Source of the DNA: a virus
DNA: 64,000 nucleotides
Virus record (IMG/VR): IMGVR_UViG_3300047564_002169
Span: 1-64,000 of that record
Strand: one strand, 5' to 3'
Part shown: positions 1 to 64,000 of the stretch, one piece after another
Position numbering within the stretch: the first letter of the stretch is position 1
Layout: the number at the start of each line of letters is the position of its first letter
Position numbers and translations under genes: made by a program
Notes under the pieces: model-generated
Told to the model about the DNA's origin: nothing
The model's input: only the letters and a program-made list of their open reading frames with translations
Database searches by the model: none

Positions 1-2
1 GA

Positions 3-203
3 GTAGACCTTTCGAACCTTAAAGAAGTTATTTCTTTCACAGCTGATACATCAAACCAGCAAGAATATACATATACTGCTGTCGCTAAAGACGTTTTGGG
101 TAATGTTTTAGATAGTAAAGAGTATTCTATTGTTGTTACCAATAATTGGACAACAGGTAAAAATGCTCTTCAAGAATTGGTTAGATTATCTAAAATCGTT
201 TAA
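3..203 (+). CDS. 3' end of a hypothetical protein, positionally gp5.1-like (partial)
   Basis: Open frame from the window edge, VDLSNLKE...NNWTTGKNALQELVRLSKIV*, directly upstream of the PAAR gene as gp5.1 is in T4. Confidence 0.5.
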   Translation, partial: VDLSNLKEVISFTADTSNQQEYTYTAVAKDVLGNVLDSKEYSIVVTNNWTTGKNALQELVRLSKIV

Positions 204-230
204 ATCAACTAATTACATCGGAATCTAATT

Positions 231-533
231 ATGCCAGCCGTTAGTAGAATAGGAGATATGAGCACAGGACATGGATGTTTTCGTCCTACTGCTTTAGCCA
301 CAACTCCAGTCATTAAAACATTTTTTAATGGTGCTCTGGCGAGCGTAGTTTCAGGTTCATGCCAACACGAATCTCACTGTTGTGGGACAGTTTGCCACAC
401 AGGTTCTGAAAGATCTCCTAGTTCTGGGGCTGGTAAAACATATATTGAAGGATTCGCTGCAGCTAGAATCGGAGATGACATAGCTTGCGGGGACGCAATA
501 GCTCAAGGATCTCCGAATTCTTTTATAGAATAA
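231..533 (+). CDS. 5.4: PAAR-repeat baseplate spike tip protein (gp5.4-like)
   Basis: MPAVSRIGD start, GHGC and C/H zinc ligands, AARIGD..ACGD.IAQGSPN C-terminus. Confidence 0.9.
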   Translation: MPAVSRIGDMSTGHGCFRPTALATTPVIKTFFNGALASVVSGSCQHESHCCGTVCHTGSERSPSSGAGKTYIEGFAAARIGDDIACGDAIAQGSPNSFIE

Positions 534-534
534 C

Positions 535-541
535 CTAAATA
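535..541 (+). promoter_or_regulatory. Late promoter-like motif CTAAATA
   Basis: Variant of the T4 late TATAAATA box immediately upstream of gp25; the same motif recurs before most structural genes. Confidence 0.5.
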
Positions 542-547
542 ACTAAT

Positions 548-940
548 ATGACAAGAAACACTAGAACCTTCTCCGATATCGACTTAAATTTCACTGCACA
601 CCCAGTGACTAAGGATATTACACGCAGATATGATGAGAATGCGATTAAACAATCTATTAAAAATCTACTTTTAACTCGTAACTTTGAAAGACCTTTTCAT
701 TCTGAAATAGGCTCACCCATTCGACAATTATTATTTGAACCAGTTGGTCCGATGTTTGTAGTTATGTTAAAAAGAGCTATTATCGATGTTATTTCTAATT
801 TTGAACCTAGAGTTGAAATTTTAGATATTGCAGTAAATGACTCGATTGACGCTAATGCTGTGTATATTACTTTAGAATACAAAATACTTAACACCGAGAG
901 ACCGTTAACTCTTGATTTCGCATTAGAGAGAACCCGATAA
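548..940 (+). CDS. 25: Baseplate wedge subunit gp25
   Basis: FSDIDLNF..HP, AIKQSIKNLLLT..FERPF, FEPRV motifs of gp25/GPW. Confidence 0.93.
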   Translation: MTRNTRTFSDIDLNFTAHPVTKDITRRYDENAIKQSIKNLLLTRNFERPFHSEIGSPIRQLLFEPVGPMFVVMLKRAIIDVISNFEPRVEILDIAVNDSIDANAVYITLEYKILNTERPLTLDFALERTR

Positions 941-2779
941 ATGGCATCGAATAACAAAAGAATCCAAGTTGGTGAGTTAGATTTTGACGCGATCAAAGCT
1001 AACCTTAAAAACTTCCTAAAAGGACAGGCTGAGTTTCAGGACTATGATTTTGAAGGTTCTGGTCTTTCTGTTCTTTTAGATGTGTTGGCATATAATACAC
1101 ATTATAATGGGGTCTATACTAATCTAGCAGTCAATGAAATGTTCCTAGATTCTGCTAGTAAAAGAGCGTCAGTTGTATCATTGGCTAAAATGTTAGGTTA
1201 TATTCCTCGTTCAGCCAAATGTTCTAAAGTTGTAGTGACAGCTACGATCACTGCCCCAACCTCTGCGCCAGCAGTTGCTACGCTCCCTGCATTACAACCG
1301 TTCACAACATCTATAGACAATAAAACATACACTTTCTATAATCGAGGAGCGCAGACCGTAGCTCGTTCTACGAATGGGACATATACATTCACCAATTTAG
1401 AATTAACTGAAGGCGCTCCTTTACAATACAAGTATACAGTTAGCGCAGGTAGTAGATATATTATACCTAACGCAAACGTAGATTTAGATACGTTAACCGT
1501 CGCTGTTCAGGAAACTGCGTCTTCTGTGACATTTAAAGTTTTTACTAGAGCAGACACGTTACTACAATTAGATGACACATCGTCAGTTTATTTTATTAAA
1601 GAAATTGATGATGGTTTATGTGAATTGACATTTGGAGATGGTGTTATAGGTAAAAAATTAGAAGAAGGAAATGTTATAACGTTAAATTATTTTGTTTCTT
1701 CTTTAGAAGAGCCAAACAAAGCATCAATCTTCACATACAACGGCGCAACTCTCATAGGCAGCAGCTTAACCGTAGTGGCTAATGATGTCGCCAATGGAGG
1801 CGCTGCCTCAGAAAGTATTGATGAAATTAAATACAATGCGCCTAGATTTTATGCAGCGCAAAATAGAGCAGTCACTGTAGAAGATTACAAAGCACTAATC
1901 TTAAAATATTTTTCTGCTGCTGAAACGGTTTCTGTTTGGGGTGGTGAAAATAACGATCCTCCAATCTATGGTAAAACTTTTATTTGCATTAAACCAAAAG
2001 ACGCTTTAAAATTAACGAACATGCAAAAAGAAGAAGTTTTGTCTGAAATTTTACAAAGCCGAAGTGTTGTTTCTATAACTCCGGTGTTGGTGGACCCAGA
2101 ATACTTTAATGTTAAAATCACCACCACGGTTTATTATAACAGTAGAGAAACTACTAAAACTCCAGACGATATAGCCAGTATCGTTAAACAAGCAATATAT
2201 GATTATGATGATAATGAACTACAAAGATTTGACGGCGTATTAAGATATTCTAAGCTACTTAATACAATCGATAATGCAGACCCTTCAATCGTCAATAATA
2301 TAACCAAACTTATTGTCACCAGAGAATTTACTCCAAAATTTGGTGTGGCTGCAGAATACAGATTAAATCTAATTAACCCAATTTCTCAAGAGGTCGGCAA
2401 ACACGGATCAGCTTTTTCAACAACTGGGTTTTATATAAACGGGTTCTCTCAAATTTGTTATCTAGATGATGATTCTGTTGGCAATATTGGTTTATATTAT
2501 GTCGGTCCGAGTTTAGAGAAAATATATTTAAATAAAACTATTGGTGTAATAGATTACACTGCCGGTAAAATAGTTGTAAGAAATCTAAACATTGTAGCAT
2601 TAGCTGATGGAATATTTGAAATGCAAGTTAAACCAGAATCTTATGATGTGGTTTCTGCATTAAATCAACTTGTTCAAATATCTAGAGATTTATTGGTAGT
2701 TAATGTTGTTGCAGATGAAACTATTAATGGTGATCTGCAAGGCGGTTTTAACTATAAATTCACGTCAATTAGATCATAA
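941..2779 (+). CDS. 6: Baseplate wedge subunit gp6
   Basis: LDFDAIK..LK, DYDFEGSGLSVLLDVLAYNTHY, QNRAVT.EDY motifs. Confidence 0.95.
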   Translation: MASNNKRIQVGELDFDAIKANLKNFLKGQAEFQDYDFEGSGLSVLLDVLAYNTHYNGVYTNLAVNEMFLDSASKRASVVSLAKMLGYIPRSAKCSKVVVTATITAPTSAPAVATLPALQPFTTSIDNKTYTFYNRGAQTVARSTNGTYTFTNLELTEGAPLQYKYTVSAGSRYIIPNANVDLDTLTVAVQETASSVTFKVFTRADTLLQLDDTSSVYFIKEIDDGLCELTFGDGVIGKKLEEGNVITLNYFVSSLEEPNKASIFTYNGATLIGSSLTVVANDVANGGAASESIDEIKYNAPRFYAAQNRAVTVEDYKALILKYFSAAETVSVWGGENNDPPIYGKTFICIKPKDALKLTNMQKEEVLSEILQSRSVVSITPVLVDPEYFNVKITTTVYYNSRETTKTPDDIASIVKQAIYDYDDNELQRFDGVLRYSKLLNTIDNADPSIVNNITKLIVTREFTPKFGVAAEYRLNLINPISQEVGKHGSAFSTTGFYINGFSQICYLDDDSVGNIGLYYVGPSLEKIYLNKTIGVIDYTAGKIVVRNLNIVALADGIFEMQVKPESYDVVSALNQLVQISRDLLVVNVVADETINGDLQGGFNYKFTSIRS

Positions 2780-4176
2780 TGAAAAGAACAGATTTAGATT
2801 TAGTAGTAGCTAAACATCTTCCTGAATATATTAGGGAAGATTATCCAACATTTGTAGCGTTTGTTGAAGCGTATTATTCTTATTTAAAAAATCAAAATGT
2901 TGATTTTACGCAAATAAGAGATATTGATGACACGTTACAGGAATTTATATCGCAGTTTAAAAAAGAATTAGCGCATAATTTTCCTGTGGATTCTCAAAAC
3001 GAGAGATTTTTATTACAAAGAATAAAAGATCAATATCTAGCTAAAGGATCTGAAGCGTCTTATAAACTTTTGTTCAGATTGTTGTTTGGTAAAAACGTAG
3101 AATTGTCATATCCTGGCAGATCTATGCTTAGGGCTTCTGATGGTCGATGGAACCAAGAAGTTTCTGTTTTTGTTCAAGTTGAATATGGAAACCCCAACGA
3201 AGTTGTTGGTAAAATTGTTGATATTCAAACGTCAAATCGCGTTCTTAATGTTTTGGTTGATAAGAAACAAGATATTGTCGGAGAATCAGCTGCAATTGCA
3301 GCTCTAGGTGGAAATGTATATGAATTATTTTTGGATAGAAAAACCGCAGGGGACTTCGCCCCAGGAAACATTATACGTTATAAAGATACATTTAAAGCAA
3401 TAATTTTACCGTGCACAGCTAAAATAAATATTGAACAACCTGGAACAAATTTTCGCGTCGGTCAAGTGTTCGAAATACGATTAGGCAATGGCACTGGCGC
3501 GTTAATGAAGGTCACTAGGATCACTAAAACTGGTGGGTTGAAATCTGTAGAGTTAATTAATTTTGGTATCGGTTATACTGACGATTTCACATTAAGTATT
3601 TTATCTCAAAATAGTATTACATCTGGATTATTATCAGGATCTTCTGCGATTAATGATCCTGCGCTTATAAGTGTCAATTTGGGCACGATCGCCAGATACC
3701 CAGGGTATTTTCAAACCAACGATGGGTTTCTTTCTGATAGTATGTTCATTCAAGACAGTAGATATTATCAAGCATTCTCATATGTGATTAAAATTGATCA
3801 ACGATTGCAGGAATATGCGTCAGCTGTAAAAACTATTGTGCATCCTGCCGGCATGGCGATGTTTGGTGAGTACACCATTGTTAATGATATCAATCTAGAC
3901 ATTGCTCTAGAATCAGCGATTAAGTTACTTGGAGTCACCCTAAGAGATTCAATCACAACATCTGAGAGTTTATCATTTACTGTATCTAAAGGCGCGTCTG
4001 ACCAGATTTCACAAACAGAAACTGTTGCTATTACGGTGAATAAATATCTTGAGACTGCAACAGTTGGATCTTGGTCCGACAATGGCGCTATTTGGAAAAA
4101 CCCATACCATTTAGAGGATTGGTATAACTATTCTGAACAATATGGTGAAGGTCTAGAGCAAACCTTTACTGATTAA
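2779..4176 (+). CDS. 7: Baseplate wedge initiator gp7-like
   Basis: LPEYIREDYPTFVAFVEAYY, KGSEASYKLLFRLLFG, IQDSRYYQAFSYVIK, HPAGM; lies between gp6 and gp8. Confidence 0.85.
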   Translation: MKRTDLDLVVAKHLPEYIREDYPTFVAFVEAYYSYLKNQNVDFTQIRDIDDTLQEFISQFKKELAHNFPVDSQNERFLLQRIKDQYLAKGSEASYKLLFRLLFGKNVELSYPGRSMLRASDGRWNQEVSVFVQVEYGNPNEVVGKIVDIQTSNRVLNVLVDKKQDIVGESAAIAALGGNVYELFLDRKTAGDFAPGNIIRYKDTFKAIILPCTAKINIEQPGTNFRVGQVFEIRLGNGTGALMKVTRITKTGGLKSVELINFGIGYTDDFTLSILSQNSITSGLLSGSSAINDPALISVNLGTIARYPGYFQTNDGFLSDSMFIQDSRYYQAFSYVIKIDQRLQEYASAVKTIVHPAGMAMFGEYTIVNDINLDIALESAIKLLGVTLRDSITTSESLSFTVSKGASDQISQTETVAITVNKYLETATVGSWSDNGAIWKNPYHLEDWYNYSEQYGEGLEQTFTD

Positions 4177-4188
4177 CGAGGAGATTTT

Positions 4189-4644
4189 ATGAAAACTGAA
4201 ATTGGTGACGCATTAAAAGCGACAGGTAATGTTCTTGTCACACAGACAAATTCTGAGGGGCGCGTCATCAAGCAGTTCACCGTCCCTAATCTAGTCGTCG
4301 CTACTGGAAAAAATTATATTGCATCAAAAATGACTGCGACTACCAATTCGCCAGTTTCTATGTCGCATATGGCTATTGGTACTGGAACAGTCGCCGCAGC
4401 ATTCAATGATACAACATTGGGCACAGAAGTCGCTCGTGTTTCTTTATCATCATCTGTGACGGCAGACAATAGTATCACATATTCAGCAGCATTCCCTGCT
4501 GGTACAGGCACTGGTAATATTACAGAAGCTGGTGTGTTTAACGCTTCTTCTGGTGGGATTATGCTGTGCCGCACGTCATTTTCTAGTGTTTCAAAACAAC
4601 TTGGCGATAGTATCACAATTACTTGGGTTGTTACAGTAAGTTAA
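4189..4644 (+). CDS. Virion structural protein (baseplate/fibre-anchor region)
   Basis: GGAG RBS; NLVV.TG, MAIGTG, ITEAGVFN motifs typical of phage tail-associated proteins. Confidence 0.7.
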   Translation: MKTEIGDALKATGNVLVTQTNSEGRVIKQFTVPNLVVATGKNYIASKMTATTNSPVSMSHMAIGTGTVAAAFNDTTLGTEVARVSLSSSVTADNSITYSAAFPAGTGTGNITEAGVFNASSGGIMLCRTSFSSVSKQLGDSITITWVVTVS

Positions 4645-4661
4645 TTTTTTTAGGCTGGCAT

Positions 4662-7600
4662 ATGGCGTTCACCAATTCTAATTCTTTGATAAAAACTATA
4701 GCGCACCGTTCACTCGCTGAAGGTGTTTACAGAGACGTTGTAAGTAGAAGCTCTAATTACTATTATTATCTTGGTAAGACCCTTGATTGGGTAGACGAAC
4801 TTCAACCGCCAAACCCAGTTGATAGTTATGAATATGAAAGAATATCAAGAAATGAAATTATAACGTTAAAAGAAATTAAATCTTCTGATGTGGCGTTCGT
4901 CATTCCAAGAATAAATTGGGTTTCCAATACAGTATATGATAAGTATGATGATTTATATTCAGATGAGGTTATTGGATTAGACATTATAGATGGCGGCTCT
5001 GACTACACATCAGTTCCAACTATTACTGTTACAGGTGGTGGCGGTGAAGGCGCTCAATTTAATGCAGTGCTTTTTCAGAATAAAATAATTGATATAGAAA
5101 CGGTTTCTAGAGGCAGAGGCTATACTGCAGAACCAACTGTCACTGTTACTGGTGGTGGTGGTTCTGGCGCTATTTTAACAGCTAAAGTTAATATCGCTCC
5201 GTCTGGTTCTCAAAAATTAGAAGATTGCATTTTTTATGTGATGACGGATGACTTTAATGTTTACAAATGCTTAGATAATAATAACGGCGCGGAATCGACG
5301 ATTAAACCTATCGGAACACAGATATCACCGATCTATACGTCAGACGGATATGTGTGGAAATATATGTACAATGTTCCAATTGTACTAAGAAATAAATTTT
5401 TATCTGAGACGTTTATCCCAGTAACAACTGCGTTGACTAATCAATTTTATTCTAATGGCTCTATTGATAATGTAATTATTACCAATAAAGGATCAGGATA
5501 TACTGGAGCGCGCATATCCGTGTCTGGTGATGGGTATCTAGCGTTAGACCCAGTTTATTTACAATCTGTTATTATTTCTCAGCGAGGCTCAGATTATAGT
5601 AGCACTCCTACTGTCACAGTTGCTGATCCTATAGCAAACGCGACGTTATGGGTTTCTGGTGGGCTATCAGTAATTTTAGGTCAAAAAATAAAAAATAGTT
5701 ATGGAGATTTTTATGAAGTTGTTTCTGCTGGTACTTTAAATAGCGTTTCTGAACCAACGCATAAATCTGGTATAATCATCAACGGAACAGCAGCGCTAAA
5801 ATATATTGGCACCAGAGCAACTGCGACCGCAACAGTCGTCGATGGTGAGATAGATGATATTACTTTATTGGGTGGTGTTGCAGACGTTAATATAATTAAC
5901 GCAGGTTCTGGGTATACGACGCCACCAAGAGTATTTTTTTCTGGTGGAGGTGGAGGCAACGCGACAGGGTTTGCAGATTTAAGAAATGGTTCTGTGTTGC
6001 AAGTTAAAATTACCAACTTAGGCAGCAATTACACTTCTGCTCCAACGGTGTCTTTTGGTACTCAATGGGTCTCTGATGATTATACAAACATCGGTGATCA
6101 GATATATTTTTCTAATAGATTATACACAGTATCTGGTGGTATTAATCCATTAAAAGTTGATGAGTCGTATTATACCAGCAAATTCGCGCAGCTTGGTATT
6201 GTGATAGATGATGAATTAAACACACCATGTACGGCATCATTATTTTTCTCGCCAGATGGACTAAAAATGTTCGTTGGCGATGAATGTAACTACACTGTTC
6301 AAGCATACGACCTAGCGATAGCATGGGACGTTTCTACTGCCTCGATTGTTAGTAGCGATTCGGGTTGGCTTGAAGAAACATCTCCTACTGGTTTATATTT
6401 TAGTTCCGATGGCACAAAAATGTACGTTGTTGGTACAATACGAACTGAAGTATATCAATATAATCTTGATACTGCGTGGACATTACCACCGGCTACGCCT
6501 GGTGTTGGCGAATCACCGCTGGAGCCAAGTGAAGAATCATTTTCTATCAATTCACAAGACACAAATCCTGTAGGATTAGCATTTAGCTCTGATGGAACTA
6601 AAATGTATATTCTAGGGGGTGCTAACAATACAGTTTATCAGTATAACCTAGGAACTGCATGGTCTGTTTCTACTGCTGTTAGTGATTCTTCATTCGATGT
6701 TTCTGCGCAATCACTCACCCCGAGCGCCATAACATTTAGCAGTGATGGTAAATACATGTTGATTGTTGATAATGGATCATCTAATGTTCATCAGTACAAT
6801 CTGGCAACTGCTTGGTCAATATCAACTGCATCTCATTATAATTCTTTTTATATTGCAGCAGAATTTGAGCCGATCAGAGGTATATTTTTAGAGTCATCCA
6901 ATAATTATTGGTATATCGCCAAGAGCTATACCCATACGGTTCACCAATATCAAGTTCCACAAAGATTAAAATTGGGAAGTGTTTCACCATCTCATAATTC
7001 TGGTTCTGCTACTAATGGTGATGTCACTTTAACATATGCTGGACAACCTGCTACTGGAACCGCAGTTTTAAAATACGGTTCTGGTTATTCAGCGCAACCA
7101 GAAATTACTATAACTGATACCACTGGATCTGGTGCTCAAGCGTATTTTACTTTGTCTAAATCAGAAGCTAAAATAGTTCCAATTATTGAAAATGGGCAGA
7201 TAACTGGTGTTGACGTTCTTGATGGTGGTGTTGGATATACATCTGCGACGTTAACGTTGTCTGGCGATGGTGTCGGCGGCGCGCTCGCGGCAGATCTTAA
7301 TATCGGAAATATTCAATCCGTGCAGGCTAATACAGAATTGTTAACTAAAGCTGGTACTATTAACTGTATTGAAATAATTAGCGGTGGTTATAATTATTCA
7401 GAATGTAGTATATCAATTAATGGTGATGGTACTGACGCGACAGCAGAGGCAGTAATAGACGAGTTTAATAGAATAACTAAAATAAATATTACTAATCCAG
7501 GAATTGGATATACTTATGCCAATGTTTCTGTGACTGGTGATGGGTTGGGAGCTAAACTAAGAGCGATTATATCCCCATTTGGCGGTCATGGTAAAAATTC

Positions 7601-8126
7601 TTCAGATGAATTATTTGCGCGAACCTTGATGTTTTACGCTAATGTGTCTAACGATTTAAACCAAGGACTAGCCGTTAACAATGATTATCGTCAAATTGGT
7701 ATTATAAGAAATCCAAGAGTTCACAATCGTGATAGTAGGTTCACTGGTATTATTGGCTCGGCGTGTTTTATCGTAGATGCTACTTCTGTGAATAATCCCG
7801 CTTCGCCTTTGACCACATATTTTAGTCGAGATCAAGACGTTTTTGTAACTAGAACTATTAATGGGAATGCCGTTGATAAAAAATATAGAATAGTTTCTCT
7901 CACAGAAAAATCAATATTATTACAGTCTTTGGAAAACGATACACCGTTAGTCAATGACATATTTAAACGAACTGAAAATCAATCAACAGTTTCGTTTCAA
8001 ATTAATTCAGTGGGCGACCCAACTGTCGATAAATATTCTGGTCAGTTATTGTTTATAGACAACAACAGAGCATTTACGCCATCTTCTGAGCAGACCGTTA
8101 TCCTTAGAACATCTATAAGATTCTAA
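4662..8126 (+). CDS. 8: Baseplate wedge gp8-like protein, enlarged by repeat domains and a beta-propeller insertion
   Basis: FYVMTDDFNVYKCLDNN, DGYVWKYMY, ISPFGGHG, NDYRQIGIIRNP, YSGQLLFIDN; first ATG after the upstream stop is at 4662. Confidence 0.85.
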   Translation: MAFTNSNSLIKTIAHRSLAEGVYRDVVSRSSNYYYYLGKTLDWVDELQPPNPVDSYEYERISRNEIITLKEIKSSDVAFVIPRINWVSNTVYDKYDDLYSDEVIGLDIIDGGSDYTSVPTITVTGGGGEGAQFNAVLFQNKIIDIETVSRGRGYTAEPTVTVTGGGGSGAILTAKVNIAPSGSQKLEDCIFYVMTDDFNVYKCLDNNNGAESTIKPIGTQISPIYTSDGYVWKYMYNVPIVLRNKFLSETFIPVTTALTNQFYSNGSIDNVIITNKGSGYTGARISVSGDGYLALDPVYLQSVIISQRGSDYSSTPTVTVADPIANATLWVSGGLSVILGQKIKNSYGDFYEVVSAGTLNSVSEPTHKSGIIINGTAALKYIGTRATATATVVDGEIDDITLLGGVADVNIINAGSGYTTPPRVFFSGGGGGNATGFADLRNGSVLQVKITNLGSNYTSAPTVSFGTQWVSDDYTNIGDQIYFSNRLYTVSGGINPLKVDESYYTSKFAQLGIVIDDELNTPCTASLFFSPDGLKMFVGDECNYTVQAYDLAIAWDVSTASIVSSDSGWLEETSPTGLYFSSDGTKMYVVGTIRTEVYQYNLDTAWTLPPATPGVGESPLEPSEESFSINSQDTNPVGLAFSSDGTKMYILGGANNTVYQYNLGTAWSVSTAVSDSSFDVSAQSLTPSAITFSSDGKYMLIVDNGSSNVHQYNLATAWSISTASHYNSFYIAAEFEPIRGIFLESSNNYWYIAKSYTHTVHQYQVPQRLKLGSVSPSHNSGSATNGDVTLTYAGQPATGTAVLKYGSGYSAQPEITITDTTGSGAQAYFTLSKSEAKIVPIIENGQITGVDVLDGGVGYTSATLTLSGDGVGGALAADLNIGNIQSVQANTELLTKAGTINCIEIISGGYNYSECSISINGDGTDATAEAVIDEFNRITKINITNPGIGYTYANVSVTGDGLGAKLRAIISPFGGHGKNSSDELFARTLMFYANVSNDLNQGLAVNNDYRQIGIIRNPRVHNRDSRFTGIIGSACFIVDATSVNNPASPLTTYFSRDQDVFVTRTINGNAVDKKYRIVSLTEKSILLQSLENDTPLVNDIFKRTENQSTVSFQINSVGDPTVDKYSGQLLFIDNNRAFTPSSEQTVILRTSIRF

Positions 8127-8127
8127 G

Positions 8128-8134
8128 ATAAATA
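8128..8134 (+). promoter_or_regulatory. Late promoter-like motif ATAAATA
   Basis: Intergenic, ahead of the 2325-aa gene. Confidence 0.5.
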
Positions 8135-8168
8135 GGAAAAGAATTTAACCAATTAGGATAAAGTTAGA

Positions 8169-11100
8169 ATGACAATCAATTTTAACACTGAACCGTATAA
8201 TGACGACTATGACGCTGAAAAAGATTTTTATAGAATTTTATTTCGTCCAAGTTATGCTGTTCAGGCTAGAGAACTAACTCAATTACAAACAATTTTACAG
8301 AATCAAGTTTCTAGATTCGGTGATCATGTATTTAAAAACGGCTCTCAGGTTATTCCAGGATCTATCAACGTGGATGATAAAATCCACTTTATTAAGTTAG
8401 AAACTACGTATAACACAGCTAACGTATTGACTTATCTATCATCTTTCCGCGATAAAATTATCACTGGTTCCACATCTGGTGTAAAACTTCGCGTTATTGA
8501 TACCTCTAATTGCGAATGCGTTGTCGACCAAACTTCTATTCCAACGCTTTATTGCAAAATTGAAAATACTGCAGAAGACGGTACAACTAAAAGATTAATT
8601 CCAGGAGAAGATGTTATCGCTCTGGAAGCTGATAATCAGATAGAAACTAATTATAAGCTAACAGAAAATCAATCTGATGATCTCGGTGCCACTGTTAGAT
8701 CTCTTGGTGATCTTGCCGAAACCGCTACAACTTATACAAATAACCCATCTTCTGATGTACTCGGTTTTGCATATGGTGTAGACATTAAAGCGGGTATCTA
8801 TTATGTTGATGGGTTCTTTGTCAGAAATTCTGAAAAACATCTATACATTGGTCGTTTTAGTCCAACAGTTTTTGGACTAGATGAAAACGACCAACCTCAA
8901 ACATCATGCAGAGTTGGATTTAAAGTTATTGAGGATTTAATTGCTCCAGAAGATGACGAAACCTTGTTGGATAATGCGCAAGGATCGTTTAACTTTGCTG
9001 CTCCGGGTGCGCATCGTTACAAAATTTCTTTGGATGTGGTTCGACTTCCATTAAATTACACACCAGACAATATTCGCTTTATTGAACTTCTGCGAATCGT
9101 TGATGGTAGAATTCAAAGAAAAGTCACCACCAGCTCTTATGCAGAGCTAGAAAAAACTCTTGCTCGCCGCACGTATGATGAGTCTGGTAACTATGAAGTT
9201 AATAAATTTAAATTATCTGTTCGCGAACACTTAGATAATGGTTCCAATTTTGGTGTATACCCAGAAACACCTCAAACTCCAGTAGCTGGTGTGACTTATG
9301 GAGATCCTGATAAGTTTGTAGTTGTTGTGGATCCAGGTAAAGCATATGTTCAAGGGTATGAAGTAGAAGCTGTAGCTTCACAATTCGTAGAGTTAAATAA
9401 AGCCAGAGAGAATTCAATAACGGGCGACGAGGGTGGTCATATTTTTAGATTGGATGATCAACCAATTCCCACACAAAACGGTAACTATGTTTTAGTTAAA
9501 AATCTATACAAATTGCCAGCAGTAGACTCTTTCGAACGAGTTTATTTGGTTAAAAAATTAAACGCAGTTCCAGGCGCAGCGCCAGCTTCATCTGATATTG
9601 TTGGAACCGCTAGAATAAAGGGTATAGAACTACACTCAGCCGATTATACTGCTGGTACATCTACTGTATATAAACTGGGTCTTATTGATGTTAATATGTA
9701 TTCCGGATTCTCTTTCGAGGCAGACGTTAAACAATTAACAGGAACTGATACAACTGGTGTTTTTACTTGTGACATTAATCCTTCCCCATATACTTTGTTG
9801 GGCTCAGCTACGACCAGCACATCTTCTCAAACTGTGACTGGAGTTGGAACAAACTTTGTTAGTTCTATTGTGGCTGGTGATGTGCTATATGTTAATAATG
9901 TTTTAATCGGCACAGTTTCTACCACCCCGACAAATAACCTGTCATTGACATTAACAGCTAATGCTGCAGCGACGGTTAGTGGTGGTATTATTAGTATTTT
10001 CCGCGCTGAAATTTTTGAAGCAGAATATGCATCTTTAATTTACAGAGTTGGTCCTCAGTTCGTTAAAACTCTTCGCGGATGGGACGGTACTGCCGATACT
10101 CAGAAAAGCACTCAAGTCACAGTTAGAAGAATATTTTCTCCATATACTGTTGGGTCAACATTAATAGCTGAATTTTCATTAACTAACACTAATGAGTTTT
10201 TCTTATCTGATTCAGATCTTTCTAATTATCTGCTAATTAATAATTCAACCAATTTACCCGTAAACATAACAACATCAAGCATCACTTTCGATAATGACAC
10301 AAACAGAAAAACTGTAACATTCTCTGGTTTAACGGATGGAGTGTCGTATAGTTTGATAGCTTCAGTGTTGCAGATTAATTTGGCAGGACAAGAAAAAACT
10401 AAAACGCTTATTTCTAATTTTGAACAGACTATAACTGGTGCCAAATTTGTTACTAGCAATACTGTAGAATTGTCAAAAGCGGATGTTTTAAGAATTAAAA
10501 ACATTTATATGACTCCAGGGAATTACAATGCGTATAGTGATTCTGGAAGAGTTGATATTACAGATCGATACACATTAGACGACGGTCAACGATCTGCTTA
10601 TTACACTAATTCAAAATTAGTTCTAAAACCAGGATTCCAGGTTCCTTCTGGTGCTATTAAAGTCGTTTATGACTATTTTCAAGTTTCTGGCAGCGGAAAC
10701 TACTTCTCTGTAGATTCATATTCTACCATCGATTATGATTTAATACCGAATTATTTTACGATAGATCCAAGCACAGGTAAAAAAACAGAAATCTGTTTGT
10801 CTTGTGTTCTTGATTATCGCCCAATCATCGCTGGCGATAATACATGGTATCCACAGTTACCAAAAATTGGTACTGATGCTAACGCACCAATCGCGTTCTA
10901 TGTTGGTCGTCAAGACAAGCTAGTTTTAGACTCAGTTGGTCGTTTTAATGTCATTCAAGGTGTGCCAGCATTATTACCACAAGAACCAGAAGATCCAAAA
11001 GAAGGATTGGTACTTGCTTCCATCTATATTCCACCATATACCAAGTTTGTAGATTCCGTAAAAGTTTATCAGCGCGACAATCGTAGATATACCATGAAAG

Positions 11101-14100
11101 ATATTGGTAAATTGGATCGCAGAATAACAAACTTGGAATACTATGTTTCTTTAAACTTGCTTGAAAAAGACACAGCTACTTTACAAATTAAAGATGCGGT
11201 GACTGGGTTAGATAAGTTTAAAAATGGATTTATCGTAGACCAATTTACTGGTCACGGCATCGGTGACGTTAAAAACACAGACTATAAGATCGCGGTAGAT
11301 TCACAAAATCGTCAATTAAGACCGATGCATTTTACCACAGCTTTAGATATTGTAGAAGATCTCGCTTCTGGTTCTGCTCGTTCTAGTGCTGGGTATCAAA
11401 AAACTAACGACATTGTCACTTTACCATATACTGAATCTACATTTATCTTTAATAATGTATCGTCTAGATCTATTGATGTGAATCCATACAAGATTGGTGC
11501 CTTTAAGGGAGAAGTTGTTCTTCTTCCTGCAGGAGATAACTGGAAGGATACAGAAAGAAGACCAGATCTGATAGTGACTGATGATAATAACTATGATGCT
11601 ATTAGATACCTAGCAGAAGAACTCGGGGTAACAGGCACTCAGTGGAATGAGTGGGAGACTAATTGGACTGGCGTATCAACGTCAACGAATACTTGGCAAA
11701 CAGGAGATCCTTCTCGTCGCCGCCAAAATGTCACCGGATTTCAGACCACAATCACAACTCAGACTGGAACACAGTCAAGAGAAGGTATTTCAACCACATT
11801 ACAATCAACTGTTAACTCTCAAGATTATGGTGATCGAGTTGTAGATATGGGGTTCACCCCATTTATGAGAGCTAGACCTATTGTAGTTGTAGCTAAAAAT
11901 TTAAAAGCTAATACTAGATTCTGGGCATTTTTTGATACTGTTGCAGTTAGCGAATATTGCCAACCAGCAGATTCATTTAGGGTCACCAAAACATCTGGCG
12001 CATCACTTATGAGTTTTGCTGACTCTGACCTTCAAAATAATGTTCTGGCAGATGATCCTAAGAGAGCATATAACGGACAATTAGAACCAGCGTTTTCCGT
12101 AGGCGACGTTTTAACCAACCCAACACACACGGCTACAAATATTACAGCAGTGACAAATTTAGCTTCACCTGCTGCGTCGTTTAATGTTACTGTCGCGAGT
12201 TCTTCTGGAATACTTCCTGGACATCATGTTGTTTTATACAACTTAGATTTCCACAATGCTAGAACTGATAAAGATCTATTTGATCTAAGTGAAAATCAAA
12301 GTATTCCAGAATCAGTTGGTATAACATCAACTACATCTACTTCTAAAGAACTTAATCTTAAGAAATTTAAGGTTCTTGCTGTTAATTCTAACACAATCAC
12401 GCTAGGCAATATTGATGGCAGCAACGTCGCAGCATTCAGCGCGTACAATACTGCATCATACTCTGGAAGCAATCGTGGCAAATTGCTGCGCCTGAAGGCA
12501 TCTGCTGTTGTGGTTTATGACGGCTTTGTGTATAGCTCAGACGCTAATGGGTATCCTTTAGAACAAGACATCCGCGTAGTAAACATTAAAAATGGTTTTG
12601 CCGTCGGTGAAATTTTAACTGGTTCAGTTTTAATCAAAAACACTTCTTCATACAATACCGTAACGTTGTCTTCTATTAATGGGTCTACTTCCACCCCACC
12701 AACTATGAAGGCAGTTGGAGATGCAATACGCGCTGATATTGATGGTGCAGTAGTTGCGGTGTTTTATCTGCCAAATAATAATTCTATTAGTTTTAGAACT
12801 GGTGAAAGAACATTTAAGTTAATCGACAATATTAGTAACAGCGATATTGATTTTGATTCTAAAGGTTCCGCTGTTTATTACTCACAAGGTATAACATTAA
12901 CAAAAGAACGAACTATTGTTAACACTAGAACGGCGCAATTTGTTCAAGATCGTTTGTATGAACAACTTCCGGTTCGTAGAACTTCTTCTTCAACGAGACA
13001 ACTTTATACTGTTTTCACTGGGCACGATCCTGTCGCTCAGACGTTTACCGTCAATTCTACAGGTGGCGTTTTTGTGACTTCTATTGATGTGTTCTTTAGC
13101 GAAGCGGGCAATCGCCCCATTACTGTAGAAATTAGAAGCACCAGTAGCGGCGTTCCTTCTACTAAGGTTATTCCTTTTTCTGATGTGACGTTGACTCCAC
13201 AGCAAATTAATGTTTCTGAAGATGGTTCTATAGCAACAACGTTTACATTTAAAGCGCCTATTTATTTGCAGGACGCGGAAACTTATGCGATTGTGGTTAA
13301 GACCGATGAACCTGGTTGTCAGGTGTTCGTTTCAGAGTTAGGTAAAACAGACCTTATCACAAATCAAATCATCACATCGCAACCATTAACTGGTTCTTTA
13401 TTCTTGTCACAAAATAGCCAAGAATTTGAAATCAATCCATTGTTGGATTTGAAGTTTACGCTTCGTAAAGCAGTGTTCGAAACCAATACTGAGGTCAATG
13501 TTGATCTAAGAGCTAATCCACCGTTAAACTATATTCTTCCAAATAATCCATTTGAAATAACTCCTGACACCAATAAAGTTCGTGTTTACGCTCCAAACCA
13601 TGGTTTTGTAGCTGGTGAGACTGTTACATTGAGTGGATTACCTGACGGTAATTATGGTACTTCTAGTTCTAGTACTGGTATACCAGCTTCGGTGTTTAAT
13701 ACAAAACACTCAGTGTTATCTTCTGGGTTGGAAAAAGATTCATTCGTTATTGAATTGATCACAGCAGACAGCAGTTCTAATAGTTTATTGGTTGGCGCTA
13801 TCACTAATGCTGATTTCGTTAAAGGTGAATATGGTGGTAACACTGTATTGTGCACAAGATCTCTTCACGTTGATGGGTTGTATCTAAAAACATCTGATCT
13901 AAATTTCCAAGATACTTCTATGAAGTATTATGTTAACGCTGAAGATTCTTCTGGAGTGTTTACCGGATACCAGCCTATCGTTTCTAATTCTAACTATTTC
14001 TTCTCAACGAGAAAACATGTTAAGACTTATGACAATCAGTCTGTTATCACGATTAATCCATTAACCAAGAGATCTTCATTAAGATTTAGAGCAGCCCTGT

Positions 14101-15146
14101 CATCATCTAACCCTAATGTATCTCCGGTTATTGACTTGCAAAAAATTTCCGCTTATGCAATTTCTAACTTGGTCAATAATGACACTCAATCTAGCATCAA
14201 TGTGCCAGAAATTGATTCTAGAAACTTGTTAGTGGCTGGAAACTTGGCGTCTGGAGATGTTTCTTCGGCTGGTACCGGAACGTTATCTTCTTCTACTGCA
14301 AGCACTGCAATAACTGGTGTCTCTACACAGTTCTTGACTCAAGTTAAAGCAGGGAATGTGCTAAAGAGAACATCTGATGGTGTTACTATCGGTACAGTGT
14401 CTACAGTTAATTCTAACACAAGTATAACTTTAACAGGAAATGCTGCCATAACCACCAGCGGAATTCCGTTCACTGTTGTGTCAGCTTCTACTCTGACTTT
14501 CTCGAACAGCAACGGATACGGTCTAATTTCTACTAATATTGACACTGCAGACAACTTGCTGGCTAATGCTGTGATTGGTAAATACATAACTATCGCAAAC
14601 GCGAACTCAAACGTTAATGGTACATATGTTATCACTAATGTTATTAATGAATCAGATAACACAACGTTTGCTGGTAATACTGAGTTAGATAAGATTAACG
14701 TGTTCGTGTCTCCACCGTTCGCTGGTTCTGCATCTATTGATATGATAACAGATAATGATTTCAGTATTAAGATGCTAGATAAATATGTTGAAGATTTTGC
14801 TCCGGTCGGTTCTCACAACTACGCGAACTATATCACCAGAACTCTATCTTTAGCTAATGCTGCAGAAGCGCTGAAGATTATGTTTGATGCTAGCGTGGTC
14901 AATAAAACTAACATTAAAGTGTATTATAGAGTTTGGGCTGGTGATGTTGATTTAAGAAAACTTCCATATGTTGATAGCGGGTTTTCTAATAACACAACTG
15001 ATCCAGAAGGTTCGTTTAGCGAAAGATCTATAGATTTAACTAATCTTTCTCCGTTCACGAATGTTTCTATTAAATTGGTTATGAAGTCTACGGATCCTGC
15101 TGCAGTTCCTCTAGTTAAAAACTTTAGAATGATTGCATACTCATAA
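8169..15146 (+). CDS. Large virion structural protein, VrlC/DUF4815-like
   Basis: PYNDDYD..KDFYRILFRP.YAVQARELTQLQ N-terminus, APGAHRYKI, LARRTYDESGNY, DNRRYTMKDIG, DPVAQTF motifs of aquatic T4-like phage proteins. Confidence 0.85.
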   Translation: MTINFNTEPYNDDYDAEKDFYRILFRPSYAVQARELTQLQTILQNQVSRFGDHVFKNGSQVIPGSINVDDKIHFIKLETTYNTANVLTYLSSFRDKIITGSTSGVKLRVIDTSNCECVVDQTSIPTLYCKIENTAEDGTTKRLIPGEDVIALEADNQIETNYKLTENQSDDLGATVRSLGDLAETATTYTNNPSSDVLGFAYGVDIKAGIYYVDGFFVRNSEKHLYIGRFSPTVFGLDENDQPQTSCRVGFKVIEDLIAPEDDETLLDNAQGSFNFAAPGAHRYKISLDVVRLPLNYTPDNIRFIELLRIVDGRIQRKVTTSSYAELEKTLARRTYDESGNYEVNKFKLSVREHLDNGSNFGVYPETPQTPVAGVTYGDPDKFVVVVDPGKAYVQGYEVEAVASQFVELNKARENSITGDEGGHIFRLDDQPIPTQNGNYVLVKNLYKLPAVDSFERVYLVKKLNAVPGAAPASSDIVGTARIKGIELHSADYTAGTSTVYKLGLIDVNMYSGFSFEADVKQLTGTDTTGVFTCDINPSPYTLLGSATTSTSSQTVTGVGTNFVSSIVAGDVLYVNNVLIGTVSTTPTNNLSLTLTANAAATVSGGIISIFRAEIFEAEYASLIYRVGPQFVKTLRGWDGTADTQKSTQVTVRRIFSPYTVGSTLIAEFSLTNTNEFFLSDSDLSNYLLINNSTNLPVNITTSSITFDNDTNRKTVTFSGLTDGVSYSLIASVLQINLAGQEKTKTLISNFEQTITGAKFVTSNTVELSKADVLRIKNIYMTPGNYNAYSDSGRVDITDRYTLDDGQRSAYYTNSKLVLKPGFQVPSGAIKVVYDYFQVSGSGNYFSVDSYSTIDYDLIPNYFTIDPSTGKKTEICLSCVLDYRPIIAGDNTWYPQLPKIGTDANAPIAFYVGRQDKLVLDSVGRFNVIQGVPALLPQEPEDPKEGLVLASIYIPPYTKFVDSVKVYQRDNRRYTMKDIGKLDRRITNLEYYVSLNLLEKDTATLQIKDAVTGLDKFKNGFIVDQFTGHGIGDVKNTDYKIAVDSQNRQLRPMHFTTALDIVEDLASGSARSSAGYQKTNDIVTLPYTESTFIFNNVSSRSIDVNPYKIGAFKGEVVLLPAGDNWKDTERRPDLIVTDDNNYDAIRYLAEELGVTGTQWNEWETNWTGVSTSTNTWQTGDPSRRRQNVTGFQTTITTQTGTQSREGISTTLQSTVNSQDYGDRVVDMGFTPFMRARPIVVVAKNLKANTRFWAFFDTVAVSEYCQPADSFRVTKTSGASLMSFADSDLQNNVLADDPKRAYNGQLEPAFSVGDVLTNPTHTATNITAVTNLASPAASFNVTVASSSGILPGHHVVLYNLDFHNARTDKDLFDLSENQSIPESVGITSTTSTSKELNLKKFKVLAVNSNTITLGNIDGSNVAAFSAYNTASYSGSNRGKLLRLKASAVVVYDGFVYSSDANGYPLEQDIRVVNIKNGFAVGEILTGSVLIKNTSSYNTVTLSSINGSTSTPPTMKAVGDAIRADIDGAVVAVFYLPNNNSISFRTGERTFKLIDNISNSDIDFDSKGSAVYYSQGITLTKERTIVNTRTAQFVQDRLYEQLPVRRTSSSTRQLYTVFTGHDPVAQTFTVNSTGGVFVTSIDVFFSEAGNRPITVEIRSTSSGVPSTKVIPFSDVTLTPQQINVSEDGSIATTFTFKAPIYLQDAETYAIVVKTDEPGCQVFVSELGKTDLITNQIITSQPLTGSLFLSQNSQEFEINPLLDLKFTLRKAVFETNTEVNVDLRANPPLNYILPNNPFEITPDTNKVRVYAPNHGFVAGETVTLSGLPDGNYGTSSSSTGIPASVFNTKHSVLSSGLEKDSFVIELITADSSSNSLLVGAITNADFVKGEYGGNTVLCTRSLHVDGLYLKTSDLNFQDTSMKYYVNAEDSSGVFTGYQPIVSNSNYFFSTRKHVKTYDNQSVITINPLTKRSSLRFRAALSSSNPNVSPVIDLQKISAYAISNLVNNDTQSSINVPEIDSRNLLVAGNLASGDVSSAGTGTLSSSTASTAITGVSTQFLTQVKAGNVLKRTSDGVTIGTVSTVNSNTSITLTGNAAITTSGIPFTVVSASTLTFSNSNGYGLISTNIDTADNLLANAVIGKYITIANANSNVNGTYVITNVINESDNTTFAGNTELDKINVFVSPPFAGSASIDMITDNDFSIKMLDKYVEDFAPVGSHNYANYITRTLSLANAAEALKIMFDASVVNKTNIKVYYRVWAGDVDLRKLPYVDSGFSNNTTDPEGSFSERSIDLTNLSPFTNVSIKLVMKSTDPAAVPLVKNFRMIAYS

Positions 15147-15406
15147 TGGAAAATCTAGTTAAGGTAGATGGGTTCGAATCCCTCCGAAAAGATAAAACTA
15201 ACGGAGGGGTTATTAACGTTGACAAAAACGCATACAAGGCATATCTTATTTCAAAATCATTAGCTGAAAAAAGAGAAACAGAAAAGAAAATAACCCAAGA
15301 AGCAGTTGGCTCTATGCAGAGTGAAATAAATAATATCAAACAAGATATAACAGAGATAAAAACAATGTTATTGTCTCTGTTAAATTCTAAAAAAGCTGGC
15401 GATTAA
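15146..15406 (+). CDS. Hypothetical coiled-coil protein
   Basis: Translationally coupled (TAATG); C-terminal heptad helix EINNIKQDITEIKTML. Confidence 0.8.
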   Translation: MENLVKVDGFESLRKDKTNGGVINVDKNAYKAYLISKSLAEKRETEKKITQEAVGSMQSEINNIKQDITEIKTMLLSLLNSKKAGD

Positions 15407-15477
15407 TGACACCACTGACTGATGCCAATTCTATGAATGTGAATACAAACCTAGTGTCACAAATTAACAGGAAATAA
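15406..15477 (+). pseudogene. Possible remnant of a fibre gene N-terminus (23 codons)
   Basis: Coupled ATG; MTPLTDANSMNVNTNL resembles SPLTNTEIDNNFINLNN of the next gene. Confidence 0.3.
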
Positions 15478-15483
15478 CCTTAA

Positions 15484-16707
15484 ATGGCTGCTATTACAAC
15501 TAGACAAACCGGCACCACTGGCGTAGATGGAGTGACTAGAAAAGACTCTCCATTAACCAACACTGAAATTGATAATAATTTTATTAATTTAAATAACAAT
15601 AAACTAGAATCATCATGGACAGGTAATACTTCTGTTGTAACGTTAGGTACTGTCACAACTGGTACATGGAATGCTACTACAATATCTGTCGCTAACGGCG
15701 GTACTGGGTTAACATCTACCCCAGCCAACGGCGCTCTTGATATTGGTAATGGAACTGGATTCACTAGAACTACTCTGACTGGAACCGCCAATAGAATTTC
15801 TGTGACCAACGGTTCTGGTTCTATCACTCTTTCTACGCCACAAGACATTGCAACATCATCTAATGTGCAGTTTGGTTCTTTAGGCGTTGGCCAAGCAGCA
15901 TCAGGAACCGCTGGTGACTTGCGAGCAACTACTGCACAGATTACAACTTTAAGTTCAACTACTGCGCAGATTACATCTTTAGGCGTTGGCCAAGCAGCAT
16001 CAGGAACCGCTGGTGACTTGCGAGCAACTACTGCACAGATTACAACTTTAAGTTCAACTACTGCGCAGAGTGGGTCTATAACTTCAACTACTGCGCAGAT
16101 TACATCTTTAGGCGTTGGCACATCAGCATCAGGCACCGCAGGGCAAATACGATTTAGTGACGGTACTATACAATCTACGGCAGCAAGATCAGTACCGTCC
16201 GTACAAGTTTTTACGGCGGGTGGTACATTCACAGTACCAGCTAACGTCACGCGCCTGAAGGTGACCGTTGTAGGTGGTGGTGGTAATGGTGGAGCCAATA
16301 CCGTAGGTAGTTGTAATACCATATACTACGGCGGCGGTGGCGGTGGTGGCGGCAGCTCGCAAAAATGGTTAACTGTTACTCCTGGTGCAACATACACCGT
16401 CACGGTGGGCAGCGCGGGTGGTACATCTTCATTTGGATCTGAATGTTCTGCAACTGGCGGCAGTAATGGTAGTGCCGGCGCACAGGTTAGTGGTGTTGGC
16501 GCGGGAGGTGTCGGTGGTGCTGGTTCCGGTGGTACATTAAATATTGGCGGCAGTTCGGGAACGCCTGGTATTATCGACCGTCCTGTGGGGCGAGGTGGCT
16601 CTTCGATTCTGGGCGGTGGCTCTAATACTGCAGGTCGTTCCTACGGTGGTGGAGGAGGTGGTGGTAGTTATGCTGGTGCCTCTGGCGTTGTCATTGTTGA
16701 ATACTAA
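15484..16707 (+). CDS. Tail fibre-like protein with glycine-rich C-terminal domain
   Basis: PLTNTEIDNNF anchor motif, T/G/S-rich shaft, FTAGGTFTVPANVTRLKVTVVGGGG...GASGVVIVEY glycine-rich tip. Confidence 0.8.
   Translation: MAAITTRQTGTTGVDGVTRKDSPLTNTEIDNNFINLNNNKLESSWTGNTSVVTLGTVTTGTWNATTISVANGGTGLTSTPANGALDIGNGTGFTRTTLTGTANRISVTNGSGSITLSTPQDIATSSNVQFGSLGVGQAASGTAGDLRATTAQITTLSSTTAQITSLGVGQAASGTAGDLRATTAQITTLSSTTAQSGSITSTTAQITSLGVGTSASGTAGQIRFSDGTIQSTAARSVPSVQVFTAGGTFTVPANVTRLKVTVVGGGGNGGANTVGSCNTIYYGGGGGGGGSSQKWLTVTPGATYTVTVGSAGGTSSFGSECSATGGSNGSAGAQVSGVGAGGVGGAGSGGTLNIGGSSGTPGIIDRPVGRGGSSILGGGSNTAGRSYGGGGGGGSYAGASGVVIVEY
15877..16140 (+). repeat. In-frame 99-bp tandem repeat (2 copies plus a partial third)
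   Basis: 15877-15970 is identical to 15976-16069; a degenerate third unit runs to about 16140. Confidence 0.9.
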
Positions 16708-16719
16708 TTAAGGTAATTT

Positions 16720-16953
16720 ATGAAAAAAGCATTAATTTCAAAACTTGAGCCTGTTCGCGATGGATTCCGCGTCGCGCAGGTTATAGACAGCAACGACATT
16801 TTTGAAGTTGCCGCTGACCTGTTTTGGGCTGATTGCGCAGACGATGTAGTCGCAGATCTTTTCTGGTATGATCCACTGGACAGTAAAATTAAACTTGTGT
16901 CTGAACCTGTTGTTTCTACGGAGACAGGTACTAGCGGGGTCCAGACGCTGTGA
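16720..16953 (+). CDS. Small hypothetical protein (possible fibre chaperone)
   Basis: AAGG RBS; acidic protein directly after the glycine-rich fibre gene. Confidence 0.7.
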   Translation: MKKALISKLEPVRDGFRVAQVIDSNDIFEVAADLFWADCADDVVADLFWYDPLDSKIKLVSEPVVSTETGTSGVQTL

Positions 16954-17213
16954 CACCCAGCGTTCCTACACACACCTTCTCTTTTAATGGCGTGACCACA
17001 ACTGTGTATCACGCTCAAGTAGGAGAAGGATTATCAAAACACTCTCATAAAATTCCTCATATCACATTCGTTGCTCGAGGTTCTACCATCGTGAGAAAAG
17101 AAGGAAAAGAATTGGTAATGACGCCAGAAACGCAACCAGTGTTACTACCAGCAACAGAATGGCACGAAATCGAAGCCTTGGAAGACAACACAGTTTTTAT
17201 CAACATCATATGA
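16950..17213 (+). CDS. Cupin-domain protein
   Basis: GLSKHSHKIPHITFVARGS and EWHEIEALED cupin metal-binding motifs; GTGA overlap with the upstream gene. Confidence 0.8.
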   Translation: MTPSVPTHTFSFNGVTTTVYHAQVGEGLSKHSHKIPHITFVARGSTIVRKEGKELVMTPETQPVLLPATEWHEIEALEDNTVFINII

Positions 17214-17252
17214 CGTTAAAACGAACCGCGAACCAATTGCAATTTCTGAAAT

Positions 17253-17260
17253 TATAAATA
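17253..17260 (+). promoter_or_regulatory. T4-type late promoter TATAAATA
   Basis: Exact match upstream of the ORF at 17289. Confidence 0.7.
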
Positions 17261-17288
17261 ATAAATATAAAATCTACGGAAATCCACA

Positions 17289-17807
17289 ATGGTAACTATT
17301 AAAAATCTTTTTGTAGACGCGGGAGCGGATTACAGTACCATTATTACTGTGAGTGGATATAACGGTCAAGCATTAGACTTGACCGGATATAGCGCAGCTT
17401 CTCAGCTAAGAAAGTCATATGGTTCTAGTATTTCGTACAATTTTACTGCAAGCATATATAACGCAGTTGAAGGAAAAATTAGTCTTGAGTTGACAGCAAA
17501 CCAGGCTTCAGCTATTCCACCAGGAAGATGGCTGTATGATGTAGAAATAACTTCCCCTACTGGTAAAAAAACTAGAGTAATTGAAGGTGTTGTAACATTA
17601 AATCCAGAAATAACTACGCCAGATGGATCGGCTCCAACTAATATTATTAGCTTAGATGATGTTAACGACATTGACGTTGTGACTAATGGTAAACTTGACG
17701 GTTCAGTTTTAGTATATAAAACCGCAACAAATAAGTGGACTTCTACCAAAATTCTAAATCAACAAATCGTGGATGGTGGTGAATACACGGATGGTGGTGA
17801 AATTTAG
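17289..17807 (+). CDS. Virion structural adaptor-like protein
   Basis: LDLTGY...QLRKSY, GRWLYDVEI..RVIEG domain plus C-terminal DGGEY/DGGEI motif. Confidence 0.75.
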   Translation: MVTIKNLFVDAGADYSTIITVSGYNGQALDLTGYSAASQLRKSYGSSISYNFTASIYNAVEGKISLELTANQASAIPPGRWLYDVEITSPTGKKTRVIEGVVTLNPEITTPDGSAPTNIISLDDVNDIDVVTNGKLDGSVLVYKTATNKWTSTKILNQQIVDGGEYTDGGEI

Positions 17808-17820
17808 TGGATAATAACCA

Positions 17821-17827
17821 CTAAATA
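17821..17827 (+). promoter_or_regulatory. Late promoter-like motif CTAAATA
   Basis: Intergenic; overlaps the hairpin ttagtgg-N7-ccactaa (17804-17824). Confidence 0.5.
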
Positions 17828-17932
17828 AATGTAAGTAAGTTGTAACAGGGAGTTGTACAATAACGCAATAGTAAAAATTCTGTGTTCTGTTACTATACAT
17901 ACAGAATTTTAAACATAATTAGGAGAGCATAA

Positions 17933-19993
17933 ATGGCATCAGTAATTCGTATTAAACGCAGTTCAACATCCGGCGCACCAACAACACTGGGCGCAGGCGA
18001 ACTAGCGTACTCAGCATTAGCAAATAACGGCAGTAACGGCGGTGACATCCTATACATCGGTATGGGAGCAGAAACAGAAGGTAATGCAGCCAATAAAGTT
18101 GTGATCGGTGGTAAGTATTTCACCGATATGATGGACCACACCAAAGGTGTGTTGACTGCAAGTTCTGCATTGATCACTGATAGTAATTCTAAATTAGATA
18201 ACCTAAAAGTCGATAATTTAGACTTAAACGGTAATACGATTAGCAGCACTGATGCAAATGGCGATGTATTCATTACGCCAAATGGTACTGGTAAAACTGT
18301 TATTACCAATCTATACATTGGTGATACAAGCACTTCTCTTTCTGAGTTCATTTTAGACGCTGTCGGTGGAACAATCACTGCTGGTAATGGTATTACTGTC
18401 ACCAACGACGATGGGGCTAATACCTCTACAGTTGCTATTGATACTTCAGTTGTTGCAACATTATCAGACACACAGACATTATCTAACAAAACGTTTGTAG
18501 CACCAGTTCTCGGTGAAGCAACTGCTACTTCTATTAACAAATTAGCAATTACTGCTCCTGCGACTGGCGCAACATTAACCATCGCTGACGGTAAAACGCT
18601 AACAGTAAGCAACACTCTAACATTCACTGGTACTGATGCATCTTCTGTTGCATTTGGTGCTGGTGGTACAGTTGCTTACACTAGCAACAAGCTAAGCGCA
18701 TTTGCTGCTACATCTTCTGCTGAACTGGCTGGTGTTATTTCTGATGAAACTGGTAGCGGTTCTCTAGTTTTCTCAGATAGCCCAACTCTGGTAACCCCAA
18801 CTCTGGGTGCAGCATTAGCTACTAGCATCACTGCAACTTCTGGTAATTTATCGCTTTCTGCTGCTGCAGGTAATAACAACGTTAATCTAGTTCCAACTGG
18901 TACTGGTACTGTTGACGTTGCTTCTAAGCGCATCACTAGCGTTGCTGAACCAACTCAAGCGACTGATGCAGCAACTAAAGGTTATGTTGATTCTGTTGCG
19001 CAAGGTCTGAATGTTAAAGATGCTGTTCGTGCTGCTACTACCGCTGCGCTGACCGCAACATATTCTAATGGCACTTCTGGTGTTGGTGCTACATTAACTA
19101 ACTCTGGTACTCAAGCAGCACTGGTTATTGATGGCGTTAGCTTGGTCGTCGGTAATCGCGTCTTGGTTAAAAATCAAGCCAGCGCATCTGAAAATGGTAT
19201 CTATGTTGTAACTACTGTTGGTTCTGGATCTGTTGACTGGGTATTAACTCGCGCTGCTGATTCTGACCAATCTCCTGCTGGAGAAATTGCAGGCGGTGAC
19301 TTCACTTTCGTTCAAGAAGGTACTGTTAACTTTGACTCTGGTTTTGTAATTACTACAGACGGCGAAATCACTGTTGGTACTACTGCTATTAACTGGGCTC
19401 AGTTCTCTGGCGCTGGCGCTATTGTTGCTGGTGACGGTCTAACTAAAGATGGTAATACACTAAACGTAGTTGGTACAGCAGACCGCATCAGCGTTAGCGC
19501 TAATGCTGTTGATATTGCATCTACTTACGTCGGTCAAGCTAGCATCACTACTTTGGGTACTATCAGCACTGGTACTTGGCAAGGTACTGTTGTTAGCCCA
19601 ACCTATGGTGGTACTGGTGTAAACAACGGTTCTAAAACTATCACTCTTGGTGGTAATCTCACCACTAGCGGTGCGTTTGACACTACGCTGACTGTAACTG
19701 CCGCTACCTCCGTAACTCTGCCAACCACTGGCACTCTGGCAACTCTTGCTGGTACTGAGTCTCTAAGCAACAAGACAATCACTGCTTCTAGCTTTGATGG
19801 TACTACAGTATCTGCTTCTGGTAACGTCACATTCACTAGCACGACAGATGCTACTGCATTGGGAACTGCGCCAGTTGTTATGTCTGGTGGTCTATCTGTA
19901 GCTAAGTCAATGTACGTCGGTACCAATATCACTGGTGCTGGTGCAGCAACTTCTACTCTAGATGGATTTAACATCGACGGCGGTACATACTAA
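17933..19993 (+). CDS. Tail fibre protein (module A1)
   Basis: AGGAG RBS; N-terminal IRIKRS...GELAYS domain, DAATKGYVD, RVLVKNQ...ENGIYVV fibre motifs, C-terminal DGGTY. Confidence 0.85.
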   Translation: MASVIRIKRSSTSGAPTTLGAGELAYSALANNGSNGGDILYIGMGAETEGNAANKVVIGGKYFTDMMDHTKGVLTASSALITDSNSKLDNLKVDNLDLNGNTISSTDANGDVFITPNGTGKTVITNLYIGDTSTSLSEFILDAVGGTITAGNGITVTNDDGANTSTVAIDTSVVATLSDTQTLSNKTFVAPVLGEATATSINKLAITAPATGATLTIADGKTLTVSNTLTFTGTDASSVAFGAGGTVAYTSNKLSAFAATSSAELAGVISDETGSGSLVFSDSPTLVTPTLGAALATSITATSGNLSLSAAAGNNNVNLVPTGTGTVDVASKRITSVAEPTQATDAATKGYVDSVAQGLNVKDAVRAATTAALTATYSNGTSGVGATLTNSGTQAALVIDGVSLVVGNRVLVKNQASASENGIYVVTTVGSGSVDWVLTRAADSDQSPAGEIAGGDFTFVQEGTVNFDSGFVITTDGEITVGTTAINWAQFSGAGAIVAGDGLTKDGNTLNVVGTADRISVSANAVDIASTYVGQASITTLGTISTGTWQGTVVSPTYGGTGVNNGSKTITLGGNLTTSGAFDTTLTVTAATSVTLPTTGTLATLAGTESLSNKTITASSFDGTTVSASGNVTFTSTTDATALGTAPVVMSGGLSVAKSMYVGTNITGAGAATSTLDGFNIDGGTY

Positions 19994-20104
19994 ATAATTG
20001 GAGTAAAGGGGCAGTTTTTACTGCCCCAATTACTTTAATTGGGGTAAAGGGCAGTTTTACTGCCCTAACTACCTTTTTAGTAATCACTATGACAAATAAA
20101 GTTA
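17945..20104 (+). repeat. Long direct repeat copy 1 (gene A plus downstream spacer); copy 2 at 22528-24694
   Basis: Collinear near-identity, including a 62-bp exact match between 18107-18168 and 22690-22751. Confidence 0.95.
19990..20080 (+). promoter_or_regulatory. CTAAATA late motif followed by tandem GGGCAG-T4/5-ACTGCCC hairpins
   Basis: Hairpins at about 20008-20027 and 20049-20066; duplicated at 24570-24670. Confidence 0.65.
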
Positions 20105-20156
20105 CTACAACACAAATTGGTTTTGTGATGTTATCGCAACCGTCATACAGACTTAA
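20089..20156 (+). pseudogene. Deletion scar: start of gene B joined to the 3' end of a gene E homologue
   Basis: atgacaaataaagtt equals the first 15 nt of the 24679 gene; 20106-20156 translates YNTNWFCDVIATVIQT*, compared with YNATDLFWDAVATVTQA* of 29130-29528. Confidence 0.8.
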
Positions 20157-20167
20157 AAGGAATGTAA

Positions 20168-20422
20168 ATGAAACTTGATTTTGAAATCGACACATCGCAC
20201 GGTAAATACCGCGACGCATTACATTTACCAGACGACCACTCTTTCACGGAAGAGCAAATCACTCAGATGCAAACAGAACGAGTCAACGCATGGATTTACG
20301 CTATAGAAAATCCACCTGTTCCTCAACCTGAAATTGTTGAAATTGCTGGAGTACGTTACGAAAAGGTTGAGTTTGAAGGGCAAACTCTACTCAAACCCAT
20401 ACTCACTGTAGTCGGAGCGTAA
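20168..20422 (+). CDS. Small hypothetical protein F1 (paralogue of 29549-29785)
   Basis: MKLDFEIDTSHGKYRDALHLPDDH versus MKIDFQFQTKYGTFRDALSLPDDH; AGGA RBS. Confidence 0.85.
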   Translation: MKLDFEIDTSHGKYRDALHLPDDHSFTEEQITQMQTERVNAWIYAIENPPVPQPEIVEIAGVRYEKVEFEGQTLLKPILTVVGA

Positions 20423-20424
20423 TT

Positions 20425-23400
20425 ATGGCTAATCGATATTGGGTAGGTGGCTCCGCACAGTGGAATGCTACTGCCGGGACAAAATGGGCATTCACGTCTA
20501 ACGGATCAGGCGGTGCGCCAGTTCCTACTATTGATGACGATGTGTTTTTTGATGTTAATTCATCAAATGCGAGCGTATCCACCTCGTCCAGCGTCTTGCC
20601 TGCAAAATCGATCAACTGCACTGGATTTACCGGCACAATAACGTTAAGCGGTACAATTAATGTTGCTGGCAATGTTACACTCAGCTCTGGTATGACCTGG
20701 GTATCGGCAGCGAACTCGCTTGTTACGTTTACTGGCTCCGGCACATTAACGACTGCTGGCAAATCCTTTAGTGCTATAGAAGTTAATGGCTCCGGTATTA
20801 CGGTGACGCTTGGCGATGCGTTGAGCATGTCGGGCAGTTATCCGAATGGTGCGCTTACGGTCACGCGGGGTACATTTAATACCGCAAACTATAATGTTAC
20901 GGGCAGCGCGATTGTTTCGTCAAATTCAAATACGAGAACAATCAATTTAGGGTCTTCAACGGTGACGCTCTCTCATAGCACTCCGGTCGACCTGGCTACT
21001 ACCACCAACTTGACATTTAATGCAGGGACTTCGCAAATTACTGCAAGCTCATCAAATCCTACGTTCAATGGCGGCGGATTGACATTTTATAACGTTTCTT
21101 TTACCTACGCGAATACAGGCGCAGCCAATATAAACGGCGCGAACACGTTCAACAATCTGTCGATTACTGCAAATGGTACAGGGTTGAACGCACTTTCTAT
21201 CAGCGCAAATCAAACGGTCAACGGCACCCTCACTTGCGCGGGGGCGTCTGCCACACAACGAGGATTTGTTCGATCAAGCGTACTCGGCACATCGCGCACG
21301 ATTACTGTCGCGACCCTATCTGCAAATGACTCTGATTTCCGCGACATCACGATTGCTGGCAGCGCAGCAGGTGGTTCTCCGACTCGTGCAGGTGATTGCG
21401 GCAATAACTCCGGCATCACGTTTCCAGCTGCAAAAACGGTTTATCGAGTAGGAACCAACACGACATGGTCAGGTTCTAGCTCGTGGGCACTTTCTTCTGG
21501 AGCATCTGGAAGCAATAATAATTTTCCTCTCCCGCAAGACACGGCAGTTATTAACAACGATACCACACTGTCTGGAACGCTGTCTTTTAACTCGACATAC
21601 AACATCGGAACGGTGGATTGTTCTAACAGAACCACCGCAATCACGTTAAACTATAATAACGCACAGTCAACTTTTTATGGTTCGCACGCATTCGGTTCAG
21701 GCGTAACTTCTTTCGGCACTGTAACCCAACGGTTTTCAGGTCGCGGTACGCAGACTTTTACTTCTGCTGGTAAGACAATCACGTTCCCAATTTTGGTAGA
21801 GAAACCTGTCGGCGCGTTTGAACTCGGTGATGCGTTTTCTTCGAGTAGCGGGCTTGAACTTACTGCCGGTACTCTTAATGCTAAGAATTACAACGTCAGT
21901 TGCGCCTACTTCGCCCTAGTCACCTCGGCAGTCATCGTAAGCCCACGAACTTTAACAATGGGTTCAGGTTTGTGGACGTTAACTGGGGCAAATGGAACTG
22001 GTTATGCTGGAGGCGCAGAAGTCTGGAGTTTCGGGTCTAACGCCAGTTTTACATTGAACAAAGACACTGCGAATATTCTGCTCTCCAATACCTCAACATC
22101 GTCACGCACATTTAACGGTCCAGACGGCGCTGTTTATAACAAGCTGACTATTGGCGGGGCAACCGGAGCTTCTACAACAACGATCGGCGCCAGCAACAAA
22201 TCATATACGTTTAGTGAATTGGCTTCAACAAAGACAGTCACGCACACTATAAGTTTTGCTGCGAACCAGACAATCACCAAGTGGACTGTTACAGGCACCT
22301 CTGGTAATATTGTTACCGTCAATAGTACCTCCGCAGGAGTCCGTCGCACGATCACGCTAATTAATGCAACCAGCTCAGCAAACGATGTCAACTACTTAAG
22401 CGTAAAAGACATCGGAGTCACTGATGCGAATAAGTTCTACGTGGGTGCAAATTCTACTAACGGCGGCAACAATCTTAACGTGATTTTTATGACACCGCCA
22501 GCCTATGTTAACCCAACGACCCCAACAATTCGCATTAAACGCAGTTCGACTTCTGGTGACCCTACAACACTTGCTGCGGGCGAACTAGCGTACTCAGCAT
22601 TAGAAAATAATGGTAGCAATGGCGGCGACATCCTATACATCGGTATGGGTACGGAAACGTCAGGTAATGCAGCGAACCATTTTGTAATTGGTGGTAAGTA
22701 TTTCACCGATATGATGGACCACACCAAAGGTGTGTTGACTGCAAGTTCTGCTCTTATCGCGGACTCTAGTTCTAAGTTAGATAATCTAAAAGTTGATAAC
22801 TTAGACTTAAATGGTAATACGGTTAGCAGCACTGATGCGAATGGTGATTTATTCATTACGCCAAATGGTACTGGCAAGACAGTTATTACTAATCCATATA
22901 TTGGCAATAACTCTACTTCTCTTTCTGAGTTCATTTTAGACACTGTTGGTGGTGTTGTTACTGCTGGCACTGGCATCACAGTTACAAATAGTGATGTAAA
23001 TAATACTTCTACCATAGCTATTAGTTCTGCGGTCGTGACGTTAACGGGCACGCAGACATTATCTAACAAAACTCTAGTAGCACCAGTTCTCGGCGCGGCA
23101 ACTGCTACTTCTATTAACAAATTAACAATTACTGCTCCAGCAACTGGTTCAACTCTAACCATCGCTGATGGTAAAACGCTAACCGCGAACAATACATTAA
23201 CATTCACTGGTACTGATACATCTTCTGTCGCGTTTGGTGCTGGCGGTACTGTCGCATATACTAGCAACAAGCTAAGCGCATTCGCCGCTACTACTTCTTC
23301 TGAACTAGCTGGTATTATCACCGATGAAACTGGTAGTGGTTCTCTAGTTTTTGCAAATAGCCCAACCCTGGTATCACCAACACTCGGTGCCGCTTTAGCT

Positions 23401-24573
23401 ACTAGCATTACTGCAACTTCTGGTAGTTTAACAATCGCTGCCGAAACAGGTGATAATAGCGTTAATCTAGTGCCAACCGGAACTGGTACAGTCGACGTTG
23501 CATCGAAGCGAATCACCAATGTAGCTGAACCAACTCAAGCGACTGATGTCGCAACGAAGTCTTATGTTGATGATGTTAAGACTGGACTGATCATCAAAGA
23601 TGCGGTTCGCGCTGCTACTACTGCAGCATTGACTGCCGCGTATTCTAATGGTACTTCTGGTGTTGGCGCTACATTAACTAACTCTGGTACTCAAGCTGCG
23701 CTTGTGGTTGATGGGGTGTCGTTAGTTGCTAACGATCGCGTCTTGGTTAAAAATCAAGCTGATGCGTCTGAAAATGGTATTTACGTTGTAACGAACGCTG
23801 GTTCGGTTTCTACTGACTGGGTATTAACACGTGCTGCTGATTTTGATCAATCTCCTGCCGGAGAGATTGAAGGTGGCGATTTTACTTTCGTTCAAGAAGG
23901 TACTGCTAACGCTGATTCTGGTTTTGTAGTAACCACGAACGGTGCAATCACTGTTGGTACCACTGGTATTAACTGGGCGCAGTTCTCTGGTGCTGGTTCT
24001 ATCGCTGCTGGTGATGGTTTAACCAAAGATGGTAATACACTAAACGTAGTTGGTACAGCAGACCGCATCACAACAACTTCCGACGCTGTTGATATCGCGT
24101 CTACTTACGTCGGTCAATCTAGCATCACTACTCTGGGTACTATCAGTACTGGTACTTGGCAAGCAGATATTATTAATCCAGCTTACGGTGGTACTGGTGT
24201 AAACAACGGGTCTAGCGCGTTCACTCTTGGTGGTAATCTTACTACTAGCGGCGCGTTTAACACTACTTTAACTGTAACAGCTAATACTTCGTTAACGCTA
24301 CCAGTTACTGGTACTATCGCAACTCTTGATGGCACTGAATCATTAAGTAACAAAACAATCACTGCTTCTAGTTTTGATGGTACTACATTATCTGCCTCTG
24401 GTAATATTACGTTTACCAACACGACAGATGCTACTGCGTTGGGAACTGCACCAGTTGTTATGTCTGGTGGTCTGTCTGTAGCTAAAGCCATGTTCGTAGG
24501 CACTAATATTACTGGTGCTGGAGCGGCAACTTCTACTCTAGATGGATTTGTTACTGACGGCGGTACATACTAA
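20425..24573 (+). CDS. Chimeric adhesin/tail fibre protein (G1 domain fused to a second copy of module A)
   Basis: About residues 1-688 are paralogous to 29788-31824; residues from about 702 to the end are paralogous to 17933-19993; linker MTPPAYVNPTTPT. Confidence 0.85.
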   Translation: MANRYWVGGSAQWNATAGTKWAFTSNGSGGAPVPTIDDDVFFDVNSSNASVSTSSSVLPAKSINCTGFTGTITLSGTINVAGNVTLSSGMTWVSAANSLVTFTGSGTLTTAGKSFSAIEVNGSGITVTLGDALSMSGSYPNGALTVTRGTFNTANYNVTGSAIVSSNSNTRTINLGSSTVTLSHSTPVDLATTTNLTFNAGTSQITASSSNPTFNGGGLTFYNVSFTYANTGAANINGANTFNNLSITANGTGLNALSISANQTVNGTLTCAGASATQRGFVRSSVLGTSRTITVATLSANDSDFRDITIAGSAAGGSPTRAGDCGNNSGITFPAAKTVYRVGTNTTWSGSSSWALSSGASGSNNNFPLPQDTAVINNDTTLSGTLSFNSTYNIGTVDCSNRTTAITLNYNNAQSTFYGSHAFGSGVTSFGTVTQRFSGRGTQTFTSAGKTITFPILVEKPVGAFELGDAFSSSSGLELTAGTLNAKNYNVSCAYFALVTSAVIVSPRTLTMGSGLWTLTGANGTGYAGGAEVWSFGSNASFTLNKDTANILLSNTSTSSRTFNGPDGAVYNKLTIGGATGASTTTIGASNKSYTFSELASTKTVTHTISFAANQTITKWTVTGTSGNIVTVNSTSAGVRRTITLINATSSANDVNYLSVKDIGVTDANKFYVGANSTNGGNNLNVIFMTPPAYVNPTTPTIRIKRSSTSGDPTTLAAGELAYSALENNGSNGGDILYIGMGTETSGNAANHFVIGGKYFTDMMDHTKGVLTASSALIADSSSKLDNLKVDNLDLNGNTVSSTDANGDLFITPNGTGKTVITNPYIGNNSTSLSEFILDTVGGVVTAGTGITVTNSDVNNTSTIAISSAVVTLTGTQTLSNKTLVAPVLGAATATSINKLTITAPATGSTLTIADGKTLTANNTLTFTGTDTSSVAFGAGGTVAYTSNKLSAFAATTSSELAGIITDETGSGSLVFANSPTLVSPTLGAALATSITATSGSLTIAAETGDNSVNLVPTGTGTVDVASKRITNVAEPTQATDVATKSYVDDVKTGLIIKDAVRAATTAALTAAYSNGTSGVGATLTNSGTQAALVVDGVSLVANDRVLVKNQADASENGIYVVTNAGSVSTDWVLTRAADFDQSPAGEIEGGDFTFVQEGTANADSGFVVTTNGAITVGTTGINWAQFSGAGSIAAGDGLTKDGNTLNVVGTADRITTTSDAVDIASTYVGQSSITTLGTISTGTWQADIINPAYGGTGVNNGSSAFTLGGNLTTSGAFNTTLTVTANTSLTLPVTGTIATLDGTESLSNKTITASSFDGTTLSASGNITFTNTTDATALGTAPVVMSGGLSVAKAMFVGTNITGAGAATSTLDGFVTDGGTY

Positions 24574-24694
24574 ATAATTGGAGTAAAGGGGCAGTTTTTA
24601 CTGCCCTTTAACTACCTCTACTAAATAATTGAGTAAAGGGCAGTTTTTACTGCCTCAACTACCTTTTTAGGAATTATTATGACAAATAAAGTTT
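22528..24694 (+). repeat. Long direct repeat copy 2 (module A2 plus spacer)
   Basis: Collinear with 17945-20104. Confidence 0.95.
24570..24670 (+). promoter_or_regulatory. Two CTAAATA late motifs, each followed by a GGGCAG..CTGCC hairpin
   Basis: CTAAATA at 24570 and 24621; the unit ctaaataatt(g)gagtaaaggg(g)cagtttttactgcc occurs twice. Confidence 0.65.
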
Positions 24695-26574
24695 TACTGA
24701 AAAAATCTTCAGTTGCAGCAAAAGCTCCCCTAACCACGGACTTAGAATATGGTGAATTAGCAATTAACTACGCTGATGAGAAACTGTATTTTAAAAATTC
24801 GTCAAATGTTATCAAATCTTTCAGCGCGACAGGCGGTTCAGGTACAGTCACATCAATTACTGCCGGCACTGGTTTAACTGGTGGCACTATCACTACTAGC
24901 GGCACTATCGATATTGATACCGCTGTAGTCGCTACACTCACTGGTACTCAGACACTTACTAATAAAACACTAACTGACAGTACCACATATTTTCAAGACG
25001 AGGCTGATAACACTAAGAAACTTCAGTTTCAGCTTTCTGGTATTACTACTGCTACAACAAGAACACTCACAGCCCCAGACGCGTCTGGGACTATTGCTCT
25101 GACCAGCAACAAATTAAGCGCGTTTGCCGCGACCACTTCTGCTGAATTAGCTGGTGTTATTTCTGATGAGACAGGTTCTGGTGCTCTGGTTTTCGGCACT
25201 AGCCCAGCAATCACTACTTCTCTCACTACACCAAGTACTTCATTTGATCTTGTTAATACAACTGCTACTACAGTAAATTTTGCCAATGCTGCAACTACTC
25301 TTTCTATCGGCGCTTCTACTGGCACAACTACTATTAATAACGATATAGTTGTTGCAGGTAACCTAACTGTTAATGGCACAACTACTACATTAAACACCAC
25401 CAATATTACTGTTGATGATATTACTCTAGAACTTGGGGTAGTGACAACGCCAACAGACGTTACTGCTGCGGGTGGCGGTATTATTCTTAAGGGTGCTACG
25501 GATAAAACCATTACGTGGGGTTCAGCGAATGGCTGGACGTCAACGGAGTCTTTTAATCTTGCTTCTGGTAAAACATATAAAATTAATGGAAATGATGTTT
25601 TATCAGGATCAACTCTTGGCTCTGGCGTAACAGCTTCTTCATTAACTAGCGTTGGAACTATTACTTCTGGTACTTGGTCTGGTTCTTTTGGTGCAGTTTC
25701 TGGAGCGAACTTAACATCACTAACTGCTGGTAATCTATCAGGAACAATTCCTTCAGCAGTTTTGGGTAACTCAACCACTTACGTTGGTACTACTGCAGTT
25801 GCATTAAATCGCGCCTCAGCGAACTTAGCGTTAACTGGCATTTCTTCTATTACTCTTCCAGGTTCTTCATCTGGAACTGTTCAGATTGTACCAACTGCAG
25901 AAGTTGGTACTGGTACAGTTTTAACTATTCCAGCGACTACTGGCACGATTGTTACTACTGGCGACAGCGGTACTGTCACATCAACAATGATCGCTGATGG
26001 CACAATCGTAAATGCTGATATTAATGCTTCTGCTGCGATTGCTGTTTCTAAGTTGGCAGCTTCTACTATTTCTGGTGTTACATTAGGTAATAACCTTAAT
26101 GCCCTTACAATCGGTACTGGTCTTTCTGGAACTTCATATAATGGTTCTGGGGCAGTAACCATTGCTATTGATTCTACTGTCGCTACATTAACAGGATCTC
26201 AGACGTTAACGAACAAATCAATAGCTGCGTTCGATCAAAAAACTGGTTCTACTACCGTTGCTAATAATGCAGTCATTCAAGCGTCTGTTTCAACAACTGC
26301 TCAAACTGCGGTAGATACTTTCGCTACTGCAACTTATCGTTCAGCTAAGTATATAATTCAAGTAACTCAGGGAACGAACTATCAAGTTTCTGAGATTATG
26401 GTTATTCATAATGGAACGACTACAACTATTTCTGAATATGCCATGATGAACACCAATGGTTCTCTAGCAACATTCGCAACAGATATTTCTTCTGGAAACG
26501 TAAGACTTCTAGTTACAATGGGTTCTGCAACAGCTGCAACTATAAATATAGCAAGAACGACCATTGTCGTATAA
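24679..26574 (+). CDS. Tail fibre protein B
   Basis: N-terminal LKKSS...GELAINYADEKLYFK resembles T4 long-fibre gp34/gp37 N-termini; C-terminal DTFATATYRSAKYIIQV domain. Confidence 0.85.
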   Translation: MTNKVLLKKSSVAAKAPLTTDLEYGELAINYADEKLYFKNSSNVIKSFSATGGSGTVTSITAGTGLTGGTITTSGTIDIDTAVVATLTGTQTLTNKTLTDSTTYFQDEADNTKKLQFQLSGITTATTRTLTAPDASGTIALTSNKLSAFAATTSAELAGVISDETGSGALVFGTSPAITTSLTTPSTSFDLVNTTATTVNFANAATTLSIGASTGTTTINNDIVVAGNLTVNGTTTTLNTTNITVDDITLELGVVTTPTDVTAAGGGIILKGATDKTITWGSANGWTSTESFNLASGKTYKINGNDVLSGSTLGSGVTASSLTSVGTITSGTWSGSFGAVSGANLTSLTAGNLSGTIPSAVLGNSTTYVGTTAVALNRASANLALTGISSITLPGSSSGTVQIVPTAEVGTGTVLTIPATTGTIVTTGDSGTVTSTMIADGTIVNADINASAAIAVSKLAASTISGVTLGNNLNALTIGTGLSGTSYNGSGAVTIAIDSTVATLTGSQTLTNKSIAAFDQKTGSTTVANNAVIQASVSTTAQTAVDTFATATYRSAKYIIQVTQGTNYQVSEIMVIHNGTTTTISEYAMMNTNGSLATFATDISSGNVRLLVTMGSATAATINIARTTIVV

Positions 26575-26600
26575 TTTTAACTCGTGGATAGGGAAACGAG

Positions 26601-28799
26601 ATGGCAAACGAATTCGTAGTAAAAAATGGTTTAATTGCACCAAATGTCCAGATTTCTGGTTCAACATCAGGAACAACTACATTAAATTCAGCAGCTACCG
26701 CATCTGGCACATTAACGCTTCCGGCAGCAACTGACACTCTAGTTGGTAAAGCAACCACTGATACTTTAACTAATAAAAGCATCAGCGGTTCTACTAACAC
26801 TTTAACAAATATTGCAAACTCTGCACTAACTAATAGTTCTATTACAATTAATGGATCTGCAATTAGTTTAGGTGGAAGTGCAACTATTACCGCAGCCAAT
26901 CCAAATGCTCTGACAATTGGCACAGGTTTATCTGGCACTTCGTACAACGGTTCATCCGCTGTAACGATTGCCATTGATTCTACAGTAGCTACGCTCACTG
27001 GAACTCAGACACTAACTAACAAAACACTAGTAGACGTAAACACAGAATTTATTGGTTCTGCTAATAACACTAAAAAATTGGGTTTATCCGCGTCTTTAAT
27101 TCCTGCTAGTACAAAGTACACATATTCATTCCCAGTCGTAGCTGCAGACACCAACAACACCGCGAACGCGGCGACGGGTGCTGGTGCCGTTCTTGTCGCA
27201 GATCTTTCAGTACAGACGCTATATCACAAATCACTATCAGACGCCACCACGTTCTTTATTGACGACGTTGATGGTAGTAAGAAAATGCAGTTCCAGTTAT
27301 CTGGCATTGCTGCTGGTACTACCAGAACTATTACTGTACCAAACGCGGACATTAATTTTACCACTGGTTTAGGCGTTGCCAACGGGGGAACCGGCACAAC
27401 GACACTCACAGCAAATAACGTCATCCTTGGTAACGGCACCAGCGCGGTTCAATTTGTTGCACCTGGCGCGAATGGAAACGTATTGACCAGTAATGGCACG
27501 ACGTGGACTTCTGCTGCGCCCACAGGTGGCTCGCAGACATACACTATTGACGGCAAAACTAGCGCGTACACGGTTTTGTCTACAGATCTTGGCAAGATCA
27601 TCAATTGCACAGCTAATACCTTTTCGGTCTCGCTGACGGCGGCGGCTACGCTTGGTTCTGGTTTTAACTGTTGGATTTGGAACACTGGTACAGGGGCTAT
27701 CACTATTGACCCGAGCGCTAGTGAGACTATTGACGGTGCAACTACGCTGATTTTGCGTCAAAACGAAGGTACGCAGGTTGTTTGTGATGGTACAAATTGG
27801 CTGACAGGTGGTAAAAAAACCATGCGAGGGTATACGGAGAACATACCGTCTACCTACGGCAAACCGATTGCATCCGGGGCTGGGGCGATTGCGCTGGGGA
27901 ATAGAAATGGCGACACTGTTTATCTGTCACAGGCTACGGGCACTCGTGCATTCGCCGTAAACGGTTATGCCACCGCCAATTATTCATCAGCAATCGGACA
28001 AACTTCTGCGGGTTTAGGCGCGGAGGCTAATACGGGGGCGGGTGCAATGGCGCTTGGGGGATCTTACGCCTCCGGCGCAGATTCGTTTGCTGCTGCAGTA
28101 GCAACCAATACAAGCAGCTATGGCGCGACCGGGGCGAATAGTATTGCATTTGGATACCAAGCAAAAGGCAGTGGTAGTCAGTCTTCTGCTTTAGGTGGAA
28201 ATACGGCTCTTGCATCTGGTAGTAATTCTGTAGTTGTAGGCGGTTTTACAAACACTGCAAGCGGGACTGGGTCTGTTGCTTTTGGTGGTTATTACAACAC
28301 CGCCTCTGCAAGTTACTCGTATGCATCAGGTTATTACGCCAGCGCCGCTCAATACGGTAAACAAGTGTTTGCCTCGGGTCGATTTGCAGCTGACGGCGAC
28401 GCCCAAGCAGGCAAGATGGTGTTGCGCATTTCCACCACTAACGCAACGCCCGCCGTCATGACCTCGGACGCGGGGGCTGCAAGCACCACTAACCAAGTCA
28501 TCCTCCCCAACGACTCAACTTACGCTTTCCGCATTCTTGTCGTTGCGCGACGCACTGACGCAGATAACGAGAGCGCGGGTTACGAGTTCAGCGGTGTGGT
28601 GGACCGAAACGCCAATGCTGCGTCCACAGCTATTGTCGGCACAGTCGCCAAAACTGTCCTTGCGGAAGACACCTCCGCATGGGATGTCAACGTCACTGCA
28701 GACACCACCAACGGCGGGTTGAAAGTAGAAGTTACTGGCGAAGCGGCTAAGACCATTCGTTGGGTCGCTACTGTCTGGACTTCGGAAGTTACTGGTTAA
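26601..28799 (+). CDS. Tail fibre protein C with YadA-head-like repeats
   Basis: MANEFVVKNGL start; QTLTNK shaft motifs; A.G..S.A.G 14-15 aa repeats (ATGANSIAFG, ASGSNSVVVGG). Confidence 0.8.
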   Translation: MANEFVVKNGLIAPNVQISGSTSGTTTLNSAATASGTLTLPAATDTLVGKATTDTLTNKSISGSTNTLTNIANSALTNSSITINGSAISLGGSATITAANPNALTIGTGLSGTSYNGSSAVTIAIDSTVATLTGTQTLTNKTLVDVNTEFIGSANNTKKLGLSASLIPASTKYTYSFPVVAADTNNTANAATGAGAVLVADLSVQTLYHKSLSDATTFFIDDVDGSKKMQFQLSGIAAGTTRTITVPNADINFTTGLGVANGGTGTTTLTANNVILGNGTSAVQFVAPGANGNVLTSNGTTWTSAAPTGGSQTYTIDGKTSAYTVLSTDLGKIINCTANTFSVSLTAAATLGSGFNCWIWNTGTGAITIDPSASETIDGATTLILRQNEGTQVVCDGTNWLTGGKKTMRGYTENIPSTYGKPIASGAGAIALGNRNGDTVYLSQATGTRAFAVNGYATANYSSAIGQTSAGLGAEANTGAGAMALGGSYASGADSFAAAVATNTSSYGATGANSIAFGYQAKGSGSQSSALGGNTALASGSNSVVVGGFTNTASGTGSVAFGGYYNTASASYSYASGYYASAAQYGKQVFASGRFAADGDAQAGKMVLRISTTNATPAVMTSDAGAASTTNQVILPNDSTYAFRILVVARRTDADNESAGYEFSGVVDRNANAASTAIVGTVAKTVLAEDTSAWDVNVTADTTNGGLKVEVTGEAAKTIRWVATVWTSEVTG

Positions 28800-28828
28800 T
28801 TACATAAATTATAATTAAAGGAAACATC

Positions 28829-29128
28829 ATGGCAATTCAAATCGACATCCAGACATCTCAATTCGGTGTCCCTTTTCAGGGGGCATATTTCCGTATCGTC
28901 GCGGCTGTGCTTACACGCCAACGTCAAGAAGACCCGCGCCACACTGTCATGATTGATGTGGCGGGTTATGCCACGCAGCCGCAGAACGAAGATACTAGAG
29001 AAGTAGACTTTAGACGGTATCACGCCTCTGCTTCTGAAGTATTCGCGCAGGATGGCGAAAACTTCTTGGCGCAATGTTATACATGGGTAATGTCACAACC
29101 TGACATGACTGGGTCTGAAGGAGTATAA
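28829..29128 (+). CDS. Hypothetical protein D (fibre-associated)
   Basis: AAGGA RBS; tightly packed in the fibre operon. Confidence 0.75.
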   Translation: MAIQIDIQTSQFGVPFQGAYFRIVAAVLTRQRQEDPRHTVMIDVAGYATQPQNEDTREVDFRRYHASASEVFAQDGENFLAQCYTWVMSQPDMTGSEGV

Positions 29129-29129
29129 C

Positions 29130-29528
29130 GTGGCAATTCAAATCAATCATCAGACTAATGAGTTGACTGCCACCACGAATGGTATTAAAGCGAACATAGT
29201 GCCACGCGTCGTTGCTGCGGCAGCAACGACGGGTAACCTCACGATCGCGGGAGACACTACCGATGTATACAAAGCCGAAGGGTTGACTGGCGCGATCACG
29301 TTCCTGCAGCCAAGCGGAACTCCAGTAGACGGTCAAAGACTCATGATTCGCATCGAAGACAATGGGACAGCGCGGGCAATTACTTGGACAACTTCTTCTG
29401 GTGCATTCCGTGAAGTCGGCATCTCGCTACCGACCACCACTGTGCTGGGAAAGGTCACGTATGTCGGTTGCATCTACAACGCCACGGATTTATTTTGGGA
29501 CGCTGTGGCGACCGTGACGCAAGCATAA
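29130..29528 (+). CDS. Fibre tip/connector-like protein E
   Basis: GTG start; PSGTPVDGQRLMIRI..NGTARAITW...LPTTTV..K..YVGCIYN...WD beta-rich domain. Confidence 0.75.
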   Translation: MAIQINHQTNELTATTNGIKANIVPRVVAAAATTGNLTIAGDTTDVYKAEGLTGAITFLQPSGTPVDGQRLMIRIEDNGTARAITWTTSSGAFREVGISLPTTTVLGKVTYVGCIYNATDLFWDAVATVTQA

Positions 29529-29548
29529 AAATTAATACAGGATTAATT

Positions 29549-29785
29549 ATGAAAATAGATTTTCAATTTCAAACAAAATATGGGACGTTCCGCGATGCGC
29601 TATCTCTTCCTGATGACCACGACATGACGTCTGAGAAAATTATCGAGATGCAGATCAATCGTTTGAATAATTGGATGTATTTGATTGAAAACCCACCAGA
29701 GCCAGAAATTGTCGATCTTGGTGGTGTGAAGTATGAAAAAGTTGTTTTGGATGGACAAACATTGCTTAAGCCTATTGAGAGTTAA
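29549..29785 (+). CDS. Small hypothetical protein F2
   Basis: ATG at 29549 after AGGA; paralogue of 20168-20422. Confidence 0.85.
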   Translation: MKIDFQFQTKYGTFRDALSLPDDHDMTSEKIIEMQINRLNNWMYLIENPPEPEIVDLGGVKYEKVVLDGQTLLKPIES

Positions 29786-29787
29786 AC

Positions 29788-31824
29788 ATGGCCAATCGCT
29801 ATTGGGTCGGTGGAACTGCTTCTTGGGACGGCACTGCTGGTACAAAATGGGCAGCTACATCTAATGGTTCTGGTGGAGAGACAGTTCCTACAAGTGCCGA
29901 CGATGTATTTTTCGATGCATCTTCTACCGGTACCGTCACGATCGCCGCTGGCAACACAGGCGCGAAGTCGATCAACTGCACCGGATTTACCGGAACCATC
30001 ACAGGAACAGCCGCGATCACCGTCGCAGGCAGCATCACGCTTGTTTCGGGGATGACGTACACGCATACCGACACGGTCACGATAAGCGGTACAGGCACAT
30101 TAACGACTGCAGGTAAGACGTTTAGTGGATTAACCATTAACGGTTCAGGAATCACAGTAACTCTGGGTGATGCATTAAATGTGTCTACTGCCAGATCTGT
30201 CACCATCACTCAAGGCACTTTTGACACAGCAAACTACAACGTTACTGCCCTTCAACTTGTTTCGTCGAATTCAAATACAAGAACCATCAATCTAGGATCT
30301 TCAACAGTAACATTAGCTGCCAGCGGAGCGTCAATTAACTTCGTAACAGGAACAAATTTAACATTTAACGCTGGCACTTCTCAAGTTAACCTACCCGCCA
30401 CCAGTGCAGGTATTTTCGGAACTCAGACATATTACAACGTTTCTTTTACTGGGTCGGGAGCAGGAACTCGCACTATTAACGCCGCGAACACATTCAACAA
30501 CCTCACTCTGACTGCTAGCTCGACTGGGTTAAGTGAACTTTCTGTTAGCGCAAATCAAACCATCAACGGTACTTTTACCTGCGCCGGGACAACCGTGACA
30601 CAACGAGGGTTTGTTCGCTCCAACACTATTGGGACATCGCGTACTATTACTGCAGCAACTATTTCGGCAAATGATTGCGACTTCCGTGACATCACAATCG
30701 CTGGTGGAGCGGCAGGCAGTTCTCCGACTCGCGCAGGTGACTGCGGAGGAAACTCTGGTATAACATTTCCATCTGCAAAAACGGTTTATCGCGTAGGAAC
30801 CAACACAAACTGGACGACCGCTGCGTCGTGGGCACCCAGTTCTGGCGGTACAGGAGCTAGCGAGAATTTCCCGCTCCCGCAGGATACTGCGGTCATCAAC
30901 AACGACACGACGCTGACCGGCACTTTGTCGTTAAATGGCACGTACAACGTCGGAACACTTGATGCGTCCGCTAGGACTACCGGGATCACGCTCAGTTTTG
31001 CAGGAAATACATATTACGGCAACTTCACGCTTGCATCCGGGGTAACAGTCTCTGGTACGGGCATCCAGACGTTTTCCGGTCGCGGTACGCAGACTTTTAC
31101 TTCTGCTGGTAAAACAATTACGTTCCCAATCACGGTAGACAAACCTGCCGGGACGTTTGAATTGGGCGACGCATTTGCGTCGAGCAACACCGTCACGCAC
31201 ACTCGCGGCACGCTTGATGCAAAAAACTACGCTGTAACATGTACGCAGTTCAATTCAAGCAACAGCAACACTCGAACCGTTACTATGGGTTCCGGGTTGT
31301 GGACGTTGAGCGGAACCGGAAACGTCTGGACGTTAACTACTGCAACTGGGCTTACGTTCAATAAGGGATCAGCCGACGTATTACTGTCAAACACCAGCAC
31401 AACTAGTCGCGGATTCTCTGGCGGCGGGCAATCTTACAATAAGTTGACGATCGGCGGACCCTCTGGGTCGTCCCTAACAGCAATAAATCAGGTAAACACA
31501 TTTACAGAATTAGCCTCTACAAAAACCGTTGCGCACACAATTCAGTTTAGCGCAAACCAAACGATCACAACGTGGACCGCCACTGGCACTTCTGGAAACG
31601 TTGTCACTGTCAACAGCAGCTCCGCAGGCACCCGCCGCACGATCACACTCACCAATAGCACCGCAGGAACGGTAGACTACATGTCTGTCACTGACATCGG
31701 CATTACTAACGCCAACCGCTTTTACGTCGGCACGAATTCGACAAATGGTGGCAACAACCTGAACGTTATTTTTGCTGCTGGTCCTAGTCCCTCGACCGGA
31801 AACATGTTCTTCATGTTCCAATAA
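29788..31824 (+). CDS. Putative adhesin / receptor-binding protein G2 (T/S/G/N-rich beta-solenoid-like)
   Basis: MANRYWVGG start, two internal ~330-aa repeats (PTSADDVFFD / PLPQDTAVIN), C-terminal GNMFFMFQ. Confidence 0.75.
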   Translation: MANRYWVGGTASWDGTAGTKWAATSNGSGGETVPTSADDVFFDASSTGTVTIAAGNTGAKSINCTGFTGTITGTAAITVAGSITLVSGMTYTHTDTVTISGTGTLTTAGKTFSGLTINGSGITVTLGDALNVSTARSVTITQGTFDTANYNVTALQLVSSNSNTRTINLGSSTVTLAASGASINFVTGTNLTFNAGTSQVNLPATSAGIFGTQTYYNVSFTGSGAGTRTINAANTFNNLTLTASSTGLSELSVSANQTINGTFTCAGTTVTQRGFVRSNTIGTSRTITAATISANDCDFRDITIAGGAAGSSPTRAGDCGGNSGITFPSAKTVYRVGTNTNWTTAASWAPSSGGTGASENFPLPQDTAVINNDTTLTGTLSLNGTYNVGTLDASARTTGITLSFAGNTYYGNFTLASGVTVSGTGIQTFSGRGTQTFTSAGKTITFPITVDKPAGTFELGDAFASSNTVTHTRGTLDAKNYAVTCTQFNSSNSNTRTVTMGSGLWTLSGTGNVWTLTTATGLTFNKGSADVLLSNTSTTSRGFSGGGQSYNKLTIGGPSGSSLTAINQVNTFTELASTKTVAHTIQFSANQTITTWTATGTSGNVVTVNSSSAGTRRTITLTNSTAGTVDYMSVTDIGITNANRFYVGTNSTNGGNNLNVIFAAGPSPSTGNMFFMFQ

Positions 31825-31898
31825 GACCAGTACAAATATGATCAAGAACCAGTTTGATTAGATGCCTATTTTAACGCTATTTCCAGTTAAAAATATTC

Positions 31899-31905
31899 AT
31901 AAATA
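31899..31905 (+). promoter_or_regulatory. Late promoter-like motif ATAAATA
   Basis: Intergenic, upstream of gp13. Confidence 0.45.
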
Positions 31906-31984
31906 TATAATTAGTAATAACGAACAACGTACCGTTTAATACGTTCGTAAACAGAACAATTAAAAACATAATCGGGAAACTAAA

Positions 31985-32944
31985 ATGCCTGTTGCATCTA
32001 GAGAACAATTAAAACGTTATGCACTGCGCGCTCTAGGTGCACCAGTGCTTGAAATAAATGTGGACGAAGATCAGTTAGAAGATCGTATTGATGAGGCATT
32101 AGATTATTGGAACCTTTACCACTACGAAGGCGTTGAACAAATTTACATGAAGCAACCGATTCGCGCTTCTGAGATCATTCTCAATACCCCTGTAGCTGGT
32201 AATTATCAAATTGCAGAGAAAATAACAGGAGCGGTTTCTGGCGCTGTTGCAGAAGTGGTTCGTGAATCAACTCGAACTTCTTCAGGAACATTGTTGCTAA
32301 TTAAAAATATCGTTGGAACATTTCAAGTTGGAGAAACAATCACTGGTTCTAATTCTGGACAAACAGCGACTACTGTTTCTATTACGCTACGAGAATACGA
32401 CAAAAGATATATCGAGATTCCAGATTATGTTTATGGTGTGACTAAAATTTTAGGTATGGGACAAGCAAGTTCTTCGAAGAACATTTTCGATTTGCAATAT
32501 CAGCTGCGACTAAATGACTTATACGACTTAACTTCGACCAGCCTTATCTACTATAAAACAGTCATGAGTCACTTAGCTCTATTAGATTTAGAGTTAAACG
32601 GACATCAATTATTCAGATTTAATCGTCTTTCTAATCGTTTGTACTTAGACGCAAATTGGGCGACTGACTTTATTCTTGGCGACCATATTATTATCCAAGG
32701 ATATCGTGCTATGGATCCAGCTACTTACAGTCGCGTGTTTAATGAACCCTGGTTAAAACATTACGTCACCGCATTATTCAAAAAACAATGGGCGACTAAT
32801 ATAAAGAAATTCTCTGGAATTCAACTTCCTGGTGGAGTCACTCTCGACGGAGATAAACTATACGATGAAGCCGTCACTGAAATTAAAGAACTTGAAGATG
32901 AACTGCAGAATAAAGCATCTCCATTAGACTTTTTCCTTGGATAA
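31985..32944 (+). CDS. 13: Neck protein gp13
   Basis: LRALGAPVLEINVDEDQLEDRI, KKQW..N..KF.GIQLPGGVTLDG. Confidence 0.93.
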   Translation: MPVASREQLKRYALRALGAPVLEINVDEDQLEDRIDEALDYWNLYHYEGVEQIYMKQPIRASEIILNTPVAGNYQIAEKITGAVSGAVAEVVRESTRTSSGTLLLIKNIVGTFQVGETITGSNSGQTATTVSITLREYDKRYIEIPDYVYGVTKILGMGQASSSKNIFDLQYQLRLNDLYDLTSTSLIYYKTVMSHLALLDLELNGHQLFRFNRLSNRLYLDANWATDFILGDHIIIQGYRAMDPATYSRVFNEPWLKHYVTALFKKQWATNIKKFSGIQLPGGVTLDGDKLYDEAVTEIKELEDELQNKASPLDFFLG

Positions 32945-33025
32945 TAATGAACTTGTTTGTTTACTGTCTAGCAGAGTTTAAACCAGCTGCATTATGGCAA
33001 CTTACCAAGTGTAGGGGGTGTTAAC

Positions 33026-33955
33026 ATGGGTACAAATGTTTATTTTTCTCACGGTACTAGAAACGAACAATATCTTATTGAAGACCTAATCATCGAATCT
33101 CTTAAGATGTATGGGCAAGACTTTTTCTATATTCCAAGAACGTTAGTGTCAAAAGACGAAATTCTTGGAGAAGATCGTCTGTCTGAATTTAAAACAGCAT
33201 TCCCTATTGAAATGTATTTTGAAAATGTAGATTCGTTTGATGGTCAGGGGCAATTTATACAAAAATTTGGTCTAATGGTTGAGCAGTCTGCAACTTTAGT
33301 CGTCGCTCGCCGTAGATGGGAACAGCTAGTTGGTCGTTATGAGCAAACAATTTTACCACACAGACCTTGTGAGGGTGATTTAATTTATTTTCCTCTAACA
33401 AAAGGATTGTTTGAGATTAAGTTTGTAAAACATCAAGATCCATTTTATCAACTTGGAAAGTTGTATGTTTTTAAATTACAAGTTGAGTTGTTCCAGTACG
33501 CTTCTGAAAAAATTGACACTGGTGTTGAAGAAGTTGATGTTTTTGAGACTTTAAAATCTATGACCACAAACACAACTCGTACTTTAAATGGTGGTGTTGT
33601 TAAGGTTAACGTCACTAATCAAGGGTCTGGGTATACTTCTGCTCCAACAGTTAAATTTACTAATTCTAGTGGTTCTGGTACAGAAGCAATCGCTGTTCTT
33701 GGACAAGGGTCTTCTGCAGGTAAAATTATCCGCGTAGATATTATTGCTACTGGAACGCGCTATCAAAGCACCCCAACAGTTGAATTTATTGGTGGTGGAG
33801 GTTCTGGCGCGGCAGCTACTGCAATTATTGAAAACGATGTCGATAAGATAGATTCTTATGGTGACAATAATAAATTTAAGGGTCAAAGCAGCGCTGTAGT
33901 ATTTTCAGCACAAAATCCATTCGGCGAAATTGATAAAACTAAATTTGGTGATTAA
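33026..33955 (+). CDS. 14: Neck protein gp14
   Basis: EQYLIEDLIIES, YIPRTLV, EGDLIYFP, PFYQLGK, NPFGE. Confidence 0.93.
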   Translation: MGTNVYFSHGTRNEQYLIEDLIIESLKMYGQDFFYIPRTLVSKDEILGEDRLSEFKTAFPIEMYFENVDSFDGQGQFIQKFGLMVEQSATLVVARRRWEQLVGRYEQTILPHRPCEGDLIYFPLTKGLFEIKFVKHQDPFYQLGKLYVFKLQVELFQYASEKIDTGVEEVDVFETLKSMTTNTTRTLNGGVVKVNVTNQGSGYTSAPTVKFTNSSGSGTEAIAVLGQGSSAGKIIRVDIIATGTRYQSTPTVEFIGGGGSGAAATAIIENDVDKIDSYGDNNKFKGQSSAVVFSAQNPFGEIDKTKFGD

Positions 33956-34701
33956 TGTTAAACAATAACGTATTCTATCATGGTATTATCCGTAAGTGTA
34001 TCGTAGGATTCGGCACTGTATTCAGTGACATTTACATCGATCGTAAACTAGGAGATTCTGTAACAGGTTCAACAGTACAGCGGCTTCAAGTTCCTCTTGC
34101 ATACGCGCCAAAAGAAAAATGGTTAGTTCGTTTAGACCAAGATCCAGATCTATCTAATAATGTTTATATTTCTTTACCAAGAATGTCGTTTGAAATTATT
34201 GGGTATAACTATGACGCGCAGCGTAAATTAAACCGCATGCAGCAAATTAAATGTGGGGATACAACAGGCTCAGTGTCCACCATGTACACGCCAGTGCCGT
34301 ATAATATTGATCTATCTCTTTATGTTTTAACAAAAACGCAAGAAGATGGATTACAGATCATTGAACAAATTTTACCAACATTTACGCCAGAATATACTCT
34401 CACGTTAAATATCGTGCCAGAGATGAACGTTAAAATGGAAGTGCCTATTATTCTAAACAGCGTTTCTGTTATGGATGAATATGATGGCGATTTTCAAACT
34501 CGCAGATTCGTAACACACACGCTTAATTTTCAAATGAAAGTTAATCTGTTTGGAAACGTTAGCGGTAACGGCGTTATTGAAACTGTATTTGCAAATGTTG
34601 GAGAGAATGCAGATTTTTCCAACCCAAGCAGAACGTACACAGCAGAAGGTGATGCTAGTACAGGCGCTGTGATAAACGAACAGTGGTTAGACAACTTTTA
34701 A
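33955..34701 (+). CDS. 15: Tail terminator / sheath stabiliser gp15
   Basis: FYHGIIRK.IVGFGT, VPLAYAPKEK, LPRMSFE, QIIEQILPTF. Confidence 0.93.
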   Translation: MLNNNVFYHGIIRKCIVGFGTVFSDIYIDRKLGDSVTGSTVQRLQVPLAYAPKEKWLVRLDQDPDLSNNVYISLPRMSFEIIGYNYDAQRKLNRMQQIKCGDTTGSVSTMYTPVPYNIDLSLYVLTKTQEDGLQIIEQILPTFTPEYTLTLNIVPEMNVKMEVPIILNSVSVMDEYDGDFQTRRFVTHTLNFQMKVNLFGNVSGNGVIETVFANVGENADFSNPSRTYTAEGDASTGAVINEQWLDNF

Positions 34702-34703
34702 CC

Positions 34704-36281
34704 ATGGCAGAAATTTATAATTCCAACAGTAATCTTAAAGCAGCTGGAGTTGCTGTTGAGTTCACTCCGGAGGATGTGAAAGAATATATTAAATGTTCTC
34801 AGGATCCCATTTATTTTATTGAGAACTACTGTCATATCGTAACACTAGATCATGGGTTACAGTTGTTTAAATTATATGATTGTCAGAAACGAAAAATTGA
34901 TATTATTCACAATAATCGTCGTGTGATATTGATGGAAGGGCGGCAACAAGGTAAGACAACTACATCTGCTGCATATATTCTTTGGTACACAGTATTTCAA
35001 TCTAATAAGAATGTTGCTATTCTCGCAAACAAAAAAGACGCTGCGCGAGAAGTTTTGGATCGCTACCAGACGATGTATGAAATGCTCCCAAAATGGATGC
35101 AACAAGGCGTACTGACATGGAACAAAGGTGACATTGAACTAGAAAATGGTTCAAAAGTATTCACTGCTGCAACAGGAAAGTCTGGCATTCGCGGCAAGTC
35201 TGTTAACTTGCTGTACGTTGACGAAGCTGCTATTATTCCAAACAATGTAGCTGAAGATTTTTTTACTTCTGTGTACCCAACAATTTCTGCGGGGCAGACA
35301 ACTAAGATTCTTTTAAGTTCTACTCCATTGGGGTACAACCATTTTTGGAAATTTTGGACTGATGCAGAAAAGGGTAGGAATGGGTTTGTGCCATTATTTA
35401 TCCCATACTGGGAAATTCCAGGACGCGACGAAACATGGGCAGCTGAACAAAAAGCGCAGTTAGGTGAATTGAAGTTCACCCAGGAAGTATTATGTAACTT
35501 CTTAGGTTCTTCTTTAACTCTAGTTCGCGCAGACTGTATTTCCAAAATGAGCCCAGACGCTACAATCCACCAAAAAGATGGGTTGGATATATACGTAGAA
35601 CCTCAAGCCAATCATACATATTGTATTGTAGCAGATATAGCAAAAGGTGTTGGTGGTAATTATTCGGCATTTCAAATTATTGATATAACAGATCTGCCGT
35701 ATCGTATAGTAGGAAAATATCGTAATAATGAAATTAGCCCGATTCTGTATCCTAATGTAATACATAAAGTCGCAAAAGACTATAACATGGCATGGGTTCT
35801 ACTTGAAATTAACGTGTCGGAGCAGGCAGCTCATATTCTTTATTCCGAGTTGGAATATGAAAATATTTTGTTTGTCACACGGCACACTAATGGTCAAATT
35901 GTATCAGGCGGCTTCGGTGGAGGCAAGACTCAATTAGGTGTAGTTACTGATAAGAAAATTAAACGAATAGGATGTCATAATTTTAAAGCTCTGGTTGAAG
36001 AAAATAAATTGATTATAAATGATGCCGATACGATCTCTGAAATCTCTACGTTTATCGAAAAAAAGGGTTCTTACGAAGCTGATGAAGGATATTACGATGA
36101 TTTGGTAATGCCTTTGGTTTTGTTCGGATGGTTAACCACTAACTCATATTTTAAAGACCTAAATAATGTTAATCTGCGAGAAGCAATGTATCGTAAACAG
36201 ATGCGGGCGATAGAGGAAGAATTAACACCATTTGGGTTCTATGATGACGGCAGTCCAGAAAAACCTCCGCTAAACTTCTAG
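34704..36281 (+). CDS. 17: Terminase large subunit gp17
   Basis: RQQGKTT Walker A, LLYVDEAA Walker B, SSTPLG, RNase H-type nuclease domain with DDLV; ATG at 34704. Confidence 0.96.
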   Translation: MAEIYNSNSNLKAAGVAVEFTPEDVKEYIKCSQDPIYFIENYCHIVTLDHGLQLFKLYDCQKRKIDIIHNNRRVILMEGRQQGKTTTSAAYILWYTVFQSNKNVAILANKKDAAREVLDRYQTMYEMLPKWMQQGVLTWNKGDIELENGSKVFTAATGKSGIRGKSVNLLYVDEAAIIPNNVAEDFFTSVYPTISAGQTTKILLSSTPLGYNHFWKFWTDAEKGRNGFVPLFIPYWEIPGRDETWAAEQKAQLGELKFTQEVLCNFLGSSLTLVRADCISKMSPDATIHQKDGLDIYVEPQANHTYCIVADIAKGVGGNYSAFQIIDITDLPYRIVGKYRNNEISPILYPNVIHKVAKDYNMAWVLLEINVSEQAAHILYSELEYENILFVTRHTNGQIVSGGFGGGKTQLGVVTDKKIKRIGCHNFKALVEENKLIINDADTISEISTFIEKKGSYEADEGYYDDLVMPLVLFGWLTTNSYFKDLNNVNLREAMYRKQMRAIEEELTPFGFYDDGSPEKPPLNF

Positions 36282-36295
36282 AAAACTTGCAAAAA

Positions 36296-36302
36296 CTAAA
36301 TA
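36296..36302 (+). promoter_or_regulatory. Late promoter-like motif CTAAATA
   Basis: Upstream of gp18, where T4 has a late promoter. Confidence 0.6.
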
Positions 36303-36353
36303 AAATGTAGACATAGTTTTGTCTAGTAAAACTTATTAACAAGGAGAATTACA

Positions 36354-38282
36354 ATGCCGTTTCAATTATCTCCAGGCGTTGCAGTCGTAGAAAAAGATTT
36401 TACTTCTATCGTCCCAGCCGTATCATCTTCCATTGGTGCAGCGGTAGGCGCTTTCCCATGGGGTCCAGTTATGGAACCTATCACCGTTAGCTCAGAAAAT
36501 GATCTGGTGGCGCGTTTCGGAAAACCAAATGATAGTAACTTTGACTCTTTCTTTACTGCTGCGAACTTCCTGTCATACACAAATAACTTATTGCTAGTTC
36601 GCGCTGACGCTGGACATTTGAACGCGGTCGCTAATAGAACTGGTGGTGTGTCAAGTATCACAATCGGTAATGCCGGTTCTGGTTATTCTTCTACGCCACC
36701 AGAAGTCACCGTTTCTGCTCCTGATCAAGAAGGTGGCGTTCAAGCAGTGATTACTGCTACTGTTTCTGGTGGTGTGGTTTCTGCGTTAAACATTGTAACT
36801 GCTGGTACTGGATATTCTTCAGCACCTACACTCACAATCGCTGCCCCTCCATCTGGCACGACTGCAACAGCAACTGCTACTGTCGCTGCTGCTGGTGTTA
36901 AAATTAAAAATGGTGAACATTATACAACAAATTTCGTGAACGGCGCTGGAGTTGTAGGTTCCTGGGCAGCAAAATATCCAGGTTCTATTGGCAACTCGAT
37001 TAAAGTTTCTGTAGCAGACTCTAATACATTTGCAGCATGGGCGTACAAAGATGAGTTTGATGCTGCGCCAGACACTTCTCCATTCGCGGCTTCTGTCGGT
37101 GGTTCTTCTGATGAAATGCACATTATCATTATTGATGAAGATGGCGCGTTCACAGGCACTCAAGGCGCTATTCTAGAAAAATTCCCATTTGTTTCTAAAG
37201 GAAGTGACGCTAAAAAGCCAGACGGAACTAACAACTATTACAAAGACGTCATTAATTCTCGTTCACAGTATATCTGGTGGATGGATCATTTAACCGGATT
37301 AACTAATGCAGGATCACAATGCGCTGGAACAACTTTCGCTGAATTGTCTGCTGCTAATAATGCGTCTTTAAGCGGTGGTACTGACGATTATGCTCTTAGC
37401 GACGGAGAAAAACAAAATGCGTTTGCATTACTAGCTAACTCTGAGCAGTATGACCTTAGCTTAGTTATGGCAGGTAAAGCGTCTGCAACTGTTGCTGAAT
37501 TTATTATCAATGACATCTGCGAAACTCGCCTAGATTGCGTGGCATTTATCTCTCCACAAAATATTAGCAGTGGTGATGTTATTATCGGTTCTACTTCTAG
37601 CGAAGTTGATCAAATCAACGCATATCGCAATGAGCTGCCTTCTACATCATATGCAGTGATGGATTCTGGTTACAAATATCAGTATGATCGTTATAATGAT
37701 AAATATCGCTGGGTTCCTCTGAATGGTGATGTCGCGGGTCTATGCGCTCGCACGGATTTTACTAACGATCCATGGTTCTCTCCAAGCGGTTTAAATCGCG
37801 GTCAAATTAAAAATGTTGTTCGTCTTGCGGTCAATCCAAACAAGACTCAAAGAGACACTCTTTACAAGAATGGCGTTAACCCTGTAGTAACATTCCCAGG
37901 AGAAGGCACTGTTCTATTTGGCGATAAAACTCTGCTGGCTAAACCATCTGCGTTTGATCGTATTAATGTTCGTCGCCTGTTTATTGTTATGGAAAAGGCG
38001 ATCGCGACTGCTGCCAAATTCCAGCTGTTCGAATTTAACGACAGCTTCACTCGCGCGCAGTTTAAGAACTTGGTAGAGCCATTCCTTCGTGATGTTCAAG
38101 GTCGTCGCGGTATTACTGATTTCGTCGTTAAGTGCGATGAGTCTAACAACACAGGCGAAGTTATTGATCGTAACGAATTTGTTGCTGATATATTCGTTAA
38201 GCCAAATCGTTCTATCAACTTTATTACTCTGACGTTCGTTGCTGCTCGTTCTGCTATTAACTTCACAGAAATTGGCGCGTAA
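36354..38282 (+). CDS. 18: Tail sheath protein gp18
   Basis: LSPGV...E.D, YKYQYDRYND, PWFSPSG.NRG, FDRINVRRLF. Confidence 0.97.
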   Translation: MPFQLSPGVAVVEKDFTSIVPAVSSSIGAAVGAFPWGPVMEPITVSSENDLVARFGKPNDSNFDSFFTAANFLSYTNNLLLVRADAGHLNAVANRTGGVSSITIGNAGSGYSSTPPEVTVSAPDQEGGVQAVITATVSGGVVSALNIVTAGTGYSSAPTLTIAAPPSGTTATATATVAAAGVKIKNGEHYTTNFVNGAGVVGSWAAKYPGSIGNSIKVSVADSNTFAAWAYKDEFDAAPDTSPFAASVGGSSDEMHIIIIDEDGAFTGTQGAILEKFPFVSKGSDAKKPDGTNNYYKDVINSRSQYIWWMDHLTGLTNAGSQCAGTTFAELSAANNASLSGGTDDYALSDGEKQNAFALLANSEQYDLSLVMAGKASATVAEFIINDICETRLDCVAFISPQNISSGDVIIGSTSSEVDQINAYRNELPSTSYAVMDSGYKYQYDRYNDKYRWVPLNGDVAGLCARTDFTNDPWFSPSGLNRGQIKNVVRLAVNPNKTQRDTLYKNGVNPVVTFPGEGTVLFGDKTLLAKPSAFDRINVRRLFIVMEKAIATAAKFQLFEFNDSFTRAQFKNLVEPFLRDVQGRRGITDFVVKCDESNNTGEVIDRNEFVADIFVKPNRSINFITLTFVAARSAINFTEIGA

Positions 38283-38288
38283 TTAGGG

Positions 38289-38295
38289 ATAAATA
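38289..38295 (+). promoter_or_regulatory. Late promoter-like motif ATAAATA
   Basis: Between gp18 and gp19. Confidence 0.55.
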
Positions 38296-38318
38296 AGAGA
38301 GAACACAAGGAGAATTAA

Positions 38319-38906
38319 ATGGCAAATATTGCTGATTTTAAATCGCAGATGATTGGGGGCGGCGCTCGCCCTAATCAATTTCGCGTGGAATTAACATTCC
38401 CGTCTTATGTAACATTGGGCGTAGTTGCTGGACAGAGAGCACAATTCTTGTGCAAAGCTGCACAGCTGCCAGCTTCCACTGTTGAGAATATACCAGTTCT
38501 TTATCGCGGTCGCCCAGTAAATTTTGCTGGCGAAAGAACTTTTCAACCATGGGCAGTATCAATTTACAATGACACCACATTCAATATTCGTAATGCACTA
38601 GAGCAATGGCAGTCTGGGGTGCAGAACTATAATACTACTAATGGTCGCACAAATCCAACAGATTATCAAGTTGATTTGTTAGTCCACCAATTAGACCGTA
38701 ATGGCGCAACAATCAAAACGTATAAATTTGTTGATGCGTATCCAACTGCAATTTCTGCGATCGGTCTAGATTATGAACAACAAAATTCTATTGAACAATT
38801 TGATGTAGAGTTTACATTCAACTTCTTTACTTCGACTACTGGCGCAACTCCTGGCTTCGGTGTCAATGTTTCTATCGACACTCCAGTTGGCAGTTTCCCG
38901 CTATAA
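38319..38906 (+). CDS. 19: Tail tube protein gp19
   Basis: GGARPNQF, CKAAQLP, GR...AGERTF.PW, QLDR. Confidence 0.95.
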   Translation: MANIADFKSQMIGGGARPNQFRVELTFPSYVTLGVVAGQRAQFLCKAAQLPASTVENIPVLYRGRPVNFAGERTFQPWAVSIYNDTTFNIRNALEQWQSGVQNYNTTNGRTNPTDYQVDLLVHQLDRNGATIKTYKFVDAYPTAISAIGLDYEQQNSIEQFDVEFTFNFFTSTTGATPGFGVNVSIDTPVGSFPL

Positions 38907-38926
38907 TCAATTAAGGTTTTTACATA

Positions 38927-40591
38927 ATGCAGATTTTTGGGTTTCAAATTAAACGTACTCAGGGGGATCAACTACCAAGCGTAGTTCCCCCTAGCCCAGC
39001 TGAGACAGGCGCTACTGTAGTAAACACTGGTGTTAATGCTGGTGGTTACTACGGTATGGTTATGGATCTTGAGGGTACGATTAAAAACGAGAATGACCTC
39101 ATTCGACGTTATCGCGAAGTTGCGCAATATTCTGACTGCGACGGTGCGATCGAAGATATTGTCAACGAAGCTATTGTTGCTGATGAAGATCGTCATTCAG
39201 TCGAGATTATTCTTGATGAAGTTGATGTTTCTGACAACATCAAAAATAAAATTCGAGAAGAATTTGCTAATGTTTTAAAACTTTTAAAATTTAATGAACG
39301 AGCGCATGAAACGTTTCGTGCTTGGTATATTGATGGTAGATTATATTACCAGATTTTAATTGACGAAAACAATATCAAAAAAGGTATTGTAGAATTACGA
39401 TATATTGACCCGCGTAAAATTCGTCGTATTAAAAACGTTAAAAAAGACAGAACTAAAGCTGGGATCGAAGTCGTTAAAGAAGTTGAAGAATATTACCTAT
39501 ACAACGATAAAGGAATCACTGAGCAAACGACGCATGGCGTTAAACTGGCACTAGATTCTGTAGTATATGTACCATCCGGTTTCGTAGATCCAAATACTGG
39601 TATGTCAATGTCTTATCTTCATAAGGCAATTAAACCAGTAAATCAATTAAAGATGATTGAAGATTCTTTAGTCATCTATCGAATTAGTCGAGCACCAGAA
39701 CGTAGGATTTTCTACATTGATGTAGGTAATCTACCAAAATTAAAAGCAGAGCAATACGTCTCTGACATAATGAATAAGTTCCGTAATAAAATTGTTTATG
39801 ACGCGACGACTGGTGAAACGCGAGATGATCGCCGCCATTTATCAATGATGGAAGATTTCTGGATGCCTCGTCGAGAAGGCGGTAAAGGCACAGAAATCAC
39901 CACACTTCCTGGTGGGCAAAATTTGGGTGAAATTCAAGACATTGAATATTTCCAGAACAAACTTTACGGTGCACTAAATGTTCCAATTAGTCGCTTACAA
40001 CAATCACAGGGATTTTCAATTGGTCGTTCGCAAGAAATTAATCGAGACGAAATTAAGTTTAATAAGTTTATCGTTAGATTACGTAAAAAGTTTTCTGCGT
40101 TATTCAACAATGCGCTTCGCGTTCAGCTAATAGCTAAAGGCGTTATCACCCCTGACGATTGGGATGATATTTGTTATAATATTAAATACGATTATCTTGA
40201 AGATAATCATTATGCTGAACTTCGCGACGCGGAGATTATGCAATCTCGTATGAATCTTCTTCAAGCCGTTGATCCTTATGTCGGTAAATACTACTCGATG
40301 GATTGGGCTAAAAGAAACATTCTTCGTATGGACAAGGATGAAATTAAAGAGATCGATAAACAAATCGCCAAAGAACAAAAACAATTGCTCAATATTGCGA
40401 ATCAACAGGGCGAGGTTCAGTTAGCGATGCAGCAACCCATGATGGACGCCCAACAAGAACAACAACAGCAAATGCAACAACAAGACGCGCAGCAACAAGC
40501 AGATAATGCGGGCGAACAAGAAGTTGTTGACAACCAAGATTCACAACAGAAAAAAAGCAAGCCAGCGAAGTCTACTAGTTGGCCAAATTAA
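38927..40591 (+). CDS. 20: Portal protein gp20
   Basis: YRISRAPERRIFYIDVGN, EDFWMPRREGGKGTEITTLPG; Gln-rich C-terminal tail. Confidence 0.97.
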   Translation: MQIFGFQIKRTQGDQLPSVVPPSPAETGATVVNTGVNAGGYYGMVMDLEGTIKNENDLIRRYREVAQYSDCDGAIEDIVNEAIVADEDRHSVEIILDEVDVSDNIKNKIREEFANVLKLLKFNERAHETFRAWYIDGRLYYQILIDENNIKKGIVELRYIDPRKIRRIKNVKKDRTKAGIEVVKEVEEYYLYNDKGITEQTTHGVKLALDSVVYVPSGFVDPNTGMSMSYLHKAIKPVNQLKMIEDSLVIYRISRAPERRIFYIDVGNLPKLKAEQYVSDIMNKFRNKIVYDATTGETRDDRRHLSMMEDFWMPRREGGKGTEITTLPGGQNLGEIQDIEYFQNKLYGALNVPISRLQQSQGFSIGRSQEINRDEIKFNKFIVRLRKKFSALFNNALRVQLIAKGVITPDDWDDICYNIKYDYLEDNHYAELRDAEIMQSRMNLLQAVDPYVGKYYSMDWAKRNILRMDKDEIKEIDKQIAKEQKQLLNIANQQGEVQLAMQQPMMDAQQEQQQQMQQQDAQQQADNAGEQEVVDNQDSQQKKSKPAKSTSWPN

Positions 40592-40603
40592 TAGGAGAAT
40601 ATT

Positions 40604-41029
40604 ATGAACCAGTCAGTACAACATTTAGTTGATGCTATCAAAACCGGCGACGCTATTGCTACTGAAAACGCATTCGCCATTGCAATGGCGGAAAAACTTG
40701 CGAGTAAAATTGACGATTTTCGTGTAAATATTGCGCAGAATATGTTCAATCAAGCCGAACCACAAGTGCAAGAGGATCTTTCTGAAAGCGAAGATTTAGC
40801 ATTAGTGGTTGAAAACGCCACCGACGACTTTGACTCTGATGAAATTTCTCTTTCTGAAGAAGAAGTTGCTAGTTTTGTTGAGAAGTATGAAGGGTTCAAA
40901 AAGTTATCTGGCGAGTTAGCGGCGAAAGGCGCTAAAAATCCAGCGGGACTAGCAGCATGGATTGGTCGTAAAAAATATGGCAAAGAAAAGTTTCAAGCTG
41001 CCGCTGCCGCAGACAAAAAGATGGGCTAA
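40604..41029 (+). CDS. 67: Prohead core protein gp67-like with basic C-terminal extension
   Basis: LVDAIKTGD....AF..AMAEK resembles T4 gp67; position directly after the portal gene. Confidence 0.7.
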   Translation: MNQSVQHLVDAIKTGDAIATENAFAIAMAEKLASKIDDFRVNIAQNMFNQAEPQVQEDLSESEDLALVVENATDDFDSDEISLSEEEVASFVEKYEGFKKLSGELAAKGAKNPAGLAAWIGRKKYGKEKFQAAAAADKKMG

Positions 41030-41577
41030 TGAAATATTCTGATTTTACCAAACAATTTAAAAGATCTGGTGTTATTGAAAGCGCCAGATCCTATCTTCAT
41101 CTTATTGAAAAATTAGAAAATGGTAAAGTATTGATTGATGGTATTGAGACGAAATTTGATACTGTTAATGAAGCAAGACACCACGTTAAACAAGAACACG
41201 CGAAACATAAATTAGAAGAACAAGCGTCTAAAGAACTATACGAAGAACTGTCTGATAAAACTATTGCCAATATTATTAATCAACACCACAACATTAGGGT
41301 AACGGATACTTTGGTAGAGTCTTATAAGGAACTGGCGTCATCTCATATGTTTAGTGTGGACCCAGTTGTTCATAAAATCAGATTAATCAATAAATTAGAT
41401 CGTTTGATTGAAAATAAATTACACTATCACCTTAAAGATGGTGCAATTGTAGCAATTAATGAACAAACGCAAGAACGACTAAATAATCTACTACAGAATC
41501 AACCAGATATTATTGATTATATGCGTCAAGATAAAAATAATTTTATGTATGTAATCAGCAAGTTACAGGAAAACTAA
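41029..41577 (+). CDS. Hypothetical protein (head gene cluster)
   Basis: Coupled ORF between gp67 and gp21. Confidence 0.7.
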   Translation: MKYSDFTKQFKRSGVIESARSYLHLIEKLENGKVLIDGIETKFDTVNEARHHVKQEHAKHKLEEQASKELYEELSDKTIANIINQHHNIRVTDTLVESYKELASSHMFSVDPVVHKIRLINKLDRLIENKLHYHLKDGAIVAINEQTQERLNNLLQNQPDIIDYMRQDKNNFMYVISKLQEN

Positions 41578-41578
41578 G

Positions 41579-42040
41579 ATGGCAATGACCTTCACTACCG
41601 TTAGAAACACGAATCAAGAAGCTGTGATTCATTTTGAATCTTCTGCTGCAGAAACTGGCACTATTACTATCGCCAACTTAACCGCAGAAACTCAGACTCG
41701 TAATAGTGATAATCCTAAAGTTGATATTGTTAAGTTTATTTGTACAGGCGAATTAACATCACTAATTAAAATTCAGCGTAACAGTAAAGTTGTTATTGCA
41801 TGTTCCCCAGAGAACGAAGCGGTGATTGAATTTAACGCATGGGGTATACCAGTAACAAACGACAACACAAGCGACATTGTTGTAAATAATGTTACAGCAA
41901 AAGCTGTAACGGGTTGGATTGTTCTTCGTAAACAAGCTGGATGGTCGACTAAGGTTGAGGAAGCTACTTATGGCGCATATGATGATACCACTCGCGTCGG
42001 CGCATCAACCACATTAAGCGGTTCACCGGATAAGGCATAA
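41579..42040 (+). CDS. Hypothetical virion protein
   Basis: AGGA RBS; beta-rich; tightly packed. Confidence 0.7.
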   Translation: MAMTFTTVRNTNQEAVIHFESSAAETGTITIANLTAETQTRNSDNPKVDIVKFICTGELTSLIKIQRNSKVVIACSPENEAVIEFNAWGIPVTNDNTSDIVVNNVTAKAVTGWIVLRKQAGWSTKVEEATYGAYDDTTRVGASTTLSGSPDKA

Positions 42041-42042
42041 CG

Positions 42043-42693
42043 ATGAAACTAATCAAAGAAGATATTTCTAATACCAGGTTAATCGTTGAAGAAAAACTTG
42101 GTAAAGGTAAAACGTATTTTATTGAAGGTATTTTCCTTCAGTCAGCAATTAAAAACCGTAACGGTCGTATGTATCCAGAATCAGTTATGGATAAAGAAGT
42201 TGGTCGTTATATGCAAGAACAAGTTCTAAATAATCGCGCTTATGGTGAACTAGGTCATCCAGATAATCCAAGTATTAATTTGGACCGCGTTTCTCATATG
42301 ATCGTTGATCTGCGTAAAGAAGGAACTAATTATATTGGTAAAGCAAAAATTCTTGAAACTCCTATGGGTATGATTGCACGAGGTCTGTTAGATGGTGGCG
42401 CGAACTTAGGAGTGTCGAGCAGAGCACTTGGAACTCTAAAAGAGTCAGACGGTGTCCAAATTGTGCAAGACGATTTTATGCTGTCAACAGCAGCAGACAT
42501 CGTTGCTGATCCCAGCGGACCGAATTGTTTTGTTCAAGGAATTCTAGAGAACGTTGACTGGGCTTATAATGCCACAACAAACTCTTGGGTTATGGCAGAA
42601 AACATTAAACAACAAATAAAAAAATCTAGCGTTAAACAAGTTGCTGAAAATCAGGCAAAGTGGTTTGAAACTTTTTTAAAAACAATTAAATAA
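42043..42693 (+). CDS. 21: Prohead protease gp21
   Basis: IEGIFLQ..IKNRNGRMY, GELGHP, LGVSSRALG, DIVADPS. Confidence 0.96.
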   Translation: MKLIKEDISNTRLIVEEKLGKGKTYFIEGIFLQSAIKNRNGRMYPESVMDKEVGRYMQEQVLNNRAYGELGHPDNPSINLDRVSHMIVDLRKEGTNYIGKAKILETPMGMIARGLLDGGANLGVSSRALGTLKESDGVQIVQDDFMLSTAADIVADPSGPNCFVQGILENVDWAYNATTNSWVMAENIKQQIKKSSVKQVAENQAKWFETFLKTIK

Positions 42694-43373
42694 TGTTTCA
42701 TTTTACCTACATTACTGCCAGTTCCGATGGTTATTTTTATGTTGGAAGACATTCAACAAAAAATATCGACGACAAATATCAAGGTTCCGGTAAATGGGTT
42801 AAACTTTGTAAGGAGAATAATATAGAACTCCATACAAAAATATTGCAGTTTTATTCTTCGTTTGAAGAATTAACTTTAGCAGAAGAACAACTTATTGAAA
42901 AACATATTAATAATTTTAAGAATATGAACATCAATAATAAATCTGTAGGTTTCGCGGTTGGTGTTTTAAACCCTTCTAACAATAAAGAAGTTTTAAAGAA
43001 ACGCCCTCAAAACAATTCTGGATATATTTCTGAATATATGAAACACAACAACCCGAGCACTAAAGACTGTGTTAAAAAATTAAGAAGCGAATTTATGAAA
43101 GATTTGTGGAAAGATGCCGAGTACAAAGAACTTCATAGCGGCGAAAATCATTATATGAAACAGAGCCACAAAAGAAAACAATTTTCTGAAAACAACCCAA
43201 TGCATAGAAAAGAGGTTGTTGACAAAATTAAGAATAGAGTTATGGAAGCCGTGAAAACTGGAACGCATAATAGCAAAATTTTATTGGAATGCCCGCATTG
43301 CAATAAATCGTGTTCCATACCAAATGCTAAAAGATGGCATTTTAACAAATGTAAAATGGTCAAAATCAAATAA
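42693..43373 (+). mobile_element. Free-standing GIY-YIG (Seg-type) homing endonuclease gene
   Basis: FTY-ITA...YVGRHST...YQGSG N-terminus, NPM/NPS NUMOD-like repeats, CPHC..WHF..CK zinc module; AT-rich. Confidence 0.85.
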
Positions 43374-43374
43374 T

Positions 43375-43382
43375 TATAAATA
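43375..43382 (+). promoter_or_regulatory. T4-type late promoter TATAAATA
   Basis: Exact match upstream of gp22. Confidence 0.75.
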
Positions 43383-43415
43383 ATTTACTAGAACTATCCA
43401 GTTAGGAGAAACCCG

Positions 43416-44432
43416 ATGTCAATCGAACAAAAAATTGCTGAAATCCTGGCAGAGTCAAAAATCCACGGTAGCGAAGGTGGTAGCAAGTCTACTACTGAAA
43501 ATGCAGCTGCTGGTGACAAAGCTGTGATTCGTAAAGGTAACCCAGTTCCAAATGGCGGTGAAATGCCTAATGCAGACAATCAGCGTAACAATGTTGATGA
43601 CGAAGAAGAAGCAGCTAATGCTACTTCTAAGAAACCTAATCCAGCCACTGCTTCTAGCGTTGCTGGTGACCAAGAAGTGGTGCGTCACGGCGCAGCAGTT
43701 AAAGGTATCAAAGAAGACGTTGATGCATTACTTCACGGTGAAGAACTTTCTGAAGAATTCCGTCAGAAAGCTGAAACTATTTTTGAAGCAGCTGTTCTTA
43801 CTCGCGTTAAAGAAGAAGTTGCTCGTATTGAAGCAGAATTCGAAAGTAAACTTGCAGAGCAGGTTGAAAAGAATACAGAGGGTCTTGTTGAACAAGTTGA
43901 TGGATATCTCGGCTATATTGCCGAGCAGTGGATGGCACAGAATGAAATTGCCCTTGAGCGTGGTATTAAATCTGAACTTCTTGAAAGTTTCGTTGCTGGT
44001 ATGAAGTCTCTTTTCGAAGAGCACTACATCGATGTTCCAGAAGAAAAATATGATGTACTCGGTGAGATGGAAGATCACATCAGTGATTTAGAAGCAAAAC
44101 TTAACGAGCAAGTTTCTGCTAACATCGAATTGTCTAAGACAATCGCTGAAGCAAAACGAGCAGAAATCGTTAAAACCGTAAGCGAAGGTCTTACTGACAT
44201 TGAAACTGAAAAGTTCTTAGGGTTAGTTGAAGAACTTTGTTACGAAGATGCTACAACTTTTAAGGCTAAAGTTAAGACTATTCGTGAAAATTATTTCACA
44301 AACAAGCAAAACACAATAGTTGAGTCTGTTGTTACTGATGCACCAGTTGAGATGATCACTGAGCAAAAGAAACCACAAGTCGACCCAGCTATGACTGCTT
44401 ACTTGTCAGCACTCAACAAAATCACCAAATAA
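43416..44432 (+). CDS. 22: Prohead scaffold protein gp22
   Basis: ELSEEFRQKAETIFEAA, VDGYL.Y..EQW, IRENYF; acidic coiled coil. Confidence 0.93.
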   Translation: MSIEQKIAEILAESKIHGSEGGSKSTTENAAAGDKAVIRKGNPVPNGGEMPNADNQRNNVDDEEEAANATSKKPNPATASSVAGDQEVVRHGAAVKGIKEDVDALLHGEELSEEFRQKAETIFEAAVLTRVKEEVARIEAEFESKLAEQVEKNTEGLVEQVDGYLGYIAEQWMAQNEIALERGIKSELLESFVAGMKSLFEEHYIDVPEEKYDVLGEMEDHISDLEAKLNEQVSANIELSKTIAEAKRAEIVKTVSEGLTDIETEKFLGLVEELCYEDATTFKAKVKTIRENYFTNKQNTIVESVVTDAPVEMITEQKKPQVDPAMTAYLSALNKITK

Positions 44433-44444
44433 AGGAATTACGAT

Positions 44445-45743
44445 ATGACTACTCGTCAACAATTAATGGAAAAATGGGCACCGATTCTGAATCACGAATC
44501 TGCACCTGCAATTAAAGACAACTACCGCAAAGAAGTTACTGCAGTTCTTCTTGAGAACCAAGAACGCGAAATGCAGAAACAGCGTGAAGCTCTTTTCGAA
44601 GCTGCTCCAGCTAACGCAGTTGGCGCATATGGCGACACTGGCGGTTTTGCTAAGTTTGACCCAGTGCTTATCAGCCTAGTTCGTCGTGCAATGCCACAAA
44701 TGATCGCTTATGATGTTTGCGGTGTTCAGCCAATGACTCAGCCAACTGGTCTAATTTTTGCAATGAAGTCTCGCTACAGCAACCAAGGCGGCACTGAAGC
44801 TCTGTTCAACGAAGCAGACACTGACTTCTCTGGTACTGGCACCCACTCTGGTGCATACGACTTCGGTGGTTCTGAAACCACTGGTTCTGGTCTAGCAACT
44901 GCTGACGGTGAGCGTCTTGGCCAAGGTGGTACTGGCGACGGTTCTTTCGGTCAGATGGCATTCAGCATCGAAAAGACTTCTGTTACTGCAAAGACTCGCG
45001 CTTTGAAAGCAGAATACTCTATCGAACTCGCACAAGACATGAAATCTGTTCACGGTCTTGATGCTGAAGGCGAATTGAGCAACATTCTCTCTACTGAGAT
45101 CCTTGCTGAAATCAACCGCGAAGTTATCCGTACTATCTACAAGACTGCTAAAGCAGGTGCTGCAGTTGGTACTACTACTGCTGGTACGTTTGACCTAGAC
45201 ACTGACTCTAACGGTCGTTGGTCTGTTGAGAAGTTCAAAGGTCTAATGTTCCAAATCGAGCGCGAAGCGAATGCTATCGGTCAACAGACTCGTCGTGGTC
45301 GCGGTAACATCATCATCACTTCTGCAGATGTTGCATCTGCACTAGCGATGGCAGGTGTTCTTGACTATTCTTCTGGTCTAACTGGTAAGAATGACCTAAC
45401 TGTTGATGACACTTCTACTACTTTTGCTGGTGTTCTAAACGGCAAGTACAAAGTGTTCGTTGACCCATATACTTCTAACGTTTCCGCAACTCAGTTCTTC
45501 GTTGTTGGTTACAAAGGTACTTCTGCGTTTGACGCTGGCTTGTTCTACTGCCCATACGTTCCTCTACAAATGGTTCGTGCGGTTGATCCTAACAGCTTCC
45601 AGCCAAAAATTGGCTTCAAGACTCGTTACGGTCTAGTTGCTAACCCATTCGTCAACCTCGACGATGGCACTAGCGGTCAGGACAACCTAACTGCTAACGC
45701 AAACTACTACTACCGTCGCGTCAAGGTCGTTAACTTGATGTAA
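44445..45743 (+). CDS. 23: Major capsid protein gp23
   Basis: LLENQ, GVQPM..PTGLIFA, RALKAEYSIELAQD, FYCPYVPL, FKTRYG. Confidence 0.98.
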   Translation: MTTRQQLMEKWAPILNHESAPAIKDNYRKEVTAVLLENQEREMQKQREALFEAAPANAVGAYGDTGGFAKFDPVLISLVRRAMPQMIAYDVCGVQPMTQPTGLIFAMKSRYSNQGGTEALFNEADTDFSGTGTHSGAYDFGGSETTGSGLATADGERLGQGGTGDGSFGQMAFSIEKTSVTAKTRALKAEYSIELAQDMKSVHGLDAEGELSNILSTEILAEINREVIRTIYKTAKAGAAVGTTTAGTFDLDTDSNGRWSVEKFKGLMFQIEREANAIGQQTRRGRGNIIITSADVASALAMAGVLDYSSGLTGKNDLTVDDTSTTFAGVLNGKYKVFVDPYTSNVSATQFFVVGYKGTSAFDAGLFYCPYVPLQMVRAVDPNSFQPKIGFKTRYGLVANPFVNLDDGTSGQDNLTANANYYYRRVKVVNLM

Positions 45744-45784
45744 TTGGTAAGTCGGTTTAATTAAACTGACGCAGAGCAGTAATT

Positions 45785-45820
45785 AAGAGGGAGACTTTAA
45801 AGTCTCCCTCTTTTTATTTT
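45785..45820 (+). terminator. Rho-independent terminator after gp23
   Basis: 28-bp perfect palindrome aagagggagactttaaagtctccctctt followed by a T-run. Confidence 0.9.
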
Positions 45821-45823
45821 GAA

Positions 45824-45830
45824 CTAAATA
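45824..45830 (+). promoter_or_regulatory. Late promoter-like motif CTAAATA
   Basis: Directly after the terminator and 5 nt before the gp3 ATG. Confidence 0.6.
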
Positions 45831-45835
45831 ATCAT

Positions 45836-46366
45836 ATGACTACTACAATTACATGCCCATTGCCAGAGAATTTAACTCCATTATCGCCTAATGGGTTTAA
45901 TTTCAGTATCACAAAACTTCCAGGAGTATCGTTCTTCTGTCAACAGGTACAGCTTCCAGCAATCACGCTTGGCGAGATTGACCAAAATAATCCGTTCGTG
46001 AATGCTCCAATCCCAGGAGAAATTCTGACTTACGATCAATTGAATATTCAGTTTTTAATTGATAATCAGATGCTTAACTATAAATCAGTATATAATTGGA
46101 TGGTTGCTCTGGGGTTCCCTGAAAATTATGATCAATATAAGAGTTTTATTGCAAACGACACTAATAACTACACAGAACTCGCAAAAAATTATTCAGACGG
46201 AGTTTTGCAAATGTTGACTGGTAACAACGTCACTGCTGCAACTGTAGCCTTTAAAGATTTATTCCCGATTAGCATTGGCTCTTTAACGTTTCAAGCGACC
46301 AATTCAGACGTGCAGTATCTTGTAGGTGACGCATCTTTTAGATACACCAGTTACAAATTTATCTGA
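45836..46366 (+). CDS. 3: Tail tube terminator / completion protein gp3-like
   Basis: LSPNGF.F, FFCQQVQLP, PG..L.Y..L...FLID, F.D.FP.S; syntenic with gp23 and uvsY. Confidence 0.8.
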   Translation: MTTTITCPLPENLTPLSPNGFNFSITKLPGVSFFCQQVQLPAITLGEIDQNNPFVNAPIPGEILTYDQLNIQFLIDNQMLNYKSVYNWMVALGFPENYDQYKSFIANDTNNYTELAKNYSDGVLQMLTGNNVTAATVAFKDLFPISIGSLTFQATNSDVQYLVGDASFRYTSYKFI

Positions 46367-46422
46367 TACAAATTTGTTGTTGTGATAATATGAAGTAACA
46401 TATCACTAATTATGAGGTTATT

Positions 46423-46829
46423 ATGAATATTGAGCAAGTACAAGAAATGTGGGACATTGATTGCCAAATCGATGATAATTATCTCGGTGAAAATTCCACG
46501 CAGACCCCCAAATTACACGCCAAGTACGTCAAACTCTTGGTGCAGGTAAAACTAAAGCACACAAAACTACAATCCGTTTATATCGCGGGGAACTTTCTCG
46601 TGATGAATTAACGAGGCTTGGGTGGGATCAATGGCAAGGAGTCAAACCATTAAAAAATGAAATGGATGAGTTTCTATCAGGAGATTCTGAATTAGTTACG
46701 ATTAAAATGAAAATTGATTATCTTGAAACTATGATATATCTTCTTGAATCAATTTTACAACAAATAAAAGCCAGAGACTGGCAGATTAAAACAGCCGTGG
46801 ATTATAAAAAATTCCTGGCTGGTCACTAA
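46423..46829 (+). pseudogene. uvsY: Recombination mediator UvsY, frameshifted at about 46573
   Basis: Frame 1 gives W..D..ID...L...S...PKLHAKY; the -1 frame continues RLYRGEL...WQGVKPLK.EMDEFL.GD...IKARDWQIK.A..Y.KF.AG* to 46829. Confidence 0.85.
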
Positions 46830-46845
46830 AAATTCTAGCGCCGTG

Positions 46846-48324
46846 ATGATAAATGTAACAATAGAAAAATTAGACGAAGGGTTCGTTCGAGTGTTCTCTG
46901 ATCCGAGCGTGGAACAAGAATTGGTCGACTTCTTTACGTATGAATATCCTGGCGCAAAATTCACCCCAAAATACAAAGCTAGATTATGGGATGGTCTAGT
47001 CAGATTACTAGATCCTGTAAGAAAAACACTATACGTTGGTCTTGTTGAATATGTGGAACAATTTTGTGAACGTAACGGGTATAATCTAATATACAAAACC
47101 AACATTAATGTCACCAATGGATTTACTACAGATAAAATAGAGCAGTACGTGCGGTCATTAGATTTACCTAGTAAAATTGAAATTAGAGACTATCAAATTG
47201 AAGCCATCACAACTGCTCTTGATAAACAACGAACTCTGTTATTGTCTCCTACTGCGTCAGGAAAATCATTTATAATTTATAGCATTATGAGGTGGCACGT
47301 AGAACAAGGTCGTAAATGTATTCTTATTGTTCCGACTACATCTCTTGTTGAGCAAATGTGTTCTGATTTCGAAGATTATTCATCAATCAATAAGTGGTCT
47401 GTCGCTAAACACTGTCAGAAACTTTATTCTGGGTTTCCAAAAAACTTCCAAGCAAACGTTCTTATCACCACATGGCAATCAATCTACCTGCAACCAAAAG
47501 CATGGTTTAATCAATTTGATGTAATGTTTGGAGATGAAGCTCACAACTTCAAAGCCAAGTCTTTAACTGGAATTATGGAAAAGATGAATACTGTTGCACA
47601 TCGTATCGGCACCACTGGTACGTTGGACGACAAAAAGATTCATCGTCTTGTTCTTGAAGGTGTTTTCGGTAAAGTACACAGAGTCACGACCACCAAGGCT
47701 CTAATGGATTCTGGTAAATTAACCAGCCTAAATATTACTTGTCTGATTCTGAAATATTCAGAAGAGACGCGTAAGGAAAGAAAAAACAAGACTTATCAAG
47801 AAGAGATGGATTGGCTAATCGCCAACGAGAAGCGTAATAAATTTATACGCAATTTAACTGTAGCATCTAAAGGTAATACTCTTGTTCTGTTTCAATATGT
47901 TGAAAAACATGGTAAAATTCTTTACGAATTAATTAAAGGAAAAGTACACGAAAATAGAAAAATATTTTTTGTGTATGGCGGCACTGATGTTGCAGATCGT
48001 GAACAAATCCGTCACATCACTGAATTAGAAAATGATGCTATTATTGTGGCAAGTTTTGGAACATTTTCGACTGGTATTAATATTCCATCCATAGAGAATG
48101 TTATATTTGCGTCTCCTTCAAAATCCAAGATTCGTAATTTGCAAAGTATCGGACGTGGATTAAGGTTAAAAGACGGTAAACAAAAATGTAATTTATACGA
48201 TATAGCTGATGATTTGCATTGGAAAACGTGGAAGAATCACACGTTAAATCACGCAGCGGAGCGATATAAGACGTACGCTCAAGAAGAATTTAAAGTCAAA
48301 CTTGTGGAGATTGAGATATGTTAA
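46846..48324 (+). CDS. uvsW: UvsW SF2 helicase
   Basis: RDYQ, SPTASGKS, DEAH, GTTGT, LQSIGRGLR. Confidence 0.96.
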   Translation: MINVTIEKLDEGFVRVFSDPSVEQELVDFFTYEYPGAKFTPKYKARLWDGLVRLLDPVRKTLYVGLVEYVEQFCERNGYNLIYKTNINVTNGFTTDKIEQYVRSLDLPSKIEIRDYQIEAITTALDKQRTLLLSPTASGKSFIIYSIMRWHVEQGRKCILIVPTTSLVEQMCSDFEDYSSINKWSVAKHCQKLYSGFPKNFQANVLITTWQSIYLQPKAWFNQFDVMFGDEAHNFKAKSLTGIMEKMNTVAHRIGTTGTLDDKKIHRLVLEGVFGKVHRVTTTKALMDSGKLTSLNITCLILKYSEETRKERKNKTYQEEMDWLIANEKRNKFIRNLTVASKGNTLVLFQYVEKHGKILYELIKGKVHENRKIFFVYGGTDVADREQIRHITELENDAIIVASFGTFSTGINIPSIENVIFASPSKSKIRNLQSIGRGLRLKDGKQKCNLYDIADDLHWKTWKNHTLNHAAERYKTYAQEEFKVKLVEIEIC

Positions 48325-48791
48325 CTGGTAATGAACTCTATGTAATTTTAAAATTCACGTCAGGTGAACTGATAATGGCTACTCTTCAAGAAGAAGACGA
48401 GCAAAACATTATGATTGATTATCCAATAGTTATAAAAACGATTATGGATTATGAAGGCGGTAAAGAACGAGTGAGTGTAAGCCCTCTGTGTTCGTTCACT
48501 AGTGAACATTCGTATGTTATCTCAAAAAACAATGTACTTTACATTAAGAAGTTACATTATGTTTTTATTCCACATTACCAAAGGATTGTAAAAGATCAGC
48601 AGGAAACTACATCATTTTCCTCGCTAGATTCTAACTCTGACGATTCGCTAGAATGGGATGATGAACCAACCACTCAAGAAGAATCAATAAATATGCAAGA
48701 AATGTTAACATCTATTGAAGAACTAGATGACGATATTGATTGGGATGAGAAACTAAAGAACTTGGTTCCTGGTAACGATACACTTAATTAA
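48318..48791 (+). CDS. Hypothetical protein (Sm-like N-terminal domain, acidic tail)
   Basis: ILKFTSGELIMATL motif; lies between uvsW and gp55. Confidence 0.75.
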   Translation: MLTGNELYVILKFTSGELIMATLQEEDEQNIMIDYPIVIKTIMDYEGGKERVSVSPLCSFTSEHSYVISKNNVLYIKKLHYVFIPHYQRIVKDQQETTSFSSLDSNSDDSLEWDDEPTTQEESINMQEMLTSIEELDDDIDWDEKLKNLVPGNDTLN

Positions 48792-48818
48792 CATCATTAT
48801 CATCCCTAGACACCCTGA

Positions 48819-48847
48819 ATTATGCCTCAAGTCAAATATAAAAGCAA
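48819..48847 (-). promoter_or_regulatory. Leftward sigma70-type promoter
   Basis: Minus strand TTGCTT-17 bp-CATAAT, matching the phage's other early promoters. Confidence 0.6.
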
Positions 48848-48871
48848 ATTTATTTTGTAAGAAATTTAAAT

Positions 48872-48900
48872 TTGCTTTTTTTTATTATGTGTTGTATACT
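48872..48900 (+). promoter_or_regulatory. Sigma70-type promoter for gp55
   Basis: TTGCTT-17 bp-TATACT. Confidence 0.7.
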
Positions 48901-48935
48901 TATGAATATATTGACCTATAGAGGAATGTTCATGT

Positions 48936-49493
48936 ATGGCACACTATGTAAATAACGCGGATCTTCTAAAAGCTCTGATAGAGTATAGAACAAAAAAAGC
49001 TGAAGCTGCGGCTGATGGTAAATCAAAACCACTTGTGAGTGATTACATCGGCGAATGTATTCTTAAGATCGCCACCCGCCTATCTCATAAACCCAACTTT
49101 ATAAATTACTCTTATCGAGAAGACATGATTCTTGATGGTGTGGAAAATTGTATTCAGTACATTGACAACTTCAATCCCGAACGATCAAGCAATCCCTTTG
49201 CATACTTTACGCAGATTATTTACTATGCATTTCTTCGCAGGATTGCTAAAGAAAAGAAACAAAGTTACATTAAAGGCAAATTGATTCAGGACATGCCATT
49301 TGATATGTTCGAGACGCAAGAACACGATGATGATAAAGAATTTCATAATCAGTACATGGAGTTTATGCAACAAAATTATCAGGTAGACGATTTTATTGCA
49401 CGTAAAAAAGCCAACCGTAAAAAGAAGGCTCAAGTTGATTTAGATGATTTTTTAGGTGATAAAAATGACGACCTCGATACAAAAAATGATTGA
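48936..49493 (+). CDS. 55: Late sigma factor gp55
   Basis: HYVNN, YIGEC..KIA..LS..PNF.NY.YREDMI.DG.EN, NPFAYFTQI.YYAF.RRI.KEKKQ. Confidence 0.96.
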   Translation: MAHYVNNADLLKALIEYRTKKAEAAADGKSKPLVSDYIGECILKIATRLSHKPNFINYSYREDMILDGVENCIQYIDNFNPERSSNPFAYFTQIIYYAFLRRIAKEKKQSYIKGKLIQDMPFDMFETQEHDDDKEFHNQYMEFMQQNYQVDDFIARKKANRKKKAQVDLDDFLGDKNDDLDTKND

Positions 49494-50649
49494 TAAAATT
49501 AATAGTAATTACAGAATCACTTCATCTAGAACGAGGGCTAGATTAAAAAAATTAAAAAAACGCAGAAAACGGTTTCAGAACAAACTATCTTGGGACATAA
49601 CTGATAACATATTTAATTTGAATAAAATTATGGAAAATCAAACCGATAAAATTTTTCTAGGCGTTTCAGATTTTGAAGACCTAGTTACATCTGAGATTAT
49701 GCGTAAGCGCGTCAGTGATAATCTCTCCACAGTGCAGCGAGAAACAACTGTTCTCTGCAATCGATCACAATGGCAGAAGTGGGCAGAAGTACAATTCAAA
49801 GATTTTATGTTTGTTCAGACCAATTCTTCTTCTGGGTTTATTGTTGAAGAAAAGACTAACAACCTAATTAAATTTTTCGTCAACAGTAACTCTACTGAGG
49901 TTCGCGCATTCGGTGATGATGATTTCGTTAAGGATGTTATTGATGTTGTTGAATCTGCTTTTTCTGTCGTCACTTCTTACATTGAGTGGATTTATTCCAG
50001 TGATGGCAACTCGGTTAATGTGCCATTGAATCGTGATCGCCTTCCCGTTGCAGAGATGTACCCATTCTTAAATGGAGAATCTCTTGAGTCATATTATGAC
50101 CGTTATATGGAATCATCTGCTAACATTCTTCTGCTGATTGGTCCTCCTGGAACTGGTAAGACAACATTCATTCGAGGATTGCTTGCGCATCGTCAATGTT
50201 CTGCAATGGTAACGTATGATGCTGGTATTCTCGAGAAAGATGCATTTTTTGCTGGCTTTATTGAGGATGATGCTTCGGTTATGGTTCTTGAAGACTCAGA
50301 CACATTCCTGAAATCTCGCTCTGATGGTAACACGATGATGCATCGATTCCTTAATGTAGGAGACGGTCTGGTTACCACTAAAGGTAAGAAAATGATTTTC
50401 TCAACCAATCTTCCAAGTATCCGCGACATTGATTCTGCGTTGATTCGACCAGGAAGATGTTTTGATATCGTCTCCTTTGATCTTCTGACTGGCGATCAAG
50501 CAAATATTCTTGCTAAAAAACTTGATGTTACTTTGCCAGTTCGCCCAGGCGGTAAAGAAAACGACAAATATTCTATTGCTGAAATTTTTAATCAACAATC
50601 TCAAAAACCGCAAAACTGTACCATGAACAGAAAAGTGGGGTTCATTTAA
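49465..50649 (+). CDS. AAA+ ATPase (start uncertain; alternative ATG at 49630)
   Basis: GPPGTGKT Walker A, VLED Walker B, STN sensor, DSALIRPGRCFD SRH, C-terminal VGF. Confidence 0.85.
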   Translation: MTTSIQKMIDKINSNYRITSSRTRARLKKLKKRRKRFQNKLSWDITDNIFNLNKIMENQTDKIFLGVSDFEDLVTSEIMRKRVSDNLSTVQRETTVLCNRSQWQKWAEVQFKDFMFVQTNSSSGFIVEEKTNNLIKFFVNSNSTEVRAFGDDDFVKDVIDVVESAFSVVTSYIEWIYSSDGNSVNVPLNRDRLPVAEMYPFLNGESLESYYDRYMESSANILLLIGPPGTGKTTFIRGLLAHRQCSAMVTYDAGILEKDAFFAGFIEDDASVMVLEDSDTFLKSRSDGNTMMHRFLNVGDGLVTTKGKKMIFSTNLPSIRDIDSALIRPGRCFDIVSFDLLTGDQANILAKKLDVTLPVRPGGKENDKYSIAEIFNQQSQKPQNCTMNRKVGFI

Positions 50650-50692
50650 TCGTGACGAATGTTAATATTAAATTTGTAAACTTGGAGATTGC

Positions 50693-51748
50693 ATGAGTAA
50701 GGTTGCCATTATAACAGATCAACATTTCGGCGCGAGATCGGACAGCATCGCTTTCTTAGATTTTTTTCAGAAGTTTTATGACAATATCTTTTTCCCAACC
50801 ATTGAGAAAGAAGGTATTGACACTGTCTTGATTCTTGGTGATACTTTCGATCGTCGCAAGTATATCAACTTCTATTCTCTGCATCGAGCAAAAGAAATGT
50901 TCTTCAACCTGCTTGCAGCTAAAGGTATTGAAGTTTATATGCTTGCTGGAAACCACGACACATACTATAAAAACACAAACGATGTAAACTCTCCTGATCT
51001 TCTACTACAGGAGTATGGCAACATAACTGTAATTGATACCCCTAGAACCATTAACGTTCATGGTGTCGATATTTGTATGATGCCATGGATATGCCCGGAA
51101 AATTATCAAGAGTCGCTTGACCACATTAAAACCACAATCGCTGAAATCTGTATGGGACATTTTGAGATCTCTGGGTTCGCGATGTATAGGGGGATGACAT
51201 CTCATGAAGGCTTGGGTAAAGAAACATTCGGAAAGTTTGATATGGTTTTTAGTGGGCATTATCATCACAAAAGTGACGATGGTCATATTTACTATCTGGG
51301 AAACCCGTACGAACTCACCTGGCAAGACTTTAACGATCCCAGAGGGTTTCATCTGTTTGATGTATCAACCAGAAAACTTGAATTTATCAGAAACCCTTAT
51401 ACTATGTTTGCACGAATCGAATATAACGACAGAGACCAAGAACCACTCGATTTAGATGCTTTAGATTTAAAAGAGTCATATGTAAAATTAGTTGTTGTCA
51501 ATAAAACTGACTTTTATAAATTTGATAAATTTATTCAGAAGTTGTACAATAAGGGTTGCCATGAAATTAAGATTGTTGAAGATATGTCGGAATTTCAAGA
51601 AGGTGAAATTGGAGAAGAAATTAACTTAGAAGACACTCTTTCTGTACTTTCTAATTATATCGACTCTGTTGAAACTGATGTTGATAAAGAACAAGTTAAA
51701 ACGTTTATGAGAACCTTATACACAGAGGCTGTTAACTACGAAGATTAA
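50693..51748 (+). CDS. 47: Recombination endonuclease subunit gp47 (Mre11/SbcD-like)
   Basis: TDQHFG, LGDTFD.RK, GNHD, GHFE, SGHYH. Confidence 0.96.
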   Translation: MSKVAIITDQHFGARSDSIAFLDFFQKFYDNIFFPTIEKEGIDTVLILGDTFDRRKYINFYSLHRAKEMFFNLLAAKGIEVYMLAGNHDTYYKNTNDVNSPDLLLQEYGNITVIDTPRTINVHGVDICMMPWICPENYQESLDHIKTTIAEICMGHFEISGFAMYRGMTSHEGLGKETFGKFDMVFSGHYHHKSDDGHIYYLGNPYELTWQDFNDPRGFHLFDVSTRKLEFIRNPYTMFARIEYNDRDQEPLDLDALDLKESYVKLVVVNKTDFYKFDKFIQKLYNKGCHEIKIVEDMSEFQEGEIGEEINLEDTLSVLSNYIDSVETDVDKEQVKTFMRTLYTEAVNYED

Positions 51749-51799
51749 GTTGGCAACAGTTTTAATTTGTGATTTATCTTTTATTTGGAAATACGTATA

Positions 51800-52093
51800 A
51801 TGCAACAACTTGAGATTAAATTTTTCTTTCCACTAACAGAACAAATTCCACTTGATTTGGATTTTAGTCCCTGTTATGAGTATGAAGCGAATAAACGAGC
51901 AGAAATTATTTCGCGTTCTACTCTGAGTGTCAATGGCGGCGGTATCGTGAACACGATGGCATTCACCGACTTACATCAATCATTTAGTATTAACATCGAC
52001 CAAACACCATTAACAGTCGTTTCTAAAAATAAACCCAACATCTTTAGAAGATATCTCTACAAGATTCTGGGCGTAACCTGGAAAGTTAAATGA
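51800..52093 (+). CDS. Hypothetical protein
   Basis: ATG at 51800; ATGA overlap with gp46. Confidence 0.6.
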   Translation: MQQLEIKFFFPLTEQIPLDLDFSPCYEYEANKRAEIISRSTLSVNGGGIVNTMAFTDLHQSFSINIDQTPLTVVSKNKPNIFRRYLYKILGVTWKVK

Positions 52094-53802
52094 TAAACTT
52101 TAAGTCTGTCAGCTGGTCTAATTTTCTTTCAACTGGTAATGTACCGAACAAGATACTGTTGAATAAGTCTCCAACCACTCTTATTATTGGTAAGAACGGT
52201 GAAGGGAAAAGCACAATCTTAGATGCGTTGTGTTTTTCGCTATTTGGAAAACCATTCCGCAATATCAACAAGGGGCAGCTGGTAAATTCTATCAACGGTA
52301 AAAAGTGTCTTGTTGAAGTTGAGTTTGGTGTTAATGGTAAAGAATATAAGATCGTTCGCGGCATTAAACCAAACATCTTTGAAATTTGGGTTGATGGTGT
52401 GATGATCAATCAGGACGCTGCTGTTAAAGATTATCAAAAGGTTCTTGAGCAACAAATCCTTAAACTGAATTATAAGACATTCACTCAAGTGGTTATCTTA
52501 GGGTCTGCATCATTTGTTCCATTTATGCAGCTACCGTCAACTCAACGCAGAGAAGTCATTGAAGACATTCTTGATATTCGTATCTTCTCTACGATGAATC
52601 AGTTATTAAAAGAAAAACACCAAGACACCAGAAATCAAATTCAAAAAATCGAAGCGGAACTTGCCACTGCAAAATCTAAAGTTGATGCGCAACAAACGCT
52701 CATCAAAACTATTAGCGACGCGAAGACTGAGACGATCAAAAATATACAAACAAAGATTGAATCCAACTCTTCTCAGATATTCAACACAACCCAAGAAATC
52801 GCAGCGATTATTTCACACATCAATAATCTTAAAGAGAGTATCGCGAACAAGGAACGGCTTGTTGAAGATATCGATAAGGCAAAGTCAATAAGAGCGAAAT
52901 TAAATCAGAAAATAGAAACGTGTGAACATAACGCAGAATTCTTCACACAGAATGATGTATGTCCACAATGTAGCCAAGATATTCCGGAAGATTACAAGTC
53001 TAAAATTATCTATGACTTACAATCTAAAATTGAAGAAAGCGATAAAAAAATTGGTGACCTTGAAACAGTTTTAGACGGGCTTCAGCATAAATTAAAAGAT
53101 ATTAATATTATCGTGGATCAAATCACTGATAAGAATATTGAACTGTCTACTAAAAACTCCACAGTAACATTATTGAATGCGCAAATCGAAGAACTAAAAC
53201 AAGAGATTGAAGATCATAAAGCTAATACTGCTGATGTGGACACAGAAAAGAAAAAACTGAAAGAACTAGCCAATGATGCACTAGAAAAGATAAAACAGAA
53301 AACTAATCTTCAAGAAACTCGCAACATCCAAGAAGTTGCATCAGCGTTGCTGAAAGACACTGGCATCAAGACTGCTATTATTCGCGAATATCTGCCAGTG
53401 ATGAACAAGCTGATCAACAAGTATTTAAATTCTATGGATGCTTATGTTCAGTTTGAATTAGACGAAGCGTTCAATGAGACTGTTAAATCTCGCCATCGTG
53501 ATGAATTCACATACGCTAGTTTCTCAGAAGGCGAAAAGCAAAAAATAGATTTAGCGATTCTATTCACGTGGAGGCAGATCGCTAAAATGAAAAATAGTGT
53601 TAATACCAATCTTCTGTTGATGGATGAGATATTTGACTCTAGTTTGGACGCGCAAGGCACTGATCATCTGATGAACTTGTTATCTCAAATAACCAATGAC
53701 ACCAATGTTTTTATAATCTCGCATAAAGGAGATCAGCTGTTTGATAAATTCAGGTCAGTTATACGGTTCGAAAAGGTGAATGAATTTTCAGTCATGAAAT
53801 GA
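52090..53802 (+). CDS. 46: Recombination ATPase subunit gp46 (Rad50/SbcC-like)
   Basis: GKNGEGKS, CPQC zinc hook, FSEGEK signature, LMDEIFD, ISH. Confidence 0.96.
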   Translation: MINFKSVSWSNFLSTGNVPNKILLNKSPTTLIIGKNGEGKSTILDALCFSLFGKPFRNINKGQLVNSINGKKCLVEVEFGVNGKEYKIVRGIKPNIFEIWVDGVMINQDAAVKDYQKVLEQQILKLNYKTFTQVVILGSASFVPFMQLPSTQRREVIEDILDIRIFSTMNQLLKEKHQDTRNQIQKIEAELATAKSKVDAQQTLIKTISDAKTETIKNIQTKIESNSSQIFNTTQEIAAIISHINNLKESIANKERLVEDIDKAKSIRAKLNQKIETCEHNAEFFTQNDVCPQCSQDIPEDYKSKIIYDLQSKIEESDKKIGDLETVLDGLQHKLKDINIIVDQITDKNIELSTKNSTVTLLNAQIEELKQEIEDHKANTADVDTEKKKLKELANDALEKIKQKTNLQETRNIQEVASALLKDTGIKTAIIREYLPVMNKLINKYLNSMDAYVQFELDEAFNETVKSRHRDEFTYASFSEGEKQKIDLAILFTWRQIAKMKNSVNTNLLLMDEIFDSSLDAQGTDHLMNLLSQITNDTNVFIISHKGDQLFDKFRSVIRFEKVNEFSVMK

Positions 53803-53818
53803 TGTGCGCCTAGTCACG

Positions 53819-53831
53819 TAAGTTGTTGATT
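53819..53831 (-). promoter_or_regulatory. IHF consensus binding site
   Basis: Minus strand AATCAACAACTTA is an exact match to WATCAANNNNTTR. Confidence 0.5.
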
Positions 53832-53846
53832 TTACAAGTAAAAAAT

Positions 53847-53871
53847 AAACCCTACTAAATGTAGGGTTTTT
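53847..53871 (+). terminator. Terminator-like hairpin after gp46
   Basis: aaaccctac-taaat-gtagggttt followed by T residues; A-run upstream, so possibly bidirectional. Confidence 0.7.
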
Positions 53872-53882
53872 GCATTTAATGC

Positions 53883-53911
53883 TTGCCTTTTATTCAGATT
53901 TGGGGCATAAT
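53883..53911 (+). promoter_or_regulatory. Early sigma70-type promoter
   Basis: TTGCCT-17 bp-CATAAT. Confidence 0.75.
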
Positions 53912-53936
53912 TACGTTATTGATTATGGAGAATGTG

Positions 53937-56054
53937 ATGGAAATAAAAGCAACTGACTTATCTGCTCGACTTCTGGCGAATGAAAATCTTTCAATCGTGC
54001 GCGCTCGTGCACGCACTGCATCCTTTGACATTAAGAGTCGTGTTCTGACTCTGCCGATTTGGAAAGAGATGACGCCTGAAGTTGAAGATATGCTTGTCGG
54101 GCATGAAGTTGGTCATGCTCTTTACACGACTGAAGATTACATCAAACCTATCGAAGAAAATCATAAACTTATGAGTTATATGAACGTCATTGAAGACGTT
54201 CGAATCGAAAAATTAATCAAACGTAAATACCCTGGTCTGCGCAAGCGTATGAACGAGGGTTATAAACAATTAAATGACCGCGACTTTTTTGGTGTAAAAA
54301 CTATTCAGGACTTTGACGATCTTCTTCTCATTGACAAGATTAATCTTTATTTCAAAGTAGGATTTGACTGTGGCGTTAAATTCACGTCAGAAGAAAAGGT
54401 GTTTGTCACTCGCGCAGAGCAATGCGAAACTATTGATGACGTTATCTCGCTGGCGAAAGATGTCTATGAGTTCTCCAAACAGAAAGCAGAAGAGCGTGAG
54501 CAGCGCATGGGCGACCAGGGTTTAGAAGAAACTGATGAAGAAGATGAAGTGTATGATGTAGTTTCAACACACGATGACGAAGAATGGGATTTAGATGATA
54601 TTGGAGATAATTCTACAGACGGCTCAAGTAATTCAAAACAAGGCTCTGATCCTTCTGAAGAAAATTTGGAATCTAAAACTGATCGTGCGTTCAAAATCAA
54701 ACTTGATGCATTGGCTGATGAAAACACTAAGTACAATTATTGGAAATTTCATCATTCTTCTTTTGACGAAACTGTCATTGATTACAAAAGAATACTTAAT
54801 GAGACCAAATCACCAGCAGAATGGGCTGATATCAGCCCATTCGATGCGCCGCGGGTTATATCAAAAGAGTTTGATCAATTCAAAGTTGAAACTGCTCGTA
54901 CCGTGAATTATCTCGTTAAAGAATTCGAGATGAAAAAATCTGCTCAACTCTACAAACGTTCACAGATTTCTAAAGTTGGTTCTATTGATATGCGTAAAGT
55001 TTATGCATATAAACTTAAAGATGATTTATTTAAGCGTGTTACTGCATTGCCCCAAGGTAAAAATCATGGTATGGTCATGCTCGTTGATTGGTCTGGTTCT
55101 ATGGACAACGTTCTTATTGATACTATCAAACAGGTCATCAATTTGGCACAATTCTGTAATCGCGTTCAGATTCCATATCGCGTGTATGCTTTTACTAGTG
55201 GATATTTTGATCGCGCGAGATCTCGCAAAGATTACAATGAACTATACACTCGACACGAAGCGGCGAGAAAAAAAGTCGGAAACTGGCTCAATGTCAGCGC
55301 GACTCAATTTCGTCTATTGGAATTGTTCTCCAGTAAAATGACCAATAGCGAGTTTAATGCTATGTCTGCTCGTCTTGTGCATCATCGTTTCACTCACAAT
55401 AAAGGCTATGCCACACACGGAACTCCATTGAATGAGGCTCTCGCTTTCGTATATGAAAACCTTGGAGATTTCATCAAGACCAACAATATTGAAAAAACTA
55501 CATTCATCACTCTGACTGACGGTGCAGGTGCGCAGCTGCAAGGCGTTAATACTCGTCCACCGCTTTCTCCCACGGCTTATGAAGGTGATGGTCAGCACTT
55601 TAAGTATATTAAACAAAAACATTTTATTAAAGAGGAAACAACACAAAAAACATACGAATTGAATAATTATTCGACTAATCAAACTGATGTTATTTTGCGT
55701 ATGATTAAAGATCGTTACAAAGTTTCTGTTGTAGGATTCCACATATGCAGCAACAACAAACGCGATTTGAAAAATGTGATCGAAGCTAACATTCCAAATT
55801 ACACCGGAGATATCCTCGGACTTATCGAAAATTGGAAAATGCAATTTCGCAAAAACAGTTTTGTGTCTATTAAGAACACTGCTCGTGATGAGTTGTTTAT
55901 TATTCCCCAGTCCTCTACAAAAATTGAAGAAGGAGAACTTGAGGTCACAACCGACGCGACTGTAAAAACAATCGCGAAAAACTTTAGTAAATATCTAAAT
56001 GTGAAAAAGACTAGCAGAGTACTTCTGAATCGATTCGTGGCACTTGTGGCATAA
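53937..56054 (+). CDS. CobT-like protein: HEXXH metallopeptidase-like domain plus vWA domain
   Basis: GHEVGHALYT, acidic linker, DWSGS MIDAS, GTPL, TDG. Confidence 0.85.
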   Translation: MEIKATDLSARLLANENLSIVRARARTASFDIKSRVLTLPIWKEMTPEVEDMLVGHEVGHALYTTEDYIKPIEENHKLMSYMNVIEDVRIEKLIKRKYPGLRKRMNEGYKQLNDRDFFGVKTIQDFDDLLLIDKINLYFKVGFDCGVKFTSEEKVFVTRAEQCETIDDVISLAKDVYEFSKQKAEEREQRMGDQGLEETDEEDEVYDVVSTHDDEEWDLDDIGDNSTDGSSNSKQGSDPSEENLESKTDRAFKIKLDALADENTKYNYWKFHHSSFDETVIDYKRILNETKSPAEWADISPFDAPRVISKEFDQFKVETARTVNYLVKEFEMKKSAQLYKRSQISKVGSIDMRKVYAYKLKDDLFKRVTALPQGKNHGMVMLVDWSGSMDNVLIDTIKQVINLAQFCNRVQIPYRVYAFTSGYFDRARSRKDYNELYTRHEAARKKVGNWLNVSATQFRLLELFSSKMTNSEFNAMSARLVHHRFTHNKGYATHGTPLNEALAFVYENLGDFIKTNNIEKTTFITLTDGAGAQLQGVNTRPPLSPTAYEGDGQHFKYIKQKHFIKEETTQKTYELNNYSTNQTDVILRMIKDRYKVSVVGFHICSNNKRDLKNVIEANIPNYTGDILGLIENWKMQFRKNSFVSIKNTARDELFIIPQSSTKIEEGELEVTTDATVKTIAKNFSKYLNVKKTSRVLLNRFVALVA

Positions 56055-56088
56055 CCACCACATCTTTCTAAATTGCTGCAAAAAATGC

Positions 56089-56117
56089 TTGCCTTTTATT
56101 GCATTTTAATGTATAAT
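56089..56117 (+). promoter_or_regulatory. Early sigma70-type promoter
   Basis: TTGCCT-17 bp-TATAAT. Confidence 0.8.
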
Positions 56118-56150
56118 ATTATTATTGAAACTTGATTATGGAGATTTGTG

Positions 56151-57314
56151 ATGGCAAAAATTGATACACAGTTCCGCGAGAAATTTGAACAAAAATTGTT
56201 CGAGATGTATCCTGACGTTCAGACTAAATGCGTCGTGAGTCGCCCTCAACTTGTAGAAGTTATGGAGCGTTTAAATACTGATAAATTTCCTTTGTGGCTT
56301 ATGAAAGAAAAAGTTGGTCGCGGATTATATGCAGTCAGCAATGCGGTGTCTGTTGATACCCGCGCTACAGTGAAAGATAAACCTGTGAAACAAGAATCGT
56401 TCGTGGTGGATTACACCGACACTAAATCACTCATTCCCGTTAAAGACGCGAGTTTTGTACCTTTTGGTAATTATAATGACTTGGAAAATATCATTAAATC
56501 TGGTATTTTCTATCCAGCGTATATCTCTGGTCCAACTGGTAATGGTAAATCGACGATGGTCGAGCAAATTTGCGCGAAACATAAACGTCCTTTGATTCGA
56601 GTAAATTTGAACATGATGACGGATGAAGAACAACTCATCGGTTCTAAAACTCTTATTGACGGTAATGTGCAAATTGTTGAAGGTCCAGTGCTCATCGCCA
56701 TGCGAACTGGAACGACGATGCTACTTGACGAAATTGATGCGGGAGCAGCAAACACCCTTCTCTGTTTGCAGCCGATTCTTGAGGGTAAGCCATACTACTT
56801 CAAACTCAAAAACGAGATGATTGTTCCTGCGCCTGGGTTCAATGTGATTGCTACAGCAAACACTAAAGGTAAGGGATCAGACGATGGTCGTTACATCGGC
56901 ACTAATGTGTTGAACGAAGCATTCCTGGAGCGTTTTGCTGTCACGTTTGAACAGGATTATCCTGCTGCAAAGGTAGAGATTAAGATTATCAAGAATTTGA
57001 TGCAAACTTATCAGTGCGTTGATGATGAGTTTGCAGAAACTCTCGTCAAATGGGCTGAAGCAATTCGTCGCACTTTTGCTGATGGTGGCGTAGACGAAAC
57101 AATCACAACTCGTCGTATGATTCACATCGTTAGAGCATTTGCCATCTTTAAGAACCGCTCAAAGGCTGTAGAGCTTTGCTGCAATCGATTCGATGCCGCG
57201 ACTAAGTCTGCTTTCATTGATTTATATGATAAGGTGGCGACCCCACAACCAGAAGTTGTGTCCGATGATATACTAACGGTAAATCCTGCCGGGAACCAAG
57301 AAATTCCGTTTTAA
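56151..57314 (+). CDS. cobS: CobS/MoxR-family AAA+ ATPase
   Basis: GPTGNGKS, LLDEID, ATANTKGKGSDDGR, NEAFLERF, TTRR. Confidence 0.9.
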   Translation: MAKIDTQFREKFEQKLFEMYPDVQTKCVVSRPQLVEVMERLNTDKFPLWLMKEKVGRGLYAVSNAVSVDTRATVKDKPVKQESFVVDYTDTKSLIPVKDASFVPFGNYNDLENIIKSGIFYPAYISGPTGNGKSTMVEQICAKHKRPLIRVNLNMMTDEEQLIGSKTLIDGNVQIVEGPVLIAMRTGTTMLLDEIDAGAANTLLCLQPILEGKPYYFKLKNEMIVPAPGFNVIATANTKGKGSDDGRYIGTNVLNEAFLERFAVTFEQDYPAAKVEIKIIKNLMQTYQCVDDEFAETLVKWAEAIRRTFADGGVDETITTRRMIHIVRAFAIFKNRSKAVELCCNRFDAATKSAFIDLYDKVATPQPEVVSDDILTVNPAGNQEIPF

Positions 57315-57373
57315 CCGGAGAAACTAGGTGGAGAAACTGCTCCATACGCCTCGTAAAAAGTTGCAAAAAAGTG

Positions 57374-57402
57374 TTGTCTTTAATTTGTAATTAAGGTATA
57401 AT
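57374..57402 (+). promoter_or_regulatory. Early sigma70-type promoter
   Basis: TTGTCT-17 bp-TATAAT. Confidence 0.8.
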
Positions 57403-57446
57403 ATACCTGTGGTACTTGTGAAACTTCTTGAAAAAGGAAATATACT

Positions 57447-57932
57447 ATGTTGAAATTTACAAATCTGTCCTTGGCACAAAAACGTTTCGTGGTTGCCGTG
57501 ATTGAATCTAACCCGCACTACAAAAAAGATCCTCAGATCACTCTGAAAGAATGTGCTGCCATTTATAACGCTCTCCGCGATCAACGAACTGGTTCGAAAC
57601 ACGAGAAAATCGGTTACCCTAACTGGCTGTTCAATAAAAATAAAGTTGAACGGGGTGTGTATCAACTACCTATTCCAACACCTCAACAACTTTCTGAATA
57701 TCAACAAGAACTTAGCGGCAAGATGTCGCCCGTCGCTAAGGCTAAAGCTAAGGTTGCGAAAGTTCAGAAAGCTAAACCTGTTATGGTTAAGAACACTACC
57801 GTAGATAGTGCAGAGAAAGAAGAACAGTTGGAAGCATCTCGTTTACAACAGATTGTAGATGAGTCGGTTGAATACGACGCCGATATTGAAGACTTCAATC
57901 AGATTCTTAAAGATAATGGTATTGAAATTTAA
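57447..57932 (+). CDS. Hypothetical early protein
   Basis: AAGGA RBS; own promoter; PNWL...KVERGVY motif, similar to the CobS N-terminus PLWL...KVGRGLY. Confidence 0.8.
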   Translation: MLKFTNLSLAQKRFVVAVIESNPHYKKDPQITLKECAAIYNALRDQRTGSKHEKIGYPNWLFNKNKVERGVYQLPIPTPQQLSEYQQELSGKMSPVAKAKAKVAKVQKAKPVMVKNTTVDSAEKEEQLEASRLQQIVDESVEYDADIEDFNQILKDNGIEI

Positions 57933-57949
57933 TGCACAACTATCATCCG

Positions 57950-57999
57950 TCGCTGGAAGGTACGCCATCGCCTTCCAGCGATTCTTTTCATTCGATGGC
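57950..57999 (+). promoter_or_regulatory. Hairpin/pseudoknot element in the leader of the 58023 gene
   Basis: 11-bp stem 57950-57960/57971-57981; loop gccatc is complementary to gatggc at 57994-57999. Confidence 0.55.
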
Positions 58000-58022
58000 A
58001 TTACATAATGGAGATATCATTT

Positions 58023-58283
58023 ATGTCGAAACAAGCAAAACTACTCAATTACCTAAACACTGGTGCTGAAGTGACTGCTCGTCAGATCTCTGGATCTTTT
58101 GGTTTGAAAAACCCTCATGGCGCAATCTATGAACTGCGCAATCAAGGTCACTGCATTTACAGCAACAAGGCTAAACTAGCTAACGGTACTGAAACTACTA
58201 AGTACCGTATTGGTCGCCCAACCAAGCGTATGGTCGCCATCGCCAATGCTGTTGCTGGCTCTCAGCTATTCACTCGTAGCTAA
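58023..58283 (+). CDS. Small basic winged-helix-like DNA-binding protein
   Basis: KLLNYL..G.EVTARQI..FG...P...IYELR.QG..I helix-turn-helix pattern; GGAG RBS. Confidence 0.7.
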   Translation: MSKQAKLLNYLNTGAEVTARQISGSFGLKNPHGAIYELRNQGHCIYSNKAKLANGTETTKYRIGRPTKRMVAIANAVAGSQLFTRS

Positions 58284-58336
58284 TCAGCCAATGGGTACTC
58301 TTTGAGTATCCATTAACGGTTTCGTTAGGAGATAAC

Positions 58337-58717
58337 ATGAATACTACCGATAGAAAAAAACAAATTGATGAAATTATAGCCAGTCAGAAAGTTGACTGGT
58401 CAGCCGGTCACAATGCTACGACTGGCGGTAGAAAGTTTGATGGTGGCAAACTACAGTATGGTCTACTTCCACCACTTGCCTTGGCAGAAACCGTAAAGGT
58501 GCTGACTTTCGGCGCAGAGAAATATGAACCCGATAACTGGAAGTTCGTACCAGATTCCAAACGCAGATACTTTGATGCGCTGCAACGACATTTGTGGGCA
58601 TGGAAACAGGGTGAAGTATTGGACTCAGAATCCGGAGTTCATCACCTAGCTCACGCAATGTGTTGTTTAATGTTCCTCTATGAACATGATGTGAAATACT
58701 CTAAAGATGAAAAATGA
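58337..58717 (+). CDS. dATP/dGTP diphosphohydrolase-domain protein (DUF5664-like)
   Basis: GRKFDGGK..Y.LLP, VLTFGAEKY..DNW, RHL.AW..GE..D.ESG.HHLAHA.CC..FL. Confidence 0.85.
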   Translation: MNTTDRKKQIDEIIASQKVDWSAGHNATTGGRKFDGGKLQYGLLPPLALAETVKVLTFGAEKYEPDNWKFVPDSKRRYFDALQRHLWAWKQGEVLDSESGVHHLAHAMCCLMFLYEHDVKYSKDEK

Positions 58718-58728
58718 TTAAAATGTTT

Positions 58729-58757
58729 TTGACGTTTAGCCGTTTTTAGCGTATAAT
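58729..58757 (+). promoter_or_regulatory. Sigma70-type promoter for gp45
   Basis: TTGACG-17 bp-TATAAT. Confidence 0.8.
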
Positions 58758-58799
58758 GTATTATACATAGTGATGTAGTTTAAATTGACAGGAGAAATA

Positions 58800-59459
58800 A
58801 TGAAACTTAGTAAAGAAACCTTGGCATTGTTTAAGAATTTTGCGAGTATTAACCAGAATCTTCTTTTGAAAAATGGTAATAAACTTGCCACTATTTCTTC
58901 ACAAAAGAACGTGATGGCAGACGCGACCGTCGCCGAAACATTCCCAGATTTTGCAATCTATGACTTGAATGAATTTCTTGGCGCCATGTCGTTGTTTGAT
59001 GACCCCGATCTGGGTTTTCAAGAAAAGTTTGTGTCTATCAGTCAGGGTAGTATGAAGATTAAATTCTTTGCAGCTGACGCTTCTGTTCTCGTCGCTCCAC
59101 AGAAAGCGATCACATTCCCTGAAGCAGAAATCAACTTTAGTTTGTCTGCTGCGAATCTGAATATGATTAATAAGACTGCTTCTGTTCTTCGAGCAGCAGA
59201 TGTGTCAATCGTTGGTGATGGGTCTACCGTCACTGCAGTTGTAGGCGACAAGAAGAATGCTAGTGGAAACTCTTTCAGTGAACCAGTTGGCACCACTGAC
59301 AAGACATTTAAAGTTAATCTGAAAGTAGAAAATTTGAAGATGTTGCCTGGAGATTACGCGGTATCAATCTCAAGCAAGAAAATCTCTCGTTTCAAGTCCC
59401 CAAACAGCGATCTAGTTTATTATGTAGCGGTTGAAGCTGATTCCTCATTCGAGTTCTAA
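58800..59459 (+). CDS. 45: Sliding clamp gp45
   Basis: MKLSKETL..KNFASINQ, FAIYDLNEFL, YYVAVE; ATG at 58800 after AGGAG. Confidence 0.95.
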   Translation: MKLSKETLALFKNFASINQNLLLKNGNKLATISSQKNVMADATVAETFPDFAIYDLNEFLGAMSLFDDPDLGFQEKFVSISQGSMKIKFFAADASVLVAPQKAITFPEAEINFSLSAANLNMINKTASVLRAADVSIVGDGSTVTAVVGDKKNASGNSFSEPVGTTDKTFKVNLKVENLKMLPGDYAVSISSKKISRFKSPNSDLVYYVAVEADSSFEF

Positions 59460-59460
59460 T

Positions 59461-59652
59461 ATGGAAGACCCATTTAAAAAAATGGTTGAGGATTTGTGTT
59501 CCGTTCAACCAATGGATTCTAATATTATGAAGAATCTATATCAAGCAGGTGAAACTAAAGAGGAATTGGAGAAACAGGGATATAAACCTGTTTCTCGTAT
59601 TGGTTTGTTGTGGATTAAAGACGAATCCCTTCCTGATCCACCTGCGCCTTAA
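59461..59652 (+). CDS. Small hypothetical protein
   Basis: ATG 1 nt after the gp45 stop; fills the gp45-gp44 gap. Confidence 0.65.
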   Translation: MEDPFKKMVEDLCSVQPMDSNIMKNLYQAGETKEELEKQGYKPVSRIGLLWIKDESLPDPPAP

Positions 59653-59672
59653 CTTGTGAATGGAGTTTTATT

Positions 59673-60626
59673 ATGATTGAATCTCGTGATGACCAGTTTT
59701 TGTGGGTTGAAAAATATCGACCACAAAACATTGATGCGTGTGTTCTTCCGGAAGGGTTGAAAAAAACCTTCAAAGAATATATTGCTCAAGGAGAACTTCC
59801 CACATTTATGTTCACTGGCACTGCAGGCGTAGGTAAAACTACTGTAGCCAAAGCACTGTGTAATGAAATTGGTGCTGAATATATTATGATTAACGGTTCG
59901 GACGAAGGTCGTTCGATAGACATCCTACGCACTACCATTCGCGGGTTTGCATCAACAGTTTCGCTCACTGATTCTAAAAAGGTCGTCATCATTGACGAGG
60001 CTGATTATATGAACCCGCAATCAGTTCAACCTGCGTTGCGATCATTTATTGAAGAATTTTCTGCAAACTGTCGATTCCTCTTCACGTGTAATTTTAAAAA
60101 CCGCATCATTGAGCCGCTTCATTCTCGGTGTGCTGTTATTGAATTTAAGATTGACAATTCTGAGAAACAAGCCATCGCTGCAACTTTCTTCAAGAGAGCG
60201 ACGCAGATTCTCAAACAAGAAGATGTACAATTTGATCCTAAAGTTGTAGCTGAACTTGTCACTAAACACTTTCCTGATTATCGGCGTATTCTTAATGAAC
60301 TACAACGATACTCCGTGAATGGTAAGATTGATTCTGGCATTCTGGTGAATATGTCCGAAGAATCTTTCAAGAGTCTCGTCAAACTGATGAAAGAGAAAGA
60401 TTTCACGGAAGTGCGTAAATGGGTAGCTAAACAATCTGATGCGGACACTACTACTCTTTTTCGCGAACTTTACGATTCTTCTGCACAACACATTGAAGCG
60501 AACAGCATTCCTCAGCTAGTTCTTATTCTAGCTGATTATCAGTATAAGGCAGCATTTGTGGCTGATCACGAACTAAATATTATGGCAGCACTTACTGAAA
60601 TTATGGGTAATTGCAAATTTAAGTGA
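59673..60626 (+). CDS. 44: Clamp loader large subunit gp44
   Basis: LWVEKYRP, GTAGVGKTT, IIDEAD, PLHSRC, FPDYRR. Confidence 0.97.
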   Translation: MIESRDDQFLWVEKYRPQNIDACVLPEGLKKTFKEYIAQGELPTFMFTGTAGVGKTTVAKALCNEIGAEYIMINGSDEGRSIDILRTTIRGFASTVSLTDSKKVVIIDEADYMNPQSVQPALRSFIEEFSANCRFLFTCNFKNRIIEPLHSRCAVIEFKIDNSEKQAIAATFFKRATQILKQEDVQFDPKVVAELVTKHFPDYRRILNELQRYSVNGKIDSGILVNMSEESFKSLVKLMKEKDFTEVRKWVAKQSDADTTTLFRELYDSSAQHIEANSIPQLVLILADYQYKAAFVADHELNIMAALTEIMGNCKFK

Positions 60627-60633
60627 GGGTACA

Positions 60634-60963
60634 ATGGAATTCTTTTTAGTTTTTTGTGTGTGTCTTTTCTTTTGGTTACACGGTGTATTTACTGGGTGGA
60701 ACCTACACAAACAATATACCAAGAACGGATCGCAACAGCCCGTCCTTCCGGATGATGATGAAAAGAACGAACAAGAAGATCTTGTACGAATCACCATCGA
60801 AGAACACCATGGTGTATTTTATGTCTACAATAAAAAAGACAATACATTCATGGCACAAGGTAAAAATAGGCAAGAAATAGAAGAAGTATTGAGTTCTCGT
60901 TTTCCGGGAAAACGCTTTGCAGCGACTTTAGAAGAGCTGCAAAAACTAGGTGTGCATGCGTGA
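60634..60963 (+). CDS. Hypothetical protein with N-terminal membrane anchor
   Basis: Hydrophobic first ~20 aa; FYVY....TFMAQG...RFP motif. Confidence 0.75.
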   Translation: MEFFLVFCVCLFFWLHGVFTGWNLHKQYTKNGSQQPVLPDDDEKNEQEDLVRITIEEHHGVFYVYNKKDNTFMAQGKNRQEIEEVLSSRFPGKRFAATLEELQKLGVHA

Positions 60964-61004
60964 CTACCGCGATATAGCGATTAACCTTTTTATTATGGAA
61001 ATTT

Positions 61005-61391
61005 ATGTCTTTATCACCATTTGACTTTATTAATGCTATTAGTCTAACTAAGAAAGATCTGATGGCAGACGACGAACTGGCGCATAAAGACTATGTACCA
61101 TTTATCGTAAATCGTGGTTTGTCATATTTTCCAGACACGATATTATATGCCAATGAAATGAATCTTAAGGCAGGTATACCTAATGATTGGCAGTTCTCTT
61201 TTTACCTAAATAGTATACCAAAGAAAAAAAGATTCAGTAAATGGCATAAAAAAGACACTGAGACTGAATCTTTTCGAATGGTCAAAGAGTACTACGGTTA
61301 TTCTGATGAGAAATGTAAAGAAGCCTTAACTGTTCTCACAGATCACCATTTGACTATGATAAAAGAAAAATTGTTTAAAGGTGGAAAATAA
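61005..61391 (+). CDS. 62: Clamp loader small subunit gp62
   Basis: PFDFINAI, Y.PFIVNRGLS, ANEMN, KKRFSKW, EYYGYS. Confidence 0.93.
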   Translation: MSLSPFDFINAISLTKKDLMADDELAHKDYVPFIVNRGLSYFPDTILYANEMNLKAGIPNDWQFSFYLNSIPKKKRFSKWHKKDTETESFRMVKEYYGYSDEKCKEALTVLTDHHLTMIKEKLFKGGK

Positions 61392-61816
61392 TGACTATAG
61401 AAATGGTTTACTACGACTGGACACCAGAGTCGATGCTTGAAGTGAGTCTGCCAGAACCAGACAACTTTCTAAAAATCCGAGAGACTCTAACTCGGATTGG
61501 CATTGCCTCCAGAAAAGAAAATAAGCTATATCAATCTTGCCATATTTTACATAAACAAGGTAGATATTTCATCGTACACTTCAAAGAATTGTTCGCTCTT
61601 GATGGTAAAGAATCTAACATCACGAGTGGCGATATTGAAAGAAGAAACGCTATTGCCAGTCTGTTGGCTGACTGGGATCTTTTAAAAATACTAAATACTG
61701 CACAAGCAGAACAAAAGGCATCTTTATCTCAAATCAAGGTAGTTTCTTATAAAGAAAAAGACCAGTGGGAATTGGTGCCCAAGTATAATATTGGGGCTAA
61801 AGTTAGGCGCTCCTAA
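61391..61816 (+). CDS. regA: Translational repressor RegA
   Basis: PDNFLKIRETLTRIGIAS, LYQSCHILHKQGRY.IVHFKELF. Confidence 0.97.
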   Translation: MTIEMVYYDWTPESMLEVSLPEPDNFLKIRETLTRIGIASRKENKLYQSCHILHKQGRYFIVHFKELFALDGKESNITSGDIERRNAIASLLADWDLLKILNTAQAEQKASLSQIKVVSYKEKDQWELVPKYNIGAKVRRS

Positions 61817-61872
61817 ATTTGAGGTATTTTAAAATACCTATATCATCACTTATAACATTGAAAGGAAATACA

Positions 61873-62097
61873 ATGACACAATTGACATTTGAATTGAGCG
61901 TAGAAGAGGCAAACACTATTCTTCGTGTTTTGGGCAAACATCCGTTCGACGAAGTCGTTACGTTGATCCAAAAAATTAAATCTCAAGGTGAACCACAAGT
62001 AGCTTCTCTTGCTGCAGCACCTGCTGCAGAAGAACCTGCTGCGGAAAATACTGTCGCACAAGAGCCTCCAACCAAGAGCCAGAAAGCTCAAAAATAA
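61873..62097 (+). CDS. Small hypothetical protein
   Basis: AAGGA RBS, ATG at 61873; helical core and Ala/Glu/Pro tail. Confidence 0.75.
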   Translation: MTQLTFELSVEEANTILRVLGKHPFDEVVTLIQKIKSQGEPQVASLAAAPAAEEPAAENTVAQEPPTKSQKAQK

Positions 62098-62127
62098 TTT
62101 ATCCTTCCGCACAAATTTGTGCGGGTG

Positions 62128-62155
62128 AAAACAAGGTCTATTCGACCTTGTTTTT
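62128..62155 (+). terminator. Terminator-like hairpin
   Basis: aaaacaaggtc-tattc-gaccttgttttt. Confidence 0.65.
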
Positions 62156-62326
62156 ATCGGTTGTTATCGTCCCGCATCTGGTCAGTAGAGTCAGTTCTTG
62201 CCGTGATGACAACCGATAAAAACAAATCTTAAGTCCCACTACCTTGGGAGCGTTGAAGCCACGGCATAAGGCGTCCGAGAAATTTCACTGTCCCTCGTTA
62301 GTGGACCCCGTATAAAGTAAGCGGGA
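62148..62326 (+). ncRNA. Candidate structured non-coding RNA
   Basis: 22-bp stem 62148-62169/62204-62225 followed by several short GC-rich hairpins in a gene-free interval. Confidence 0.4.
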
Positions 62327-62328
62327 TT

Positions 62329-62336
62329 TATAAATA
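62329..62336 (+). promoter_or_regulatory. T4-type late promoter TATAAATA for hsp20
   Basis: Exact match 55 nt upstream of the ATG. Confidence 0.7.
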
Positions 62337-62340
62337 CAAC

Positions 62341-62393
62341 AGTAGATGCCTTATGGGTCTACATTTTTAACTCGCTGAAAAGGAGAATATATG
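62341..62393 (+). promoter_or_regulatory. ROSE-like RNA thermometer in the hsp20 5' UTR
   Basis: UCGCU (62372-62376) positioned to pair with SD AGGAG (62381-62385), preceded by a gtaga..tctac hairpin. Confidence 0.6.
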
Positions 62394-62921
62394 CCAAACT
62401 TGCAATTTCCACACACATTCGCGTCACTGGGTAAAGACTTCGACAAATTTTTTGTTGGATTCGACGACCAATTCAATCGTCTAGCAAAAATGCACGACGA
62501 CTTGACAAAAAATATTCCTAACTATCCTCCATATAACATCAAGAAAGTTGATGACAACAAGTACGTCATCGAGTTGGCTGTTGCTGGCTTTAGTCAGTCA
62601 GAAATCGAGATAGAGTTTGTAGATGACAAACTAATCGTAAAAGGCAACGCTAAAGAAGACGAAACGCAAGACTATCTGTTTAAAGGTATTGCAACTCGTA
62701 ACTTCACTCGCGCATTCGCGCTCAATGACCAAATCGAAATCAAAGGTGCTGGTCTTTTGAATGGTATGCTTCAGATTGTTCTTGAGCGTATTATTCCTGA
62801 GCACAAAAAACCGCGAAAGATTGAGGTTTCCGATGGAGTGTCTGACTTTGGCGATATAAACCAAAAATCAGATCCTGAATTGTTATTGGAAAAGAAATTA
62901 GGAAAGAAAAAAATATTCTAA
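62391..62921 (+). CDS. hsp20: Small heat-shock protein (Hsp20, IbpA-like)
   Basis: NYPPYNI, IELAVAGF, KGIATRNFTRAF.L, NGML.I.L...IPE.KKPRKI. Confidence 0.95.
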   Translation: MPNLQFPHTFASLGKDFDKFFVGFDDQFNRLAKMHDDLTKNIPNYPPYNIKKVDDNKYVIELAVAGFSQSEIEIEFVDDKLIVKGNAKEDETQDYLFKGIATRNFTRAFALNDQIEIKGAGLLNGMLQIVLERIIPEHKKPRKIEVSDGVSDFGDINQKSDPELLLEKKLGKKKIF

Positions 62922-62937
62922 TTTTCATAAATTGTTT

Positions 62938-62966
62938 GGGGGAGAGCTTCGTTTCTCCCCTAAATA
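62938..62966 (+). promoter_or_regulatory. Hairpin abutting a CTAAATA late motif
   Basis: ggggagag-cttcg-tttctcccc followed by taaata. Confidence 0.5.
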
Positions 62967-62971
62967 CATTT

Positions 62972-63181
62972 ATGATGAGAGCAAAAATCACAAAAGACAT
63001 GATTTCATTTATCCCTGTTCGCCGGGGAGATTGGATATTCAAAATATCAGTTTGGAGAACTAAACATGTAGTAGTGATTGCGCAGAATGTTATTGATTTG
63101 CATATGATACATGTTGAGTGTTTTCAAAACGAAGAAGATGCAGCAGATTTTATTGAACGATTAACACGTGAGGAATTATGA
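62972..63181 (+). CDS. Small hypothetical protein
   Basis: ATG at 62972; ATGA overlap with the next gene. Confidence 0.65.
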   Translation: MMRAKITKDMISFIPVRRGDWIFKISVWRTKHVVVIAQNVIDLHMIHVECFQNEEDAADFIERLTREEL

Positions 63182-63495
63182 AACCAGGAAGTATTATAGT
63201 ATTTAAATTGGTTAGTGGTGAGGAAATGATTGCGGAAATTTTTAACGTGTCTGATTCTCATTATGATGTAAAAAACCCGTCAGTTATTATGCTGCAGAGA
63301 ACTGAACACGGCGTTGGTGTTGCATTAATGCCGTACATGCCATATTGCGATGGCGCTGTTACGTTTTACAAACAATCAATAGTCGCGCTCGCCGAACCTA
63401 GCCAGAATATGATCAATGAATATAATAGATTATATGGATCCGGCATTCAAGTAGCACCAGCTTCGGCTCTCGCCGGTCTACATCTAGCGTCTTAA
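63178..63495 (+). CDS. Hypothetical Sm-like protein
   Basis: FKLVSGEEMIAE, KNP, L.PYMPY, Y..LYGSGI; GAGGA RBS. Confidence 0.8.
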   Translation: MKPGSIIVFKLVSGEEMIAEIFNVSDSHYDVKNPSVIMLQRTEHGVGVALMPYMPYCDGAVTFYKQSIVALAEPSQNMINEYNRLYGSGIQVAPASALAGLHLAS

Positions 63496-63521
63496 CGGCT
63501 TAAAATAATAGCTTTATCCAT

Positions 63522-63545
63522 AAACCTTCTCTAGTAGAAGGTTTT
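63522..63545 (+). terminator. Terminator-like hairpin
   Basis: aaaccttct-ctagt-agaaggtttt. Confidence 0.7.
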
Positions 63546-63595
63546 CATGCTTCTAAACCCTTGTATTTACAGGGATTTCAGCCTCCAGAAAGTTG

Positions 63596-63624
63596 TTGCC
63601 TTTAATTGTGAATTAAAGTATAAT
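63596..63624 (+). promoter_or_regulatory. Early sigma70-type promoter
   Basis: TTGCCT-17 bp-TATAAT. Confidence 0.8.
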
Positions 63625-63691
63625 ATAGTTATAATGAGATAGGAAATATAATTTTGTGTTAACAGTTTGTTATCAGTTGAGGCGATAAACT

Positions 63692-64000
63692 ATGATCCTT
63701 GTTAAAGAAATTACATCAGATTGGGTTGGAGTTGTGCGCCCTCCCAATCACACATATTTGATGGATGATAGAATGACTTCCGTGATTGGTTACTTCAAAC
63801 AGCATAATCCAAATACCTTTCATTTGCTTAAAAACCCTCTGACCATAGACACCCGACGCCGTAAATTTAAAGTGTTGCAGACCGGCTATAAATTTGTGGG
63901 CGATAAAGAAGCCGCGCCACACTGGGTGATTGAAGGCTCCAGTGGTCACAAATATGTTGTCTCGCAAGATAAAATGGGGTATAATTGTTCCTGCGTTGGA
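63692..64000 (+). CDS. Hypothetical protein with probable SWIM-type zinc finger (partial, runs off the window)
   Basis: GAGG RBS; MILVKEIT...PNHTY...GSSGHKYVV......CSCVG, open to the window end. Confidence 0.7.
   Translation, partial: MILVKEITSDWVGVVRPPNHTYLMDDRMTSVIGYFKQHNPNTFHLLKNPLTIDTRRRKFKVLQTGYKFVGDKEAAPHWVIEGSSGHKYVVSQDKMGYNCSCVG

Follow-up and report, generated by a model that had tools for sequence, protein, structure and literature searches.

The fibre locus of this phage holds two copies of several genes, which raises the question of how they came to lie side by side and whether they form a switch or a fixed arrangement. The source is a T4-like myovirus related to Kyanoviridae, represented by a linear 98.6-kb metagenome contig with a CheckV completeness estimate of 61%; the window analysed here is a stretch of 64,000 nucleotides of that record. 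Our analysis indicates that the arrangement is an old partial tandem duplication in which a deletion has left a scar and two fibre genes are fused in frame, a product of ordinary fibre-locus evolution.

The native fibre locus and the gene A pair

In related phages the fibre locus has the order p172-A-B-(variable)-gp13 and lies between baseplate-wedge genes and a gp13-like neck gene. The same wedge-to-neck synteny is present in the window, with A directly 3' of p172, as in the Kyanoviridae-type locus. The native left edge is set by p172. This gene always stands just before gene A in the relatives' loci and in phage Melnitz, and a late-promoter-like TATAAATA accompanies it at 17253. The native features and those placed among them are as follows.

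17289..17807, + strand: p172, conserved small fibre-associated gene (PHROG 1084/3304)
17933..19993, + strand: A1, complete A-type fibre gene, 686 aa (PHROG tail-fibre and structural matches)
20008..20065, + strand: G+C-rich hairpin pair after A1 (20008-20027 and 20049-20065)
22528..24573, + strand: A2, A-type fibre portion of a fusion ORF, from residue 5 on (IRIKRS..)
24588..24655, + strand: the hairpin pair again, after A2
24679..26574, + strand: B, second fibre gene, 631 aa
26601..28799, + strand: C, fibre gene, 732 aa
28829..29128, + strand: D, small ORF, 99 aa
31985..32944, + strand: gp13-like head-tail adaptor, native right edge of the locus (synteny with relatives and Melnitz)

Methylophilales phage Melnitz (MZ577097) and Pelagibacter phage Mosig (MT647606), Kyanoviridae-type phages of non-cyanobacterial hosts, have this type of locus, with a small fibre gene, an A-type fibre, a B-type fibre, neck proteins and a sheath stabiliser in common synteny, and the A-type fibre is 41% identical to the Melnitz 'tail fiber' over 528 aa. 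Melnitz, however, has one A and no E-F-G cassette, and its locus measures ~4.4 kb against ~14 kb in the window. The native single-A synteny was found in more than 100 related loci as well as in Melnitz; none of these relatives, which are the more distant ones, has two A genes, so that no copy-number series is seen among them. Gene A is a conserved baseplate-proximal fibre gene, for which the label of adhesin needs care. B has a native composition, and relatives conserve its N-terminus in the position after A. C contains repeat modules common to A and B, is preceded by TATAAATA at 26541 and has a raised GC3; no homologue of D was found, and its codons 1-8 resemble those of E.

The initial annotation described A1 and A2 as collinear over about 2 kb, and the self-BLASTN comparison bears this out, with 82.2% DNA identity over 2174 nt between 17944-20103 and 22527-24693 at offsets of 4580-4583. 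The match extends from A through the hairpin spacer into B, of which it takes in the first 15 nt; the hairpin pair was duplicated along with A. At the protein level, A1 is 84.5% identical over 682 aa (BLASTP) to residues 702-1382 of the ORF at 20425-24573. Exact tracts of 62 bp (18107/22690), 51 bp (19976/24556) and 46 bp (19445/24025) were found; at 82% identity, 0.002 runs of 62 bp or longer would be expected. The divergence of 18% is spread evenly along the length (windows of 72-89% identity), with 62% of the differences at third codon positions, a symmetric spectrum and one 3-nt indel; no recently converted blocks and no recent exchange between A1 and A2 were detected along the repeats. 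In a tree of 37 homologues the two are sisters with support of 100 and tips of 0.081 and 0.097. A diversity-generating retroelement of the Mtd type was also considered and rejected: the A1/A2 mismatches are symmetric across the four bases (93, 107, 76, 116) and mostly third-position transitions, not adenine-specific.

The E-F-G cassette and its two copies

The E-F-G cassette follows a pattern of a fibre closing in an E domain, a small F and a G unit beginning MANRYWVGG. It is complete in copy 2, and copy 1 consists of the last 16-17 codons of E together with F1 and G1.

20168..20422, + strand: F1, 84 aa, paralogue of F2
20425..22488, + strand: G1, double beta-helix unit of the fusion ORF (fold predicted from the G2 model)
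29130..29528, + strand: E, 132 aa (PHROG 3030)
29549..29785, + strand: F2, 78 aa, paralogue of F1
29788..31824, + strand: G2, complete G unit, 678 aa (structure model)

E is a conserved C-terminal domain that closes larger fibre proteins in other phages, and an F homologue lies just upstream of G in most of the G loci fetched. We found 396 relatives in IMG/VR, on unrelated backbones; in locus L076 the cassette lies at the end of a tail module, ahead of an endolysin. GC3 is 0.24-0.29 in A and B, 0.35-0.54 in C-G and F1-G1 and 0.23-0.32 in the backbone. This gives the block a mixed composition, with A and B native but C-G and F1-G1 imported; E-F-G is a foreign, mobile cassette widespread in unrelated phages.

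F1/F2 and G1/G2 had been noted as paralogues more diverged than the A pair, which is what we observed. F1 and F2 are 60% identical over 78 aa and G1 and G2 64% over 695 aa (BLASTP); at the DNA level, 20425-21845 matches 29788-31184 at 67% and 22191-22488 matches 31478-31773 at 70% (self-BLASTN), with a 35-bp exact tract at 21739/31078. Gene order is alike in both copies, and the F-G offsets are 9339-9363. G1 and G2 are sisters among 72 homologues (support 97) and again among 54 (support 98), with tips of 0.32-0.34 versus 0.19-0.20, G1 being the faster branch. F1 and F2 were not resolved as sisters in the F tree, and a protein identical to F1 at 83/84 positions is present in an NCBI record.

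In the AF2 model of G2 (pLDDT 91.5), two right-handed beta-helix domains stand one after the other, and the hydrophobic tail behind them, GNMFFMFQ*, is disordered. Foldseek alone gave no match to this model at E<=0.001; VIA-align matched it to Vag8, phage depolymerases, phi29 gp12 and CBA120 TSP2 with Z of 13-15.5 and rmsd of ~4 A over 270-289 residues. G is thus predicted to be a tailspike-like double beta-helix protein. The earlier description of two adhesin variants holds for the paralogy, but its gene labels call for care, A being a baseplate-proximal fibre gene and G a tailspike-like beta-helix.

The deletion scar, the age of the copies and the fusion joint

20089..20156, + strand: deletion scar (B start and E end)
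22489..22527, + strand: Pro/Thr-rich linker MTPPAYVNPTTPT, 13 codons

The presence of a B-start/E-end scar after A1 was confirmed. Positions 20089-20103 correspond to B codons 1-5, behind a B ribosome site that has decayed from AGGA to AGTA, and are followed out of frame by ..YYNTNWFCDVIATVIQT*, with which an E-type gene ends (its final 16-17 codons, stop included). This end matches the E-family C-terminus ..CIYN..N.RWDV[VI]AV.TQA*, a consensus drawn from 34 relatives, down to the position of the stop, and F1 comes after it as F2 comes after E. Read in this way, the scar shows that copy 1 would once have had the start of B right after A1 and the end of E right before F1, in the same order as copy 2.

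The number of synonymous differences per site (pS, saturation in brackets) was 0.42 (0.70) for A, 0.72 (0.82) for G and 0.90 (0.87) for F. A is at ~61% of saturation and F and G are near it, so divergence is not equal across all parts of the duplicated unit. The proposal that the whole block was duplicated or captured and that its first copy then lost B-E is supported by the scar and by the sister relations of A1 with A2 and of G1 with G2, with the change that the copies differ in age. The lower pS of A suggests that this segment was homogenised or exchanged later. The dN/dS values of 0.16 for the A pair and ~0.10 for the G pair indicate that both are under purifying selection. This signal is pairwise and, should the copies derive from two phages, may be older than the fusion.

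Three observations fit a single event poorly. One age would be expected from it and A and F-G differ, which calls for an extra step of conversion or exchange; GC3 is high in both G1 and G2 despite their near-saturated silent divergence, which is odd if they did all of their diverging inside this AT-rich genome; and G2 is closer to outside proteins (70-72% identity) than to G1 (64%), a difference that the tree puts down to the faster G1 branch.

Two separate acquisitions, with F1-G1 derived from a second external E-F-G cassette and A plus its spacer duplicated separately and later, would account for the different silent divergence of the A and F-G pairs. The wide distribution and mobility of the cassette, the high GC3 of both G copies, the nearer outside relatives of G2 and the unresolved F1/F2 pair in the F tree are also consistent with them. 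However, G1 and G2 are sisters with support of 97-98 in two family samplings, the scar gives copy 1 the gene order of copy 2, and this explanation needs more events together with an unexplained duplication of exactly the segment from A to the start of B. We regard it as unlikely.

G1 and A2 form a single open frame of 1382 codons (ORF 20425-24573). Like the repeats, the exact tracts and the scar, this frame cannot be put down to chance, and the sequence observations of the initial annotation all stand. Homology to G2 ends at 22488 and homology to A1 begins at 22527; the 38 nt at 22489-22527 have no match elsewhere in the window, and no ribosome site precedes the in-frame ATG at 22489. A1 has the family's free N-terminus, MASVIRIKRS, with a strong Shine-Dalgarno site, and A2 has neither MASx nor start signals of its own. 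All 35 of the other A homologues compared begin MA[AS]x or MSTx ahead of a conserved (R/K)IK motif, which leaves A2, internal to the fusion, as the sole exception to a free MASxIRIKRS-type N-terminus. At the other side of the joint, complete single-unit G homologues all end ..NV[IY]F[TS]A.P....NMFxMF*; G2 retains this tail, and G1 ends ..NLNVIF without the family tail GNMFxMF* and stops after the Pro-rich stretch. With the 5' end missing from A2 still present in A1, and the 3' tail missing from G1 still present in G2, the most fitting reading of the G1::A2 fusion is as the internal joint of the duplication. The linker is a remnant of G1's own tail region and carries this novel joint. Divergence at the joints is by now large enough to mask any microhomology.

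In-frame fusions of G units are common in relatives: of 70 G-family ORFs, 30 are longer than 1200 aa, and in 18 a P/T/A linker connects the tail of one G unit in frame to the head of the next, which begins at residue 4. The multi-unit G proteins of uncultured phages, for example at loci L097, L113 and L123, resemble the present fusion in their tail-less beta-helix unit, their in-frame Pro/Thr/Ala linker and a next unit that begins 3-4 residues into its N-terminal motif, but there the partner of G is another G, whereas in this phage G is joined to an A-type fibre, a protein with an N-terminal domain that is free in all other cases. To judge from the sequences compared, G::A appears only in this phage: none of the 89 A-type N-termini fetched is internal, and none of the best 119 database matches spans the joint.

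A chimeric co-assembly of one strain with A1-scar-F1-G1 and another with A2-B-...-G2 might be suspected in a linear, incomplete contig, and the origin of the contig in a metagenome assembly also weighs against the reading of a single duplication. Assemblers, however, need a shared k-mer to make a join, and neither joint offers one: the linker is unique in the window, no shared string at the scar is longer than 16 nt, and the E remnant there is not identical to E. The paralogue pairs, all at most 82% identical, are too unlike to collapse or bridge, and the joint is in frame and fits the fusion grammar of other phages. The exact 1382-aa protein is also on record from three JGI contigs, which are possibly copies of one assembly. 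We consider an artefact of this kind very unlikely.

Proposed history and comparison with known systems

The history that we favour, and consider probable, is a tandem duplication of the A-to-G block by one unequal crossover, followed by deletion of B-E from copy 1 and later homogenisation or exchange of A. The native p172-A-B-gp13 locus would first have gained the foreign, putative host-recognition cassette (C/D-E-F-G). The block would then have been duplicated by a single non-homologous crossover between sister genomes or two closely related co-infecting phages, with one break point among the final codons of G and the other at codon 4/5 of A; one such joint would leave A1 with a normal N-terminus, G2 with a normal C-terminal tail and G1 fused in frame to A2. 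A second event would have removed B-E from copy 1, so that the scar remained and the genome was 4.58 kb longer in net terms; such a loss would be expected in a headful-packaging phage. The A segment and its spacer would have been homogenised or exchanged afterwards, as suggested by a silent divergence two- to four-fold below that of F-G, and the arrangement would have been static since. The most likely products are a free A fibre, a G1::A2 chimera of 1382 aa and, apart from these, an F2-G2 set, which would mean a wider fixed receptor-binding repertoire and no switch.

T4 readily forms tandem amplifications at short microhomologies, and deletions that compensate for them come later (Srikant, Guegler and Laub 2022, bioRxiv 10.1101/2022.04.14.488369). 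Our locus is similar in that a T4-type phage would have undergone tandem duplication via non-allelic recombination, with a novel end-to-start joint and a later deletion that brings the genome size back toward the headful limit. The T4 copies, in contrast, are of recent origin and identical, their number varies, and they are under selection for the dosage of an anti-defence gene (bioRxiv 10.1101/2022.04.14.488369). Here we observed two old copies of fibre genes, 18-35% diverged, a deletion inside the duplicate and no variation in copy number.

In poxvirus accordions, such as the amplification and collapse of K3L, near-identical copies are needed and the gene is still present after collapse. A reversible, recombinase-free accordion had been suggested for our locus too, in which recombination between A1 and A2 would often excise and restore F1-G1 in the population and so switch host range. 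As in the poxviruses, the tandem repeats could in principle expand and contract by homologous recombination: they run in the same direction over 2.17 kb and include identical tracts of 62, 51 and 46 bp, T4-type phages recombine avidly even at microhomologies of 6-10 bp, and a collapse would leave an intact hybrid A at the native position. Unlike poxvirus copies, however, the repeats are 82% identical with no identical tract beyond 62 bp, and their divergence is even, without converted blocks. The A copies have been conserved at equal rates, as judged by their equal branch lengths, a sign that they have long coexisted without evolving in concert. Crossing over between A1 and A2 would remove the scar together with F1 and G1; F2-G2 is just 60-64% identical to them, so the only copy would be lost and the genome could not re-expand alone, making the step one-way. 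Together with the single A of more than 100 related loci, this leads us to consider an active accordion, and with it a working host-range switch, very unlikely. That G1::A2 is a working chimeric fibre, with G1 covalently attached to the N-terminus of an A fibre that still docks to the baseplate through its anchor domain (two recognition modules per arm), and that the A1/A2 repeats also keep a standing polymorphism for presence or absence of F1-G1 that tunes host range, is a combination that we hold to be rather improbable.

Several tailspikes or mosaic fibre genes also occur in other phages, as in CBA120 TSP1-4 and the T-even gp37/gp38 mosaics. These have no sequence relationship with the present genes, in which no branching adaptor domains were identified, but there too paralogous receptor-binding proteins, which are putative in the present locus, are encoded side by side, and the predicted G fold matches those of beta-helix tailspikes (Z 12-15).

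The native fibre locus and the E-F-G cassette

Phage host range evolves at tail-fibre loci. The window is the first 64 kb of a linear IMG/VR contig of 98,586 bp (CheckV completeness estimate 61%), and all of its genes lie on the + strand. The features used here are as follows.

941-8126, + strand, baseplate-wedge proteins (PHROG matches)
8169-15146, + strand, 2325-aa structural protein (PHROG match)
17289-17807, + strand, p172, a small fibre-associated gene
17933-19993, + strand, A1, an A-type fibre gene
20089-20156, + strand, scar, the start of B joined to the end of E
20168-20422, + strand, F1
20425-24573, + strand, fusion ORF: G1 (20425-22488), joint (22489-22527), A2 (A-type part, 22528-24573)
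24679-26574, + strand, B
26601-28799, + strand, C
28829-29128, + strand, D
29130-29528, + strand, E
29549-29785, + strand, F2
29788-31824, + strand, G2
31985, + strand, gp13-like adaptor, downstream of the studied block

The gp13-like adaptor 3' of the block is accompanied by genes for a gp14-like head-closure protein, a sheath stabiliser, the large terminase and the tail sheath. At the DNA level, the gene for the major capsid protein (44445-45743) shares about 76% identity with its T4-like cyanophage counterparts; among cultured phages, the nearest to carry gene A are Methylophilales phage Melnitz and Pelagibacter phage Mosig. Together with the PHROG genes, these matches identify the source phage as a T4-like, Kyanoviridae-related myovirus, and the studied region as its distal fibre locus.

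Comparison of more than 100 related loci from IMG/VR and metagenomes revealed the native order of this locus: p172, A directly after it, a conserved B N-terminus, a variable number of fibre genes and the gp13-like gene. Phage Melnitz carries a minimal form, with a p172-like gene, A, B, a small gene and the neck genes. All of these >100 loci lack a second A, and all lack E, F and G. The cassette is also absent from the closest backbones (L013, L052 and L159), whose large terminases are 86-88% identical to that of the window, and megablast of 17-32 kb gave no match among GenBank phages. Across relatives, the best-conserved part of A is its C-terminus (19900-19993 / 24480-24573; up to 83-90% identity) and that of B its N-terminus (24679-24830; up to 75-85%), while the middle of both genes varies, a pattern consistent with A and B forming one fibre in succession. 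A1 lacks its own B, and the single copy would have to be shared.

To judge from its sequence and distribution, E-F-G is an imported cassette. We found 396 tblastn relatives of G in IMG/VR and >1,700 homologues in a metagenome protein collection, and the flanks of the G relatives have nothing in common with the window phage backbone. Most G loci carry a small F-like gene directly before G, and in one of them (L076) the E-F-G module ends the tail gene cluster, with an endolysin next. Third-position GC sets the native genes (A1 0.28, A2 0.29, B 0.24, backbone 0.23-0.32) apart from the imported ones (C 0.42, D 0.46, E 0.54, F2 0.38, G2 0.49, F1 0.35, G1 0.45). The only cultured carriers of G that we found are Limnohabitans phage DC31, in which the region is unannotated, and Methylophilaceae phage P19250A, which has the N-terminal part. 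Pfam and PHROG searches gave no family for F or G, and Pfam none for A, B, D or E. The E domain, small F and double beta-helix G form a very common, uncharacterised phage module.

Members of the G family (20425-22488, 29788-31824, loci L073-L152) share an invariant start, MANRYWVGG..W, a double beta-helix and a hydrophobic end, GNMFxMF, at the stop. In a confident AlphaFold model (pLDDT 91.5), G2 folds into two right-handed beta-helices, one after the other, with a hydrophobic tail that is disordered. A Foldseek search of this model against the PDB gave no match at E<=0.001; VIA-align matched 270-289 residues to phage depolymerases, tailspikes and autotransporter passengers (Z 13-15.5, rmsd about 4 A), and the ESM Atlas neighbours of G were consistent with these matches. 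On this basis G is predicted to be a tailspike-like or adhesin-like beta-helix protein.

In G-carrying phages, the roughly 110-aa domain that makes up E is the conserved C-terminus (..YVGCIYN..WDVVAV.TQA and stop) of fibre proteins of 151-712 aa (L076, L079, L117 and others), always just 5' of F, and it could serve for docking or for binding a chaperone. No homologue of D (99 aa) turned up in any fetched locus. The first 8 codons of D (MAIQI[D/N].QT) are shared with E (29130-29160). D may be what is left of an older, longer gene of the E type. We also detected an NCBI protein (P0122) that differs from F1 by one residue (83/84 identical); its 6,672-bp contig is an independent record of a very close relative.

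Probable tandem duplication and the G1::A2 joint

The initial annotation described a duplicated fibre block with exact tracts of 62 bp (18107/22690) and 35 bp (21739/31078), and self-BLASTN, protein identities and a tract search confirmed these repeats, with other tracts of 51 bp and 46 bp. Positions 17944-20103 and 22527-24693 are 82.2% identical over 2174 nt, and A1 shares 84.5% protein identity with the C-terminal 681 residues of ORF 20425-24573. The G copies are 67% identical between 20425-21845 and 29788-31184 and 70% between 22191-22488 and 31478-31773; protein identity is 64% for G1/G2 and 60% for F1/F2. The proposed scar, the start of B followed by the end of E, was also recovered. Downstream of A1, the hairpin spacer recurs at 81% together with the first 15 nt of B, and the next 50 nt, in another frame, encode YYNTNWFCDVIATVIQT and a stop, matching the strongly conserved E-family end (..CIYN..N.RWDV[VI]AV.TQA) with the stop at the same position. 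F1 comes after the scar just as F2 comes after E, and the ribosome site of B has decayed there from AGGA to AGTA.

G1 and A2 form a single open frame of 1382 codons, with no decay in either half. In 35/35 other A homologues compared, MASx-type residues directly precede the conserved IRIKRS, and A2 enters at I5; of 89 A-type N-terminal motifs in the fetched loci, 0 were internal. Complete single-unit G proteins all end in ..NV[IY]F-[TS]A.P(P)....NMFxMF and a stop, and G1 retains NLNVIF and a Pro-rich 13-mer resembling the G tail region, without the hydrophobic end and stop. Since the 5' end of the first copy and the 3' end of the last copy are intact and the internal joint lacks both, the pattern reads as the classic footprint of a tandem duplication by one unequal crossover, whose break points would lie in the last codons of G and at codon 4/5 of A. 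The fusion appears to be the duplication joint itself and not a later accident. Joint footprint and scar support the earlier proposal that the block was duplicated, or captured from a relative by unequal recombination, and that its first copy then lost B-E.

The in-frame ATG at 22489 has no Shine-Dalgarno site, in contrast to every neighbouring gene, and A2 is therefore most likely made only within the 1382-aa protein. This ATG lies within ATTTTTATGA, where one T fewer would end G1 at a TGA overlapping the A2 start. Slippage was rejected on three grounds: the 13 codons that come after NLNVIF correspond to the Pro-rich tail region found in other G proteins, MASx-type residues open all other A homologues, and the ATG has no ribosome site in front of it.

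Chimeric assembly is unlikely on internal grounds. Neither joint falls in a shared k-mer, the sequences at the joints are unique, the E remnant is not the same as E, and the paralogues have diverged too far for an assembler to confuse them. Three JGI contigs record the exact fusion protein; they are possibly copies of one assembly and count for little.

The fusion pattern of G1::A2 has a precedent in G::G chains. Among the fetched G-family ORFs, 30/70 exceed 1200 aa, and 18 of these 30 show a tail-less G unit, a Pro/Thr/Ala linker and the next G unit from residue 4 (..TAKPADST/RYWVGG..). In-frame chains of G units are often present in other phages and reach about 1,980 aa (L097, L098, L101, L104, L109, L111, L113, L114, L116, L120, L123, L124, L129, L133, L150 and others), and at each G::G joint the hydrophobic tail is missing, as are the first three residues of the unit that follows. 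Such chaining may be a general route to multi-module spikes. No G::A joint was found elsewhere: no more than 53% of the 301-residue joint region is covered by any of its best 119 non-self database matches, and always on the A side; exact joint patterns had 0 matches in IMG/VR, in a set that may lack near-identical records; and a 400-aa joint-spanning query against metagenome contigs, where near-identical records are possibly missing too, matched only A N-termini (<=74% identity), with 0 across the joint.

Age of the copies and the accordion proposal

A1 and A2 are sisters (support 100) with equal tips of 0.081 and 0.097. In each of two samplings G1 and G2 also group as sisters (support 97 and 98), with tips of 0.32-0.34 for G1 and 0.19-0.20 for G2; the longer G1 tip explains why G2 is more similar to some outside proteins (70-72% identity) than to G1. 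The F tree had too few columns to resolve F1 and F2. The synonymous difference amounts to 0.42 in A, where it is uniform along the gene, 0.72 in G and 0.90 in F. When synonymous codons were redrawn according to the usage of each gene, saturation came out at 0.70, 0.82 and 0.87, respectively, which places A about 61% of the way to saturation and F-G nearly there. These values indicate that the A pair and the F-G pair differ in age. The boundary between 'young' and 'old' sequence is the scar, where the B start and spacer are 81% identical and the E remnant about 55% in protein.

In the simplest account, the block would have been duplicated long ago, copy 1 would have lost B-E, and conversion, or exchange at the population level, would later have reset A and the spacer, bounded by the remaining homology. 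A conversion ending by illegitimate joining in E could have removed B-E at the same time. The same map would result if the crossover took place between two related phages that co-infected a cell and differed in their cassette alleles, and the two versions are indistinguishable here. The high third-position GC of both G copies, despite their near-saturated divergence, is a loose end for the duplication history.

The dN/dS ratio is 0.16 for A and about 0.10 for G. Differences between A1 and A2 fall at third positions in 62% of cases, with a symmetric spectrum and only one 3-nt indel. Identity in 180-nt windows is 72%-89% throughout A, and these windows contain no near-identity block. No recent A1/A2 exchange is visible in the sequence. 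A DGR reading, raised by the UniRef name 'Major tropism determinant' on one A homologue, was ruled out, since adenine bias is absent.

T4-type phages readily gain and lose tandem amplifications, with compensating deletions (bioRxiv 10.1101/2022.04.14.488369), and the origin of the duplicated structure is in keeping with this biology. The initial annotation went further and proposed a recombinase-free accordion, in which recombination between A1 and A2 would reversibly excise F1-G1 and alter host range. As a present-day switch, the accordion fails those defining tests that could be run: the A repeats are 82% identical, short of near-identical; collapse would delete F1-G1 outright, to be regained only from another genome; and the >100 related loci show no copy-number series. 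The accordion is unsupported.

The locus is a case of real fibre-locus evolution, in which a cassette was imported, a block was duplicated in tandem, part of one copy was deleted and an in-frame fusion arose at the joint; events of this kind are ordinary for phages and reveal no new mechanism. Its interest is that three steps, cassette import, duplication by unequal crossover and internal deletion, can be read from it unusually well, as from a fossil record. The G1::A2 chimera deserves further attention, as does the uncharacterised E-F-G module.

Promoter-like boxes and short tandem repeats

Exact T4-type late-promoter boxes (TATAAATA) were found at 17253, 26541, 43375 and 62329, upstream of p172, C and two other late genes, a count not above chance; none precedes F1, B or the A2 part in the window. 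A scan for sigma-70 promoters and terminators gave counts no higher than in shuffled sequence. In addition, the fibre-like gene at 15484-16707 (PHROG 863/6202) contains three tandem 99-nt repeats at 15856-16182, with nested 30-nt units, whose identities to the reference copy are 93% and 61%.

Follow-up and report, generated by a model that had tools for sequence, protein, structure and literature searches.

A predicted double β-helix module fused in frame to a complete tail fibre in an uncultured freshwater T4-like phage

The fused gene described here is genuine, and its source is an uncultured freshwater T4-like myophage, represented by the window analysed (64,000 nucleotides of an IMG/VR virus record). 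It joins a G-type module (G1), predicted to form β-helices, to a complete A-type tail fibre (A2). Overall, the evidence is best explained, with a probability that we put at roughly 0.6, by a genuine fusion with a one-chain product, in which A2 would be seated at the site used by its free paralogue A1 and the G1 helices would be displayed at the base of the fibre. Phage host range is set by receptor-binding proteins, which evolve through module swaps, and the locus keeps both the product of such a swap and its footprints, i.e. a scar, paralogues and a module boundary. The architecture is unusual in that a β-helix head lies ahead of the fibre's own anchoring domain.

The original prediction, made from the letters of the DNA, was of an in-frame chimera of G- and A-type proteins, and this is borne out by the open frame, by BLASTP and by contigs that span the joint (Table 1). 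Residues 1-693 of the fusion align with residues 1-667 of the free copy G2 at 64% identity, the internal repeat of G1 being visible as a second HSP, and residues 702-1382 align with residues 5-686 of A1 at 84% identity; A2 is a full A-type fibre counted from A1 codon 5. The G1 part consists of right-handed β-helix repeats in tandem (about residues 1-330 and 331-688) and ends in GGNNLNVIF. IRIKRSS comes directly after the linker MTPPAYVNPTTPT, the sequence across the joint of the fused chain reading ...NLNVIFMTPPAYVNPTTPTIR..., with no stop codon between G1 and A2. The start ATG of the fusion lies 2 nt past the F1 stop and has GGAG upstream (duplex -7.0 kcal/mol). Translation from this ATG at 20425 would give a single chain of 1382 residues, in which a flexible Pro/Thr tether of 13 residues links a double right-handed β-helix (tailspike/adhesin fold) to a complete A-type fibre.

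Table 1. Positions of the fusion gene, its parts and its paralogues in the window.
Feature	Position	Strand	Size or residues	Remarks
A1 (P0002)	17933..19993	+	686 aa	Free fibre copy; canonical position, after a 172-aa gene
Deletion scar	20089..20156	+		B codons 1-5 (MTNKV) joined out of frame to a remnant of the E C-terminus
F1	20168..20422	+	84 aa	Small MKxDFE... protein; 58% identical to F2
Fusion gene G1::A2 (P0001)	20425..24573, stop included	+	1382 aa	Frame open for 1382 codons
G1 module	20425..22488	+	Residues 1-688	64% identical to G2
T5 run then ATGA (att ttt atg a)	22484..22492	+		At the joint
Linker MTPPAYVNPTTPT	22489..22527	+	Residues 689-701, 13 codons	Pro/Thr
A2 module	22528..24570	+	Residues 702-1382	IRIKRSS... 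to ...DGGTY; 84% identical to A1
E	29130..29528	+	132 aa	Stand-alone; elsewhere the C-terminal tip domain of 280-690-aa fibre proteins
F2	29549..29785	+	78 aa	
G2 (P0005)	29788..31824	+	678 aa	Free copy with tail AAGPSPSTGNMFFMFQ (31774-31821)

Up to its end, G1 is a typical member of the G family ('RYWVGG' β-helix proteins of uncultured phages, e.g. BFVD A0A6J5T8W4, named 'Parallel beta-helix repeat', P0072, the proteins of loci L004-L083, and a long unannotated ORF of Limnohabitans phage DC31, PQ492658.1). It has the N-terminal motif M-A-x-R-Y-W-V-G-G...W...K-W, the repeat of about 330 residues, the invariant residues, the NVIF end and an F gene upstream. The end motif of the family, N-S-T-x-G-G-N-N-x-N-V-I-F followed by a Pro/Ala linker, takes the form GANSTNGGNNLNVIF then MTPPA... 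in G1. The difference lies in what follows. In G2 the NVIF-type end, at residue 662, precedes the tail AAGPSPSTGNMFFMFQ, and the hydrophobic sequence GN[FM]F[FL][ML]F is found at the free C terminus (as GNMFFMFQ), whereas in G1 the tail is missing and the chain runs on into A2, i.e. an A-type fibre replaces it. Among 43 distinct complete G-family ORFs, 23 have the hydrophobic tail and end 13-20 residues past the NVIF-type motif, while in five others a linker of the (T/S)AAP or TAP type leads on from this motif into extensions of 98-359 residues. In P0072, two G copies are joined in tandem at the same boundary. Linkers in the family include TAPP.., TAAP.. and SALPQPP.., and MTPPAYVNPTTPT occupies the place of the Pro/Ala linker plus hydrophobic tail, the cut falling within the Pro-rich linker. 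Judged from these alignments, the point of fusion is a recurrent module boundary of the G family and, since other members carry other C-terminal modules there, the fusion would be a further module swap, not a unique rescue.

The model of G2 (pLDDT 92.3, pTM 0.86) contains two β-helices, with a disordered tail (residues 669-678); given 64% identity, G1 is predicted with high confidence to share its right-handed parallel β-helix (pectate-lyase-like) fold. VIA Z scores for the G2 model were 13-16 overall to Vag8, pertactin and phage tailspikes/depolymerases (16.2 for Vag8, 14.8 for pertactin, 14.6 each for K64-1 depolymerase and phi29 gp12), with 270-294 residues of either G half aligned at an rmsd of about 4 Å. 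The same fold is thus seen in the autotransporter passengers Vag8 (7AKV) and pertactin (2IOU), although their autotransporter barrel is absent in G, and in the phage depolymerases/tailspikes K64-1 S2-4 (9K4A), phi29 gp12 (3GQ7) and K5A lyase (2X3H). A sequence relation of G to either group is undetectable by Pfam or PDB profile search: Pfam returned no family at E <= 0.01 for P0001, P0002 or P0005, and PDB profile searches with G and E gave nothing useful. Foldseek against the PDB returned nothing at E <= 0.001 (best E >= 0.2).

A2 likewise resembles its own family, the MASIIRIKRSS... fibres of freshwater T4-like phages, over its full length (codon 5 to DGGTY), and is the sister of A1. Among isolates the family is represented by Limnohabitans phage DC31 (XLZ15359.1), with partial relatives in the tail fibres of Pelagibacter phage Mosig and of Legionella phage LME-1. 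Residues 300-496 of A1 match the trimeric LME-1 tail fibre (PDB 9EFK), which is built as hexameric trimers, and A2 would trimerise as its relatives do; the AlphaFold monomer model of A1 is poor (pLDDT 58.7), as expected for an intertwined fibre. The A-family domain of about 170 residues (IRIKRSS..GELAYS..YIG..GGKYFTD) is present in A2, where residues 702-866 are 87% identical to residues 5-169 of A1. Its KRSS..GELA motif presumably resembles the Mtd N-terminal domain. The homologue P0051 is named Mtd N-terminal domain by UniRef, with no Pfam Mtd_N match at E <= 0.01.

It is in position that A2 departs from the family. The conserved fibre start of A homologues, MAS(I/V)IRIKRSS, is at the extreme N terminus, and this location is lost in A2: the domain is offset by 697 in P0001 and by 0 in the other 119 of 120 close homologues, and in 148 of 150 representative matches it begins at residues 2-12, nearly always 3-5. 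A free N terminus may therefore matter for docking, and a load of 700 residues could block it. Upstream, too, the context differs, in that a 172-aa gene (phrog_1084/3304-like) precedes A1, an order that recurs in most of 69 related loci, whereas A2 follows G1.

The G-to-A fusion is known from one phage lineage only. The same fusion in other phage genomes, a check proposed with the original prediction, was searched for and none was found: 1.84 billion representative proteins, 149 related loci and a pattern scan of IMG/VR yielded no second case, and an A-type fibre was attached to G in 0 of 120 longer G homologues and at 0 of 80 loci. The IMG/VR scan, with a degenerate DNA pattern (NVIF, 5-15 codons, IRIKR), gave seven matches, all by chance and lacking G or A homology. 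The exact 26-mer of the joint had no match in JGI metagenome contigs, a set that may omit the window's own records. Megablast against the GenBank phage collection gave no match, and a literature search on duplication as a source of fused fibre genes brought up no relevant paper.

Several other explanations must be weighed against a genuine one-chain fusion. The window is a metagenome-assembled record with paralogous repeats, and its frame hinges on the length of the T5 run (T4 would yield ...NVIL-TGA overlapping the A2 ATG), both of which speak for a chimeric assembly of paralogues or a homopolymer miscount hiding a stop. Such an artefact is, nevertheless, hardly credible, given that an identical, variant-free 976-nt contig (21744-22719) from the Logan assemblies of three runs from two samples matches the window across the joint, free of mismatches and gaps, at a depth of 9-24. 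The two samples may themselves be sources of the window, being flagged as such, but the Logan assemblies were made separately from the reads. In addition, the paralogues, at only 65-82% DNA identity, are too distant to collapse, the T5 run is seen in three independent contigs and is shared by G2 (attttt), where it codes the conserved Ile-Phe, and the exact fusion protein is on record in three contigs. A stop or indel at the junction, which the original prediction had regarded as telling against a fusion, occurs in none of the independent contigs. Also to be considered is the production of two proteins, either because A2 is additionally or mainly made from the in-frame ATG at 22489, exactly at the linker start, or because G1 is freed by ribosome slippage on T5 (+1 would lead to an immediate TGA, -1 to YDTASLC and then a stop). 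The string att ttt atg a is like an ATGA stop-start overlap shifted by one T, and several real genes of the window (e.g. 2779, 15146, 42693) overlap the preceding stop and start without a Shine-Dalgarno (SD) sequence. We nonetheless regard two products as very unlikely. An internal start near 22520, the other objection foreseen originally, finds no support, in that the ATG at 22489 lacks an SD (+0.5 kcal/mol, compared with a gene-start median of -4.25, and a score weaker than that of 81% of background ATGs), an upstream stop for coupling and any promoter-like element nearby; the late-promoter sequence TATAAATA was not found near the joint, and a promoter and terminator consensus scan gave no more sites than in shuffles. 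The T5 region has no in-frame slippery heptamer of the canonical X XXY YYZ form, and the linker is like the TAPP-type of the family, so its M is probably incidental.

A biologically more interesting alternative is that the fused frame is a tolerated by-product, i.e. a novel joint of cassette duplication or recombination, recent or neutral, which has no role in adsorption while A1 and G2 do the work. Intact free copies of both modules are present in the genome, G1 is without the conserved tail of its family, and the fusion is unique among all sequences searched, each of which favours this view. So does the longer branch of G1 in a quick tree (0.39 compared with 0.24 for G2, the two being weakly supported sisters, SH-aLRT 80), which could reflect relaxed constraint. 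Values of omega were low along the full length, including in windowed estimates (0.10-0.16; approximately 0.10 for G1/G2 and 0.155 for A2/A1), although, being pairwise, they mix the time before and after fusion, such that the age of the fusion cannot be read from them. Even so, we consider a tolerated by-product unlikely. The 4.1-kb frame is open despite about 18-35% nucleotide divergence from the paralogues, and G1 and A2 retain every invariant column of the 16-sequence G and 43-sequence A alignments, respectively. A2 and A1 evolve at equal rates (sisters with SH-aLRT 99; branches 0.12 and 0.096), and F1, directly 5' of G1, is intact, with all invariant residues of a 34-sequence F alignment. 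Furthermore, a related strain (run X5, from a third study), about 93-95% identical, differs mostly synonymously (24 synonymous and 10 non-synonymous codons among the listed differences, in a comparison confined to positions outside 22476-22636, the joint region). The earlier proposal that selection keeps the frame intact is upheld, with signs of purifying selection in the low omega of both halves, in the strain differences and in the A2/A1 tree.

With regard to the virion, the preferred reading, a one-chain fusion seated through A2, requires that the N-terminal domain of A2, 87% identical to that of A1, would still place the fibre at the A1 site. Up to three G1 β-helices would then sit at the base of each A2 fibre, with the A2 tip at the distal end, and the phage would gain a second G-type head, for binding or depolymerisation, that does not depend on the tail-mediated attachment of free G2. 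The original prediction had it that G1 lost its docking when its partner E was deleted, which is not supported, since E is still encoded once and would be available in trans; what G1 itself has lost is the C-terminal tail. It is the gene neighbourhood (E-domain, F, G) alone that suggests a link between E and docking of the tail, and a complex prediction of E, F2 and G2 scored 0.19, under the 0.32 mark, and is uninformative on docking either way. The terms 'terminal adhesin' and 'proximal segment', used at the outset, are likewise labels rather than results, and the order could just as well be the reverse, with G proximal and A2 further out.

Among known systems, the closest are the modular receptor-binding proteins of phages, with shuffling of tail-fibre and tailspike domains and with branched tailspikes (e.g. 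CBA120 TSP1-4 and G7C gp63.1/gp66), in which an anchor domain lies N-terminal to the β-helix and branching is by non-covalent docking. The present fusion is similar in pairing a β-helix head with a fibre or anchor module, in recombination at linker boundaries giving new specificities, and in the several binding proteins per virion. By contrast, its β-helix is N-terminal to a complete fibre, the N-terminal domain of that fibre included, and is joined to it covalently. A more specific, tentative and on balance doubtful proposal takes the fusion as a 'Rosetta stone' for an attachment system not yet described, in which G heads would ordinarily hang on fibre tips or bases by their hydrophobic C-terminal peptide, with F and an E-type tip as partners, and here one would be hard-wired to the N terminus of a duplicated baseplate fibre. 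If that were so, branched fibres with two binding heads (the G1 helix and the A2 tip) would stand beside unbranched A1 and G2-bearing fibres, with host range broadened or bet-hedged. More generally, should the fused protein prove to be part of the virion, it would show how a second binding head can be added with no need to evolve a new docking interface, and would hint at where G heads attach in the many phages that encode G separately.

The fibre block that contains the fusion is flanked by the baseplate-wedge genes and gp13 and holds two paralogous cassettes, one short (A1, scar, F1, G1) and one full (A2, B, C, D, E, F2, G2), joined by the in-frame fusion of the G1 end to A2 codon 5. The deletion scar and the cassette duplication, both proposed earlier, are real by comparison of the DNA: 17944-20103 and 22527-24693 are 82% identical (A, spacer hairpins and B codons 1-5), and 20425-21845 and 22191-22488 are 67-70% identical to G2. 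Unequal recombination or duplication of an A-to-G cassette may have produced the G-A joint, after which B codon 6 through the end of E would have been deleted. That one tandem duplication accounts for the entire history is rejected, because dS differs four-fold between the halves (about 2.5 for the G pair and 0.62 for the A pair); since the A pair is much the younger, a later step is required, in which the A copies may have exchanged sequence or the F1-G1 part may have been replaced. Gene order in the full cassette also has parallels elsewhere: across 80 loci, F precedes G in 56 distinct instances, and an E tip domain, a small F protein and a G double β-helix with hydrophobic tail together appear to form an uncharacterised three-part module that is widespread in freshwater phages.

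The reading frame of the fusion gene is open over 1382 codons and encodes a copy of module G (G1, residues 1-688), a linker (689-701) and a copy of the fibre module A (A2, 702-1382). The best-supported interpretation is that of a genuine, maintained fusion gene, in which a beta-helix head is connected by a flexible linker to the N terminus of a complete, probably trimeric fibre. Residues 1-693 align at 64% identity with the free copy G2 (678 aa), from its start to residue 667, and residues 702-1382 align at 84% identity with residues 5-686 of the free copy A1 (686 aa). The sequence ...GGNNLNVIF is common to G1 and G2, after which G2 terminates with AAGPSPSTGNMFFMFQ and G1 runs on through MTPPAYVNPTTPT into IRIKRSS. 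The DNA homology of A2 to A1 begins exactly at A codon 5 and continues, at 82% identity (17944-20103 versus 22527-24693), through the A stop codon, a two-hairpin spacer and the first five codons of gene B. Downstream of A1 these five codons run, out of frame, into what is left of the C terminus of E, which confirms the deletion scar. No further copy of either module was found in the genome (98.6-kb IMG/VR record, rated 61% complete by CheckV). The duplicated spacers after both A copies carry two near-identical G+C-rich hairpins (ggggcagtttttactgcccc, gggcagttttactgccc), which may be terminators or RNA-stabilising elements.

At the joint the DNA sequence is aac gtg att ttt ATG aca, in which a run of five T residues sets the frame; with four, a TGA stop would overlap the ATG. 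An identical 976-nt contig (21744-22719) is present, at depths of 9-24 across the joint and with no mismatch or gap, in the Logan assembly of each of three runs, which come from two samples and two studies; as each of the two samples is marked as a possible origin of the window, this is evidence of reproducibility rather than of full independence. The same attttt in G2 codes for a conserved Ile-Phe, and the paralogues, which share just 65-82% DNA identity, are too diverged to have been collapsed by an assembler; taken together, these three observations indicate that the T run is correct and that the predicted in-frame joint is real.

The AlphaFold2 model of G (16-sequence alignment; pLDDT 92.3, pTM 0.86) comprises two tandem all-beta solenoids (about residues 1-330 and 331-668), followed by a tail (669-678) that is disordered. 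Pfam and PDB sequence searches with G gave no match; the structural matches by VIA-align are right-handed beta-helices, the best being Vag8 (Z 16.2) and pertactin (14.8), with Klebsiella phage K64-1 depolymerase (14.6), phi29 gp12 (14.6) and K5A lyase (14.1) among phage proteins, and those in BFVD are uncultured-phage 'parallel beta-helix repeat' proteins. The G family is large, with members of 678 to >1700 aa built from stacked repeats of about 330 aa. In 23 of 43 distinct complete G ORFs a Pro/Ala linker and hydrophobic tail end 13-20 residues past an NVIF-type motif, and in at least five of the 43 other modules, of 98-359 residues, follow the same motif and linker. In P0072, a JGI metagenome protein (1352 aa), two tandem G units are joined at ...NVIFESATA|RYWVGG, so G units can also be linked to one another at the boundary used by the fusion, which is thus a recurrent module boundary. 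The start of the fusion linker, TPPA, resembles the family's own linker.

The A1-type N-terminal domain occurs in hundreds of homologues (75-83% identical to that of A1). Its first residue lies within 2-12, and almost invariably within 3-5, both in 119 of the 120 closest homologues, the fusion being the exception, and in 148 of 150 matches in a 1.84-billion-protein representative library. Over residues 300-496, A matches the Legionella phage LME-1 tail fibre, an assembly of hexameric trimers; the monomer model of A is poor, as expected of an intertwined fibre. Related T4-like contigs have the order 172-aa gene, A, B, (C), gp13, and lack E, F and G. The 172-aa gene precedes A in most related loci (L087-L154), and its product ends ...DGGEY, resembling the A terminus ...DGGTY.

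An internal start near 22520, yielding A2 as a separate protein, is disfavoured. The nearest candidate, ATG 22489, lacks Shine-Dalgarno complementarity (duplex +0.5 kcal/mol versus a median of -4.25 for gene starts in the window; 81% of the other ATGs pair more strongly), has no upstream stop that would permit translational coupling, and has no late-promoter-like TATAAATA box nearby or elsewhere within the fusion gene. Ribosomes may slip on the T run at the joint, but the site lacks a canonical slippery heptamer. It can be inferred that the fusion is translated as one chain.

The main rival explanation is that the phage tolerates the fusion as a junction product from which it gains nothing. 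By the Nei-Gojobori method, G1/G2 give dN 0.25, dS about 2.5 (saturated) and omega about 0.10, and A2/A1 give 0.096, 0.62 and 0.155, the latter constant over the length of the gene; each of G1 and A2 retains all invariant columns of its family alignment. In a strain ~93-95% identical, from a third study, the 40 listed of 155 differences from the window include 24 codons with a synonymous and 10 with a non-synonymous change. A quick ML tree pairs A1 with A2 as sisters (SH-aLRT 99) on branches of 0.096 and 0.12, so the rate of the fused copy is about as low as that of the free one; the pairing of G1 with G2 as sisters has weak support (SH-aLRT 80), with the G1 branch longer (0.39 versus 0.24). 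Both halves are thus under purifying selection, as predicted for the frame, which speaks against a tolerated product, but does not date the fusion. The four-fold difference in dS implies that the two halves are not of one age; after duplication, the A copies may have exchanged sequence, or the F1-G1 part may have been replaced from a diverged relative. On the maintained-fusion reading, the protein would trimerise and dock via the A2 N-terminal domain, so displaying G1 at the fibre base, although the arrangement may be the reverse, with A2 distal to a proximal G1. The proposal that fusion to A replaces docking lost by G1 on deletion of its partner E, giving a branched fibre, stands as regards an in-frame fusion under selection; the loss of docking with E is weakened, in that the genome retains one copy of E and it is its own tail that G1 lacks.

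Receptor-binding proteins are well known to be modular, and the fusion appears to be a new variation on that theme. The A module was present in none of 120 longer G homologues, A was not in frame downstream of G at any of 80 G loci, and G was not upstream of A at any of 69 A loci. A query spanning the junction, searched against 1.84 billion representatives, matched A-type N termini and otherwise just two repeat proteins, none of which includes a G part, and a degenerate junction pattern gave chance matches alone in IMG/VR. In Limnohabitans phage DC31, the closest cultured phage to share parts of the fibre block, the genes are separate, in the order A, small B-like gene, F, long G. The long G-type ORF of DC31 (PQ492658.1, 14342-18461; >1360 aa, reaching the record end) is unannotated in GenBank, which lists within it small minus-strand CDSs, JMMIOEOB_00001 and 00002.

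The small F gene precedes G in 56 distinct cases, and an E domain precedes F in 32, among 80 loci (L004-L083), the triad being conserved across many uncultured phage contigs. Elsewhere, fibre-like proteins of 280-690 aa with TLTNKR shaft motifs carry the E domain as their C-terminal tip; the E-F-G gene neighbourhood is what supports the idea that G might be mounted on a fibre tip. The interest of the fusion is moderate, residing in its unique architecture and in its pointing to an uncharacterised E-F-G module widespread in freshwater phages. In the window, where the triad spans 29130-31824, E is a stand-alone 132-aa ORF with a GTG start, and the F protein has the motif MKIDFEF..FRDAL..P.DH.

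Features of the window, the first 64 kb of the record, which has a T4-like gene order by PHROG matches
Feature	Position	Basis or remark
Baseplate wedge genes	941-8126	PHROG matches
2325-aa structural protein	between baseplate wedge genes and fibre block	gene order
Fibre gene block	15484-31824	PHROG-based gene order
407-aa fibre-like protein	15484-16707	weak matches to tail-fibre or assembly PHROGs
T4-type late-promoter-like box	17253-17260	just 5' of 172-aa gene
172-aa gene	17289-17807	phrog_1084/3304-like
A1	17933-19993	
Spacer after A1	19994-20088	
Fusion gene (P0001)	20425-24573	
Spacer after A2	24574-24678	
T4-type late-promoter-like box	26541-26548	just 5' of gene C
E	29130-29528	
G2	29788-31824	
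gp13-, gp14-, gp15-like genes, then large terminase, sheath, tube, portal	beyond fibre block	PHROG matches

The G+C content of the fibre block (16000-32000) is 0.44-0.50, versus 0.34-0.39 in the flanking structural genes. The count of TATAAATA motifs, which include the two tabulated boxes, is not above chance in the window, and sites in a promoter and terminator consensus scan were no commoner than in shuffles. The C-terminal half of the 407-aa fibre-like protein is very Gly-rich (GGGGNGG.., GGGGGGG).
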